Source: Thermoplasmatota archaeon
GTDB taxonomy: Archaea > Thermoplasmatota > Penumbrarchaeia > Penumbrarchaeales > Penumbrarchaeaceae
NCBI GenBank assembly: GCA_029762535.1
Contig: JARVGK010000004.1
Span: 17,633 to 81,632, forward strand
DNA: 64,000 nucleotides
Direction: 5' to 3'
Both the position numbers and the translations under genes were made by a program. This document shows positions 1-64,000 of this stretch, one piece after another (within the stretch, counting starts at the first letter, position 1; each line of letters opens with the position of its first letter). Under the pieces are notes generated by a model. That model was not told where the DNA came from and made no database searches. It saw only the letters and a program-made list of their open reading frames with translations.

Positions 1-805
1 TGCTATAATGGCTATTACCTTCATGTAGTGTTATTGAATCTCCATATGACCTTGTAATCTTATTATGTGCAATTTCTATATCTGATCCATGAAAAGTTGA
101 ATCTCCCATAAGTGCAATTCCAGAACCACCATATATTAAACCTGTATCTTCAATAGTGTTATTTATAATTTTTAGATTAAATTCGCCAAAAGGAGCGTAA
201 ATTCCCCATCTTCCGACATGATGAATATAATTATCTTTAATTGTGACTCCATAATGACGTGAACCTACTGATTGTGTTACAACACCACTTGATAAATTAA
301 AGATTTCAAAACCCGATAAGGTTACATAATTACCTCTAATATCAATGTATCCACCCCAGTTACCATTCATTTTTGGATGTGACCCATTTCCATATGATTT
401 TAAAATAATATGATTTCCTTTGGAGCCTGAGCTTCTGAATTGAAAAAAGCCATCATGGCATTTGCTTATATCCCATTCACCACCCTTAATGAAATTAATA
501 TTATCTCCGCCAGTAAAGGTAGTAACTTCATCAACGTTTTTTAGAGTTTTCCATGGCCCATTATTTCCCGAAGTGAATTTTTCGGACCTACCATCCCAAT
601 TATCATTTCCGTTGATCGAATCTACATAGAAATTCCTGGTTGTTGGAGATCTTGTTTCATTGATGGATTCATCTATGGTCGATCCATCGGTCTCGAAGAG
701 CATCGATTGTCCGGATATGATAGCTCCAACAAGTAGGAACAACAATAAAATCGTTATACCTGATAAGTCCCTTTTTAAGGTTTTTTGAGCCTTCTGTGAA
801 ATCAT
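1..805 (-). CDS. Secreted right-handed parallel beta-helix (pectin-lyase-like) protein, 3' end runs off the window
   Basis: Absent from the ORF track because there is no stop in the window. Hand translation from ATG at 805 (AAGGTG RBS-like upstream) gives MISQKAQKTLKRDLSGITILLLFLLVGAIISG (signal/TM), then FYVDSINGNDNWDGRS...GPWKTL and beta-helix repeats (IKDNYIHH, IINNTIED, IAHNKITR). The frame is open to base 1. Confidence 0.85.
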   Translation of the reverse strand, partial: MISQKAQKTLKRDLSGITILLLFLLVGAIISGQSMLFETDGSTIDESINETRSPTTRNFYVDSINGNDNWDGRSEKFTSGNNGPWKTLKNVDEVTTFTGGDNINFIKGGEWDISKCHDGFFQFRSSGSKGNHIILKSYGNGSHPKMNGNWGGYIDIRGNYVTLSGFEIFNLSSGVVTQSVGSRHYGVTIKDNYIHHVGRWGIYAPFGEFNLKIINNTIEDTGLIYGGSGIALMGDSTFHGSDIEIAHNKITRSYGDSITLHEGNSHYS

Positions 806-1103
806 TACTACACCTTTCTTCTGATGGTATATCATGATATTTATGGCGAATATGGGATATCCCTGGGGAAGTCCCTGCCATATGCCCCATCGGTTAGATT
901 CCTTCTAGTTGTTATCATTTTTGATAATGGAAGACCGTATATATCTTGACATATGATTCGTATTCTGCTTCCTTTGTTATCTGACTGGTATATCATAGGA
1001 CATCTTGTGTCGATGATTAGTTGTTATATTATATTTACGGTAACTATTGTGAATCTATTATTGTCCTAATTCATTTGGTATATTGTTATCTAAAAATAAT
1101 ATA

Positions 1104-2204
1104 TTATACTATATCCAGAAAGACTCTTTCCAATCTTCGAGATATTTTTTGGATATCATATAGGTCATATGATATCTCTTTTGCCCTGTCTCCCATGATC
1201 TTGATCTTCTCAGGATGTTCAATAAGGTGCCTTATCTTCTTTTCCAACAAATCTATCGTTGGGGCCATCATGCCTAGACCATGTTCTGATATCATATCAT
1301 CTGGATCGGCATTCATGGATATTACGGGAGTACCCCTCATCCATGCTTGGACGAATGTGTTTGAGAATCCTTCGGATTCACTCGTGCTTACAAGTATCCA
1401 TGATCGAGCTATGTGGTCATTGGTCGTATCAAAATCCCTCTCTCCAAGATATTTCAGATTTTTAATGAGGTCGATTTCCGTTTTCATATTTTGATAATAC
1501 CTTTGATCGTGTGGTCTTCCTATCATGATGAAACGAGCACCTGTATCGGACATCCTCTTTGCCAATTCAATAAATATTTCTGGCCTTTTCAACGGTTTGA
1601 TATTTGCTACCCATATGATCGTGGGTTTTTTTTCTTTTTTTGGAATGCTCTCGGGGATCTCATGACCAATGGGAATAATTATCGATTCGATGTCATAATT
1701 ATCCTTGAAAAGCTTTTTTTGATGTTCTGTCTGGCATATTATCTTTGAAGAGTAGGAATAATATCTAGATATTAATTTCCTGTTAATTATCTGAAATGGG
1801 AGTGATGGAGTTATGTAAAGCTTTGGTTTTCTGCAGTGCCTTTCCATTGAAAGAGCACTTACAACCGGTATTCTCCTTTCCTTTCCATATGTACTTATGA
1901 TATCAATGAAATGATAATCTCCTCTCTGATATATTATATCAGGATTTATTTTATCCAATAATTCATATATTTTTTTTTTGGAGAGGTAATGTAATGTATT
2001 AATTCTTTTAAAAGGTCTTTTTATTCTATATATTTTTAAACCTCTATCGTCAATATCTGGAAACAATTTGAATGAATCTCCTTGACATAAATAAACCATT
2101 TCATGTCCAAAAGATAATAAATGTTTGATTAATAATGATGATTGAATTTCAGCTCCGCCGATCTTATCTTTGTAATATTCTCCCAGACAAAAAAGGATCT
2201 TCAT
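1104..2204 (-). CDS. Glycosyltransferase family 4 (GT-B)
   Basis: N-terminal GGAE, KRPE, and EGFSNTFVQAW (Ex7E-like, second Glu replaced by Gln). Confidence 0.9.
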   Translation of the reverse strand: MKILFCLGEYYKDKIGGAEIQSSLLIKHLLSFGHEMVYLCQGDSFKLFPDIDDRGLKIYRIKRPFKRINTLHYLSKKKIYELLDKINPDIIYQRGDYHFIDIISTYGKERRIPVVSALSMERHCRKPKLYITPSLPFQIINRKLISRYYSYSSKIICQTEHQKKLFKDNYDIESIIIPIGHEIPESIPKKEKKPTIIWVANIKPLKRPEIFIELAKRMSDTGARFIMIGRPHDQRYYQNMKTEIDLIKNLKYLGERDFDTTNDHIARSWILVSTSESEGFSNTFVQAWMRGTPVISMNADPDDMISEHGLGMMAPTIDLLEKKIRHLIEHPEKIKIMGDRAKEISYDLYDIQKISRRLERVFLDIV

Positions 2205-2219
2205 ATTATAACTTCCAAA

Positions 2220-3386
2220 TTATATTAATAAGTTCATCAGAGATAATACATCTTCGTATAGTATATTTTTTGAATATGAACTTCTAATATTTCTAATATT
2301 ATTATACTTTTCTTTATAATCATTGACATTCATATTCCTTAATAATCGGGATATTTCATCTTTGTGAAAATTAACGACCCAACCGATATTTTCTTTCTTA
2401 ACGAATGATGCGGTATCATAATCACCAAAGACGATGATAGGTCTCATTCCTCCAATGGAATCAAAGAATTTATTCGGGATCGATTGTCCGATCATTGGTA
2501 TTACAGTTATGTCGCTGGAATTCATATAGTCCACAACTTTTGATTTATCGACGAAACCAGTTAATTCTATATTATTATATTCATTTTTCTTGATATATTC
2601 TTTCACCATATTTATATTATCTCCTCCGCCCACCATGGTGAATCTTACAATTTTATTCTCTCCGATGGCATCGATTAATGGATAAAAATTGAAATTCAAA
2701 GAGAAATTTCCTATGAATAATAATTTCCACTTACCCGGTATAATATTTGGTTCTTTGATATCATTCCATCTATCGTTATCATAACCTAAAGGAACGAATA
2801 TTGAATTTATCGGTTTTGAATATCTTTTTATCCAATCAATAAAGCTCGGTGAAACATATAAAAAATGTTTTATATTCCACATCGATAAAAATAAAAATAC
2901 TGAACAATAAAAATTAAATAATATACTGATGAAATTATTTTGGGGAAAAGCATCAGGCCAAATGTCTCTCACATCTAGGATTATTTTAAATCTTTTAATA
3001 AGGGAGATCCAGCTCGTTACGAAGATAAGTTCCATGGGTCTTGAAGGTATGATTACAAGATCGGCTTTATTTTTTAAAAGGAACAACCCCGTTTTAATAG
3101 CGAATTCAATATGACTTAGGATCCTTTTGGGAGAGAGGATCTTTTTATACCCAACATTTTTCTGGACCTTTAATTTGTAAGGAACGCTGGATACGGCTCT
3201 TTTGATATCCTCTTTCGAGAAGAAGGTCTTATCGGCATGGTAGAAATTTGTTGTGATATATGTCACATCATATCCCTTTTTTACAAGCATATCCGCTATC
3301 AGTGGATGCCTGTTTCCACGCTTGGTCATCACATTTTCAAACGGGGTTAAGATAAAGATCCTTTTTTTTCTATTTATGAAGATCAC
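2220..3386 (-). CDS. Glycosyltransferase family 4 (WbuB-like)
   Basis: DVRDIWPD and IPNKFFD motifs typical of WbuB/CapM-like GT4. Confidence 0.85.
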   Translation of the reverse strand: MIFINRKKRIFILTPFENVMTKRGNRHPLIADMLVKKGYDVTYITTNFYHADKTFFSKEDIKRAVSSVPYKLKVQKNVGYKKILSPKRILSHIEFAIKTGLFLLKNKADLVIIPSRPMELIFVTSWISLIKRFKIILDVRDIWPDAFPQNNFISILFNFYCSVFLFLSMWNIKHFLYVSPSFIDWIKRYSKPINSIFVPLGYDNDRWNDIKEPNIIPGKWKLLFIGNFSLNFNFYPLIDAIGENKIVRFTMVGGGDNINMVKEYIKKNEYNNIELTGFVDKSKVVDYMNSSDITVIPMIGQSIPNKFFDSIGGMRPIIVFGDYDTASFVKKENIGWVVNFHKDEISRLLRNMNVNDYKEKYNNIRNIRSSYSKNILYEDVLSLMNLLI

Positions 3387-4485
3387 CCTTTAATAAATTC
3401 TGGTAGGTTCCATATATCTGTGCGATGATTATTCTTGATTCATATCTTTTGAAAGCTTCTTCTTTTATGCTTTTTGACATCTCATAGAACATATCATAAT
3501 TCTTGAATACGTATTCGATCTTATTCATCAGATCATCGGGATCCTTCTGTTTAACTATGAAACCGTTTTCCCCGTTCCTTATGACCTCCTTCAAAGCGGC
3601 AACATCCGTGGATATGATCAAACAGCCTCCTGCCATGGCCTCCATCACAACAGTTGGGCATCCTTCCGGATAATAAGATGGATAGAGAAAAATATCGCTA
3701 TCATTGAATTTTTCTACCTTCTTTTGATCGGGATAGTAACCTAGGTAATTCACCTTTTCTTCAATACCATATAACTTGATTTTTTCCTCAAACCTTACTC
3801 TGATTTCATCATTAACGAACCAGCCGATGAAATCCATTCTGAAATCATACCCTTTCAGATGAAGTCCATGAAGGGCCTCAAGGATCACCAATATCCCCTT
3901 CTCCTCCTGCATCCTGCCGACATATAAGAGATTTGGAGTCTTGCTCTTTTTCCTTTTATAACCTGAGAAGAGATCTCCATCAAAGAAGGTCTTGCTAACC
4001 TCGATCTTGGAGAGACCCAAATTCTGAAGCGAATCCTTGAAATCCTCAGCGAGAACGTATAAGGAATCAGCCTTTGAATATATACAATGAAAAATTATTC
4101 TTCTTATTGTGGATTCTTTCAGTTTCTTGTAATATCCTTTATCCCAACCATGGAAGAAGACCAATACTTTTTTTCTCATGGCTTTTGAGATCAAGATATA
4201 TATGGAATCCCTCACTATAGGAACTGTGAAGAAAGATGGATTCAGATGCACAATTCTCGAACTTCTATCGGTAATTATTTTTCTGATGAATCTAACTAAA
4301 TCTTTTGGGTATGATAATACATAAGGTATAATTTGCTTAGTGCTCTGTTCTTTTGATATGCCCTGCTTGAAGTGTTCAATAGCTATATCATCATGAGAAT
4401 AGTTCTTGAAGAAGATCCTAAAAAAATTGGTAACTCCACCTGGCACTTTCAAGTCCCTGGTCATAATAAGTGCCTTCGGTTTCAA
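3370..4485 (-). CDS. Glycosyltransferase family 4
   Basis: GGV N-terminus, VGR...EKG, EGCPTVVMEAMAGG (Ex7E). TTG start. Confidence 0.92.
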   Translation of the reverse strand: MKPKALIMTRDLKVPGGVTNFFRIFFKNYSHDDIAIEHFKQGISKEQSTKQIIPYVLSYPKDLVRFIRKIITDRSSRIVHLNPSFFTVPIVRDSIYILISKAMRKKVLVFFHGWDKGYYKKLKESTIRRIIFHCIYSKADSLYVLAEDFKDSLQNLGLSKIEVSKTFFDGDLFSGYKRKKSKTPNLLYVGRMQEEKGILVILEALHGLHLKGYDFRMDFIGWFVNDEIRVRFEEKIKLYGIEEKVNYLGYYPDQKKVEKFNDSDIFLYPSYYPEGCPTVVMEAMAGGCLIISTDVAALKEVIRNGENGFIVKQKDPDDLMNKIEYVFKNYDMFYEMSKSIKEEAFKRYESRIIIAQIYGTYQNLLKGDLHK

Positions 4486-5654
4486 CGATGATCACCATTA
4501 CCTAAACATTTTACCAATGCCAGTAAGATCCAGCTGTCTCCCCATCTGGTGTAATCATTGTTGTTTTTGATAATAGGCCATACTTGATGTCTGGTTCTAC
4601 CATCTGAGCGTATCATTCTTTTCAGGGTCCAGGATAATACTTTCTCGAACTTATCTCTAACGAACGGGAACATGGATGAATTGTCCTTTAATGTTATCAT
4701 TGCCTGGGCCTGATTGTGGATATCTATCGGCCACTTCCTGGGATATCGATAGTATGTTCTGCCCCGATCATCGATGGTCTTTATATAGAATCTCAGCCCC
4801 TTCTCGATCCTTGGGAGGATCCGTTCATCCTTGTCGATCTCCCAGATGGATCTCAGGCCATCGAGGATGAAGCCCTGGTGAAAGTCGAACTGCTTCCTGA
4901 ACTTGCCTGTAGAGGGATCTATACTGTAATACCACGATCCATCGGCGTTCTGCTTGGATAATGTGAAGTTCAGAGCCTTTTCTGCAATCTCAAGGATATC
5001 ATCCTTCTTTAGAACTGTTCCAGCTCTGAAGAGATAACTGGACCCGAGTATGTTGGCGTTATGAACGACGTTATTATCGTGAGGTGAATAACTGAAGCAT
5101 ATACCCTCATCGTCTTTGTGGATGTTGAGGTCGTTCATGATGAAATCGGCTATTCCACTTATCGTTCTCTTCAACTCTGGATTGGCATCGAAATTATAGA
5201 GGTCGATCAGAGAATGGCCGATAAAGCTTGTCACAACTATTGAAGGCTCATATCTGGGTATGAACTTGTGAAGGTCCTGCCATGGAAAATGATAACCCCA
5301 ACAAGGTCCGGAATAATCCATGTTCTGATTCTCAATGATCCATGAATGTATAAATTCGATCTCTTTTTCGAGATCTGGAATGATGTCATGATCTTTACCT
5401 TTCTTGAGGATCAAAAGGGCTCTGAGCAATAGACCCATAGTCTTCGGGTTCACATCCTTTTTTATCCTCAGTATTGACCTGAAGTTTATTGGTGAATAGA
5501 CGAGCAACTGGGTGGATGCGATCCTTATCCATCTGTTCTCGAACGAGGTTATAATGGGACTGTTCAGGCAGTCATAGGGGTCGTATCCTTTGTAATCGTT
5601 TCTTTTGATGTTTTGATAGATCGATCCGATGATCCTCTTTGTATCGTTTTCCAT
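4482..5654 (-). CDS. Polysaccharide-locus alpha/alpha-toroid protein of unknown function
   Basis: GYDPYDCLNS, WGYHFPWQ, VHNAN, QNADGSWYY, DFHQGF and WPIDIH motifs. Start moved to ATG 5654 (MENDTK) to avoid overlap with the upstream gene. Confidence 0.7.
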   Translation of the reverse strand: MENDTKRIIGSIYQNIKRNDYKGYDPYDCLNSPIITSFENRWIRIASTQLLVYSPINFRSILRIKKDVNPKTMGLLLRALLILKKGKDHDIIPDLEKEIEFIHSWIIENQNMDYSGPCWGYHFPWQDLHKFIPRYEPSIVVTSFIGHSLIDLYNFDANPELKRTISGIADFIMNDLNIHKDDEGICFSYSPHDNNVVHNANILGSSYLFRAGTVLKKDDILEIAEKALNFTLSKQNADGSWYYSIDPSTGKFRKQFDFHQGFILDGLRSIWEIDKDERILPRIEKGLRFYIKTIDDRGRTYYRYPRKWPIDIHNQAQAMITLKDNSSMFPFVRDKFEKVLSWTLKRMIRSDGRTRHQVWPIIKNNNDYTRWGDSWILLALVKCLGNGDHR

Positions 5655-5667
5655 GATAACTACCCAT

Positions 5668-6693
5668 TCAATCCTCAAGTGCGGATCCCAGCTTTTCAAA
5701 GAACTCTATCTGGACCTTCTTGGGATCGTGTCCATGTGTGTCGTTAATGTGCTTTTTTTCAAGTATATGATCGATGATCTCATCAACATCCCTTGAATGG
5801 ACCATCATTCCTTTTTCTATCAGGTCTTGATCTACAGTTAATAATTCTTTGCCAGGAAAGAAGGAAACGGCCTTCCTCCCGATTATGGCTCCCTCCCTGG
5901 CCATCGTCCCTGATCCAGTTAGGACCCCCATTGAGTAATATATCAGGTCCAGACCATTCAACGGCTTTGGAGGTATATGGACGTTTTTCCTGCCGCTGAT
6001 GTTCCAATCGCTCCTGTCCCTGGGCAGGAATACGATGTTTATTCCTTCTTTTTCGAACCGATCCAAGAGGATTTCGGTTATGCTCTTTTCTTCTTTCACA
6101 TAGAATGATGCCAATGCCTCAGGCCTTATGACGATATAGTCTTTGAACGGTAGCTTGCTGAGTATATCTTTATTCGGTATATGACCGGATATGTAAATGT
6201 CCTCTTTGTAACCGTCATAGGTCAGGATCCTCGATCGGGAGAAATGCTTCTTGAACCGATGTTTAGTACATTTGGGAACTATCAGGATATCGGTTTTCGT
6301 CTTCAACCATGATTCTATCTTCTGTATTCTGCCAGAGCCTTTGTTGTATTTGACATCATTATCAAGCATTAGAATCGTTTTCTTTCTCCGCATCCATCCA
6401 ACGGCAACGCTCATGGGATTCTCGAATGATAATGCGGTATCGAACCTCTTCAGATGAAGAGAAAGTTGTAACGTCCTTATTGCAATGGATGATGTTTTCA
6501 AGAAAGCGTTCTCGTAATCCTTGCCTATCGCATCGCCTTTTATTCCAAGATCATTTGCGATGGATAGTGTCTCGCCCCTGTCTCTCATTGTAACGTTAAG
6601 CCGGGCATTTTTGGAGATCCTGTCTATGACCGGTTTGAAGAACAGGGGATGCGAAGGGTTGAGAAGATCTATCCAAACGGTTCCATTCATCAT
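5668..6693 (-). CDS. DUF354 family GT-B-fold protein
   Basis: WIDLLNPSHPLFF N-terminus, YDGYKE, RPE and GSGTMAREGA motifs. Confidence 0.85.
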   Translation of the reverse strand: MMNGTVWIDLLNPSHPLFFKPVIDRISKNARLNVTMRDRGETLSIANDLGIKGDAIGKDYENAFLKTSSIAIRTLQLSLHLKRFDTALSFENPMSVAVGWMRRKKTILMLDNDVKYNKGSGRIQKIESWLKTKTDILIVPKCTKHRFKKHFSRSRILTYDGYKEDIYISGHIPNKDILSKLPFKDYIVIRPEALASFYVKEEKSITEILLDRFEKEGINIVFLPRDRSDWNISGRKNVHIPPKPLNGLDLIYYSMGVLTGSGTMAREGAIIGRKAVSFFPGKELLTVDQDLIEKGMMVHSRDVDEIIDHILEKKHINDTHGHDPKKVQIEFFEKLGSALED

Positions 6694-6694
6694 C

Positions 6695-8251
6695 TCATTC
6701 CTTCATATACATATCTTTATTATTCTTTATCGATTCCCGATCTATCTTCCCATTTGCTGTAAGCGGCATATGATCGATAAAATAGACTCTCTTGGGTATC
6801 ATGTATTTCTCGAGCCTTTCGGAACAGAATCTGAGAATGTCATCCTCTTTGACCTCTTTTAAACTCTGTGCAAAGCATATGAACCTGTTACCGAGAATAT
6901 AATCGGCAATGGGAATGACCACACAGCTTGAGATCCCATCCATTGATGTAATTACGGCTTCAACTTCCTGTGGGGTCGCTTTCTCACCCCCTATCTTTAT
7001 TACCTGATCCTTCCTTCCAACAAAGTAGAGATCCCCTTCTTCATCGAACCTGAAGAGATCACCTGTTAACAATATCCTTTCACCAGTGATATCGTCTTTG
7101 ATGATAGTTCTCTCTGTCTCTATGGTATCGTTCCAGTAACCGATCATGATATGCGGTCCTTTCACAGCTAGTTCGCCGATCTTTCCTGGTTCATGAATAG
7201 GTTTTCTGTCATCGTCTAGTAGAATGACATCGGTGTTCGGGATTGCTTTACCGACCGATGTCGGCTTTTCCATTATCTTACTTGGATCGAGGAACGATAC
7301 CCTCTTGCATTCGGTCAATCCATACATAGAATAGATAGAAACGCCAGGAAACATCTGGATTAGCTTTTCGATGGTCTTTGGAGACAATGCTTGTGCGGTG
7401 TTCGTTATGTATCGTAGAGAGGATAGATCGTAATTTGTTATGTCTCCAAGTCTTAGTAAAATCTCTGCCATCGATGGAACGATCGGGAATCCGGTCACTC
7501 TCTCTTTCTGGATCCTCTCGAGTAGTTGATTGAAGAAAGTGAAGGACTTTTCAAGGATTAGCGTTCCACCACTTTTAATGGACATTATCGCCTGATACAG
7601 ACCATAATCGAAGGATAAAGGTATGGCGTTTAGTATAACATCATTCTCATCGTTGTTGAGATATTCGATTATCGAGTTCGATGCGGCGTCGATATTTGCA
7701 TGGCTCAGAGTCACTCCTTTTGGTTCTCCGGTGGACCCGGATGTGAACATGATCAGTGCGACATCTCTTTCATTCGGGGACTTCATCTCGCGTAGGTTAT
7801 CCGGACTTTTACATAGATCAGCGAATATATGATATTCGTTCGTTATCTCTTTATCTATTAAGCCATCTCCAAGACCAATTATGATCTGCCTATCGGATCC
7901 CTTCACGCTATCATTTACCATATCTCGGTTCAGATCATCCGCCATTATACATTTTGGATCGCATTTGTCGATAATTGTTTTGAGTTTTTCCTGCTTTATT
8001 TGGGGGTTGACTGGAACGAATATTGCCCCCATCTTCGAGGCTGTAAATAATGATATAACGGTTTCTGGTTTGTTGCCGGTCATCACAACGACGCGATCTC
8101 CGCCTCTTATGCCTATTCTTTCCATATTGGATGATAGATCGTCCGTTATCCTATCCAATTCGTCATAGGTATATGTCTGATCTCCGAACTTGATCGCGAT
8201 CTTATCCCTATATCGATGAGCGGATTTCGTGAGGTATTCGCTGAGTATCAT
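6695..8251 (-). CDS. Adenylate-forming enzyme (ANL superfamily), putative aminoacyl/acyl-ACP ligase
   Basis: FTSGSTGEPKG (A3), PLSFDYG (A4-like), YGLTE (A5), TGD (A7), GRKD, and PLTANGKIDR (A10 Lys). Likely start ATG 8251 (MILSEYL). Confidence 0.9.
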   Translation of the reverse strand: MILSEYLTKSAHRYRDKIAIKFGDQTYTYDELDRITDDLSSNMERIGIRGGDRVVVMTGNKPETVISLFTASKMGAIFVPVNPQIKQEKLKTIIDKCDPKCIMADDLNRDMVNDSVKGSDRQIIIGLGDGLIDKEITNEYHIFADLCKSPDNLREMKSPNERDVALIMFTSGSTGEPKGVTLSHANIDAASNSIIEYLNNDENDVILNAIPLSFDYGLYQAIMSIKSGGTLILEKSFTFFNQLLERIQKERVTGFPIVPSMAEILLRLGDITNYDLSSLRYITNTAQALSPKTIEKLIQMFPGVSIYSMYGLTECKRVSFLDPSKIMEKPTSVGKAIPNTDVILLDDDRKPIHEPGKIGELAVKGPHIMIGYWNDTIETERTIIKDDITGERILLTGDLFRFDEEGDLYFVGRKDQVIKIGGEKATPQEVEAVITSMDGISSCVVIPIADYILGNRFICFAQSLKEVKEDDILRFCSERLEKYMIPKRVYFIDHMPLTANGKIDRESIKNNKDMYMKE

Positions 8252-8264
8252 GGAATACACCGTA

Positions 8265-8624
8265 TCAGCATATGGAAACTGCAACGGCAACGGCCATATC
8301 TTTGATATGTGAAATGGAAGCCTCGATCCTCTGTATTTTCATTTCGGATGCGATCCTGGCCACATCTCCTGAGAGAGTGACTTCGATCCTATCCCCTTCG
8401 GTCTTGACCGTACCGATCTCCCTCCAGTCCGGAGACCTTTCTTCGGATATCCCCAAGGACTTGTAAACCGCTTCCTTCAAGGCGAATCTGGCAGCAAAAT
8501 GCAAAATATCGTCGTTCTTTGATGAGCAATAACTAATCTCTCCTTCTGTGAATATCCTGGAGAGATCTCTTATTTTACCGAATGATTCCACATCAACGAG
8601 ATCGATCCCTATGCCCTTTATCAT
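8265..8624 (-). CDS. acpS: Holo-ACP synthase (AcpS-type 4'-phosphopantetheinyl transferase)
   Basis: 119 aa with GIGIDLV, FTEGEISYC, FAARFALKEAVYKSLG and SISH motifs. Confidence 0.92.
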   Translation of the reverse strand: MIKGIGIDLVDVESFGKIRDLSRIFTEGEISYCSSKNDDILHFAARFALKEAVYKSLGISEERSPDWREIGTVKTEGDRIEVTLSGDVARIASEMKIQRIEASISHIKDMAVAVAVSIC

Positions 8625-10435
8625 AATTTATGCACCTTCGATCCCCTGATCAGTATCCTTCCATCGCCCTGATCGTATATGGTGTTGTTGATATCATCGA
8701 AGATATTCTCCTGGATCCCCCAGTAATGCATATTTCCTTTGATCTTATCATTATCTATTATCAGGTCGGTCCTTAATGTGTAATTTTCATCTCTTAAGGA
8801 TCCGGGCGCTTCCCTGTACATTCTCATTTTCTCGGGTACTTGCAGGCTTGATGAGGCGACCGGATAGAAAGATCTGAATGATACGAAAACGGTTTGATTC
8901 CCAAGGGAGAAATCCTCGATGAACTCCCCGGGAATTATCGATCCGTTATCCTCGATATAACCGAAACCGCTGATTGTCGTATTTACTGAATAATTGAGGT
9001 TGAAAAGAATGGGTCCTGTTATCATCATCGCGATTATGATTATCATGAACCGGCTGTTTTTGAACATTCTTCCGATATATTGTGGAGTGTTCACGAACAT
9101 TACCTGAACCGCTCTCTGGCCAAGGATCGCATAGTTGAAGAATCCTCCTGCCATGAAAGCAAGTGAACCTCCGAAGAGGTAGATGTCGAAGAAGTTAATA
9201 TGTTTCTTGGAGACTTTGATAAGACTGATGGTGATGAGGGCGACAAATAAGAATAAAATAATTATATTGACATATCTCAGTAACAGGTGGATCTCCCCCG
9301 GAACTAGGTCATATAATGGATAGTTCTCAAAGCTTGCCAGCCCAACTTTTGTTTTACTCCCAAGGAAATATGATACTATGAACCACGTCTCACCTCTCTC
9401 ATCGCGTGTATATAGAAGATCCTCTATGAATTCGAATCTGAAGAACCTTGTTTTGTAGCCATAAATGTAAATGGCGATCAAAAGTATCAATGAAATATCT
9501 TTCTTTCCACTTATCCCGATAAATGATTCGATTTTATTCCGGGTAAAATATTGGATCGAGATGAAATGTTGTTTCACATCCTTGGCAATGTTGAATAATC
9601 GAAATAAAACATGTCCTATTGAATCACTTGTCCTTAAGAATTCCTTGATCTTTTCCAATTTATCTGAAGTTGATATTTCGGTTGTCTTTTTGATGATCAC
9701 GGCCATGAGGAAGAAGAAGAACATGAAAGGATGTGAGTAAACGCAAAGAATGAAGAATACTATTGTTAAATAGTAGTATATTACATTCTTTGTTTCCTGG
9801 AGTCTTACATAGGACCCTATGGTAAGTAACATGAATATCAATCCCACGAATTGCGGGATGAATTGAGAATTGATAAAGAAAAAGGTCAGAATGATGTAAG
9901 CAGCCGGATAGATGATGAAACTCGCCGGATATCTCCTTGAGAACTTGACCATTGTCAATGGCAGTACCAGTGGGATCGCAAGTAGGTAAACGAAGAATCC
10001 TAAATTTGTTGTCCCGTAGTATGATAACCCGAGAACATCCATGATAACCCTACCCGAAGTGAAATATATCGGGCATGTGAAATATGTGAAAAGGGCCGGA
10101 TCTATGTAGATATTGCGTGATAGATGTCGCATGAACATCGATGTAGCGCCGATATCTGTCTGCTGCGGTACTATGATGAAGAACAGGTTGAAAGCGTAAA
10201 AGACAAAAAAGAACAGAACTGAAAGTAGCATCACTGACACTTTTGATCTCACCTTTAAAGCTATGAAAACGATCACGCCGGAATATAAAAGGAGCAGGAT
10301 CCAGAAAGACATTGGTACGCTTTCTATTATAGATCTTCCTCTGTCGATACTTGCGGGAAAAGCGAATAGGATTATATCGACCAGAATAACAAGGAGGATC
10401 ATTATGACGAAAAATAGGTATTTGTTGATCTTCAT
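8621..10435 (-). CDS. Polytopic membrane protein (putative GT-C-fold transferase or glycan polymerase)
   Basis: 604 aa, roughly 11-13 hydrophobic segments, a loop Asp after the N-terminal TMs (PQQTDIG) and a soluble C-terminal domain. ATGA overlap with acpS. Confidence 0.6.
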   Translation of the reverse strand: MKINKYLFFVIMILLVILVDIILFAFPASIDRGRSIIESVPMSFWILLLLYSGVIVFIALKVRSKVSVMLLSVLFFFVFYAFNLFFIIVPQQTDIGATSMFMRHLSRNIYIDPALFTYFTCPIYFTSGRVIMDVLGLSYYGTTNLGFFVYLLAIPLVLPLTMVKFSRRYPASFIIYPAAYIILTFFFINSQFIPQFVGLIFMLLTIGSYVRLQETKNVIYYYLTIVFFILCVYSHPFMFFFFLMAVIIKKTTEISTSDKLEKIKEFLRTSDSIGHVLFRLFNIAKDVKQHFISIQYFTRNKIESFIGISGKKDISLILLIAIYIYGYKTRFFRFEFIEDLLYTRDERGETWFIVSYFLGSKTKVGLASFENYPLYDLVPGEIHLLLRYVNIIILFLFVALITISLIKVSKKHINFFDIYLFGGSLAFMAGGFFNYAILGQRAVQVMFVNTPQYIGRMFKNSRFMIIIIAMMITGPILFNLNYSVNTTISGFGYIEDNGSIIPGEFIEDFSLGNQTVFVSFRSFYPVASSSLQVPEKMRMYREAPGSLRDENYTLRTDLIIDNDKIKGNMHYWGIQENIFDDINNTIYDQGDGRILIRGSKVHKL

Positions 10436-10448
10436 GATAGAACACCAT

Positions 10449-11648
10449 TTATCTTTTTATCGAACTCTTGTAATGTGCCTTGAGGTCGGATGCCATCTTC
10501 TCATAGTTTCTATGATCCAACACCCATTCCCTTCCTTTCATACCCATGTGCCTTGAATTATCGATATCGTTCATAAACTTTGTGATTGCATTGATGATCT
10601 CCGGTAAGGAATATGGAGGGGCGATGCCTCCTCCGCTTTGTTCTATCACTTTTTGTTGGTCTCCGATCTCTTTGTTGGCCACGACCGGTACTCCTCTTGA
10701 TAGGTATTCCACGACCTTGGTGGGTGATGATACGCGATATGCCAGTATCGGTGGTAGTATCGAAAGGCCCAGATCGCTATTATCTATTAATGTTGTGACC
10801 TCTTCAAATGGAACTTCATCGATCAGCTTCACTTGGTTCTTTAGTCCAAGCTCTTTAATTCTTCGTATCAACTTCTCACTGTAACTCTTTCTGAATACCT
10901 TACCTACGATCATTAGTTCTACTGGTACATCACTTTTCTTTATAAGACCATTTATAATTTCCAGAAGGAAGTCTATCCTTCTTACAGGGGTTATCTGACC
11001 CAGGTAAATCATTCTGAATCTTTTATCATGATCGTATTTATACAGGATCCTTTTTTCCATCATGGACCTTGCCGGGCATAATGGTAAAGGATATATCTTA
11101 TCTGTTGGAACGCCCCTCTTTGTATAATATTTGCCCATTTCTTCCGATATTGGGTGGAATATATCCGCTCTTTTGATCAACCATGCTAATATCGGTTTTT
11201 TTAAATATGCCTTTGCCGTCTTGAATAATGTCAAGATGGATGGCATTGATTTTAACTCGTTCAACTCCATGTCAAAGAACAATGACGATAGATAATATGC
11301 GAATTTTTTACCATGTGCTTTCGCAAGAAAGAAACCGATTATCCCTTCCAAAATACCGTCATTGCATAATACGATGTCTATATTGGGTTCACTCTGTAAA
11401 ATCTTTGAAGCAGTTTTGTATTTTTTATATACGGCCAACCTTGATATTACATCGCCGATATTCCCTTTGAGGGGGGTTGGCTTAATAAGATGGATCTCAT
11501 TGTTTTTCAATGTAATTGTTTTATTCGCATCACCGTATGCTATCCAGTGTACCTTATCATCACCGGAGGCGAAATATCCCATGAACAGCTGATTGAGTCT
11601 GACTCTTCTGAATGGATATTTCTCCTTCGGCAGTAATAAAATATCCAT
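10449..11648 (-). CDS. Glycosyltransferase family 4
   Basis: YLGQITPVRR and SSPTKVVEYLSRGVPVV motifs. Confidence 0.88.
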   Translation of the reverse strand: MDILLLPKEKYPFRRVRLNQLFMGYFASGDDKVHWIAYGDANKTITLKNNEIHLIKPTPLKGNIGDVISRLAVYKKYKTASKILQSEPNIDIVLCNDGILEGIIGFFLAKAHGKKFAYYLSSLFFDMELNELKSMPSILTLFKTAKAYLKKPILAWLIKRADIFHPISEEMGKYYTKRGVPTDKIYPLPLCPARSMMEKRILYKYDHDKRFRMIYLGQITPVRRIDFLLEIINGLIKKSDVPVELMIVGKVFRKSYSEKLIRRIKELGLKNQVKLIDEVPFEEVTTLIDNSDLGLSILPPILAYRVSSPTKVVEYLSRGVPVVANKEIGDQQKVIEQSGGGIAPPYSLPEIINAITKFMNDIDNSRHMGMKGREWVLDHRNYEKMASDLKAHYKSSIKR

Positions 11649-11661
11649 TCGATATTCCTCA

Positions 11662-12876
11662 TTATTTTTTCATTATGTCATAGATCAATTTGTTAAAACC
11701 GAAAATGACTTTGTATCGAATGTTCGATCCGATCTTATTATCGGATCTTAAATCCTTCCCTTCATCCGTTAGAATTCTTAGGATCTCTTTAAAACACCTC
11801 TTAACAAGGTCTTTCGATCCATCCATACCATATTTGAGATGCATGTGGAATTTTGGAGATACTAGAGTGCCCATTTCATTGATAAGTCCGGTTGATATCA
11901 GATTTGGTGCTATTATCTTCACCGGTAATAAAAATCTATGGGTCCATTGATAATCAGCATCACATTCCTTTGATAATGATCTGTTGATTTTCAGCTGGAG
12001 ATACGATCTCTTCTTCTTATCATGTATAAATGGTGGAATGTTGTAAGGCCGGGGTTCGAAACCTTGAAACGTGAAGGCATGGAAATCCATGTAGAATATC
12101 GGTTTTATCCTTTTACAGTAATTCCATATATGGTGGCTTTCGGGACATTCTTTTTTCGTGTTTCCAAAGAATTTCCAGTAAAAGTTTATCCCGTTTGTAT
12201 TCGATCCCTGTGTATTATGAAAATAACCATCCGGATTGACTATCGGGATGAGTGCGATGTTGAAATGATCCCGAGATCCGTCCTTTAAATTCATTTCAGA
12301 TAATACCTCAGCGATGGCTTCCAAGGCAATGAGATCGTTCTCCGGAGGATGGAAACCTGACAGGAATAGCAGATACGGCGATCCTTTATCTTTTACATAC
12401 TCAAATACCTTTATTTCCCTCCCTTCAACGGTCTTTCCTATTGAGATCTCATTTGCGCCTCCCTTCAAAGCCTTTTCCCGAATGGATTCCAATATCTCTT
12501 CATGGTCCATGGGTATGTAGTTGCTGATGAATGTCGAACCGGGGGCGATCCTCAATTCGAATCGATATTTTCCGGGGAGGAGCATCCTTCCATCGATCTC
12601 CTCTTTGATATATTTCTCCTGATCTTCGTTCCTTATCCAGAGCCATCCCAAATCCTGATTCATATCTTCTTTATCATTACATCCTATGCAGAATTTTACA
12701 TTAACGGGAACATCACCATCATTTCTGGCCATGAAGTGAAAATGTAGATTGTAATCGTGATCCTCGATGTATCCTATTGTTATCGGATCCTTCTTTAATT
12801 CTATGAAAGCAACATTTTTTTCGACCCTTCCGGATCCGAGCATGGATCCCTTGAAATCGCCGTCTATGGTTATCAT
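11662..12876 (-). CDS. M14-family zinc hydrolase (carboxypeptidase/deacylase-like), divergent
   Basis: IGKTVEGREI, HPPE (HxxE), PIVNPDG and MDFH zinc motifs, with an N-terminal beta-rich domain. Confidence 0.8.
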   Translation of the reverse strand: MITIDGDFKGSMLGSGRVEKNVAFIELKKDPITIGYIEDHDYNLHFHFMARNDGDVPVNVKFCIGCNDKEDMNQDLGWLWIRNEDQEKYIKEEIDGRMLLPGKYRFELRIAPGSTFISNYIPMDHEEILESIREKALKGGANEISIGKTVEGREIKVFEYVKDKGSPYLLFLSGFHPPENDLIALEAIAEVLSEMNLKDGSRDHFNIALIPIVNPDGYFHNTQGSNTNGINFYWKFFGNTKKECPESHHIWNYCKRIKPIFYMDFHAFTFQGFEPRPYNIPPFIHDKKKRSYLQLKINRSLSKECDADYQWTHRFLLPVKIIAPNLISTGLINEMGTLVSPKFHMHLKYGMDGSKDLVKRCFKEILRILTDEGKDLRSDNKIGSNIRYKVIFGFNKLIYDIMKK

Positions 12877-12881
12877 GGATA

Positions 12882-14162
12882 TCAGATCGCCTTAATATCG
12901 ATAACTGAGTTCTTCTTTCTGAGTAGAAATACTGTCAAGCCGCTCATTATGACAACTGTTGTCAAACCCACTATCATCGTGGAGTATGCTATTCCGATAA
13001 GCCCGAACCATTGAAGGAACAGATAATTCAACCCGATGTTCACAACCGGGGGTATCCAGTATAGATACAGGAGTTTCAGCTCGTTACCTGTCGCCTGGAG
13101 CGCATTGTAGAAAGGCAGCTCGAAATATTTGAAGGCGAGGTAGAATATCAGCACGGAGAAAATCGGCGCGGCTTTAAGATATTCATCGGAGAATATGATG
13201 CCTATTATTGGCTCCGATGCCAATGACAGGACTGCCGCTCCCAGGATAACGACCGCGCCCATCAGGGTCCCCCATTGGAACAACCTCTTGACCTGAATGG
13301 TATCCTGGCTCTGGAATGTCTTGATGAACATCGGGAACGTGGCGATGAACAGAAGGTTCCTCAGGATCACGCCCGGACCCATTAGATTGACCGCGATGCT
13401 GTATATACCCACATCCTCGTAAGGCCTCAAATTGGATATCATGAGTATGTCTATGGATGTCGCCAGATGACCAAGGAATAACAGTAAGCTGAAGATTATC
13501 ACGGGTTTTATCAGGCTCCATCTCGTATCCAGCATCATCCTGAACGTTATTCTTGCGAATCTCCTCGATATCCTGATGTTCAAGATCAGGGAAATGGCGA
13601 GGGTCAGAATACTTGCTATCAGCAGGATCGTCAGGCCAAGGTTGAAAACCACTACTATTATCGTGAATACCAGGTAGATCAGACGATGGATAACACCTAT
13701 TAAAGCATGATACTGCATCCTCTCGTGTACCTGATAGATTATCATGTAAAATCCTTCTAATGAACTTAGAAGGAGAGTTATGGAATAAATTGCGATCAAT
13801 ATCTTGGTGTATGGGTCGTAATTTACGAATAGTAAACCGATCAAAGACAATCCGATCGATATTGATCCGACCAGTACCCTCAAACCGACGGTGTTCGAGA
13901 GTATATCATCGAGCTTCTCCTCGTTCTTGACGCCTTCCCTGATTAGAACCTTGTTGATCTGGGGAAGGGTAAAGAACAGGAATAATGAGATGTACGATGT
14001 GACGGTGGAATAGATACCGTAATCTCGCACCCCGAGATATCGGGTGATCAAAATGAGCCCGATCATGGCCATTATCTGGGCAATAACATTTCCAACAACA
14101 AGATAAGAGAAATTCTTCATGGCCAGCTTGATCCTGCTGCCAAGGGTCATGTCGGCCTTCAT
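12882..14162 (-). CDS. Wzx/RfbX oligosaccharide flippase
   Basis: RYLGVRDYG, DILMI...DVGIYS and NIGLNYLFLQWFGLIGIAYST motifs, with about 12 TMs. Confidence 0.92.
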   Translation of the reverse strand: MKADMTLGSRIKLAMKNFSYLVVGNVIAQIMAMIGLILITRYLGVRDYGIYSTVTSYISLFLFFTLPQINKVLIREGVKNEEKLDDILSNTVGLRVLVGSISIGLSLIGLLFVNYDPYTKILIAIYSITLLLSSLEGFYMIIYQVHERMQYHALIGVIHRLIYLVFTIIVVVFNLGLTILLIASILTLAISLILNIRISRRFARITFRMMLDTRWSLIKPVIIFSLLLFLGHLATSIDILMISNLRPYEDVGIYSIAVNLMGPGVILRNLLFIATFPMFIKTFQSQDTIQVKRLFQWGTLMGAVVILGAAVLSLASEPIIGIIFSDEYLKAAPIFSVLIFYLAFKYFELPFYNALQATGNELKLLYLYWIPPVVNIGLNYLFLQWFGLIGIAYSTMIVGLTTVVIMSGLTVFLLRKKNSVIDIKAI

Positions 14163-14215
14163 CGGATCAACTCAATGATAAAAGGAACGGATAATTTCTC
14201 ATGATAAGGTCATCA

Positions 14216-15067
14216 TCATTGATCTCTACAGGCTTTGATGAACCTCATCGATCCATTGTATGATAAGAATTCAACATGGGAAAAGATGTCGCTTCTCTTG
14301 AACAGCCTCCCCACCAAATTCTCCTGACCTTCTCCGAACTCAAAAGCAAGGGATCCCCCTTCCTTCAAGATAGATGAAGATTCATTGATCAATCTGTTCA
14401 AGATATCGATCCCGAATGGGCCTCCGTCAAGGGCTATGTGCGGTTCATGGTCCTTGATCTGGGGATCCATCCTCTCGATGGAGGATCTTGGAATATAAGG
14501 CGGATTGCACACTATCATATCAATCTTGGAGGATAGGCCCATTTCCCTTATCGGAGAAAGGAGATCCCCCTCAATGATATGTACCCTATCATCAAGACCG
14601 TATCTTTGCACGTTGAGTTTTGCAACTTCCAGGGCATCGGGGGATATGTCTATAGCATAGACCTCCGCGTCTGGGTTCTCCAGGGCTATTGAGATCGCGA
14701 TATTGCCGCAGCCGGTCCCTACATCGACTATGATTGGTCGATAATTTTTTAACGCGATAGAAGCGATATGATCCCTGGCCAGATCGACCAGTAAGAATGT
14801 TTCCGGTGTGGGGATCAGTGTATGATTATTGACGATGTATCTTCTTCCCATGAACACCGCTTCCCCTAATATGTATTCGGGCGGTGTGTTCTCGTATCTC
14901 TTCCGTAAGTAATCGTATTCCAGCATGCGGTTGAGCACATCCTCCGGATCCAAATCCGTTATCTTTCCATCCAGAAGATGATCGAGCAATCGCATGAACT
15001 CGGCGAATTGGTCCTTGCCATCGATCCCGTCCATGTGATCGAATACCTTCTTCCACCCTTCGTTCAA
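14216..15067 (-). CDS. Bacterial-type PrmC/HemK-like N-methyltransferase
   Basis: PPEYILGEAVF, LIPTPET, DVGTGCG, NPPY, EPHIALDGG and EFG..Q motifs. Confidence 0.88.
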   Translation of the reverse strand: MNEGWKKVFDHMDGIDGKDQFAEFMRLLDHLLDGKITDLDPEDVLNRMLEYDYLRKRYENTPPEYILGEAVFMGRRYIVNNHTLIPTPETFLLVDLARDHIASIALKNYRPIIVDVGTGCGNIAISIALENPDAEVYAIDISPDALEVAKLNVQRYGLDDRVHIIEGDLLSPIREMGLSSKIDMIVCNPPYIPRSSIERMDPQIKDHEPHIALDGGPFGIDILNRLINESSSILKEGGSLAFEFGEGQENLVGRLFKRSDIFSHVEFLSYNGSMRFIKACRDQ

Positions 15068-15072
15068 GAATA

Positions 15073-16062
15073 TCAGACCTCCCTTGAAGGAGGCAGATCG
15101 ATGACCCCAAATAGTTCTGGACGCATGTGAAGGTATGATGTACTCCTCTTCTTCTGCTCGATGTCCTTGTATATCCTGAGGACCTGACCAAGGCTAAGTC
15201 CCGTTGTCTTCGAACATTCATCAAGTCCGACATCGTTGTTGTAGCAATAGAGCATGAGGTCCATAGTCCTCAATGGTATGGAGAAATAGAACTCCTCTTG
15301 TGTTTGCTCCATGGGGAAAGTATCGGTCGTTGGGGTCCTTTTTATGATCTCATCCGGTATCTCGTAATGCTCCGCCAGCTGATATACCTGGCTTTTGTAA
15401 AGATGGGCTATGGGTTTGAGATCGGCGGCACCATCTCCGTTCTTGACGAAGAACCCGAGCTCATACTCCAGGCGATTGGGTGTTCCCACGACCGCATAGT
15501 TCAGCCGATCCGCGTGATGGTATTCCATCATCTTTCTCACGCGCTGCTTGAAATTGGATGCGGCTATAACGCCGAGGTAACTGGAAGAGGTCATGCGTTT
15601 ATTTACAGTACTTCCGTCAGGTAGTTCGACGACGATCTGGGAGATGCTTATCCTATCGGATGAGAGGATGTTGGGCAGTATCACCTTGCACTTCCAGCTG
15701 TCCTCATATTCGGGTATCACCTCACGAATGGACATCCCCCGTCTGGTGTAGCATCCCGATGCAACAAGGATGGATGTTATATCCTCAACGATCGTCTCGA
15801 TCCCGAGATGGTCCGCGATGATTCGGCCCAATCTGTTGGTATCCTCTTTTCCCTCCCTCTCGGGCATAAGGATGCCGAATACCCGTCCGACCCCAAGGGC
15901 CTTTGCGCATATCTCAGCACAGACCGAGCTGTCAAGTCCGCCGGAAAGTCCGATGACCACGCCCTTCTTCCTCATCCTTGACAGAACAGAATCCGAAATA
16001 GCTCTCTCAAGCCTCTCTGCCTCTTTATCGCAGTCCATGAAGAGCGGTTCGTGATCGTTCAT
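15073..16062 (-). CDS. NadE-like (NH3-dependent NAD synthetase fold) ATP-dependent amide synthetase, paralogue 1
   Basis: GLSGGLDS PP-loop, NFKQRVRK, GTPNRLE, FFVKNGDG, PIAHLYKSQVY and PTTDT motifs, plus an insertion of about 45 aa. Confidence 0.88.
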   Translation of the reverse strand: MNDHEPLFMDCDKEAERLERAISDSVLSRMRKKGVVIGLSGGLDSSVCAEICAKALGVGRVFGILMPEREGKEDTNRLGRIIADHLGIETIVEDITSILVASGCYTRRGMSIREVIPEYEDSWKCKVILPNILSSDRISISQIVVELPDGSTVNKRMTSSSYLGVIAASNFKQRVRKMMEYHHADRLNYAVVGTPNRLEYELGFFVKNGDGAADLKPIAHLYKSQVYQLAEHYEIPDEIIKRTPTTDTFPMEQTQEEFYFSIPLRTMDLMLYCYNNDVGLDECSKTTGLSLGQVLRIYKDIEQKKRSTSYLHMRPELFGVIDLPPSREV

Positions 16063-16069
16063 GTCCTCT

Positions 16070-17041
16070 CTAATCTCCTTCGAACATATTAGGAGGGAGC
16101 ATCCTCAGATGCCGGGATGCTGTATGCTTCCTCTCGAAATCCGTAAAAGCCCTCTTCACCTGCTCCGTTCCAAGTCCCATTATCGAGGCTGTTCCTCGCT
16201 CGTCCATGTCATTCTCCCAGGCATAGAGGAGCATATCGAGCTTCTCGTACGGCATCCTGAAGAAGAAAGCCTCGTCGGAAACATGGGAGTTGAAAGTGTC
16301 CGGGGACGGTGGACGGTCGATAATACCCTGATGAACGCCAAGATGCCGTGACAGGGAATAGACCTGTGTTTTGTAAAGATGGGCAAGCGGCTCGATATCC
16401 ACCCCCCCGTCCCCGTATTTGACGAAATAACCCTGTATCATCTCGGTCCTGTTCGTGGTCCCGCACACGGCATGGTTCATGGACTCGGCGTGATAGTACA
16501 GGTGCATCATCCTCGTCCTCTGCTTGGTATCCGTTGCGGCCAGTATTACTTGGGAGTCTTTCCTTCTGAGCCTGGTCGAGAATACGATGTCATCCCCTTC
16601 CATAATGTCTATGGAAAAGAAGTTGATGGAGTCCTTCTCAAGGATATTCTCGGGCAGGTAAAGCCTGATCCTGTGGTTTGATGAGTATGCCGGATATATT
16701 TTTCTGATGATCTCATCCCGTTTTTCGTATGTGCCGAACGCCTCAAGAACGCTTGTGATATCCTCGACAACATACTCTATCCCAAGGGATTTGGCATGCT
16801 CTCTGGCAAGTCTTTCGCTAATGGGATTCGAATCTTTTTCAGGCAGTATAACGCCAAACACATTCTTGCTACCAAGGGCTTTAACGCACAGGGTAAGGGT
16901 CAAAGCGGAATCGATGCCACCGCTAAGTCCTACGATATAGCCCTCCCTCTTGTGTTCGTGTAGGTATTCCTTGAGGAAATGACAGATGCGATCCGCCTCT
17001 TTTTCCGGATCGATATTCATCACCTCTTTGTTTAAAGGCAT
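16070..17041 (-). CDS. NadE-like ATP-dependent amide synthetase, paralogue 2
   Basis: GLSGGIDS, DTKQRTRM, GTTNRTE, YFVKYGDG, PLAHLYKTQVY and PSPDT motifs, with the same insertion. Confidence 0.88.
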   Translation of the reverse strand: MPLNKEVMNIDPEKEADRICHFLKEYLHEHKREGYIVGLSGGIDSALTLTLCVKALGSKNVFGVILPEKDSNPISERLAREHAKSLGIEYVVEDITSVLEAFGTYEKRDEIIRKIYPAYSSNHRIRLYLPENILEKDSINFFSIDIMEGDDIVFSTRLRRKDSQVILAATDTKQRTRMMHLYYHAESMNHAVCGTTNRTEMIQGYFVKYGDGGVDIEPLAHLYKTQVYSLSRHLGVHQGIIDRPPSPDTFNSHVSDEAFFFRMPYEKLDMLLYAWENDMDERGTASIMGLGTEQVKRAFTDFERKHTASRHLRMLPPNMFEGD

Positions 17042-17059
17042 ATGATATCACCTTGAGGA

Positions 17060-17323
17060 TCAAAGCCCCTTCTTTCTTCGGACGAATTTTTCGATATTGT
17101 CGATGGTATCCAGGTTCTCCGGGATTATTTCATCATTTTCTATGACCATTTCGAACTTTTCTTCCAGGAATTCGATGACCTCGAGTATTCCCGTGGAATC
17201 GACGATCCCGGTGTCCATTAAAGATAGGCCGGGATCCAGTTCCTTGAACTTGTCGGAAAGATAGAAATTCGATGCAATGAACGTTCTTACTGTCTTGACA
17301 ATATCATTGGATCCATCTGTCAT
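17060..17323 (-). CDS. Acyl/aminoacyl carrier protein (DltC-like ACP)
   Basis: 87 aa acidic protein with GIVDSTG phosphopantetheine site, LEEKF and IPENLDTIDNI. Confidence 0.92.
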   Translation of the reverse strand: MTDGSNDIVKTVRTFIASNFYLSDKFKELDPGLSLMDTGIVDSTGILEVIEFLEEKFEMVIENDEIIPENLDTIDNIEKFVRRKKGL

Positions 17324-17406
17324 CTATACCACTCTAGGAACTATCGGAAAAAGGGTTGGGAATATATTAACTGTTCCTTACCAGTTATGATCTGATATAA
17401 TCGCTT

Positions 17407-17671
17407 GGCTGTGCCTAGGTTTGGAGGCACAGTTGTCCTACCGGCTCATATCTCATCAATACCGGTTTGGGACGGTCTTGGGGGGATATCTTACGAGGAG
17501 GATCTGCCTGAAATCGGTCCTCTCCGTTCGGACCTCGGTGACGCAATCCCTATCCAAGCTGGATATAAGGCTGTTTTTGTCGGTCTCGAGAAGATATGCG
17601 CCCTTCTCCTTGGTCTGTCGGCTCATGATGCACCACTATCTCCGTTAGGGGAGGATGGTCTTAAGCCCTGG
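17407..17671 (+). other. Hairpin-dense intergenic segment, candidate structured RNA
   Basis: At least six stems, e.g. CTGTGCCT 17409-16 / AGGCACAG 17425-32, GAGGATC/GGTCCTC and GAGAAG/CTTCTC. G-U pairs favour the + strand. The flanks are AT-rich. Confidence 0.3.
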
Positions 17672-17779
17672 AATTACTTATACTTTTTGCCGATTTCGGT
17701 TACAGTTTTTTATCTACATGGTTGTTGCTATTTAAATAGGGTTGTCTAATCATGTACAATTTATTACAATATTGACATT

Positions 17780-18724
17780 TCATAGTTTATTCTTTTTCTT
17801 GTTCGCCATGTCCAGCAGGATCTTGATCACCCTCTCGGAAACCTGGTTCATCCCGAGAAGAATGATCCCCGAGAACATGAAGAATCCACCCATAATGAGA
17901 AGCGATGCGAATATGTAAAGACCGATCAGGGACAGGTTCTCTTCGCCGCCTAAGAAGAGGCGTCCCAAAAGGACGACCAGCAGCGCCCCTATCGTCGACA
18001 GGAAGGAGAGCGCCCCGAAGAACCTCACCGGTTTGTGTATCCTTAGAACCCTCATGGCTCTGGCCAGAACGGAAAGTCCATGGTACCACGATGGTTGAGT
18101 GCTGGTGTCCAGTTCGCTGTAGGTCGATTTGATCCCGATCTCCTTCCACCGGAACCCGGCCCTGTCAGCGAGTGCGATCAGTTCCGATTCCACGGAGAAA
18201 CCGGTCTCCATGGACTCCATCAGGGATGTGACCGTTTTCATACTGTAAGCCCTGTAACCGGACTGTGAGTCCTTGATGATCTTGTTCAAAGAAAGCGATG
18301 TAGCGGTGGAGAGGATCCAGTTGCCGAACACCCTGTGGAAGGGCATCTCCTCCAGGCCCTCGTCGTGATGCCATCTGGAACCTATGGTTATATCCACTTC
18401 TCCCCGCTCTATCGGCCGGACTAGTTTTGGGATCATGCTGGGGTTATGCTGTCCGTCGCCGTCGATGAACACGATGATGTCATATCCACTCCGGTCCGCC
18501 CATTTGAACGCAGTGATGATGGCGGCTCCCTTGCCCCTGTTGCAATCATGGGATATGACCTGTGCGCCGGCCAGTTTTGCCACCAGTGCGGTATTGTCGG
18601 TAGATCCATCATCCACGACCAGTACCGAGTCGGCATACTCCTTGCTGAGAAGCACGACGGACGCTATCGTCCTCTTCTCGTTGAGCGCCGGTATCGCAAC
18701 TAATACCTTGTTCATCATCATCAC
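17780..18724 (-). CDS. Glycosyltransferase family 2 (polyprenol-phosphate glycosyltransferase/DPM1-GtrB-like) with two C-terminal TMs
   Basis: IPALNE, VVDDGSTD, NRGKG, IDGDGQH, GSR and DSQSGYRA motifs. Confidence 0.93.
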   Translation of the reverse strand: MMMMNKVLVAIPALNEKRTIASVVLLSKEYADSVLVVDDGSTDNTALVAKLAGAQVISHDCNRGKGAAIITAFKWADRSGYDIIVFIDGDGQHNPSMIPKLVRPIERGEVDITIGSRWHHDEGLEEMPFHRVFGNWILSTATSLSLNKIIKDSQSGYRAYSMKTVTSLMESMETGFSVESELIALADRAGFRWKEIGIKSTYSELDTSTQPSWYHGLSVLARAMRVLRIHKPVRFFGALSFLSTIGALLVVLLGRLFLGGEENLSLIGLYIFASLLIMGGFFMFSGIILLGMNQVSERVIKILLDMANKKKNKL

Positions 18725-18736
18725 TTCTATATGACC

Positions 18737-19588
18737 CTAATCATAGAACTTCTTTATCGCCTCGAGACGCTCCACCATAACGTTCAATGCGTTAAGTATT
18801 ATCCCGGCGACAAGCATGAACCCTCCGATCATGAACAGGAACAGCGTTATCAGTGCCGGAAAATATGACACTTCTCTGAACTTGAAGAAATGGTTCACTG
18901 TATAGAGGCCGCTTACGAAAGCCGTGGTGATCGTGGCCATGCCCAGCATGCTGTAGAATAGAAGAGGATGGTATCGGACAAGGGCGGTGATCGTTCCTAG
19001 CGGGGATCTCGGGAGGAATTTCAGGAAAGATATGCTCCTCTTCTTCGATCTGGTCTCTATCATCTCCTTGATCGATAATATCTCAAGGTCCTCTCTAGAT
19101 GCGATGTCCACAAGTTCGCTCTCGACGTTTGATATGCTTCCTCCGTCCATGATCTCGAGAAGGCCTCGATCAATTGCCCAGCATCCGATCGAACTGCCCT
19201 CCTTTGGTGGGAAAACATAGGCTGATGCGAACCTGTCGCCTTCGTTTATGCTTCTTGTTATCAGGCTTATCGCGTCCTCAGCGTCGTTGCCTCCTGAGAG
19301 ATCGAGAATGATCAGAGTGTCCTTCTTATCCTTTCTTCCGATCTCAAGGGCTTTTTTTACTACATCCTTCTTCATCACCTTTCGGTTGAACCTTATGACC
19401 CGGATCCCGGATTTGAGGGATAACTGAAGTGTCCTGTCGGAGGAGTTGTTGTCAACAACGGCTATGTCGAGATCCCTCTTCAGCTTCTTCCTGATATGAT
19501 GAATGATAAGCAATGCATTCGATGCAACGGTCATCTCATCGTTGTCGGTGAGTATCACCACCTTGAACGATTTTTTATTTATCCGCAT
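18737..19588 (-). CDS. Degenerate GT2-like membrane protein
   Basis: VVDNNSSD retained, DxD replaced by DLS, and a C-terminal RYHPLLF plus two TMs homologous to the adjacent GT2. Confidence 0.7.
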   Translation of the reverse strand: MRINKKSFKVVILTDNDEMTVASNALLIIHHIRKKLKRDLDIAVVDNNSSDRTLQLSLKSGIRVIRFNRKVMKKDVVKKALEIGRKDKKDTLIILDLSGGNDAEDAISLITRSINEGDRFASAYVFPPKEGSSIGCWAIDRGLLEIMDGGSISNVESELVDIASREDLEILSIKEMIETRSKKRSISFLKFLPRSPLGTITALVRYHPLLFYSMLGMATITTAFVSGLYTVNHFFKFREVSYFPALITLFLFMIGGFMLVAGIILNALNVMVERLEAIKKFYD

Positions 19589-19932
19589 ATGATCACTCTG
19601 ATAGATCGTTAAGGAAAAGGATATCCATTCCTTAATAAATATATCATAAAAAAATCAACAATATAAAAAAACCCTCATGATCTACAAGTTCACAACATAG
19701 TATGAAAATTTTATTCGGGTTTTTTCATAAGTCCCTCGCGACACTTAAAATAGGATCCGGGACTTCGAAATAGTCGAATAATAACTGATGTTATTTCACC
19801 TAACCTGCCAATTACATTGGCATGTTCCGAGCCCAACGGAACGTCAATTTTAAGTCATCGTTGGGCAGAGGTATGCAAATCGGTATGCCAAACCTTGCTG
19901 TGATTTTCATACTAAATGACTAATTGTGGAGT

Positions 19933-21084
19933 TCACCTGTTATATAATTTTAAATATACGTTGTTTAGTAGGCTGCCCCTATCGTCCCTGAAGCTTTGAA
20001 TGGTTCTCCAATCGGTTATGGACCCTTCGAACTCATCTCTGCTCATTCCAATTTGACATAGGAACCAATCAAGGTTTGGCGGGTCCTTATTCTCATCGTT
20101 GTAGTTTTTCTCATACAGCATCGCTTCGTCCCTCTTCATCGATCCCAGTCGGATCAATGAACTGTTCTTGCATGTGGCATCCGATAATCCTTTTGCCTTT
20201 TTTGATTGAGCGTACGAGGCTATCTTGCTTGCCTTGCAGTCCATATGTTCTACCTGATCCGAAGGCTCTGTCCACCCCATCTCTTTCTTTATGGTACCGA
20301 GTATCTCATCGTAGGACGGCCCAAGATGATCGTATATGCTCACATGCCTCGGAGTGGTCGGATCGGGAATCCTCAATAGAGCTGTTGAAAGATGTACGAT
20401 CCTTTTCAGGTCCCATTTTACCGTGAACTGTTTCATGGCGTCGACATTGAACGATAACTTCTCATTCTCGACCACTCTTGAAAAGAAGGCTGCATCACCG
20501 TTTTGGAAGAGTTCCGGAACTCTGGCAAGATAAGAATATCTTGCTCCCGTACCTTTTATGATCAAGGGAACGTCGAACATATCAGCTCCCATCTTCGATA
20601 CTATCTCGATCCCTCTCATGCATGGAGGACAGAACGTTCCGGTTTTTCTTAAGAAAAGGCCGTATAGTTCCATCATCTCCTTTGGATTCGGACCATAGAT
20701 AAGATGATCCGATCCGGTTTTATTAATGGCATTTCTTATGTTCTGTTTTGCATGGTCAGAAAGTAGGCCGTTGTCAAAAGTTATGGATAGGCTTTTCATG
20801 CCGTATACCTTGTCTGCAAGATAGAGGCAATAAACGCTATCCTTTCCTCCGCTCAAAGGCACGACGCAATCGTAAGGTCTCTTTTTCTTCTTAGCCCATA
20901 GAACAAGTTCATCGAGTTTTTTTTTTCTTTCTTCTTTCTCATTATCTAACTTTGTGAGCAGTTTCTCATAATAATTGCAATTATTGCATACACCTCTATC
21001 GTCCAACTTTACGCTTGGAAGGGTTGTGGGCATCACACACTTGTGACATCTAATGAAATTTTTTTCTTTATTTGTATCAACCAT
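19933..21084 (-). CDS. N-acetyl sugar amidotransferase (WbpG/WbuX/PseA-like PP-loop ATPase)
   Basis: CHKC...GVCNNC, YDCVVPLSGGKDS, FDNG, CPPC and HMDC motifs. Start ATG 21084 follows GGAGG. Confidence 0.85.
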   Translation of the reverse strand: MVDTNKEKNFIRCHKCVMPTTLPSVKLDDRGVCNNCNYYEKLLTKLDNEKEERKKKLDELVLWAKKKKRPYDCVVPLSGGKDSVYCLYLADKVYGMKSLSITFDNGLLSDHAKQNIRNAINKTGSDHLIYGPNPKEMMELYGLFLRKTGTFCPPCMRGIEIVSKMGADMFDVPLIIKGTGARYSYLARVPELFQNGDAAFFSRVVENEKLSFNVDAMKQFTVKWDLKRIVHLSTALLRIPDPTTPRHVSIYDHLGPSYDEILGTIKKEMGWTEPSDQVEHMDCKASKIASYAQSKKAKGLSDATCKNSSLIRLGSMKRDEAMLYEKNYNDENKDPPNLDWFLCQIGMSRDEFEGSITDWRTIQSFRDDRGSLLNNVYLKLYNR

Positions 21085-21122
21085 TCCCCTGCCTCCTGAT
21101 ATAAAATGGTGATGAATTTGGA

Positions 21123-22400
21123 TCATAGGCTCCAGTAATGGATCCCCGTTCCGGAAAAATCTTTGCGGTCCAGGACATATTTCACATCTATCAGGACGCC
21201 GTTTTTGTTGCGGAACATCTTCTTGAATCCTTCTATCCCAAGATCCAGATATTCCTTATGCGGGACCGCCAGGATCACCGCGTCGGCTTTGGGAAGGTCC
21301 TCGAAACAAGTAAGGCCGAAACCGTACTCCTCGTTCGCATCCCTCTCTGAAGCGCAGGGGTCCGAGATCGACACATCAACGCCGAATTCCAGAAGCTCCC
21401 TGACGATATCTACCACCCTGGAGTTCCTCACGTCCGGAACGTTCTCCTTGAATGTGATCCCCAGGACGTTCACCCTTGCCCCGTTCACGTTCTTTCCGGC
21501 CTTGATCAATTGTTTTATGGTCTGCTCCGCGACGTAGAAGCCCATGTCATCGTTGATCTTCCTGCCCGCAAGGATCACCTGGGGATGATAGCCCAGTTCC
21601 TGCGCCTTGTAGGTGAGATAATACGGGTCCACCCCGATGCAGTGGCCTCCGACGAGCCCCGGAGAGAATTTCAGGAAGTTCCATTTCGTGCCGGCCGCCT
21701 TCAACACCTCTTTGGTATCTATCCCCATCCTCGAGAAGATGAGGGACAACTCGTTCATGAAAGCGATGTTGAGATCCCTCTGGGTGTTCTCTATGACCTT
21801 GGCCGCCTCAGCCACCCTGATAGAAGGTGCTCTGTAAACCCCCGCCTCTATGACGGATCCGTAAACCTCCGCTATGATCTCGAGGGTCTCATCGTCCTGT
21901 CCGGCGACTATCTTGAGGATCTTCTCAACGGTATGCTCCCGATCCCCGGGGTTGATCCTCTCCGGGGAGTATCCGAGCTTTAGATCGATGCCGGACCTAA
22001 GACCGCTGACCCTCTCCAAAATTGGTCCGCACACCTCTTCGGTAACGCCTGGATAGACCGTGCTTTCAAAGACGACGATCGATCCCTTACTGATGTTCCT
22101 TCCGACGATCTCCGAGGCCGCTATTACGGGTGTGAGGTCCGGAAGCTTGTTCCTGTTGATGGGCGTTGGAACGGCCACGATGAACATCTCATTGTCCCTG
22201 AGATCGGATTCGGATGATGTGAACGTGATACTGCTGCTTTTCACGGCCTCGTCGCCGATCTCGTTCGTCGGATCGACCCCTCTCTTGTAGAGATCTATCT
22301 TTTCCGGGCTGATGTCGAATCCTGTGACCTTGTGCTTTTTTGATAGAGCATAGGCCAGTGGTAGGCCTACGTAACCCATTCCTATGACCGCAATATCCAT
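21123..22400 (-). CDS. UDP-N-acetylhexosamine 6-dehydrogenase (TviB/WbpO-like)
   Basis: GMGYVGLP, ESTVYPG, YSPERINPGD, AKVIENTQRD, PGLVGGHCIGVDP and FKENVPDVRNS motifs. Confidence 0.95.
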   Translation of the reverse strand: MDIAVIGMGYVGLPLAYALSKKHKVTGFDISPEKIDLYKRGVDPTNEIGDEAVKSSSITFTSSESDLRDNEMFIVAVPTPINRNKLPDLTPVIAASEIVGRNISKGSIVVFESTVYPGVTEEVCGPILERVSGLRSGIDLKLGYSPERINPGDREHTVEKILKIVAGQDDETLEIIAEVYGSVIEAGVYRAPSIRVAEAAKVIENTQRDLNIAFMNELSLIFSRMGIDTKEVLKAAGTKWNFLKFSPGLVGGHCIGVDPYYLTYKAQELGYHPQVILAGRKINDDMGFYVAEQTIKQLIKAGKNVNGARVNVLGITFKENVPDVRNSRVVDIVRELLEFGVDVSISDPCASERDANEEYGFGLTCFEDLPKADAVILAVPHKEYLDLGIEGFKKMFRNKNGVLIDVKYVLDRKDFSGTGIHYWSL

Positions 22401-22438
22401 TCCTATACCTCTTGTATCAGATCGATAAAAATATGTTT

Positions 22439-23266
22439 CTACTCACCTGTAAGGGATGTACGATCGCCTCTTCCCCCAAGGACATCGATGATCCTCTTGC
22501 AAAGAAGAGGGGCCACCTCGGCTGAGAATTCCTTGTTGGGATGGGAATTGGTCGATGAGACGGCATATTCGTCCTTGAGATATAGGGATCCCCCGGTCTC
22601 CAGGGAATAGAAGTCCCAGAGGAATATATTGTCCCCTTTCTCGTCCCAATCGTTCTTCACCCAGTTGACGAACCCCTTCATCCTCTCGGCCTTTTCGGGT
22701 TCAGTGTTGTTCCTGACCAGTGCCGGACCGGTCCAGAGTATGAATTTCGTGTTCGGGAATTCGTGCATCTTCACCTTCAGCGCCTCGTACTGCAGCTTGT
22801 AGTTCTCGATGCTCTTGACGGAGGATGATACATCCCCCTTTCCCGTATCCTCCTCTATTTTCGCCACCGGGAAGCAGTGCTTGAATACGACAACATCATA
22901 ATTATCGACTATCATCTCAAGGGTCGGCTCTCTCATGTATGCTTTATCGCCCGCGTTCTTGACCCATATGTTCCAGTAGTCATATGGATAGTTGTTCCAG
23001 CCGTAGGGATCCCTCTTTGGAAAGGATTGCTCGATGATGTTCAGGTTACTGTCATGATCCCTGATCCCTTCTACTACACCGCCCTCCCAGATATTTCGCC
23101 CTGTGCTGTGATGGAGATAGAGTATGTTGATATCGCCTCCGCCCGGATCCTTCAGGACCGGTTCCGATCTGGATAGTTTGTTTATGAGGAACCTAAGACC
23201 CAGAACGGTGGATAGTAGTATGATGAGGGAAAGGAATGCTATGGGTATGATATGTCTTCTCTTCAT
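22439..23266 (-). CDS. Membrane-anchored extracellular protein of unknown function (possible SGNH-like hydrolase)
   Basis: N-terminal TM after MKRRH (GGAGG RBS), with LHHSTG, FKHCFP and NSHPN motifs. Confidence 0.6.
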   Translation of the reverse strand: MKRRHIIPIAFLSLIILLSTVLGLRFLINKLSRSEPVLKDPGGGDINILYLHHSTGRNIWEGGVVEGIRDHDSNLNIIEQSFPKRDPYGWNNYPYDYWNIWVKNAGDKAYMREPTLEMIVDNYDVVVFKHCFPVAKIEEDTGKGDVSSSVKSIENYKLQYEALKVKMHEFPNTKFILWTGPALVRNNTEPEKAERMKGFVNWVKNDWDEKGDNIFLWDFYSLETGGSLYLKDEYAVSSTNSHPNKEFSAEVAPLLCKRIIDVLGGRGDRTSLTGE

Positions 23267-23669
23267 CGGGAGATCCTCCAAATATCTGGCGCTTTCGCTG
23301 GGACCGACAGGCTTTCTTCACCGGATCCTTCATGGGGATCCTCCGTTCACACGGTCGGTCGGTCGCATATCTGGGTGTTATTTTTTTTCGGTCTAGGCTC
23401 CTGAAGCCCCGCCAGTTGGCGGAGATGTTTTTGATTACTTAAACGATTCTACAAGGTAACGACCATACAAGAATAATGGGCCCGATCTCGGATCCATGCC
23501 TTGATGAGGATAGAGGGTCCGTAGCGTGTATTTTTATCTACGACGATGTATCGATGAGAGATATTACCGTCAAACCGTACTTATTAAAATTCATAATGGG
23601 TTTTATTGTTGTTCCATAAGGATTTTTTTAAAAGAAGTATTATTATCAACCTTTGTTTTAATCACCTCC

Positions 23670-24419
23670 ATGGTCCGGGGCATCCTCAGGAGGATGATCA
23701 CTGTTTTCAAGGATCGGGGGATCCTCCCCGGCATAAAGCATGTTCTTAGAACTATTTTCAGGATATTCACTAGGATGCTATGGGACAGAAACGATCTTGA
23801 TTTCTATCTCACTATTATACCAAACGATATCAGAATCGGAAATGACCCTGATCAGATCGAATTAAAGGAGATAACGAGGGATCAGATAGAAGGATATCCG
23901 GATTATTTCGATGGATGGTTCGATAGGGATAAAGCGATACGTTTTCATGATGAAGGCGATGTTTTACTTGGATTGTGGGATAGTGATAGGATAATATTCT
24001 TCCAATGGTTAGGGTTGAAAAGGATCAGGTTCCTCCGCCTCGGACTTGAGATCAGACCTCCTGTAGGATACTGCTCTATGGCATGCATGTACACCCCTCC
24101 TGAAAGAAGGGGACAAGGAATAGCTACCATGGCAAAGCCCAAGGTGATTGATTATCTCAGGGATAGATCGTTCAAATACATCATCGGGTTGATATCTCCC
24201 AAGAACAGGACGTCGAGGAATATCAACGAGCGCATCGGAGGGATCCCATATCAGAATGTTAGATATCACAGAGTTCTCTTCTTGAAGATATATCGTCTGA
24301 GAAGCTTTTCGGATGATAAAAAGGCCACGTTCTTTAAGCTCGGTAAAAGGGACGAAAGGATATGGAAGTATTTCCTTTCGGATATGAGAATATTGCAGCA
24401 GACGGTTGATTCTACATGA
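23670..24419 (+). CDS. GNAT-family acetyl/acyltransferase-like protein
   Basis: YTPPERRGQGIA (R/QxxGxA motif A) followed by N..S...NERIG. Probable ATG at 23670; the track starts at 23526. Confidence 0.7.
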   Translation: MVRGILRRMITVFKDRGILPGIKHVLRTIFRIFTRMLWDRNDLDFYLTIIPNDIRIGNDPDQIELKEITRDQIEGYPDYFDGWFDRDKAIRFHDEGDVLLGLWDSDRIIFFQWLGLKRIRFLRLGLEIRPPVGYCSMACMYTPPERRGQGIATMAKPKVIDYLRDRSFKYIIGLISPKNRTSRNINERIGGIPYQNVRYHRVLFLKIYRLRSFSDDKKATFFKLGKRDERIWKYFLSDMRILQQTVDST

Positions 24420-25510
24420 AGAAAATAATAATTAATCGGTTGGGCAGGTTCGCGTCAAATTACCGTAAGGTCCGCCATTTCAGAAAGAAGATAAAGGAGA
24501 TAGACTCAAGGCTCGATAGATTGGGGGTTCCGAAACTTGATAGAGGATCGATCAGAAGGATCGATGAATTCTGGAGTGGCTATGGCCTGAAAACAATACC
24601 TCACTGGCACAGGATGATGACCTGGGGTTGGGGGAGGTTCGAGCTCGGCTTCGTTCCTGAGGATATCTACTATCCTTATCTTGAGAAGAGTGGGAACTAC
24701 GATTTCCTTACAAAGGCATATGTTGATAAGAACAATTACGACAGGATATTCGGAAAAAGAGCGATCCCGGAAACGATAGTTCACAATGAGAACGGTCACT
24801 ACTCTGATGAGGACCATGAGGATATGACCTTCGAGCAGGCCGTCCGTAGAATATCACAAGAGGAGGGTGAGATAGTCATCAAACCATCTCTCGCATCAGG
24901 CGGCGGCAGGAGGATTTTCATTGGAAAGGTGATGGGAAAGGAATTTGTAACAGATAAGCAGAGAGTGAATATAGCATCATTCCTGAAGGATCACGGACCA
25001 GATTTCATAGTACAGAGGTTCATCGATCAGCATCATAGGATCGCTTGCTTTCACCCGGGAAGCGTCAACACCATAAGGGTGATGACCGCAAGGACCAATA
25101 ACAGTATAGAACACCTATCTATGATTTTACGTGTTGGATTAGGTTTCAGTAGAAATGATAATATGACAACAGGTGGATTAGCTATTGGAATAGACATAAG
25201 TGGAAAGATGAGAAAAAGATCCTTTGATGATTTTTTTAGGAGGTATGATAGACATCCTGATACAAATATCACATTCAATGGATATCCCATCCCTTGCTAT
25301 GATAAGGTTCTGGAATTTACCTCTCATTTACATCGAAAGTTAAGGTATTTCCAGTTCGCGTCGTGGGATGTGGCGTTCGATAAAAAAAGAGGACCGATCA
25401 TGGTCGAAGTTAACCTTTACGGACAGGAAATCATCACACATCAGATCCTCAACGGTCCACTATTTGGATCCGATCCGAGCCGAATACTGGACGAATGCCT
25501 CAGGAAATAG
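24416..25510 (+). CDS. Sugar-transfer-associated ATP-grasp ligase (ATPgrasp_ST)
   Basis: DKN, VIKPS...GGG, IVQRFIDQH, SVNTIRV, NDN...GG, HPDT, SWDVA and VEVN motifs. Confidence 0.88.
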   Translation: MKKIIINRLGRFASNYRKVRHFRKKIKEIDSRLDRLGVPKLDRGSIRRIDEFWSGYGLKTIPHWHRMMTWGWGRFELGFVPEDIYYPYLEKSGNYDFLTKAYVDKNNYDRIFGKRAIPETIVHNENGHYSDEDHEDMTFEQAVRRISQEEGEIVIKPSLASGGGRRIFIGKVMGKEFVTDKQRVNIASFLKDHGPDFIVQRFIDQHHRIACFHPGSVNTIRVMTARTNNSIEHLSMILRVGLGFSRNDNMTTGGLAIGIDISGKMRKRSFDDFFRRYDRHPDTNITFNGYPIPCYDKVLEFTSHLHRKLRYFQFASWDVAFDKKRGPIMVEVNLYGQEIITHQILNGPLFGSDPSRILDECLRK

Positions 25511-26792
25511 ACTTTTTCCCTTTCCCTTTTAATAACCGGCTCCATGTCAACCAGATAGAAAGGCCGAGATATATCGAATATACCATCAGGGTCGAATATG
25601 CGATCCCGATAAGCCCGAAATATTTCAAGAAGATGATGTTCAATCCTATGTTCAATACGGGAGGGACCCAGCTGATCTTCAGAAGCGACATCTCGTTGTC
25701 GCTCGCCTGCAGGAAAAGCCCGAATGGCAAGGTCATGAACCCGATGGCCTGGTAGAAAACAAGCACCTGGAATATGGCCTTGGATTCCTGATAGTCGGGA
25801 AAGAGCACATCTATCAAAGGTCCTGAGATTATTGCGAGAAAGAAAGCTCCGGCAAGTGCTATCGATCCGAAACCGCCTGCCATTATCGCCAACTCCTTGG
25901 CACCTGGCCTTTGCTCTTTGAAGAGTTTAACGATGAGGGGAAAAAAAGAGATCGCTATGAGATTCTTCAGAACGGATAGCGGATCGACCAATCTCTCGAC
26001 CACCGCGTAGATCCCCACGTCCGACACCGGGCGCAATAGAGATATCATCAATACATCGATGCGGGTACCAACAAAACCGCAAAAAAGCAGTATGGAAAAA
26101 ATTATTGTGGGTTTCATGAGTTTCCAATCCCAAATGAACTTGAACGTCAATTTGTATCCTGCGATCTTTCTTGTGACGATATAGGTAATGAAAAGGATAC
26201 TAAGGTTTATCACGACCAGAGCCACGGCGATATGGATAACACCCAACCCCAATACCAGTAAAGAGATGGTGATGACCACGAATGCGAATTTATTGATTAT
26301 CTGAAATATCGCTATGAAATACATTCTGTTCGTTATCATGAATATTGATGTGAGATAGCTCTCGAATCCGTAATAGAAGAGGTCCGGTATGATAATAAGG
26401 ACTATGATCTTCAATTCAAGGGAGTATGGTGTGAATAGCAGCAGGAAAAGCGCGACCATGATGGCGATCAAAACGAAAGCGGTCTTTACCCCGAAGGTCC
26501 TCTCAAGAAGGGAGCCGATCTTTTTCGGGTCCCTTGACCCCGAACGTATCAACACTTTGGACATCTGTGATAATGTAAGTAGGCTGAAGATCGAAACGTA
26601 GGAGATCGCGGCGCTGAGTTTGCCATAGTCCTCCTTCCCGAGCATATTGGCTATGAATAGAAAACCTATGGTCGAGATCACGATCGATATGATATTTCCG
26701 AGTGTGAGAAAAGAGAGATTCTTTAGGCCCTGGATAAGTGTGCGCATCAAGGATATCTTATTATGATCTTGGTTTGATTGCGTGATGATCAC
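25500..26792 (-). CDS. Wzx/RfbX flippase (second copy)
   Basis: LGKEDYG, DVLMISLL..DVGIY and PPVLNIGLN..FLKYFGLIGIAYST motifs; clearly paralogous to 12882..14162. Confidence 0.92.
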   Translation of the reverse strand: MIITQSNQDHNKISLMRTLIQGLKNLSFLTLGNIISIVISTIGFLFIANMLGKEDYGKLSAAISYVSIFSLLTLSQMSKVLIRSGSRDPKKIGSLLERTFGVKTAFVLIAIMVALFLLLFTPYSLELKIIVLIIIPDLFYYGFESYLTSIFMITNRMYFIAIFQIINKFAFVVITISLLVLGLGVIHIAVALVVINLSILFITYIVTRKIAGYKLTFKFIWDWKLMKPTIIFSILLFCGFVGTRIDVLMISLLRPVSDVGIYAVVERLVDPLSVLKNLIAISFFPLIVKLFKEQRPGAKELAIMAGGFGSIALAGAFFLAIISGPLIDVLFPDYQESKAIFQVLVFYQAIGFMTLPFGLFLQASDNEMSLLKISWVPPVLNIGLNIIFLKYFGLIGIAYSTLMVYSIYLGLSIWLTWSRLLKGKGKKSIS

Positions 26793-27982
26793 CTTGATCG
26801 CATGGTTCTTTTCTTTCTTTGCATCTCTTTTTTAAAGATCATTTCATATTTCAAAACATTCTTTTTTGGATCATAACTTTCAATAACATGCTTTCTTGCT
26901 CTTTCCCCAATCTCTTGTGCGAATGATGGATCGTCGAGCAATCTCTCCACTGCATCGGCAAAGGCTACCGGATCGTTCCTTGACAGCAATCCCGTTTTTT
27001 CATGGAGGATATATTCATCGATACCACCGACATCGGAAGCAACGATTGCCCTCTCGAGCAACATCGCATCGAGAATGGCCTTGCTGACACCTTCCCATTC
27101 CGATGCATGCACATAGATAGAGCCTTTTGATGTCTCCTCCCGTGCATCCTCCATGGATAGGAATCCGGTGAAGATCACCTTTCCATCAAGTCCCAGCTCA
27201 CTTGTGAGCTTTTGAAGATATTCTCGATTGGGGCCATCCCCAACGAGTACAAGTTCCAGGTCCCTCCCCCTTTTAATCAACAGATCAAGAGCTTTGATGA
27301 GGATTTCCTGACTTTTTTGATAGTTCTTTAACGAACCAACGCTCACTAACCTTCCACTTACGCTTTTGACCTTCTTCTTTTCGATGATCTCCTGCCCTAT
27401 CTCCTGCACTATTGTCCTTGGTTCATAGCCCATTGTTTTTATATGGAATAGTTTGAACTCCTCCGCAAGATGATCGCAGTTGGATATGAATAGGTCGGTC
27501 TCTCTTAATGAGGTCCTCATGCTGTCAAGGTCATTACCCGGGGTCTCCCCGATCCGTTCCCAGAACTTGCCGCCGATCCTCTGAATTCGGATAACGGGCC
27601 TACCTTTTGTCTGTTTTGCGATGCAGTACCCTGCAGGATGTGGGGTGTAGGTGATCATGATATCGAACGAATGTCGTTTCATTAAACTGGATATCTTTGA
27701 ACGAAGCGACCATTTCTGGATCACATCGTTCAGGATTATGATCCTTTTCATGATCCTGTGCAGCAGCGGAATGTAAGGCATCCAAACTCGATGCACGGAT
27801 ATTCCCGATACAATATCGACTCCACTTCTCAATCTTCCCTTTGTTATATAATGGACGTTATGACCTGAACGCGCCAATTGCGATCCCAAAAGTCTCATTG
27901 ACCATTCCGCCCCCCCGATGGACCTGTTCTCTTCATCGAAAGGGGAGTTGATCGAGATCATGAGGATCTTCATTTCAGGCAC
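26789..27982 (-). CDS. Glycosyltransferase family 4
   Basis: GGAE, VGDGP, EGVSKAILDAM and ASDVGG motifs. Confidence 0.9.
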   Translation of the reverse strand: MPEMKILMISINSPFDEENRSIGGAEWSMRLLGSQLARSGHNVHYITKGRLRSGVDIVSGISVHRVWMPYIPLLHRIMKRIIILNDVIQKWSLRSKISSLMKRHSFDIMITYTPHPAGYCIAKQTKGRPVIRIQRIGGKFWERIGETPGNDLDSMRTSLRETDLFISNCDHLAEEFKLFHIKTMGYEPRTIVQEIGQEIIEKKKVKSVSGRLVSVGSLKNYQKSQEILIKALDLLIKRGRDLELVLVGDGPNREYLQKLTSELGLDGKVIFTGFLSMEDAREETSKGSIYVHASEWEGVSKAILDAMLLERAIVASDVGGIDEYILHEKTGLLSRNDPVAFADAVERLLDDPSFAQEIGERARKHVIESYDPKKNVLKYEMIFKKEMQRKKRTMRSR

Positions 27983-29133
27983 CTTCGGATTATCGTATTC
28001 TCCGTTCCATGAACATTACGATCGCTTAGGATCTCACAAAGGGTCAATTCCTGTATCCAATGGTTGGCCTTGATGAAAGAAAACTCTGCACATACTTTCT
28101 GATAATAACCTGAAAAGCCGTCTATCTCCAGCTCTATACCATCATCGACCCTGAAAAAACACGACACCTCGTTCACCAAAAAACCCCTTTTCCGATCCTT
28201 TATCAGGTCAACTGCGATTATTCGTTTATCCAGTGCGTCTCGTGTCCTTTCTGCAATGCGAAGCGCTTCCTCCGGTATGGGACCATGAACCATATTCCCC
28301 GCACCAGAAGCCCTAAAATCACCTTCTTTCGGATACCTTCTGTAACCGAAGAACTTGTCCTTGAGTACGATAACCCTCAGATCGTAAAGGGAATCTTTTA
28401 TGAACTCTTGAAAATATACATATCCAATTTGTTTTTGGTGTGGCCAGTAAGTGTTTCTTCCTCCATTGAAAACCTCATCGACGAAACTTAGGGCCTCTTT
28501 CCTTGACCTGAGAAGTTCTACCCCTTTTGATCCCGATCCTGTTCTTATCTTTGTCACGATCGGATAATTGCATTTTTTCAGATATTCTTTTATTTCCTCA
28601 AGATCGTATGAAATGAAGGTTTCTGGTGTAGGTATTTCCTTCATTGAAAGCAGATAAGATGCCTTGACCTTATCCTCATTGGACCAAATCTCATTCAAAG
28701 AGGGGAAACAATCCTTGCCCTTATACACCTCCAAAGCAAAGATCTTCTCTCTGGCCTCGTCCATGGAGATCGGATCGCTGTTCACTCTCCATATGATCAT
28801 ATCAAATCTATTGGATTCCTTCAACCAATCGGATGTATGTATGTTGTAGATTTCGTATGGGATCGAATTGTTCTTCAGAAACCTCTCATATTTGGGCCAG
28901 TATGCCGTGTAAGGAACGGTCTTTTCTCTGGGAAAATCCTTTACCAATCCGATCTTTGGTCTTTTCCATCCGTCGGGCCATTCCATGATCACAGGGTCCA
29001 TCCTATCAAGCAATCTTTTATCATCACCTGAGAGTAGATCCATGTTGGAACGTCCCATTTTCTTTCTTAAAAACTTAAAAAACTGGAACCTCAATAGCGC
29101 TCTCTTGATGCGCTTTGATGAGATACCGATCAT
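27970..29133 (-). CDS. RimK/LysX-like ATP-grasp amide ligase
   Basis: EDK, PTPET, YPIVTKIRTGSGSKGV, YFQEFI, DLRV, DFRASG, AVD and NEVS motifs. Confidence 0.85.
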   Translation of the reverse strand: MIGISSKRIKRALLRFQFFKFLRKKMGRSNMDLLSGDDKRLLDRMDPVIMEWPDGWKRPKIGLVKDFPREKTVPYTAYWPKYERFLKNNSIPYEIYNIHTSDWLKESNRFDMIIWRVNSDPISMDEAREKIFALEVYKGKDCFPSLNEIWSNEDKVKASYLLSMKEIPTPETFISYDLEEIKEYLKKCNYPIVTKIRTGSGSKGVELLRSRKEALSFVDEVFNGGRNTYWPHQKQIGYVYFQEFIKDSLYDLRVIVLKDKFFGYRRYPKEGDFRASGAGNMVHGPIPEEALRIAERTRDALDKRIIAVDLIKDRKRGFLVNEVSCFFRVDDGIELEIDGFSGYYQKVCAEFSFIKANHWIQELTLCEILSDRNVHGTENTIIRRCLK

Positions 29134-37118: not shown

Positions 37119-38900
37119 ATGAGCGAAGATGCCCCACCCAGGAAGACGCCCGTATCGAAGGCCGTGCTGCCCGTCGCGATGATGGTGGCGCTGTTCATAT
37201 TGACCATAGGGTTGGCCCTGGTGGTCGCCCCGTTGTACCTGAGACAGGGGCTCCAGGCCTTCGGTGAGGAGGGGGCGAAGAACCCCCTGATCGCCGTTTA
37301 CTACCTGGTCATGATCATATTCGTCACGGTCGTCATACTGCTTCTCAGGAAGTTCCTGAAGAGGCGCAGGCGCAATTTCCTGAAGTACGTGCTGGGAGCG
37401 GCCGTGCTGCTTTCGACGTATGCGGTCATATGGCCCCTCCTCACCGCCGCCATCCACGGACTCCCGCCGGAGTGGGAGGAGAGCACCCTGTCCCTCTCTA
37501 ACCCCATTGACGCGATCGCCCCTGACGTGCTGGTCTATCCGCACGGTTTCGGCATCCTTGAGGGGGGCGGTCTCGTGAGGATCGTCCACGCGGATAACGC
37601 ATCCACCTTCCGCTCTCTGGGCGGGTCCGTCATCGAGAGGACGGAAAGCTCCGCGAGGATCTGGATGCGGGGAACCCCATTCCACGTCCGCTGGGAGATC
37701 CCTCTATCGGAGGATGAGGAGATAACGTCGATCTCCCCCATCGAAGACGATCTGGCCATGACCATAGTTAAAGGGAATTCCTCATCGATAAAGCTCCTCA
37801 TCGAGGGCTCTTCGACCACCGTTGGATCGAACTCCACCTACGACCTACATTTCGTATCCGGCACCGACCTGGCCTATTCCGGCCCAATTCTCTACCGTTT
37901 CTCCATTGAAAACACAACGTTCAACCTCACGCTCGAACCGTACCATACGTTCGATCGCGACATCCTGTGGGCCAGGTCGGATGGGGTCCTACTCGTGTCC
38001 ACGGCGGGGGGACCTTTCCTGGAGGATGATGAGATGGTTCAGGCATCCGATACACGCTTCGACGATCCATCCCTCGTATCCCTGGCTTATGGGCCGGAAG
38101 GCTGGGAGATCGCCGCTGTCAGAGGCGGGAACCTGTTCATTATAACGCAGGAAGGGACCGATATCTGGTACCTCTCCGGGGACGACGTGATCATGGTGCA
38201 TCACAACGAACCGGGCGGCGTCCTCACATTCGTATCGGGGAGGAGCGTCGAGACCGGGACGCTCCCGAAGAGCTACAACACCGCCCCCATGCATATAGCG
38301 TCCTTCGCCATGGCATCGGGGCTCGTGGTCCTCCTCTTCATAAAACCGAAGTGGTACATTGTGGACCTCGCCGGGATCCTGATGGGAGCCGGGGTCCTGT
38401 CCCTCATCGGCATCTCGCTCTCCATACTGCCCCTGATCCTTCTCCTCGTACTTCTTGCGGTGTACGACTTCATCTCAGTTTACAAGACCAAGCACATGCT
38501 GACCCTTGCCGAGTCCGTTGTGGAATCGAAGCTGCCCATACTGTTGGTCTTCCCCATGAAGCCCTCATATCGCTACGAGGAGGAGAAGGACCTACTGGAC
38601 AGGTCCAAACCGCGTCAGGCCATGTTCATGGGATTGGGAGATGTCATAATCCCCGGGACCCTGATCGTATCCGCCTCCACCTTCCTCGCGGGCAGGGGCG
38701 GCGCGTCGGTCCTGGGGATGCCGCCCCAGATGGGGGTCGCCCTCTTCGCTCTGGCGGGGCTTTTCGTCGGTTTCTCAGGCCTCATGTACCTGGTCCTCAA
38801 GGGCAAGGCCCACGCTGGCCTTCCGCTGTTGAACTCGGGGACCATACTGGGCTTCCTTCTGGGCGAACTGCTGTTCTTCGGGAGGATAATACTACTTTAG
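37119..38900 (+). CDS. Presenilin-homologue intramembrane aspartyl protease (PSH) with large soluble insertion
   Basis: LAVYDFISVYKTKHM, MGLGD and HAGLPLLN motifs, with a hydrophilic insert of about 275 aa after TM3. Confidence 0.9.
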   Translation: MSEDAPPRKTPVSKAVLPVAMMVALFILTIGLALVVAPLYLRQGLQAFGEEGAKNPLIAVYYLVMIIFVTVVILLLRKFLKRRRRNFLKYVLGAAVLLSTYAVIWPLLTAAIHGLPPEWEESTLSLSNPIDAIAPDVLVYPHGFGILEGGGLVRIVHADNASTFRSLGGSVIERTESSARIWMRGTPFHVRWEIPLSEDEEITSISPIEDDLAMTIVKGNSSSIKLLIEGSSTTVGSNSTYDLHFVSGTDLAYSGPILYRFSIENTTFNLTLEPYHTFDRDILWARSDGVLLVSTAGGPFLEDDEMVQASDTRFDDPSLVSLAYGPEGWEIAAVRGGNLFIITQEGTDIWYLSGDDVIMVHHNEPGGVLTFVSGRSVETGTLPKSYNTAPMHIASFAMASGLVVLLFIKPKWYIVDLAGILMGAGVLSLIGISLSILPLILLLVLLAVYDFISVYKTKHMLTLAESVVESKLPILLVFPMKPSYRYEEEKDLLDRSKPRQAMFMGLGDVIIPGTLIVSASTFLAGRGGASVLGMPPQMGVALFALAGLFVGFSGLMYLVLKGKAHAGLPLLNSGTILGFLLGELLFFGRIILL

Positions 38901-38909
38901 AGGTGTGCA

Positions 38910-39626
38910 ATGACCTTGATAGTCATCGCAGGGACCCTGTTCCTGGCGGGTTTGGTGCTGGGGTCCACCCTGTGCAACCTCACCTGCGGGCCCATCCTGC
39001 TAATGCGCATGGTCGGAAGGGGTAAGGGCTGGAGGGACGGCATCGCCATGGCGCTGATATTCACCATGCCCAGGGTGTTCGTTCTGACAGCGTTCGGAGC
39101 GATCGTAGGTTACGCCGGAAGCTACGCCTCCAGACATATCGACGCCGATATCATCGCTTACGTCCACGCCGTGGTCTATCTGATCATAGCCGTGGTCATG
39201 ATCATGAACGGCATAGGGCTTGCAAGAGGGGAGAAAAAGACCTGCAGGAAAGGTAGCAAGGGTTGGATACTGTCGAGGTTCTCGGATCCGGGCAACTCCG
39301 ATGAGAGGCTGCATCTGTTCGCGCTGGGCTCCTTGTTCTCGCTCGTTTGCATCGGAGAGGCATGGGGTTTTCTGGGCATCTCGCTCGTGGAGGGCGCCAT
39401 GCAGGGGGCCAACCCCACTTCCGGAGCGCTGTTGGGCGCTTCGGCGATGCTCGCCCTCTCATTGGGTCTGACGGTCCCGCCCGTAATACTGTCCGCAATG
39501 GCCTCAGAGGCGGCGCATCGCATAGACCTCAGTGAGATCGCCAGGGCCGGAGGCTGGGTCCTGGTGGTCCTCGGCGTTCTACTGATGGCGTTCGAGGTCT
39601 ATTCCATATACTCCCTCATGACCTGA
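38910..39626 (+). CDS. DsbD_2/TauE-like (cytochrome c biogenesis/sulfite exporter-like) membrane protein
   Basis: CxxxCGP in TM1, six TMs and a second Cys (LVC). Confidence 0.65.
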   Translation: MTLIVIAGTLFLAGLVLGSTLCNLTCGPILLMRMVGRGKGWRDGIAMALIFTMPRVFVLTAFGAIVGYAGSYASRHIDADIIAYVHAVVYLIIAVVMIMNGIGLARGEKKTCRKGSKGWILSRFSDPGNSDERLHLFALGSLFSLVCIGEAWGFLGISLVEGAMQGANPTSGALLGASAMLALSLGLTVPPVILSAMASEAAHRIDLSEIARAGGWVLVVLGVLLMAFEVYSIYSLMT

Positions 39627-40008
39627 ACAGATGCGTATGGCATCGGCAGTCGGAGCAGCCGATCCCTGGGATCCCCTCATGCTCAAAAGAGAGCCTGTGC
39701 GCGGCGCCGCACTCTCCTCCTTCGGTATACGGCGTCCACCAGATCCTCCTCTCCGAGGAGCAGGCGACGATATGATCTATATGCCATCTCCTCCTTTCGG
39801 ATACAAAGAGGTGTCTGGATGCCCTGGAGCGAAGCCCCCTCTTGGCGCTGCCCACGTAGAGGTAGCTCCCCCCCTCGAATCGGACCGGACCCTTTTTTCC
39901 GACATCGATGACGATCTCGTCGGGTATGAACAGCTCCAGAATGTACACGGCGGGTTCCGCAATCAGAGGTGGCACTGCCAGCGCGAAGTCTTCTATCAAT
40001 CCCATCAC
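39616..40008 (-). CDS. DUF123 / GIY-YIG (Uri) family nuclease
   Basis: YLYVGSA, RH..RWHID, EC and GCSDCRCHTHL motifs. Confidence 0.85.
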   Translation of the reverse strand: MMGLIEDFALAVPPLIAEPAVYILELFIPDEIVIDVGKKGPVRFEGGSYLYVGSAKRGLRSRASRHLFVSERRRWHIDHIVACSSERRIWWTPYTEGGECGAAHRLSFEHEGIPGIGCSDCRCHTHLFRS

Positions 40009-41924
40009 TTGAACCGGATCGTCTCGAGGTTCATGGGGGCATATGTCGTCATGCCGTATTTCCTGTGAAGGGACGAGGAGAAGTCCATCTCCTTCATCTC
40101 GTCGCCGTGATGTATGACGACCCGATCCGGTTTGGGCTCCATCGTGGATATGTAATTGATGAGCTGCTTCCTGTCGCTGTGGCCGGAGAAACCGTCTATT
40201 GTCTCGAAGCTGGCCTTTAGATGTATGGCCATGGGTTTACCCTTCTCCTGAACGATCAGCTCGGTCAGGCCCTTCTGTATCTTACGGCCGAGCGTACCCT
40301 CCGCCATATAGCCGACGAAGACCAGACAGTTCCGCGGGTCGGGTGCCATGTGCTTCAGGTAATCCATGACTGGACCGCCGTTGAGCATGCCTGAGGTCGC
40401 AAGGATTATACAGGGTTCCGGGCTGTTCTTTATTTCCTCTCGCATCTCCCTGCTGTCAACCTTGCGGAAGAAATCGGTGAGGAACGGGTTCTCGTTCCTC
40501 TGGAATATCTGCGTCCTTAGCTGATTGTTGAGGTATTCGGGATAGGCCGTGTGTATCGCGGTCGCCTCCCATATCATCCCGTCAAGGTAGATAGGTACCT
40601 TGGGTATCTGCCCCATCTTCATCTGTTTTTCGAGGACGATCATCACCTCCTGGGACCGCCCCACGGCGAAGACGGGTACCAGGGCCTTACCTCCGCGGCT
40701 CAGCGTCCGCTGCATAACGGACCTCACCTGGTCCGCCGCCTCCTTCCTGGTGGGCTGGAAGTCCCTCTTTCCGCCGTACGTCGATTCCATAACCACGGCC
40801 TCCACCCTCGGGAACTTGTTCGTGGCCGCGTTGAAGAGCCAGGTCCTCTCGTACTTTATATCGCCGGAATAGACGATGTTATAGAGGCCATCGCCGATGT
40901 GGAAGTGGGGCGATGCCGATCCGAGGATGTGACCTGCGTTGTGCATCGTCAACCTGACGTCCGGGGCGATATCGGTCGTCTCGTTGTACTTTATCACGAT
41001 GGTGTGAAGGATCGCCTCCCTGACGTTCTCCGAATCGTAGGGGGGTCTCTTACCCTCGGCCCCGGCGACCTTGATATAATCGAGAGCCAGGAGGGCCATG
41101 AGGTCCCTTGTGGGCGGGGTGCAGTATATCGGCCCGTCGTATCCGTATTTGTAAAGCAATGGCACGAGGCCGCTGTGGTCGAGATGCGCGTGGGTCAGCA
41201 CCACCGCGTCTATGGACTCGAACGGCTGTACCTCGGACATCTGAAGGTAAGGTGAAGGATGATCATGGGACCCGACATTGACCCCGACGTCTATCAGTAC
41301 CTTTGAGTTCCTGGTCGTGAGCATGTGGCAAGCTCTGCCCACCTCCCTGTAGCTGCCCAGCGATGTCGTCCTCACCCAGTTATCATCGTCAGGGATGTCG
41401 CGGAATATCCGTCTCCCCACCTTTTTCAGGAATTCCTTCCTCTTCTCGGTGACCTGTGGGTCCTTCAGGAAATGCCTGATGTCCTTTACGCTCCGCGATT
41501 CAATGGGCGGGGTGCGGACCACCTGGGGGGCCCAACCGGTATTCTTCTTGATCTCGTTGAGGTTGGCCCCGTGTTTGCCGATCGCCAGGCCAGGTGAGAT
41601 CGCCTCTATGGTCACCTCGTTGGAGTCATGGTTGAAGGCGATATCGGTGACCTTTGCCTCCTCGGGTATTATCGCCTTGATGGCATTGACCGACTCCTCT
41701 ATTCCGAAGACCAAAGAGTCATGAGGGCGGATAGCCACCCTTCTCTTCAGTCCCTGAGCTATCTTCCTCACCAGGTTCGAATCGTATACGAACTCGTCCA
41801 TGTTCTTGGTCTGAATGACGACCACCGGACCCTCGAACTCGACGCCCGTTATGGTTATCTTGTCCCCTACGATGTCCTCGACGTCCTTCCTCAGCTTTCT
41901 GATCAATGCCTCATAGGTCAACAA
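40005..41924 (-). CDS. fttA: Beta-CASP ribonuclease aCPSF1 / transcription termination factor FttA
   Basis: Two KH domains (PGLAIGKHG), HAHLDH, AGHILGSA, ESTYG and GFSGHSD motifs. Probable TTG start at 41924 or 41921; the track starts at 41990. Confidence 0.95.
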   Translation of the reverse strand: MLTYEALIRKLRKDVEDIVGDKITITGVEFEGPVVVIQTKNMDEFVYDSNLVRKIAQGLKRRVAIRPHDSLVFGIEESVNAIKAIIPEEAKVTDIAFNHDSNEVTIEAISPGLAIGKHGANLNEIKKNTGWAPQVVRTPPIESRSVKDIRHFLKDPQVTEKRKEFLKKVGRRIFRDIPDDDNWVRTTSLGSYREVGRACHMLTTRNSKVLIDVGVNVGSHDHPSPYLQMSEVQPFESIDAVVLTHAHLDHSGLVPLLYKYGYDGPIYCTPPTRDLMALLALDYIKVAGAEGKRPPYDSENVREAILHTIVIKYNETTDIAPDVRLTMHNAGHILGSASPHFHIGDGLYNIVYSGDIKYERTWLFNAATNKFPRVEAVVMESTYGGKRDFQPTRKEAADQVRSVMQRTLSRGGKALVPVFAVGRSQEVMIVLEKQMKMGQIPKVPIYLDGMIWEATAIHTAYPEYLNNQLRTQIFQRNENPFLTDFFRKVDSREMREEIKNSPEPCIILATSGMLNGGPVMDYLKHMAPDPRNCLVFVGYMAEGTLGRKIQKGLTELIVQEKGKPMAIHLKASFETIDGFSGHSDRKQLINYISTMEPKPDRVVIHHGDEMKEMDFSSSLHRKYGMTTYAPMNLETIRFK

Positions 41925-42097
41925 ATCACTTCCCTTGGCGCTGCATAAAACATACCTTCGGGTCGGATATGCTATCGATCCCGAACGCATGTCGCGGATT
42001 TTTTATGAATAATCTTGAAATGCCATACAAGGGTCCCGATCATCGTTCGGTCCCAGGTGAATAACCAAAGGTTGTTTAGAATATGCCTTCCCAAATA

Positions 42098-42739
42098 TCA
42101 TTTGATATTTAATTTTTCCTTTCTCTTGGAGAGCTCGGCAGGTTTTACGGGGTTCCATCCGGACTTGTTGATCACAACTATGTCGTATCCGTCGCCCGAT
42201 GCCGAATCCCTCTTCATGGCGGAACGCAGCGACTTGATGGCCAGGTCAACGCCGTCCTTCGTGGTGAGGTCCTCCCTGTATCCGTCCTCGAGCATACCGT
42301 AGGCGAAAGGGGACCCCGATCCGGTGGCGCAGTACATATCGGGAATGGACCCGCCGGCCGCGTCTATGGAGAATAGATGTCCTCCCTCATCGTCCCATCC
42401 ACCGATCAGAAGCTGAACCCAGTAAGGGTAATATCTGCTGCCGGAGAGTATGTTGGCGGTGAGAGTGGCAGCGGCCTTTATCGTCATGGGCTGCTCCCTC
42501 TTCAGCCTGTAGAGCTCCGCTTCAGCTCTTAGGTACCTTGCAAGAGTCTGCGCATCCCCGACAAGGCCGGCCGTGGTCAGGCCTATATGCTTGTCTATAT
42601 CGAAAAGCTTCTGGGTGTTGGAGTGGGCGATCATGTGCCCCATCGTCGCCCTGCGCTCCGTGGCCATCACGACACCGTCCTTGCAGACGATGCCTATGGT
42701 CGTCGTCCCTGTCTTCATGAGCTCCTGCTCGTCCTTCAT
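42098..42739 (-). CDS. psmB: Proteasome subunit beta
   Basis: Propeptide ending KTG|TTT, AGLVGDAQ, TGSGS and RDSASG motifs; canonical adjacency to aCPSF1. Confidence 0.97.
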   Translation of the reverse strand: MKDEQELMKTGTTTIGIVCKDGVVMATERRATMGHMIAHSNTQKLFDIDKHIGLTTAGLVGDAQTLARYLRAEAELYRLKREQPMTIKAAATLTANILSGSRYYPYWVQLLIGGWDDEGGHLFSIDAAGGSIPDMYCATGSGSPFAYGMLEDGYREDLTTKDGVDLAIKSLRSAMKRDSASGDGYDIVVINKSGWNPVKPAELSKRKEKLNIK

Positions 42740-42870
42740 ATCGATTTCACCTCGTTGGAGATTGCAAAGAAAGCTGCTCCCCCATTTTAACCGTCGTATT
42801 TATATTTGTTGCAGGGGTGGATGGACCATGGACGTTCTAAAGGATATCCAAGATCGAGGCGGATACGGCT

Positions 42871-45800
42871 ATGAGGCATAAGTTTTATGATGTCGGACCC
42901 ATACGACATCTCATGGAATTCCGCCCCGCCGCCATAATCGCGCTCGTTCTCGTTCTGACCGCGCTCAACGTGGTCGCTGTAGGGCATCGCTCCGCGGATG
43001 AGATGGATGAGAGACCTTGGTATTTCGAATTGGACATCGACGGGGACAGGCTCGACGATCGGTTCGACCGGCTGGATCTGGACAGCGCGTCGCTGTTCGG
43101 CAGGATGGGGGTCCTTCTGCACTTCCCGTCCCTTCCTTCCGGGGAGGATGCCGCTAGGGCGCTCTCCGATCTGGAGGGGCGCGGGCTCTCCCCGGAACTG
43201 CACAGGATCGGAAGGCATGTCCCGGCCCTCTACATCACTATAGATGCCCGGGAGTATGGACTCCTCAAAGGTGTGGAATGGACGAATGAACCATCCTTCG
43301 TTGAGTTCCGCCCCCCGCAGGTGTCCATGATGGACGTATCCTCCAGGGCGGTGAGGGCAAGGCCTTCGGACCTGTATTCGCCCCTCACCGCGGGGGATCT
43401 CGGATATGACGGCAGCGGCGTGAACATCGCGGTCCTGGACACGGGCGTGGACAACACGCTGCACGAGTCGTTCCGGAGCCGAGTGGTCTACGGCGTGGAT
43501 TTCACAGGAGCGACCGTCATATACGGATTGGACCCGGACGATATCGACGGCCACGGCACACACGTTGCCGGGACCGCTCTCGGGACCGGGGGACAGTCCG
43601 GGACTTATCAGGGTGTCGCCCCCGGCGCTGGGCTCATCGACCTGAGGATATCGAAGATATACGGGGACATATCGGGGAACCTGGAGGCGGCCCTCGAGTG
43701 GCTCATAGACAATCACGAAGAGAGGGACATCAGGGTCGCGTCGATATCCTTCGGCTCCACCTCCACCTCGAGCGGAACGGATACCATATCCCGGCTCGTG
43801 AACGCGCTGGTGGAGGAGGGCGTGGTCGTCGTCGCGGCCGCCGGGAATAGCGGGGTCCAAGGTCTTCCAACCCCCGCGGCGGCGGATCTCGCCATAACCG
43901 TCGGCGCATCAAACGACCGCAACACGGTCGACCGCTCCGACGATGTTCACGAATCCTTCTCGAACAGGGGTCCGAGGGCCTCCGATGGGGACCAGGACAT
44001 GCTGGACGAGCTCAAGCCGGATGTCCTTGCCCCCGGCCGTGACATCATCTCGGCTCAGCACAACTCACTCTCTGGCTACGTGGAGATGACCGGGACATCG
44101 ATGTCCTGCCCGGCGGTATCTGGCGTTGTCGCCCTCATGCTTCAGGCCAACCCGGACCTGGATCCCATTTCCGTAAAGGGGATACTGAGATCGACCGCCC
44201 AGCAGACGATGGGAGCCTCCAGGTCCGACCTGGACCCCAAATACAACTACAGGTCCGGGTGGGGACATATCGATGCCTACGGTGCGGTCAAGAGGGCGCT
44301 GGACCTCAAGTCGGCATCTTTCACAGGCCCGGAGAAGGTCCCCGTGTCTCAGCCCTTCGCGGTCGATGTACGGGCCAACTACACGAGGACCCAATGGGTC
44401 ACGGGCGCCGAGAGCTTCACGCTGAGGGTATCATCGCCCTCTGAACTTGGAACGCCCAAGGTTGTCCAGCACAGCGCCAACGGAACCCCCCACCAGGTGA
44501 AGGGGCCCGTTCGGGATGGCCAGTATTGGATCGTCGATATCTCGATCACGGGGGAGGGCCCCATTGACGAGGCGTCACCCCGTATGGTCATAGAGTATCT
44601 CGCCCCTGCTGTGGCCGGGACGGCCTTCGATATAAAGGGGGAGGTCCTCATCGGGGGGGTCTCGACAGGAGAGGAGACCTGGACCTCGACCGCCGTCGAT
44701 GTGCAGAGACAGACGGACCTCTCCATAGTCCCGCTCGCCATTTGGTTCTCCCAGAACATCGTGAACTCGGGGGACGAGGTAACGATAAGTGCGAGGGTCA
44801 ACAATACAGGGGCCGAAGCGGAACAGGCTTTGGTCAGGATCTATGACGGTCCCGCCAGGACGGGGGAGGTAATAGGGGAGGGCAGGTACGATATACCAGG
44901 GGACGGTTACGTCATCGCCTCCTTTACCTGGATCGCGAACCCAGGTCTGCACATCATCACCGCAGTGGCCGATCCGGACAACGAGATAAACGAGCCAAAC
45001 GAGCTCAACAACTCCGCGGAGAGGCCACTGACGGTATTGGGGTTCAATCCTCCGCCCGTTGCGCAGCTCACCATCGATCCCGACAGGACAACGGTCATGT
45101 CCGAAGTGGAATTCGACGGTTCCGCCTCATACGACACGAACCCGATCGGCGGGAACGTGGTCTCGTACAATTACGATTTCGGGGACGGATCGACCAGCGG
45201 ATGGGTGGAGGATGGCCTTATTGTCCACCGCTACTCGGTTCCCGGCATATACACGGCCTCTCTGACGGTAAGGGACAACGGCGGGGCCATTAGCCAGAAC
45301 GACGCCTCCGGCACGGTGGAGGTGCTGGACCTGTCGCTCGACAGGCTCGATCTCTATCTCGACGAGGGAGGCGGTCTGAACGGGACCTACCCTTCATCCC
45401 ACGAACACCCTATCGAAGAAGGGGCCAACAATGCATTGATCGGCACATGGGCGTCCGATCCCTTCGAAGTGGATACCCAGCTGGTTTCGGTAATAAGCCT
45501 GGTCCTACACGTGTCCGGCTCTTCCAATTCAACAGGCATCGATGCGAGATTTGAGGATAGCTCCGGGACCATCGGCTCCGTCTCGATGGGACCTCACGCC
45601 GTGAATGGCGAGATAACTTTTATAGCGGACATATCCACCGAGAACCATGAGATCCGCTACGATGACGGGCTCAGGCTCGTCCTGAGCGCAAGCACGGATG
45701 GGGACGTCAAGTTGCTGATGGGGGCGGAACTATCCAGGATATCACTCTACCCGGCGCCTTCCCCCAACGAGGAGCCGGTGGCCGACGCCGGAGGGGACAT

Positions 45801-47247
45801 ATCCGTAAAGGCGCTTCAGAGCGTCCTGTTCTCGGGATCGGGCAGCGACGCGGACGGGGGGATCATATCCGCAAGATGGGACGTCGACGACGACGGTGAG
45901 TGGGAGGCGGAAGGGCCCCAAGCCATGACCTACGAATACCCGGGATATGACTCACCCGGGACCTACAGAGCTGTGTTCGAGGTCAGGGACGACAGTGGTT
46001 GGTGGTCCCGGGACACGATGATGGTGACCGTGTTTCCCTTCGACCACAATTTCCCGCCCACCATCAGCATGGACTGCCCCGGAGAAGGACCTCACTCGGG
46101 CCTGCTGGCCATCAGTGGGTCCTCCTCGGACGATGGTGAGGTCCTATACGTCGAGATATCGATCACCTACTCCAACGGAACGCCGGTCCTCTCCGGGGAA
46201 TATGCCGATGGCACATCTTTCTGGACCTACGTTTGGGACACGACGAAGGCCGCCAACGGGGATCACATCGTAGAGGCGTGGGCCTTCGACGGTCAGCTCC
46301 GTTCCGAGCCCGCGTCATGCACGGTGTCGGTGCACAACGATTTCCACTCCCCGGAGATATTGGAGGTATCGGTCTCTCCCGATTCGTTCGTGCAGGGAGA
46401 GGCTCCGGACATTAGGATCACGGCGATGGTCAGGGACATAGACCTTCCGGATGACGAGGTATCCGCCGACATAGATCTCTCATCGATGGGAGGTCCCTCA
46501 TTCGCCAGTATGAGCATCGGGGAGATGATCGGGGACGTAATCGTGTTCACTTTCGATTATACTCCTTCGGACCGAATGACGGCGGGCGACTATGCCATAT
46601 CCGTCATCGCGACGGATTCGACATCGCTCTATGATACGGGCGAGGCGACCCTGTCGGTCCTCTCCGTTCTAGATATCGACGTCCGCAGGCCCATGACCAC
46701 GTTCCTCCCGGGTGAGATCTACGTTATCAGCGTGGTGACGGACGGGTCGAGGACGCTTCATATCGAGGCCTCCTCAAGCGCCTTCACGTCCGGGAGCGTA
46801 CGACTTCTGGATGACGGGATGGATATAGATATCGTTCGCGGGGACGGGACATATACCGGCGGAGGGGAGATCTCGGGCGCATCGGGCGAGCACATAGTGA
46901 CGCTGACCGTCAGGGAGGGGGACGGGACGTTCATAAGGAACGTCACCTGGACACTTAACGTGAGAGAGCCTTTGCCTGCCCAGGAGGCGGGGTTCCCCTG
47001 GGCGATCGTCATCGGGATCCCGCTGTTGGTCCTCCTTCTGATCGCGGTGGCGGCAGCGGCGTTCATCGTTCACAGCAATGAAAGGGGATCCAGACCTTTC
47101 CCCCGACCCACCATCGGGGCGGTGGAGGCACTGGAGCTACCCCTTGAGGAGGGATCCGTCGAGGGCGAGGTGCCAGGCGTACCCGGTGAAGGCCATGAGG
47201 CAGACCACCGCGAACTGCGGCATGTCCAGACCGGCGCTGAAGAGTGA
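42871..47247 (+). CDS. Membrane-anchored S8 subtilase with CARDB, PKD and Ig-like domains
   Basis: VLDTG, HGTHVAG, AAGN and GTSMSCP motifs; CARDB (ADPDNEINEPNELNN); PKD (YDFGDG); DDG..D...DGTY module; C-terminal TM. Confidence 0.93.
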   Translation: MRHKFYDVGPIRHLMEFRPAAIIALVLVLTALNVVAVGHRSADEMDERPWYFELDIDGDRLDDRFDRLDLDSASLFGRMGVLLHFPSLPSGEDAARALSDLEGRGLSPELHRIGRHVPALYITIDAREYGLLKGVEWTNEPSFVEFRPPQVSMMDVSSRAVRARPSDLYSPLTAGDLGYDGSGVNIAVLDTGVDNTLHESFRSRVVYGVDFTGATVIYGLDPDDIDGHGTHVAGTALGTGGQSGTYQGVAPGAGLIDLRISKIYGDISGNLEAALEWLIDNHEERDIRVASISFGSTSTSSGTDTISRLVNALVEEGVVVVAAAGNSGVQGLPTPAAADLAITVGASNDRNTVDRSDDVHESFSNRGPRASDGDQDMLDELKPDVLAPGRDIISAQHNSLSGYVEMTGTSMSCPAVSGVVALMLQANPDLDPISVKGILRSTAQQTMGASRSDLDPKYNYRSGWGHIDAYGAVKRALDLKSASFTGPEKVPVSQPFAVDVRANYTRTQWVTGAESFTLRVSSPSELGTPKVVQHSANGTPHQVKGPVRDGQYWIVDISITGEGPIDEASPRMVIEYLAPAVAGTAFDIKGEVLIGGVSTGEETWTSTAVDVQRQTDLSIVPLAIWFSQNIVNSGDEVTISARVNNTGAEAEQALVRIYDGPARTGEVIGEGRYDIPGDGYVIASFTWIANPGLHIITAVADPDNEINEPNELNNSAERPLTVLGFNPPPVAQLTIDPDRTTVMSEVEFDGSASYDTNPIGGNVVSYNYDFGDGSTSGWVEDGLIVHRYSVPGIYTASLTVRDNGGAISQNDASGTVEVLDLSLDRLDLYLDEGGGLNGTYPSSHEHPIEEGANNALIGTWASDPFEVDTQLVSVISLVLHVSGSSNSTGIDARFEDSSGTIGSVSMGPHAVNGEITFIADISTENHEIRYDDGLRLVLSASTDGDVKLLMGAELSRISLYPAPSPNEEPVADAGGDISVKALQSVLFSGSGSDADGGIISARWDVDDDGEWEAEGPQAMTYEYPGYDSPGTYRAVFEVRDDSGWWSRDTMMVTVFPFDHNFPPTISMDCPGEGPHSGLLAISGSSSDDGEVLYVEISITYSNGTPVLSGEYADGTSFWTYVWDTTKAANGDHIVEAWAFDGQLRSEPASCTVSVHNDFHSPEILEVSVSPDSFVQGEAPDIRITAMVRDIDLPDDEVSADIDLSSMGGPSFASMSIGEMIGDVIVFTFDYTPSDRMTAGDYAISVIATDSTSLYDTGEATLSVLSVLDIDVRRPMTTFLPGEIYVISVVTDGSRTLHIEASSSAFTSGSVRLLDDGMDIDIVRGDGTYTGGGEISGASGEHIVTLTVREGDGTFIRNVTWTLNVREPLPAQEAGFPWAIVIGIPLLVLLLIAVAAAAFIVHSNERGSRPFPRPTIGAVEALELPLEEGSVEGEVPGVPGEGHEADHRELRHVQTGAEE

Positions 47248-47679
47248 ATATGCCCCCACCGCCATGGCGAACACGAACGAGGTCGATCCCCTGTGCATGA
47301 TCCCTCTATGCTTGAGCGGGACCAATATGGCCATGTATCCCAGGACCGACATGGAGAGGAAGATGACCGCACCCTCGCCGCCTAGGTAGAACAGGGATCC
47401 GGAGATATCACCTCTGACCATCAATGAAGAGAGGGGGGGGACAAGCGCCATGGCCCCGAGCATGGGTCCTATTATCCATCGTATCCTGCCCCTCCCGTCA
47501 AGGTCTGGTAGCAGGGATCCGAATACCAGGGAGAACGCCCCTATGGATATCGCCACAAGGATGTTTGGAGGTATGAGCGCCCCTGAGCGGTCGCCCCCGA
47601 TCCAGGGCAGCGAGGCTGACACCGCCGCAAGCGACGCGGCCCAGATCCCGGCGCTCAGGTGCAGGTCCCATCTCGGCAG
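47137..47679 (-). CDS. Membrane-bound metal-dependent hydrolase (YdjM/DUF457-like)
   Basis: H..., LPDLD, HRGIMH and HLALD motifs. The first conserved His lies upstream of the track start (47622), implying a CTG start at 47679. Confidence 0.75.
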   Translation of the reverse strand: MPRWDLHLSAGIWAASLAAVSASLPWIGGDRSGALIPPNILVAISIGAFSLVFGSLLPDLDGRGRIRWIIGPMLGAMALVPPLSSLMVRGDISGSLFYLGGEGAVIFLSMSVLGYMAILVPLKHRGIMHRGSTSFVFAMAVGAYSLFSAGLDMPQFAVVCLMAFTGYAWHLALDGSLLKG

Positions 47680-47736
47680 AGTATCCCCTGCTCGTGATTG
47701 TACACGATTAGTATATAATAGATACGGCGCCAGAGC

Positions 47737-48327
47737 TCACCATGGCTCCTTCTTGACCCCTATCCAGTATCCTATCCTGTTGGCGATAACATGGGCGAGA
47801 TATGCAACAACGGGGAATATGAGAAGGGAAATCCAGTGATGATCGGCTATCAGTGTCCTGTACCACCATGGATAGAAGGGCAGTATGAAGAGCGCCGCGC
47901 CCAAAAGATAGTCCCACTGGTCGAGAAAGGGTGTTCTCATTCCCCTTGGCCTGTCAAGCGCCCTCTTGACGAAGCTGCCGATCATATCCCCCACGAGGCT
48001 TCCGAAGGCCATCACGGTTATGAGAACGATATTGTGCGGGAAGCTACCCCAGAAGCTGTCGTGAACTGACCCGATCCCGGCAAAATGCATTACCAGCAGT
48101 ATCGTCATGCCCAGGGCAGCGGAGCCGAGGGAACCCCCTATGAGCCCCCGCCACGTCTTCCCGTCTCCCAAATATCTCCTCCCGTCTGGACGGGTCCGTC
48201 CCATATCCACCGGAAGCCCTCCTCCCGCAAAGGGCGCGAACGTGTTCGCCGTCATCGCTGGCAGCAGGATGACGATGGTCCTCAAGAGATCGAGCAGCAC
48301 CCATCCCAAGCTCAGCTCCGTGCCCAT
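47737..48327 (-). CDS. carS: CDP-archaeol synthase
   Basis: GGGLPVDMG...DGRRYLGDGKTWRG, GD..GSFVKR, DQWD and H...N..GY..GVKKEPW motifs. ATG at 48327. Confidence 0.93.
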   Translation of the reverse strand: MGTELSLGWVLLDLLRTIVILLPAMTANTFAPFAGGGLPVDMGRTRPDGRRYLGDGKTWRGLIGGSLGSAALGMTILLVMHFAGIGSVHDSFWGSFPHNIVLITVMAFGSLVGDMIGSFVKRALDRPRGMRTPFLDQWDYLLGAALFILPFYPWWYRTLIADHHWISLLIFPVVAYLAHVIANRIGYWIGVKKEPW

Positions 48328-48397
48328 GCCACTGACATCGACGGTTCGACATATAACCGTTATCGTAAGCTGGATTGGGAAACGTTTATTATGACAG

Positions 48398-48910
48398 ATG
48401 GTTTTTGGCCCGACCATGGGAAACGGAGCGTATGCCCCTCAGCGGCCGGATATTGGACCCCCGCGCGTGGTCACGCCTTTCCCGGTGATAATTACGGTCC
48501 TCTACCTGGCACTTACCGCCGCGTTCATGGCCCTCCCGGCGCTCGTTCCATCCATCGGGGGCGCGATCGATCCGATCGTGAATCCAGTCGTCAGGCTGAT
48601 AGCCATGGTGATCCTGGGGGTGATATTCCTGCTAGTGATCATCTCCTCGATCGCCTCGAGGCCGAAGGCGCCTGCAACGACGGTCCCCGCTGAACAAAGA
48701 CCGTCCCCAAAGCCCGTCCAGGCCATCGCGAGACCCGAACCGCAGGCACCAACACAGGCGAAGCGGTCACCGCAACCAGCGGCACCGCGCACCTATGTAT
48801 ACCCGGACATGGTCGAGGGGGGCATATACGGCGACACTTACATCAAGCTCGAGGGTCAAAGGACATTGAAGCTCAGGACCCAGGTCGTCGGCCCGGAGCA
48901 TGTCTCGTGA
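48398..48910 (+). CDS. Hypothetical membrane protein (two TMs, Pro-rich linker, small C-terminal domain)
   Basis: Two hydrophobic segments and a C-terminal YPDMVEGGIYGDTYI; divergent from carS. Confidence 0.6.
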   Translation: MVFGPTMGNGAYAPQRPDIGPPRVVTPFPVIITVLYLALTAAFMALPALVPSIGGAIDPIVNPVVRLIAMVILGVIFLLVIISSIASRPKAPATTVPAEQRPSPKPVQAIARPEPQAPTQAKRSPQPAAPRTYVYPDMVEGGIYGDTYIKLEGQRTLKLRTQVVGPEHVS

Positions 48911-48945
48911 TATACGCCCTTTGATATGATCGGAGGAGGAAAGCA

Positions 48946-51456
48946 ATGAAAAACATCGTGAAAGGTCTCCCGCTCTTCGTTATGATCGTCATGTCCATTG
49001 CATCAATGGCCAGGATATCGACCATCTCTGGATCCGCCGATGATGCCGCTCAGTTCACGTTCGACGATGACATGGACAGGATCGACGACAGGTTCAACGA
49101 TATGACCTTCCCTCGGATCGCATTCATCCACATCGCATCCGGAGAGGACACCTCGCGGATCCGAAAGGCTCTGGAGGGAGTCGGTATCTTGGTGGAGAAG
49201 GAGTTCTCCATCGTCGATGTGTTCCTCGTCGAGGCCCCGAGCCTTGCATCGCTTGAACGGGCGGCCCTCATCGACGGGGTAAAGGTGATAGAGACCCCGA
49301 CCCCACCCGTTCCCATGATGGACGTGTCCGTCAAGGCCGTGAAGGCCTCATCCTCTGGCAGATACTCTCCCAACACGGCACAGGACCTAGGTTACTCGGG
49401 AAATGGAGTAACAATAGCCTTCCTCGACACGGGTGTGGACAACGAGCATCCCACATTCAGTGGCGCATTCGTCGCCGGAGCGGACTTCACGGTTCCAGAT
49501 TCTCCCCTGACCCCCAGGGACGGGTCCAGGGACCCGGACGACGTTTCAGGGCATGGTACCGCGGTCGCATCGGTTGCCCTGGGCAGAGGTGATCAGGACG
49601 GCTCGTTCGCCGGCGTGGCCCCTTCCGCCGGCCTGATCGACCTCAGGATAATCGCTTCTGACTCCAACCCGGTCTCCAGGGCCTCGGCGAACATGCTCGA
49701 GGCACTGGAATGGTGCGTCGAGCACAAAGAGACCGAGTGGGGGCCGAACTACAGGGGCGTTGACGTCATCTCGATAAGCATGGGAATAGGGCCGATCGAC
49801 GGCGCTTTGGCCCTGGCGGTGGACAGTGTCGTCTCCGGGGGGATCCCGGTCGTGCTGGCCTCAGGGAACAGCGGGGGGAGCTACCCGGACCAGACCCAGA
49901 CCTCATGGCCGGACGGGGCCATAGTCGTCTCCGCAACGGATGACAGGAACACCGTGGACCGCACCGACGATACGTTCTGGGAGGGGTCGACCAGGGGCCC
50001 GAGGACGGATGACGACGATCCCGATATGTACGATGAGCTCAAACCCGACATATCGGCTCCGGGGGTCAGGATAACATGCGCCATGTTCTCCCGTTTCTCG
50101 AACATTCAGGGTGCATCCACATGGTCCGAAGGGACGGGAACGTCCTTCTCGGCGCCGCACGTGAGCGGTACCGTGGCGCTTATGCTCGAGTCCTCAAGGC
50201 TCATCAGGCCATCCGCAGATAGGAACCCCGTGAGGACCCTACTGCGACGGAGCGCGGAGGATAAGGGTGAGCCCTATGATCTCGAGCTATCGGACACATA
50301 TAATGTTAATTACGGCTGGGGCATGCTCGATTCCTACGAGGCCCTGAGGGCATCCAGGTCCTATACGGGGGCCAACTCTCCACCTGAGATCATCTCCATG
50401 GTCGCAGAGCCTGAGACCGTGAACGTCCTGGGAACCGTAACGGTCACCATACGGGCCCGAGATCCGGACGAGGACCGTCTGAACTATACTCTCACCTCCG
50501 ATGCGGGAGAGATATCGGGGAACGGGCCCACCTTCACATGGAAGGCGCCTTCCACGTCAGGCAACCACACGTTGAGAGGGGCAGTGACCGATACGTTCGG
50601 CGCCTCCGCCATTTCGCAGGTCGTCGTACGTGTCATGGAGGGGACGGCCAACACCCCACCTTTGATCTCCTCGTTCAGGGGGAATCCGACAATGGTCCCC
50701 CCGAACGGGACCAGCATGCTCACGACGGTGGCGAGGGATCCCGACGGCGACGAACTGACCTATTCATACTCCGCGGAACTGGGTACTATTGAAGGGGAAG
50801 GAATGGTCGTCACATACATTGCCCCGGATGAGATAGGGGACGACAGGGTCACCGTTGTCGTAAAAGACGGCCGGGGCGGTGAGGCATCGAGGACATTGAC
50901 CATATCGATCAGGGATGATATTTCGAACATCGCCCCCATAATCGGTCTGATCGAGATATATCCATCCACGCTGTCGGCGAATTCACAGGGTCTCGAACTG
51001 GTGGTCAGGGCCAAGGTGGAGGACCCCGACGGGGTTCAGGACATATACGAGGTCACATTGAACCTGTCACAGCTCGGGATCGATGGTAAGATCTACATGG
51101 CCGATGACGGGAACGATCCAGACATGTATGCCCTTGATGGAATATATTCCGCCAAGGCATCCGGGATCGGACCACTGCAGCCAGGCAACTATACTGTTGT
51201 TGTGAGCGTGACGGACAGAAAGGGTGCCATGACCATGTCCAACGCGTACGTTCGCGTCCGCTCCGATCCTGGGAGCATCAGGCTTGGAAGCTCTGATGGG
51301 ATCGACCCAGTGGTCATGTTGGTCTCGCTGGGGGTTCTGGTCCTGATCTCCGTGATGGTCATCGTCATATTCCTCAAGAGGCCAGCAAGGCCATCTACCG
51401 CCCCTGTTCAACCCCAGGAGGCGAGGTTCAGACCTGTCGGACCCTCTCAGGGATGA
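48946..51456 (+). CDS. Membrane-anchored S8 subtilase with Ig-like repeats
   Basis: Signal peptide; FLDTG, HGTAVAS, SGN and GTSFSAP motifs; repeated NxPP..ARDPD.D.L.Y; DDG..D...DGIY; C-terminal TM. Confidence 0.92.
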   Translation: MKNIVKGLPLFVMIVMSIASMARISTISGSADDAAQFTFDDDMDRIDDRFNDMTFPRIAFIHIASGEDTSRIRKALEGVGILVEKEFSIVDVFLVEAPSLASLERAALIDGVKVIETPTPPVPMMDVSVKAVKASSSGRYSPNTAQDLGYSGNGVTIAFLDTGVDNEHPTFSGAFVAGADFTVPDSPLTPRDGSRDPDDVSGHGTAVASVALGRGDQDGSFAGVAPSAGLIDLRIIASDSNPVSRASANMLEALEWCVEHKETEWGPNYRGVDVISISMGIGPIDGALALAVDSVVSGGIPVVLASGNSGGSYPDQTQTSWPDGAIVVSATDDRNTVDRTDDTFWEGSTRGPRTDDDDPDMYDELKPDISAPGVRITCAMFSRFSNIQGASTWSEGTGTSFSAPHVSGTVALMLESSRLIRPSADRNPVRTLLRRSAEDKGEPYDLELSDTYNVNYGWGMLDSYEALRASRSYTGANSPPEIISMVAEPETVNVLGTVTVTIRARDPDEDRLNYTLTSDAGEISGNGPTFTWKAPSTSGNHTLRGAVTDTFGASAISQVVVRVMEGTANTPPLISSFRGNPTMVPPNGTSMLTTVARDPDGDELTYSYSAELGTIEGEGMVVTYIAPDEIGDDRVTVVVKDGRGGEASRTLTISIRDDISNIAPIIGLIEIYPSTLSANSQGLELVVRAKVEDPDGVQDIYEVTLNLSQLGIDGKIYMADDGNDPDMYALDGIYSAKASGIGPLQPGNYTVVVSVTDRKGAMTMSNAYVRVRSDPGSIRLGSSDGIDPVVMLVSLGVLVLISVMVIVIFLKRPARPSTAPVQPQEARFRPVGPSQG

Positions 51457-52226
51457 GTTTCATCTTCGACGGAAGCCTTCCTCTCCGCGGCCCTTGAAAG
51501 GGTCCCCATCAACGAGTAGAACTCCCTGACGTTCGGGGAGCTGCGACATATCATCCTGCGGAAATTGATCATGGATATCGGAACCTTGTGCGGTTGGACC
51601 CCGCAGAGATGCAGCAGTTCCTCGTACTTCCGCATCAGAACCCTCTTCTCGGTCTCGTTCATGGTCCTTGCACAGACCCTGTAATCGGGCATTCTCCCCT
51701 TCCACAGCTCGTATAGCAGGATGGCTGCCGCATGGGAGACGTTGAGTATGGGGTATTCGGGGCTCGCCGGTATGGTGACCAGCATATCGCATTCCCGCAG
51801 CTCTTCGATGCTGAGACCTGTGTCCTCCCTGCCAAGGACGATCCCGATGCTTCCCGTTACACCTCTGCTCCACCTTGACAGCTCTTCCGGTGTCATGGGC
51901 CTTCGAGGATGGTTCTTAACGCCGGACTCGCTTATTCCCGAGGTCCCGACAAGGAAATCAACGCTTTCCGACGCCTCTTTGAGCGTCGGAACGACGGCGG
52001 CATCTTTCAGCAGCCCCGATCCGTGCATGGAGTATGCCACCGCCTCATCCCCAAGAGGGGGTGGGTCCACAAGTATGATCCCCGAGAGGCCGTAGTTCCT
52101 TGCGAGCCTCGCGACGGATCCGACATTGCCCTCGTACTTGAAACGCACAAGGATCGGTACTATCTCCCAGTTTTCTCCGGAGCGTATCCTCTCGATCTCT
52201 TTGATCGTATCTTGTGTGCATTCCAT
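51447..52226 (-). CDS. TrmJ/TrmH-family SPOUT RNA 2'-O-methyltransferase
   Basis: NVGSVAR, GREDTGL, and IPASPEYPILNVSHAAAILLYE motifs. Start uncertain (track 52301). Confidence 0.88.
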   Translation of the reverse strand: MECTQDTIKEIERIRSGENWEIVPILVRFKYEGNVGSVARLARNYGLSGIILVDPPPLGDEAVAYSMHGSGLLKDAAVVPTLKEASESVDFLVGTSGISESGVKNHPRRPMTPEELSRWSRGVTGSIGIVLGREDTGLSIEELRECDMLVTIPASPEYPILNVSHAAAILLYELWKGRMPDYRVCARTMNETEKRVLMRKYEELLHLCGVQPHKVPISMINFRRMICRSSPNVREFYSLMGTLSRAAERKASVEDETHP

Positions 52227-52284
52227 GATGGGGGGATGAACATCATGGAAAAAAATGTAACGCATGCGGACATATCCCTCTTTC

Positions 52285-53166
52285 ATGAGGACCGCCGTCA
52301 AGGTGGCCTACGACGGCCACGGTTTCCATGGCTCCCAAAGGCAGAGGCCGGAGGACGGGCCCACCGTACAGGGCAGCGTTATCGAGGCGCTCGTCAGTAT
52401 AGGCGCCATCGAGGCAGGTATCGATCCGCCCGTGGCCTTCTCCAGCAGGACCGATGCCGGGGTTTCCGCTCTGGGAAACGTGTTCTCCGTGGACACGGAG
52501 ATGGATCCCCAGGACATGCTCTGCGCCCTCAATGCCAACCTGGAGGGTATATGGTGCTTGGCCCATGCGAGAATGAGGGACTCTCAGAACGTGAGATGGG
52601 CGAATTCGAGATGGTACAGGTACCATCTGGACGCTGACATGTCGAAGAGCGTAAGGGCCGGGGACCTCAATGGGATATTGATGGAATACGTTGGCGAACA
52701 TGACTTTCGGCATTTCTGCCGACCCGGGGACGGAAGGGACACAAGCACCCGTATAGAATCCGCTCGCGCGGTGGACCTCTCCGGGGATGGGAGCCTGCTC
52801 GCCGTTGACTTCGTAGGGACTAGCTTCCTGTGGAACCAGGTCAGAAGGATGGTGGGCGCCGCCATATCGGTTCAGAAGGGCATCATCGGCAGAGAGCAGA
52901 TGTCGAGCCTGCTCCATGGAGGCGATATCGACGAGGGCCTAAGGAGCGCTAGGGACCGGATCCCCACATATCCCGCGACAGGTTTGGTACTGATGGACGT
53001 ATCGTTCAAAGACCTGGAGTTCTTCCCATGCCGAAGGGCCATAGAGATAGCTATGCAGAGGTCCGCCGAGGGATTGTGGAGGTCCACGGTCGCGGTCATA
53101 CTCGGAAGCGCCCTTCTTTCCATCAGGGACTCGATGGCCTCCATGGATCCCCCCCCGAACGAATGA
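52285..53166 (+). CDS. truA: tRNA pseudouridine(38-40) synthase
   Basis: AYDG..FHGSQRQ, SRTDAGVSA, GEHDF and FLWNQVRRMVG motifs. Confidence 0.93.
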   Translation: MRTAVKVAYDGHGFHGSQRQRPEDGPTVQGSVIEALVSIGAIEAGIDPPVAFSSRTDAGVSALGNVFSVDTEMDPQDMLCALNANLEGIWCLAHARMRDSQNVRWANSRWYRYHLDADMSKSVRAGDLNGILMEYVGEHDFRHFCRPGDGRDTSTRIESARAVDLSGDGSLLAVDFVGTSFLWNQVRRMVGAAISVQKGIIGREQMSSLLHGGDIDEGLRSARDRIPTYPATGLVLMDVSFKDLEFFPCRRAIEIAMQRSAEGLWRSTVAVILGSALLSIRDSMASMDPPPNE

Positions 53167-53216
53167 GCGTTCCCTTCTCCGAAACGATTATATGTTCGTC
53201 CAACCGATAATCTACC

Positions 53217-56200
53217 ATGAGGTGCCTGGCTTTTATTCTTGTCATGATCACGATGTTTCCGGGCATCTTCGATGCGGATGCGGTAAATGCCGCTGCGCTT
53301 GAGGTTACCCGGTCCCCGGAGTCGATAGAGGGGAACCTGACGATAGGTACGGGGGATATTCTGGTATTCAGGAACAGATCGGTCGTTGTAGAAGGCCACA
53401 TGATCGTCCATGGGACCCTCGTTCTGATCAACAGCACCCTGACGGTCGAGGGAACATACTCGGCGAACGATGACAATAATATGTCCATATTACTGACCGG
53501 AAGTGTGATACTGAGCGACAGAGACCCTGATGCGAACGCCACGTTGGGAAGTTCGCTTATAAAGGGTGTTGGATCAGCCCTAACCATCAGAGGTTACGGG
53601 AACTCCCCTCACATGCTAATTCAGAACTCTAACCTGGAGCTCGTATCGATGTTCGACATGGAACTGGAAGCTAACGGCGCGGAGCTCCGGTGGTGTGGAT
53701 CGAACAAAATGATACTCAACATCACCGACAGCACTTTGTATGACAGTGAGGTCCACGAACCGGACCTCTGGTCGGAGTTCAGCAATACCACGATGATAGG
53801 CACAAGGTTCTTCTTCGACGGTCAGGGCCCCAGGTTCTCGGGGGTGACCTTCAGGGACGCTCAAAGGCCGTTGAACATAGCCTCCGGTGATCTCTCACTC
53901 ACGGATTGCGTCTTCATCAACAATACGGGTACAATCGCTTTCTTCGATGGATGCGACATATCCGTTACGGAATGCAGGATCGAGGACAACCGGGGGTTCT
54001 TTATCTGCCAGGACTCCGAGGATGCCAATTCCTCTAGGATCGTCATGAGAGGATGCACAGTGACCAATTCCTCATTGAACCTGTATCATTCCACCAGCAG
54101 CGTATCCTTCTGCGCGTTCTCCGATAATTCCTCTCTCATACGTACGGGTTTGGGAAGGGTTTCCGACTGCTCCTTCCTCGGTTCCAGCAGGGCCATCGAC
54201 CAAGCGAAGGGGACAACTATCGTCAGATGCCGTTTCAACGATTGCCAGGTCGCCATAGACCGCAGCTCTGAAAGCCTGATATATCACAACGCCTTCCTTT
54301 CGGTCGGTTTACATTTTATGATCAACCATCCATCGAACAGGTGGAACGGGTCCTCTGAGGGGAACTACCACCGGTTCTACAACGGCCTCGATGACGGATC
54401 GGGGTTCAGAAGGGCCGATGACGGTATAGGGGACACGAACATACCCTTTCTGGGCGTTGACCATTATCCTCTCATGTCAGACCACTACTGGTCGATGCCA
54501 GCTATCCCATCGATCGAAACGGAATATATCAACGGCTCCGCCAACGTGACGGTGATCGTCAGGGGATCGCAGAGCATGCGGACCATAATACAGGACAGCA
54601 CATCGAGCGATTTCATAAACGACCTGAGGACATTCTCGATATCGGGGACGTTCCTTATCGTCCCTGAATGCGTGAACGGCACGCACTACTTCCGAGCCAG
54701 AACGTTCAACGAGCACGGCAGCAGGGGTTGGTCACTGCCCGTATATCGAGCGGTGGACCAGAGGCCCCTGCCGCCCCGCCTGGAGGAGGTCACCGCACCC
54801 AAGGAGGGGGGCAGCCTTATTGTTTCATGGAAGTATGTCGGGGAGGATGTGAGCAAGGTATGGATATACTACAACGAGGTGAACCAATCCTCCGGCGTCT
54901 CAAAGGTCGTCGATTTCCCCGTCGACAGCGTGAGGATCGATGGTCTGAAGAACGGAAGGACATACAGGATCCAGCTCTTCACACAGGACAGGAGCGGACT
55001 CGGTTCGTTGACGGCCGCGGTCGCCTTCGCCATGCCGATGGACGTCGATCCTCCAGACCCGCCGAGGAAGTTGGAGGCCAGGTCCATCGACAATTCCACG
55101 ATCGTACTTTCATGGATCCCGCCCATGGCCCAGGACATATCGGAATACCGCATAGTAAGAAGAAGGAGCGATGAGGAGGAGTTCAGTCTTATCGCCACCG
55201 TAACGAGGGAAAGGCTATCCTACGATGACAGGGGGCTCAGGGACAACACTAGCTATCAATATGGGGTGATAGCCGTCGATGATGACGGTCCGCTGTCGGA
55301 GATGGCAGGCCCGATCGACGTCAGGACCCTTCATGTGAACAACCCCCCTTTCCTGATCGGTGGAGAGATCTTCCTGAAGGGGGTGGAGGACGAGGGACCG
55401 ATCGAGATAGATATACGATCAAGGTTCAGGGACGTGGACGGGGACAGTATAAACATACGTATCGCCGAGAGCTTCCCGTTCCCGTCGATGATAGATGGGA
55501 TATTTCTGCGGGTGTCACCGGAAAAGGACCAGGCGGGGGAGGGCTATGTCCAACTGAGTGTGGATGACGGCGAGAGCGTCGTGTATTACCTCATTTGGGT
55601 GCTGATAGAGCACAGGCCGGACCCGCCCAAGATAGAGTCCATCGTGTCCCCCGCCAATGGCTCGACCCATCTCCCCGGAACACCGATCAAGCTCCAGGCA
55701 ACGATATGGGATCCCGACATCCCCTACGGCGATGTACTGGAGGTTGAATGGCGCTCTAACCTGGACGGCCTTATCTCTTACAACAATGCGAGCCTCGGGC
55801 AGGGCCTGGCATATCTGAGCCCCGGAAAACATGTCATAACCCTGATCGTGACGGATTCCAATGGCTCGAGCGTTTCAGAAACGTCACGGATCGCCGTCTC
55901 CATTTGGGGTTTCGGTGAAATTCCCTGGAGCACGGCCCTCAACGATCAGGGTACCTTTACCACCGAGAATGGATTCCAGGTCCTGATAGACATCGCCAAC
56001 AACGGGCCCCTTCTTCTCACTTTCAGGTGCACCGTCCTTGTCTCCGAGCCCGATCGGAACTCCGCTTACGACAGGGTGATCGTGCTCTCCCCGAACACGA
56101 ACGGTTCCATATTGATAATCGAGGTCGGCTCGGATAGAGTCCCGAGCTCCCCTTCTGTCATGGTCCAGGTCCGGGCCGAGACCTTCAACGGTACCTTTGC

Positions 56201-56390
56201 TGGCGAGTCCAACATTACGAAGGATATCGTTCGACATCAGGATCCGACGGGGGCCATGGACCCTCAGCGGACCTATCTAATGATAGGCATAGCCACGGTC
56301 AGTGTGATGATCTTGATCTTCATCGTCGTTCTCTTCTTCATCAGGAAAAAATATATGGCGGTTCCGGAATCGGCGCCCGATGTCAGGTGA
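53217..56390 (+). CDS. Surface protein: beta-helix (NosD-like), FN3 repeats, Ig/PKD-like domain and C-terminal TM
   Basis: Signal peptide; IYHNAF...WN....GNY...DDGIGDT...DHYPL NosD-like tail; FN3 (GLKNGRTY, LSWIPP, GLRDNTSYQY); WRSNLDG...LSPGKHVITL; TM followed by RKK. Confidence 0.85.
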   Translation: MRCLAFILVMITMFPGIFDADAVNAAALEVTRSPESIEGNLTIGTGDILVFRNRSVVVEGHMIVHGTLVLINSTLTVEGTYSANDDNNMSILLTGSVILSDRDPDANATLGSSLIKGVGSALTIRGYGNSPHMLIQNSNLELVSMFDMELEANGAELRWCGSNKMILNITDSTLYDSEVHEPDLWSEFSNTTMIGTRFFFDGQGPRFSGVTFRDAQRPLNIASGDLSLTDCVFINNTGTIAFFDGCDISVTECRIEDNRGFFICQDSEDANSSRIVMRGCTVTNSSLNLYHSTSSVSFCAFSDNSSLIRTGLGRVSDCSFLGSSRAIDQAKGTTIVRCRFNDCQVAIDRSSESLIYHNAFLSVGLHFMINHPSNRWNGSSEGNYHRFYNGLDDGSGFRRADDGIGDTNIPFLGVDHYPLMSDHYWSMPAIPSIETEYINGSANVTVIVRGSQSMRTIIQDSTSSDFINDLRTFSISGTFLIVPECVNGTHYFRARTFNEHGSRGWSLPVYRAVDQRPLPPRLEEVTAPKEGGSLIVSWKYVGEDVSKVWIYYNEVNQSSGVSKVVDFPVDSVRIDGLKNGRTYRIQLFTQDRSGLGSLTAAVAFAMPMDVDPPDPPRKLEARSIDNSTIVLSWIPPMAQDISEYRIVRRRSDEEEFSLIATVTRERLSYDDRGLRDNTSYQYGVIAVDDDGPLSEMAGPIDVRTLHVNNPPFLIGGEIFLKGVEDEGPIEIDIRSRFRDVDGDSINIRIAESFPFPSMIDGIFLRVSPEKDQAGEGYVQLSVDDGESVVYYLIWVLIEHRPDPPKIESIVSPANGSTHLPGTPIKLQATIWDPDIPYGDVLEVEWRSNLDGLISYNNASLGQGLAYLSPGKHVITLIVTDSNGSSVSETSRIAVSIWGFGEIPWSTALNDQGTFTTENGFQVLIDIANNGPLLLTFRCTVLVSEPDRNSAYDRVIVLSPNTNGSILIIEVGSDRVPSSPSVMVQVRAETFNGTFAGESNITKDIVRHQDPTGAMDPQRTYLMIGIATVSVMILIFIVVLFFIRKKYMAVPESAPDVR

Positions 56391-57507
56391 ACCCATGGAA
56401 ATATCGAGCGATGCGCTTCCGAGAAGAAAGGACAGGGTCAGCCTTTCCGATGGGGCAGGTGGTGAGCTCATGCAGAGGATGCTTTCGGAGAACGTGCTCC
56501 CCCTGTTATCGCAGGGGGACGAGGAGTGCGCCCTGACCGAGCTGGACCCATCGTTCCTTGACGATTCCGCATCCGTGGGGGATACGGCGCTTACCATAGA
56601 CGGGTACACCGTATGGCCTTTGGAGTTCCCCGGCGGGGATATCGGCAGGCTGGCCGTGTGCGGGACCGTCAACGATCTCAGCGTGGTAGGAGCCAGGCCT
56701 GAGGCCCTGGCCCTGTCGTATGTAATAGAGGAGGGAATGGACATCGAGCTGCTCCGCAGGATAAGCGCTTCCGTGGGATCGGCATCGAAGGAGGCGGGTG
56801 TCAGGGTCGTTACAGGGGACACGAAGGTCGTCGAGAGAGGTGGTGTTAGAGGGATGATCATCACGACATCCGGTATCGGGAGGCGCAGTCCGAACCTCGA
56901 TCCATGCCTTGAGAGGTCCAGGACATTGAGGGAGGGATCGGGAATGGAATGGAAGGTCTCCCGGTGGCTGAGGGACGACCTTCTGGCACGTGGCGACTCG
57001 CTGATCGTCACGGGCAATATCGGCACACATGGGGTCGCCCTGCTCTCATTCCGCGAGGGATACGGTTTCCATACCGATCTATCCTCTGACGCAGCACCAC
57101 TGAACTCCCTCATGGAGAGGGCGATGGTGGCAGGAGGGATCGTTGCGGCCAAGGACCTGACCAGGGGCGGCCTCGCGAACGGTTTGAACGAGTGGGCCAT
57201 GAAATCGGGCTGTCAGCTGGAGGTGGATGAGGCATCCATACCCATCCTCGAGGCGGTAAGGTCGGCCACAGATATGCTCGGCCTGGACCCGCTCGAGATC
57301 GGGAACGAGGGAGTTGCCCTGATCGCCGCGGCCCCTGGAGCGGAGGAGGACGTCCTCGAGGCGATCTCCAAGGATATGTACGGTGCCGAAGCCAGGATGA
57401 TCGGGAAGGCCGTGGATGGCCCCCATAGGGCCGTTCTGAGAACTGTTGTCGGGGGGAAGAGGATCATCGACCCACCACACGGGGATCCAGTGCCGAGGAT
57501 ATGCTGA
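56380..57507 (+). CDS. hypE: Hydrogenase maturation protein HypE (carbamoyl dehydratase)
   Basis: GAGG..M, FPGGDIGRLAVCGTVNDL, TGDTKVV, DLTRGG, NEG and C-terminal PRIC motifs. Confidence 0.93.
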   Translation: MSGEPMEISSDALPRRKDRVSLSDGAGGELMQRMLSENVLPLLSQGDEECALTELDPSFLDDSASVGDTALTIDGYTVWPLEFPGGDIGRLAVCGTVNDLSVVGARPEALALSYVIEEGMDIELLRRISASVGSASKEAGVRVVTGDTKVVERGGVRGMIITTSGIGRRSPNLDPCLERSRTLREGSGMEWKVSRWLRDDLLARGDSLIVTGNIGTHGVALLSFREGYGFHTDLSSDAAPLNSLMERAMVAGGIVAAKDLTRGGLANGLNEWAMKSGCQLEVDEASIPILEAVRSATDMLGLDPLEIGNEGVALIAAAPGAEEDVLEAISKDMYGAEARMIGKAVDGPHRAVLRTVVGGKRIIDPPHGDPVPRIC

Positions 57508-57554
57508 ACATATGCTGGAAGGCATCGCTATCCGCCATCGGACATACTTCCAAA

Positions 57555-57574
57555 GGAACAAAGATATTTATATC
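57555..57574 (+). promoter_or_regulatory. Putative BRE/TATA promoter of the rps12 operon
   Basis: Purine-rich stretch then TTTATAT at 57567-57573, about 45 nt before the rps12 ATG. Confidence 0.55.
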
Positions 57575-57618
57575 CGTTTCAAGTAACCCCCCTGAACCAC
57601 CCGCAAGGAAGTGCCTGC

Positions 57619-58047
57619 ATGGCTAAAGGACTCTTTACCGCAAGGAAGCTGAAGAAGACCGCTCAGGGTCAGAGATGGAGCGACAGATATTACAAGAGGA
57701 GGATACTCAAGCTCCGCGAGCGGGCCGACCCGCTGGAGGGGTCCGCACAGGGCAAGGGCATAGTCCTCGAGAAGGTAGGTCTTGAGGCGAAGCAGCCGAA
57801 TTCGGCCATCAGGAAATGCGTTAAGATCCAGCTCATAAAGAACGGCAGGCAGATAACGGCATTCGCTCCGGGCAACGGTGCGATCAACTTCATCGATGAG
57901 CACGACGAGGTGCTGGTCGAGGGCATAGGCGGAAGGAAGGGAAGGTCCTACGGCGACATCCCTGGTGTCAGGTACAAGGTCATACAGGTGAACAACGTGT
58001 CCCTCAACGAGATGGTCAGGGGAAGAAAGGAGAAACCGGTGAGGTAA
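57619..58047 (+). CDS. rps12: 30S ribosomal protein uS12
   Basis: [12 protein letters not shown] and [10 protein letters not shown] motifs. Confidence 0.98.
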
Positions 58048-58060
58048 GGAGGCGGTTCAG

Positions 58061-59176
58061 ATGGCGGCGAGGAAGAAGAAGGAAGAGACCGAGGAGATCC
58101 CGGTGGTCGAGGGAACGCAGGAAGAGGTCGAGGGACCAAAGACGGCACCGGAGGTCCCAGAGCAGGCGAACGCTGAGGAGCCGGTCGTCGAAAAGGCGGA
58201 AAAGTCCAAAAAGAGGTCCTCCCCGAAAAAGAAGGAGACCGAGACCAAGGAAGAGGTAAAGGGCGAGGACATATCCGAACCCCCTGTCGATGAGAAGGCG
58301 GAAAAGCCCAAGAAAAGGGCCCCTTCCAAAAAGAAGGAGACCGAGACCAAGGAAGAGGTAAAGGGCGAGGACATATCCGAACCCCCTGTCGATGAGAAGG
58401 CGGAAAAGCCCAAGAAAAGGGCCCCTTCCAAAAAGAAGAAGGCCGAGACCAAGGAAGAGGTAAAGGGCGAGGACATACCCGAACCCCCTGTCGAGGAAGC
58501 CGCCGTCGACGCCGTTCCGGAGGAGTCTGTCCCCGAACCGGCGGAGGAGGAGGACAAGGCCTCAAAGAAAAAGGGGCCAAAGAAGGAGGAGAAGATGGAG
58601 GAAGGGCCCGGAAGGGAGCGCCTCATGTTCGGACGCTACAACGTCAAGGACGTCATCGTTGAGGACCCTGGTCTCAGGCTCCTCATCAACCTGGACCCCG
58701 CGTTCGTACCCCACTCCAGCGCAAGGCACGCCAACAAGCCGTTCTACAAATCCAAGATATCCATAGTCGAGAGGCTTATAAACGGCATGATGAGGACCGA
58801 GAACTACACGGGCAAGAAGACCAAGAGTTACAGGGCGGTCCTTCAGGCCTTCGAGATCATCGAGGAGAGGACCAAGGAGAATCCCATACAGGTATACGTA
58901 AGGGCGCTCGAGAACTCCGCCCCGAGAGAGGAGGTCACCAGGCTCAAGTTCGGAGGAATATCCGTTCCCAAGTCCGTTGATACATCCCCCTCAAGGAGAT
59001 TGGACCTATCGATCCGCAACATCACGGTAGGATCCATAAAATCCTCGCACAAGAACAAGAAGACCATAGCCCAATGCCTTGCATCGGAACTCATTGCGGC
59101 ATCCAAGAACGATCAGCAGAGCTATGCGATCTCCAAGAAGGATGAATTGGAAAGGGTGGCCAAGAGCGCCCATTGA
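58061..59176 (+). CDS. rps7: 30S ribosomal protein uS7 with about 185-aa Glu/Lys/Pro-rich N-terminal extension
   Basis: C-terminal core IVERLIN, ENPIQV, NSAPREE, VDTSPSRR and KKDELERVA; GGAGG RBS before ATG 58061. Confidence 0.93.
   Translation: MAARKKKEETEEIPVVEGTQEEVEGPKTAPEVPEQANAEEPVVEKAEKSKKRSSPKKKETETKEEVKGEDISEPPVDEKAEKPKKRAPSKKKETETKEEVKGEDISEPPVDEKAEKPKKRAPSKKKKAETKEEVKGEDIPEPPVEEAAVDAVPEESVPEPAEEEDKASKKKGPKKEEKMEEGPGRERLMFGRYNVKDVIVEDPGLRLLINLDPAFVPHSSARHANKPFYKSKISIVERLINGMMRTENYTGKKTKSYRAVLQAFEIIEERTKENPIQVYVRALENSAPREEVTRLKFGGISVPKSVDTSPSRRLDLSIRNITVGSIKSSHKNKKTIAQCLASELIAASKNDQQSYAISKKDELERVAKSAH
58226..58492 (+). repeat. Intragenic 102-bp (34-aa) tandem repeat, about 2.6 near-identical copies
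   Basis: KKKETETKEEVKGEDISEPPVDEKAEKPKKRAPS starts at 58226, 58328 and about 58430. The third copy is partial and diverged. Confidence 0.9.
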
Positions 59177-59216
59177 TGAATGAGCGATATCAGGATCATT
59201 TCAAAGGTGAGCGATC

Positions 59217-61418
59217 ATGGGACGAAGGGAAGACAATATCAAGGAAGCGCAGAAGCTGATGGACAAGCCATCATTCATCAGGAACATCGGCATCGCAGCT
59301 CATATAGACCACGGCAAGACCACGCTGTCGGACAACCTCATCGCCGGAGCTGGGATGATGTCCGAGGAGCTGGCAGGAAAACAGCTCCTCCTCGACTTCG
59401 ACGAGCAGGAGCAGGCAAGGGGCATAACGATCAACGCGGCCAACGCATCGATGGTCCACAGGTTCAAGGACGAGACGTTCCTCATCAACCTCATAGACAC
59501 GCCGGGCCATGTCGACTTCGGCGGCGACGTGACAAGGGCCATGAGGGCCGTTGACGGGGTCGTCATCGTCTGCTGCGCCGTCGAGGGTGTCATGCCGCAG
59601 ACCGAGACCGTCATCAGGCAGGCCCTGAGGGAGAAGGTGAAGCCCACATTGTTCATAAACAAGGTTGACAGGCTTATCAACGAGCTCAAGGTCTCGCCGG
59701 AGGAGATGCAGAAGCGCTTCGTCGCCATCATCAAGCACATCAACGATCTCATCGCCAAGCTCGTGCCCGCAGATTTCAAGAACGACTGGTACGTCAAGCC
59801 CGAGATGGGATCGGTCGCTTTCGGTTCAGCATATCACAACTGGGCGACATCGGTCCCATACATGAAGGAGAAGAACGTGTCCTTCAAGGACATATACGAT
59901 CACTGCAACAACAACGACCAGAAGACCCTCGCCAAGAAGGCACCGCTGCACAAGGTCCTGCTGGATATGATCATCAAGCATCTTCCCAACCCGGTCACCG
60001 CCCAGAAGTACAGGATCCCGCATATATGGCACGGGGATCCGGAGAGCGAGCTCGGGAAGCACATGATCAATTGTTCTCCCAAGGGAGCGACGGTCCTGAT
60101 GGTCACCAAGATAATAATCGATCCCCACGCCGGGGAGATCGCCTCCGGAAGACTGTTCTCCGGTACCATAGAGAGGGGTCAGGAGCTTTACGTCATAGGC
60201 ATGCCTGGCTCGACCAGGGTCCAGGCGGTGGCCGTATCCGTCGGTCCCGACAGGATCACCGTGGATAACGCCATTGCCGGTAACATAGTCGCCGTATCAG
60301 GGCTGAGGGACGCCATCGCTGGCTCCACGGTATCGACCGATCCGGACCTGGATACGTTCGAGAGGATAGTCCACGTATCGGAACCGGTGGTGACCGTCGC
60401 CGTCGAGGCGAAGCACATGAAGGACCTGCCGAAGCTCGTCGAGGTACTGAGAATGATAGCCAAGGCCGACCCGTCCATCAAGGTGGAGATCAACAACGAG
60501 ACAGGTGAGAACCTCATGTCGGGCATGGGAGAGCTTCACCTCGAGATCACCGAATACAGGATAACACACGAGCATGGGGTAGAGATAAAATCCTCCCCTC
60601 CCATAGTGGTTTACAGGGAGGCCGTCCTGAGAAAGTCCGAAAGGGAGTTCGAGGGCAAATCTCCCAACAAGCATAACAGGTTCTACTTCAGGGTGGAGCC
60701 GCTGCCCAAGGAGGTCGTGGACGCGATCAAGAAAGGGGAGGTCCCATCCGACGAGAAGATAAAGGATCCCAAGGCCCTCGCGAAGAAGCTCTCGGAAATG
60801 GGCCTGGAACCCGAGGACGTCAAGCACGTCTATGCCATACACGGGCCCAACATATTCGTCAACTGCACGAAGGGGATACAGTACCTTCACGAGACCAAGG
60901 AGCTTCTCATCGAGGCATTCCTGGAGGCGACGAACAAGGGCCCCAGGACATGGGAGCCGGTCCAGGGTGTTATGGTCAAGCTGATGGACGCCAAGCTGCA
61001 CGAGGACTCCATTCACAGGGGCCCCGGGCAGGTGATCCCTGCGGCCAGGTCCGGGATCTACGGGGCCATGGTCGAGGCTGGGACATCGCTTCTGGAGCCC
61101 AGGGTCAAGCTGTTCATAACAGCCCCGCAGGACCTTTTAGGACCGATAAACAGAGAGCTGAACTCGAGGAGATGCACTATTGAGGACATGCCCATGGAAG
61201 GGGACCAGGTGACGGTCGTTTCAAAGGCGCCCGTCGCAGAGCTTTTCGGTTTCGCCGGCGCCATAAGAGGGGCCACTCAGGGCAGGGCCCTGTGGACGAC
61301 CGAATTCCAGGGATTCGAGCTGATCCCTAGGGAGATGCTAGACAGCATAACGAGAGAGATAAGGACGAGGAAAGGTCTCAAGCCAGACCCCCCAACCGCG
61401 GACTATTACTCCGCTTGA
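59217..61418 (+). CDS. fusA: Elongation factor aEF-2
   Basis: [21 protein letters not shown] and NKVD motifs, with diphthamide loop LHEDSIHRG. Confidence 0.98.
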
Positions 61419-61424
61419 TGGTAG

Positions 61425-61438
61425 TGAAGCTTTTAATA
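61425..61438 (+). promoter_or_regulatory. Putative internal TATA promoter for tuf
   Basis: TTTTAATA at 61431-61438 in the fusA-tuf gap; GGAGGT RBS before the tuf ATG. Confidence 0.45.
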
Positions 61439-61482
61439 TGAGTAGTAATTAAGGGGAACACCCGAGTTAGGAGGTATAATAG

Positions 61483-62760
61483 ATGGCAACGGAAAAACCA
61501 CATATGAACCTGGTGTTCATCGGGCATGTGGACCACGGGAAATCCACATCCGTGGGACGCGTGCTGCTCGACACAGGACACATAGAGAAGTATCTGATCG
61601 AGAAGTACAAGAAAGAGGCAGAGTCCAAGGGCAAGGGATCCTTCGAGTTCGCATGGGTCATGGACAACCTCAAGGAGGAGAGGGAGCGCGGTGTCACCAT
61701 CGATGTGGCCCACAAGAAGTTCACCTCCAACAAATACTACTTCACGATCATAGACGCCCCGGGACATCGTGACTTCGTGAAGAACATGATCACAGGAACA
61801 TCCCAGGCCGACGCGGCCGTCCTCGTGGTCGCCGCCCCTGAGGGTGTGATGGCGCAGACAAAGGAGCACGTTTTCCTTGCAAAGACCCTGGGCGTGAACC
61901 AGATCATAATCAACGTGAACAAGATGGACGCGACCAAGCCGGAGTACTCCGAGCAGCGCTTCAACGAGGTCAAGGATGACGTCGGCAAGCTCTTGAGGAT
62001 GGTCGGCTACAAGGACGACAGCGTCCAGTTCGTGCCCACCTCGGCCTTCATAGGGGACAACGTCGCCACCAAGAGCGACAAGCTCTCCTGGTGGAAGGGT
62101 CCCACCCTTCTGGAGTGCCTCGACAACCTGAAGATACCCGTAAAGCCGACACAGCTTCCCATGAGGCTTCCGGTCCAGGACGTTTATTCCATCACCGGTA
62201 TCGGCACCGTCCCGGTCGGAAGGGTCGAGACAGGGGTCATGAAGATCGGCGACAACGTCACCTTCTCCCCTTCTAATGTGGGTGGCGAGGTCAAGACCAT
62301 CGAGATGCATCACGAGACCATGCCGCAGGCGGAGCCTGGGGACAACGTCGGATTCAACGTGAGAGGCATAGGGAAGAACGACATCAAGAGGGGCGACGTC
62401 TGCGGACATTCCAGCAACAAGCCCACGGTAGCCAAGAGCTTCCTGGCCCAGATAGCCGTTCTCCAGCACCCGTCCGTGATTACGGTCGGATACACACCTG
62501 TGTTCCACCTTCACACGGCACAGGTCGCCTGCACCTTCGAAGAGCTCCAGAAGAAACTGGACCCCAAGACCGGCCAGGTCAAGGAGGAGAACCCCCAGTT
62601 CATCAGGACAGGGGATATCGCGATAGTGAAGATCACTCCGACCAGGCCTCTGGTCATCGAGAAGGTCAAGGAGATCCCGCAGCTTGGGAGGTTCGCCATA
62701 AGGGATATGGGGACCACCGTCGCCGCTGGAATGTGCCTCGACATCGAGAAGAAGGAGTAG
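61483..62760 (+). CDS. tuf: Elongation factor aEF-1 alpha
   Basis: [29 protein letters not shown] and [10 protein letters not shown] motifs. Confidence 0.98.
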
Positions 62761-62788
62761 GATCCCGGATAGGCAAGGAGGGTGGGGA

Positions 62789-63100
62789 TTGGTCGCAAAG
62801 GCAAGGATTTCATTGACCGGAACGGACGCCCAGAGCGTTGACGGAGTATGTAGCCAGATAAAGGGCATCTCCGAGAGGACCGGAGTCAATCTTTCCGGAC
62901 CGATCCCCCTCCCCACCAAAAGGCTCGTCGTACCGTGCAGGAAGAGCCCGGACGGCGAGGGGAACGAGACTTGGGATCGATGGGAGATCAGGGTGCATAA
63001 GCGATTGATCTTCCTCGATGCCGACGACAGGGCCCTCAGGGCCCTGATGAGGATCAAGGTCCCCGACGGGGTCAATATAGAGATCGTGCTTAGAAGCTAG
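62789..63100 (+). CDS. rps10: 30S ribosomal protein uS10
   Basis: [18 protein letters not shown] and [10 protein letters not shown] motifs. TTG start. Confidence 0.97.
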
Positions 63101-63138
63101 GCCCTCCAGGATTTGCCATCAGCCTGTCTTCACTGAAG

Positions 63139-63672
63139 CTATCTCCTTCTCCGATCGGGGGCGATGGTCCCCTTTATCATCTCATTGTCCATAGGATCGT
63201 TCAGGAACCTGAGGTTCCTTCCCTTTTTCCCGATCGATATATGCTTGTACATATCCTTTTCATGGTTAAGGGATCCCCTTATCTCCTTTCTGTCGATCAT
63301 TACCTCGAGAGCGATCAGCACTTCCCTGGGATCCGATCCTATGACCGAGGAGATATCCTCGATCGGGATCCTCTTGTTGGACCCGACCTTTGAGTAATGA
63401 AGATAGGATGCGATCATGTAGCGTATCCTCCTCCTTTTCTCAACTAGGACCCTCGACCATACCAGGGATGATATTAGGACGACCGCGCAGGAAGCAGTGA
63501 CGATCATCAGGGCGATCCCGAATCCACCTGTGGTGAAGGCATACATCGGCTCGGCGAAACGGATCCCGAAGGAGTAAAGGACTATGGATCCGAACATGAC
63601 AATGAAGATAAGGGAGGGTATGGACGTGGCTATGGAGACGGTCCTGAGGAACTTCCTATCGTACAAAAGCAT
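63139..63672 (-). CDS. Hypothetical membrane protein, two TMs plus winged-helix/PCI-like C-terminus
   Basis: Likely start ATG 63672 (MLLYDRKF); IPIEDISSVIG...LEVMIDRKEIRGSL pattern. The upstream extension in the track runs through the non-coding repeat. Confidence 0.55.
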   Translation of the reverse strand: MLLYDRKFLRTVSIATSIPSLIFIVMFGSIVLYSFGIRFAEPMYAFTTGGFGIALMIVTASCAVVLISSLVWSRVLVEKRRRIRYMIASYLHYSKVGSNKRIPIEDISSVIGSDPREVLIALEVMIDRKEIRGSLNHEKDMYKHISIGKKGRNLRFLNDPMDNEMIKGTIAPDRRRR

Positions 63673-63776
63673 GAGTAGAACATTGGACAATCTGCGATTT
63701 AACCTTTGTCGAGGATAGATTGGGTACCTGATAGTTGCCCAATGATCCCAAGAGATGGAAAATATGGCGCAGAGGG

Positions 63777-64000
63777 AGGGATATCTGGATCGTCCATAAT
63801 TTGACGACAATTCAGATCCAGATGTCCAGGAAAATGCCCGATGGGCATTTTTCGTATCTAATAATATTCGAGCACTCTTTTTCGTAGCTGTAAGAATCGA
63901 CGAAAGAAAAAGAGTACGAGTGCAGGGATATCTGGATCGTCCATAATTTGACGACAATTCAGATCCAGATGTCCAGGAAAATGCCCGATGGGCATTTTTC
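63777..64000. repeat. Exact 77-bp direct repeat (63777-63853 and 63924-64000), period 147, with internal hairpins; truncated by the window end
   Basis: AGGGATATCTGGATCGTCCATAATTTGACGACAATTCAGATCCAGATGTCCAGGAAAATGCCCGATGGGCATTTTTC occurs twice. Confidence 0.92.

Follow-up and report, generated by a model that had tools for sequence, protein, structure and literature searches.

A candidate carrier-protein tailoring cassette in a surface-glycan gene island of an uncultured Thermoplasmatota archaeon

The locus raises the question of what a carrier protein, an adenylating ligase and two NadE-like enzymes do among the glycan-assembly genes of an archaeon. The window, which is the whole stretch of DNA analysed (64,000 nt of contig JARVGK010000004.1), was followed up by family searches, structure comparisons and a survey of related loci. 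As a whole, the locus is best explained, with moderate confidence, as the archaeal copy of a widespread carrier-protein tailoring cassette, split by glycan-assembly genes. The cassette has been little studied functionally, and here it lies within the sugar-coat gene island of an uncultured archaeon.

The gene run and its surroundings

A preliminary description of the sequence reported ten co-oriented, tightly packed genes at positions 6695-17323. All ten ORFs were confirmed there on the minus strand, with spacing between a 4-nt overlap and a 53-nt gap. The same description called the run a complete module; its genes stood but its limits did not, as a DUF354 gene and a GH88-like gene continue past the ligase. 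Also beyond the run, a WbuX-type amidotransferase and a UDP-sugar dehydrogenase are found at 19933-22400. The features are as follows.

4482..5699, minus strand: GH88-like protein (weak PF07470 match)
5668..6693, minus strand: DUF354 protein (PF04007, E 5e-29), 1 nt past the ligase
6695..8251, minus strand: VinN-type adenylating ligase, 518 aa (PF00501, E 8e-83; PF13193)
8265..8624, minus strand: AcpS-type phosphopantetheinyl transferase, 119 aa (PF01648, 52 bits, cut-off 25; TIGR00556, 77.9 bits, above cut-off)
8621..10435, minus strand: polytopic membrane protein of an archaeal family, 604 aa (no Pfam or NCBIfam match)
10449..11648, minus strand: GT4 glycosyltransferase (PF00534, E 2e-17)
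11662..12876, minus strand: M14-like zinc hydrolase (weak PF00246, E 7e-7)
12882..14162, minus strand: Wzx-type flippase (PF01943, E 1.8e-24)
14216..15067, minus strand: HemK/PrmC-like NPPY N-methyltransferase, 283 aa (TIGR03534, 210.7 bits, cut-off 199.1)
15073..16062, minus strand: NadE-like PP-loop enzyme of the type B clade, 329 aa (PF02540, E 4e-48; PRK00876, 464 bits)
16070..17041, minus strand: NadE-like PP-loop enzyme of type A, 323 aa (PF02540, E 8e-57; PRK00876, 393 bits)
17060..17323, minus strand: stand-alone carrier protein, 87 aa, phosphopantetheine Ser in GIVDS (NCBIfam ACP models to E 4.5e-13)
19933..21126, minus strand: PP-loop enzyme like the WbuX/WbpG/PseA-type N-acetyl sugar amidotransferases (TIGR03573, 194 bits, cut-off 203)
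21123..22400, minus strand: UDP-sugar 6-dehydrogenase, a uronic acid source (PF03721, PF00984, PF03720)
22439..23281, minus strand: exported or membrane-anchored protein of an unnamed family (no family match)

The order AcpS, ligase, DUF354, GH88-like was also found in a relative (L007), in which the DUF354 protein is 56% identical; homologues of the GH88-like protein occur there (49%) and in L017 and L047. At the other end, homologues of the 22439..23281 protein (47-59% identical) adjoin cassettes in L057, L068, L078 and L082, and more distant ones occur in L051 and L073. The WbuX-like protein shares just 23-28% identity with the 331-aa PP-loop enzyme found alongside type A cassettes in other loci. 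A further UDP-sugar dehydrogenase gene lies upstream on the contig.

Within the run, the M14-like protein has a weak structure match to the cytosolic-carboxypeptidase-like 4a37 and no homologue among 80 comparison loci, and it stands outside the conserved cassette. The atlas neighbours of the 604-aa membrane protein are archaeal hypothetical clusters, one with DUF2206 in 10% of its members, and its homologues adjoin Wzx in G065 and G125. It was considered as an MBOAT protein (DltB) and rejected for want of an MBOAT match. As the preliminary description had it, no ketosynthase, condensation domain or MBOAT (DltB) is among the Pfam matches of the island ORFs; a search of the whole 93%-complete assembly found neither MBOAT (PF03062) nor the Condensation domain. 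No LbH or cassette-type GNAT acyltransferase gene adjoins the cassette in the window, the nearest LbH being about 21 kb off on the contig.

The carrier protein, the ligase and its pocket

The 17060..17323 product fits an acyl/peptidyl carrier protein by its conserved Ser in D-S, Ser43, which is invariant across 30 homologues, and by the dedicated AcpS in the operon. PF00550 gave no match to it; lipid and natural-product ACP models score best in NCBIfam, and among solved structures it comes nearest to type II peptidyl/aminoacyl carrier proteins (2my5 at 9e-9, PigG, 4h2s). The suggested likeness to DltC did not hold (NF003464, 16.5 bits against 68). The acpS gene has a 4-nt overlap with the gene upstream and has its place inside the cassette at further archaeal loci too (L007, L013, L021, L039, L040, L101). 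The pairing of a ligase with a dedicated ACP and AcpS was borne out. Seven of 401 genomes of the window's own phylum, Thermoplasmatota, have the carrier protein, and a NadE-like gene adjoins it in 4 of 4 informative loci. Carrier domains also occur elsewhere in this archaeon: another contig of the same genome has a 3325-aa ORF with at least four PP-binding domains and a PPTase domain.

The likely start of the ligase is the ATG at 8251 (518 aa, as in database copy P0004), inside a longer TTG ORF reaching 8290. The preliminary description had noted an A4-like motif with its Asp, PLSFDYG, and a resemblance to DltA. The motif was located at residues 224-230 with the Asp as D228, and comparison with solved structures ranked NRPS A domains (264 bits) and VinN (260) above 4CL/FadD (155-166) and DltA (131-133). 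This supports an amino-acid type of ligase. The DltA likeness failed, with TIGR01734 at 217 bits against 559.85. Across the substrate region the nearest solved structure is, by a clear margin, VinN (160 bits, against 126 for the runner-up), and the alignment is gapless.

In VinN, D230 binds the beta-amino group, K330 and R331 in a shortened beta13-beta14 loop bind the free carboxylate, and the bulky F231 and S299, facing that loop, shape the pocket. The equivalent residues of D230/F231/S299/K330/R331 in the archaeal ligase are D228/Y229/T298/K329/R330. D228 in SFDYG aligns with VinN SWDFG, and TECKRVS aligns with VinN TECKRIS with no gap, whereas LgrA requires a one-residue insertion there. 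Of 62 cassette ligases, 32 keep D228 and 59 keep R330; 29 of the 62 belong to the D-K-R class, and 21 of these have the identical pocket string SFDYYNTLCKR. Among the 120 best database homologues, 118 have FD[YF]G together with TE[CTA]KR. The putative substrate is most likely an aspartate-like amino-dicarboxylic acid, with L-Asp most favoured, as judged from one solved relative and with Y229 and T298 as conservative replacements (F to Y, S to T), not identities. The conserved Lys-Arg pair suggests that the tethered acid would keep a free carboxylate.

NadE-like enzymes and the cassette across genomes

For the two NadE-like proteins, PF02540, TIGR00552 and PRK00876 (cut-off 313 bits) were all above cut-off, and no glutaminase domain was found by Pfam search. 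The type A protein groups in the tree with Thermoplasmatota and bacterial type A copies; the type B clade (SH-aLRT 100%) takes in the Sinorhizobium pSymB nadE. A canonical nadE is present on contig C4 (208.8 bits), with a contiguous match and no insertion, and relative to it the island proteins match in two pieces around an insertion of about 58 aa. Because of this canonical copy without the insertion, the island genes are extra copies and not the housekeeping, NAD-making nadE, and the enzymes are probably mislabelled as NAD synthase. The methyltransferase has the CNPPY motif and matches HemK structures at 1e-28. Fusions were found of methyltransferase with NadE (P0127, on 6 contigs) and of ligase with NadE (five clusters, three with the same pocket as the archaeal ligase).

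The survey took the NadE-like gene as its anchor and comprised 80 loci, spread over more than 10 bacterial phyla and, among archaea, Thermoplasmatota, Methanosarcinaceae and Pacearchaeota; with this anchor it cannot tell whether every ACP-ligase pair needs NadE. A carrier-protein homologue was found in 63 of the 80 and a ligase homologue in 60. In 44 loci the flanks reach at least 4 kb to either side; among these, ACP and ligase both lay within 6 kb of the NadE-like gene in 33 and were not both within that distance in 11. Most of the 80 are polysaccharide loci (Wzz/Wza/Wzc, glycosyltransferases or LbH), LbH or GNAT acyltransferases adjoin the cassette at many of them, and amino-sugar pathway genes adjoin one fusion copy. 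Similar ACP/ligase/NadE cassettes, which the preliminary description mentioned for bacterial exopolysaccharide loci, do recur in bacterial and archaeal polysaccharide loci. Cassettes usually come with two PP-loop enzymes, here NadE A and B, with the WbuX-like gene nearby.

Read at face value, the annotation would be a fatty acyl-CoA ligase and two NAD synthetases brought together by chance. We consider this extremely improbable: the ligase has the NRPS-type FD motif and not that of acyl-CoA ligases, its Sinorhizobium homologue SMb20650 does not replace FadD (PMC7232532), the canonical nadE lies elsewhere in the genome, and synteny conserved across domains, with gene fusions, speaks against chance.

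The proposed pathway would begin with priming of the 87-aa carrier protein by AcpS. The ligase would adenylate an aspartate-like amino-dicarboxylic acid, most likely L-Asp handled as a beta-amino acid, and load it on the carrier protein as a thioester of the side-chain carboxyl, so that the amino group and the other carboxylate stay free. The NadE-like enzymes would adenylate the free carboxylate and, with ammonia, form a carboxamide, which the HemK-like NPPY methyltransferase would N-methylate. Finally, a putative acyltransferase would take the acyl group off the carrier protein and attach it to a sugar of the Wzx-dependent surface glycan. In our estimate there is an even chance that an aspartyl-S-carrier protein undergoes amidation at the free carboxylate and then N-methylation, and that the product goes to the glycan. 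This tethered-acid amidation fits better than an amide link, made by NadE, between an ACP-bound amino acid and a uronic acid because of the Lys-Arg pair, the ligase-NadE fusions, the sugar-gene-free Sinorhizobium operon and the rarity of UDP-sugar dehydrogenases at the surveyed loci.

Another reading has two independent modules in the operon. Ligase, carrier protein and AcpS would provide an amino sugar with an unusual N-acyl substituent; separately, the NadE-like enzymes would use ammonia to turn the C6 carboxylate of a uronic acid into a uronamide, whose amide the methyltransferase would methylate. The dehydrogenases at 21123-22400 and upstream on the contig make amidation of a uronic acid possible, and in the relative G065 a dehydrogenase directly precedes ACP, NadE B and methyltransferase. 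C6-amidated uronic acids are known from archaeal N-glycans, and that of Methanoculleus marisnigri carries a diamino-glucuronic acid with an unusual N-acyl and a C6 amide, according to a review (PMC11407970) in which no enzymes are given for this sugar. Of 78 loci, however, only 3 have a UDP-sugar dehydrogenase no more than four genes away from the NadE-like gene, against 56 each for ACP and ligase; there are no sugar genes within 7 kb of the four-gene Sinorhizobium operon; and the ligase-NadE fusions and the conserved carboxylate-binding Arg also count against separate modules, which leaves the reading unlikely.

The preliminary description proposed that an amino acid tethered on ACP is amide-linked to a uronic acid, possibly by the NadE-like enzymes. 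In such a scheme these enzymes would adenylate the uronic acid carboxylate, which the amine of the carrier-bound (or released) amino acid would attack, and the aminoacyl-uronamide formed would resemble the threonine-amidated mannuronic acid of Methanococcus. The D228 pocket, by which the tethered substrate would have a free amino group, the missing glutaminase domain and the existence of amino-acid-amidated uronic acids in archaeal N-glycans (PMC11407970) are consistent with it. Yet the thioester would have no role and the scheme would need a further step for release, the Sinorhizobium operon has no uronic acid genes, the free carboxylate implied by the Lys-Arg pair would go unexplained, and the methyltransferase-NadE fusion and the NPPY type suit a primary amide product. 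Of that chemistry, the amino-acid-type ligase with its dedicated ACP stood; a link made by NadE between the amino acid and a uronic acid is doubtful and less parsimonious than tethered-acid amidation, and the scheme as a whole is rather improbable.

It would be more improbable still that the carrier-bound product is a precursor of a small metabolite or a lipid and not of the glycan, the cassette's position in a glycan island being incidental. The Sinorhizobium operon does stand alone, the best NCBIfam models of the carrier protein point in the same direction, and condensation, carrier and thioesterase domains come after the cassette on one bacterial contig; that contig, however, is full of frameshifts, most of the surveyed loci carry polysaccharide genes, and in the window Wzx, glycosyltransferase and membrane genes sit in between those of the cassette, all closely packed and read in the same direction.

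Under the tethered-acid reading, a beta-tethered aspartyl has one free carboxylate and cassettes usually have two PP-loop enzymes, so at least one of these would do something else. There is a small chance that the two act in series on the carrier-bound aspartyl, the first forming the carboxamide and the second reactivating it towards an amidine (or a thio or nitrile derivative), followed by N-methylation by the NPPY enzyme. If so, the glycan would bear a cationic, N-methylated amidino-acyl side group, arising from chemistry that is not known from carrier-protein pathways or NadE homologues.

Comparison with known systems

The exosortase A-associated module (TIGR03098 ligase, ACP, TIGR03099 decarboxylase) also has a ligase with a carrier protein in exopolysaccharide loci. 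TIGR03098 is the best-scoring NCBIfam model of the archaeal ligase, and this identity was rejected at 395 bits against a cut-off of 592, with no TIGR03099-type PLP decarboxylase or exosortase among the island ORFs. Short NH3-dependent NadE (P. horikoshii 2e18, C. jejuni 3p52) shares SGGxDS, R-x-R, GFFVKYGDG and the overall domain with the island enzymes, which differ by the insertion, by being extra copies and by linkage or fusion to an ACP ligase or methyltransferase. DltABCD resembles the proposed pathway in that, to decorate a cell-surface polymer, an amino acid is adenylated and loaded on a small carrier protein dedicated to this task; it differs in that DltA and DltC models are far below their cut-offs here, no MBOAT was found in the genome and the pocket is of VinN and not D-Ala type.

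VinN (vicenistatin, with VinL and VinO; FlvN-type in fluvirucin) serves macrolactam starter-unit loading of beta-amino acids, placing aspartate or 3-methylaspartate via the side-chain carboxyl onto a stand-alone carrier protein. Common to both systems are a stand-alone adenylating enzyme with a stand-alone carrier protein, the D, K and R that bind the beta-amino group and the free carboxylate, and a shortened beta13-beta14 loop; at the aromatic and Ser/Thr positions of the pocket the residues are similar. Macrolactam partners (the PLP decarboxylase VinO, VinM, VinK, PKS) are absent among the island ORF Pfam matches, so the ligase is VinN-like yet outside the VinN pathway. VinN-type pathways modify the tethered acid at its free carboxylate, as proposed for the archaeal cassette; here the carboxylate would be amidated by a NadE-like enzyme and not removed, and the context is one of glycan assembly in an archaeon.

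The bacterial counterpart is the asnB-SMb20651 (ACP)-SMb20650 (ligase)-nadE operon of S. meliloti pSymB (Ramos-Vega et al. 2009, via PMC7232532). The preliminary description knew of no biochemical characterisation of such cassettes, and the literature gave none beyond this homologue, for which SMb20651 is primed by AcpS and is acylated in vivo when the ligase is co-expressed (PMC7232532). The Sinorhizobium operon has AsnB and one NadE, without AcpS, methyltransferase or glycan genes, whereas the archaeal cassette has two NadE types and is interrupted by Wzx, glycosyltransferase and membrane genes. There is no AsnB in the window, and type A NadE is present instead, as at other A+B loci. Between the two, the ligases are 41% identical with the same pocket, the carrier proteins 38%, and the type B NadE-like protein is 52-53% identical to the pSymB copies.

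The glycan island and its gene order

The contig that carries the window (C47) is part of a 2.96-Mb assembly that is 93% complete and in which no mcrA was found. The G+C content is 33-48% over bases 1-30,000 and 54-60% in the remaining window, and bases 1-30,000 form a glycan island. For several of the island proteins, the closest named relatives are from Thermoplasmatota MAGs. On the minus strand, 15 genes follow in succession from 17323 to 1104, overlapping by at most 32 nt and separated by at most 53 nt, and each of the ten genes named in the preliminary description was confirmed. A DUF354 gene and then a GH88-like gene come directly after the ligase gene; the order AcpS-ligase-DUF354-GH88-like is preserved in a metagenomic relative (locus L007) at 45-56% identity. 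For the M14-like gene (11662-12876, minus strand), the only match was a weak one to a cytosolic-carboxypeptidase-like structure; the 80 comparison loci contained no homologue, and the gene is specific to the window locus. The following features lie upstream of the carrier gene or to the left of the window, where the island continues.

17780-19588, minus strand: GT2 and an adjacent GT2-sized protein not recognised by Pfam, upstream of the carrier gene
22439-23281, minus strand: exported or membrane-anchored 280-aa protein with no family assignment; motifs LHHSTG, FKHCFP, and NSHPN
577-6908 of L121 (C47:1-17700), left of the window: FemAB-like GNAT, sulfotransferase, LbH acyltransferase, WbpB-like ADH/GFO-IDH-MocA fusion oxidoreductase, and second UDP-sugar dehydrogenase

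The GT2 pair was also found in related archaea (L009, L018, L023, and L101), with the GT2 62-66% and its partner 45-50% identical. Besides this pair, a WbuX-type PP-loop amidotransferase, a UDP-sugar dehydrogenase, and the exported protein of unnamed family are located upstream of the carrier gene. Homologues of the protein at 22439-23281 adjoin the cassette in four bacterial loci (47-59% identity), with more distant ones in two others; it is a candidate for an extracytoplasmic partner in the pathway. The L121 genes hint at a diamino-uronic acid pathway; no aminotransferase was seen among them. Other genes of the island are a second Wzx unit at 25500-29133, made up of RimK-like ligase, GT4, and Wzx genes, and, at 23526-25510, a GNAT gene and a sugar-transfer ATP-grasp gene that form a divergent pair.

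The ligase and the carrier protein

The ligase was claimed by no curated NCBIfam model, scoring 395 bits against TIGR03098 (cut-off 592), 249 against the amino-acid adenylation domain (317), and 217 against DltA (560). Among solved structures, the highest scores were those of NRPS A domains (264 bits for LgrA) and VinN (260 bits), with 155-166 bits for 4-coumarate and fatty-acid ligases and 131-133 for DltA. For the substrate-binding region (residues 150-420), VinN was clearly top at 160 bits, the runner-up having 126. No gap interrupts the alignment with VinN before or within the substrate loop; in LgrA, by contrast, an extra residue follows TECKRV.

The free carboxylate of the VinN substrate is reportedly held by K330 and R331. 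In a review on the structures of A domains, VinN is described as binding its substrate, 3-methylaspartate or L-Asp, in the manner of a beta-amino acid, with D230 holding the amino group; K330 and R331 are key residues in a beta13-beta14 loop that is one residue shorter, and the substrate is displaced towards this loop by F231 and S299 (PMC11253843). In VinN-type pathways, the tethered acid is then decarboxylated at the free carboxylate (PMC10662134). After correction of the VinN numbering for the 16-residue tag of the PDB chain, the positions D230, F231, S299, K330, and R331 correspond to D228, Y229, T298, K329, and R330 of the window ligase. When 62 cassette ligases were compared, the largest class comprised 29 enzymes, 21 of which have exactly the pocket string of the window ligase. 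Since Arg330 is conserved in 59 of the 62 and Asp228 in 32, a substrate with a second carboxylate appears to be the theme common to all ligase classes, and the pocket residues suggest that the class of the window ligase would take one that has an amino group in addition. In four Methanosarcinaceae loci (L100, L109, L115, and L116), the cassette ligase lacks the amino-binding Asp (pocket HHAF...ATR), and the cassette additionally has a FabG-like reductase, a 377-aa protein of no known kind, and an LbH acyltransferase; the acid loaded by this variant is probably another one, a dicarboxylic or oxo acid that has no amino group.

The 87-aa carrier protein is under the Pfam PP-binding threshold and matches specialised ACP models. 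Its DS serine is invariant in 30 homologues, and among solved structures it is matched best by type II peptidyl and aminoacyl carrier proteins. The match to DltC was marginal and the ligase was far below the DltA cut-off, so the analogy with the Dlt system drawn in the preliminary description was abandoned. AcpS is inside the cassette in most of the archaeal copies seen (L007, L013, L021, L039, L040, and L101) and in few bacterial ones, which fits hosts without a housekeeping AcpS. The window's own genome nevertheless has a second phosphopantetheinyl transferase domain, in an apparent archaeal PUFA/PKS-like megasynthase encoded by an ORF on another contig.

~6500-10700 of contig C17 (L002-L006): 3325-aa ORF with four or more PP-binding domains in tandem, plus a phosphopantetheinyl transferase domain

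The NadE-like genes and the cassette survey

Both NadE-like genes of the window (NadE A, 16070-17041; NadE B, 15073-16062) retain the PP-loop and the catalytic motifs and have an insertion of ~58 aa; a canonical nadE without interruption is on contig C4. The scan of species-representative genomes returned at least 517 NadE-like relatives, the best 80 loci of which were surveyed. The hosts were Planctomycetota, Bacillota, Chloroflexota, Aminicenantes, Zixibacteria, Ignavibacteriota, Acidobacteriota, Actinomycetota, Thermoplasmatota, Methanosarcinaceae, Pacearchaeota, and others. Of these 80 loci, 63 contained a homologue of the carrier protein and 60 one of the ligase, and both were within 6 kb in 33 of the 44 loci having at least 4 kb on each side. 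The usual orders were ACP-ligase-NadE-(331-aa WbuX-like enzyme)-(GNAT or LbH) and AsnB-NadE-ACP-ligase, with two PP-loop enzymes per cassette copy. Only 3 of 78 loci had a UDP-sugar dehydrogenase no more than four genes away from the NadE-like gene.

In a quick maximum-likelihood tree with SH-aLRT support, the NadE B clade (100%) contained all AsnB-linked copies and the Sinorhizobium copy, and the remaining NadE A grade accompanied the WbuX-like enzyme. The window has one gene of each type, and archaeal sequences were interleaved with bacterial ones. The predicted complex of a type A dimer with the carrier protein scored 0.39 and one control 0.47, which speaks neither for nor against binding.

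Five protein clusters (834-900 aa) have the ligase fused to a NadE-like domain, three of them with the FDYG...TECKR pocket. A 633-aa protein encoded on six contigs, in the gene order ACP-ligase-AsnB-fusion, combines the NPPY methyltransferase with a NadE-like domain. Because these fusions join them, the ligase, NadE, and methyltransferase were placed in one pathway. Apparent NadE-glutaminase (P0132), AsnB-NadE (P0133), and NadE-condensation (P0130) fusions were discounted as probable read-through or frameshift products, because an N-terminal nucleophile glutaminase cannot lie behind another domain and because the bacterial contig L120 has several split genes. On this contig, 8001-11139 holds ACP, ligase, AsnB, and NadE, then a condensation domain and a carrier-thioesterase protein; the arrangement hints at an NRPS-linked use of the cassette on a contig with many split genes.

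Proposed pathway and comparison with known systems

In the proposed pathway, the carrier would be primed by AcpS, an Asp-type acid would be loaded by the ligase via its side-chain carboxyl, the remaining carboxylate would be amidated by a NadE-like enzyme, the amide would be methylated by the NPPY methyltransferase, and the group would be handed to a sugar by an acyltransferase. For the first two steps, support comes from the pocket residues and the experiments on the Sinorhizobium homologues. The amidation is suggested by synteny, by the fusions, and by conservation of the carboxylate-binding Arg, and the methylation by one fusion together with adjacency; relatives of the methyltransferase methylate the amide nitrogen of glutamine. 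Transfer to a sugar is suggested by the frequent LbH or GNAT neighbours at other loci. No cassette-linked acyltransferase (LbH or ~350-aa GNAT) was found in the window, and GNAT297 and the upstream FemAB-like gene were unrelated to those by BLAST.

The core of the preliminary description, a carrier-tethered amino acid for glycan decoration by a cassette that bacteria have too, stands. Coupling to a uronic acid by the NadE-like enzymes, also suggested there, would be the less economical chemistry. One of the two NadE-like enzymes may act on a uronic acid instead; amino-acid-amidated as well as C6-amidated uronic acids do occur in archaeal N-glycans (PMC11407970).

The cassette pathway is real, conserved, and experimentally almost untouched, and the archaeal copy is new in form, with a split cassette, twin NadE types, its own AcpS, and a methyltransferase. 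If the proposal is correct, hundreds of "NAD synthase" and "long-chain acyl-CoA ligase" genes in polysaccharide loci are misnamed, carrier-protein-bound acids are a new substrate class for NadE homologues, and bacterial and archaeal surface glycans bear an amidated, sometimes N-methylated aspartyl side group not yet tied to genes by structural glycobiology. Archaea would then have a carrier-protein system of bacterial type, complete and with an AcpS of its own, that acts outside lipid synthesis, here on a low-GC glycan island and with relatives interleaved with bacterial ones in the tree.

The literature searched on O-antigens, NAD synthetase, and carrier proteins contained nothing specific to the cassette, and a preprint on terminal amidation domains was set aside because these have an acyl-ACP-reductase-like fold, not that of NadE. 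The function of SMb20651 and SMb20650 of Sinorhizobium is still called open (PMC5686131). According to the literature, holo-SMb20651 was made by the S. meliloti AcpS, co-expression of the SMb20650 ligase in E. coli gave acylated ACP, and this ligase did not substitute for FadD (PMC7232532). Since homologues are present in culturable Sinorhizobium, Geothrix, and Methanosarcina, the cassette is directly testable. On Sinorhizobium pSymB-type replicons, it is an isolated four-gene operon (asnB-ACP-ligase-nadE), the ligase of which is 41% identical to that of the window with the same pocket and the ACP 38% identical.
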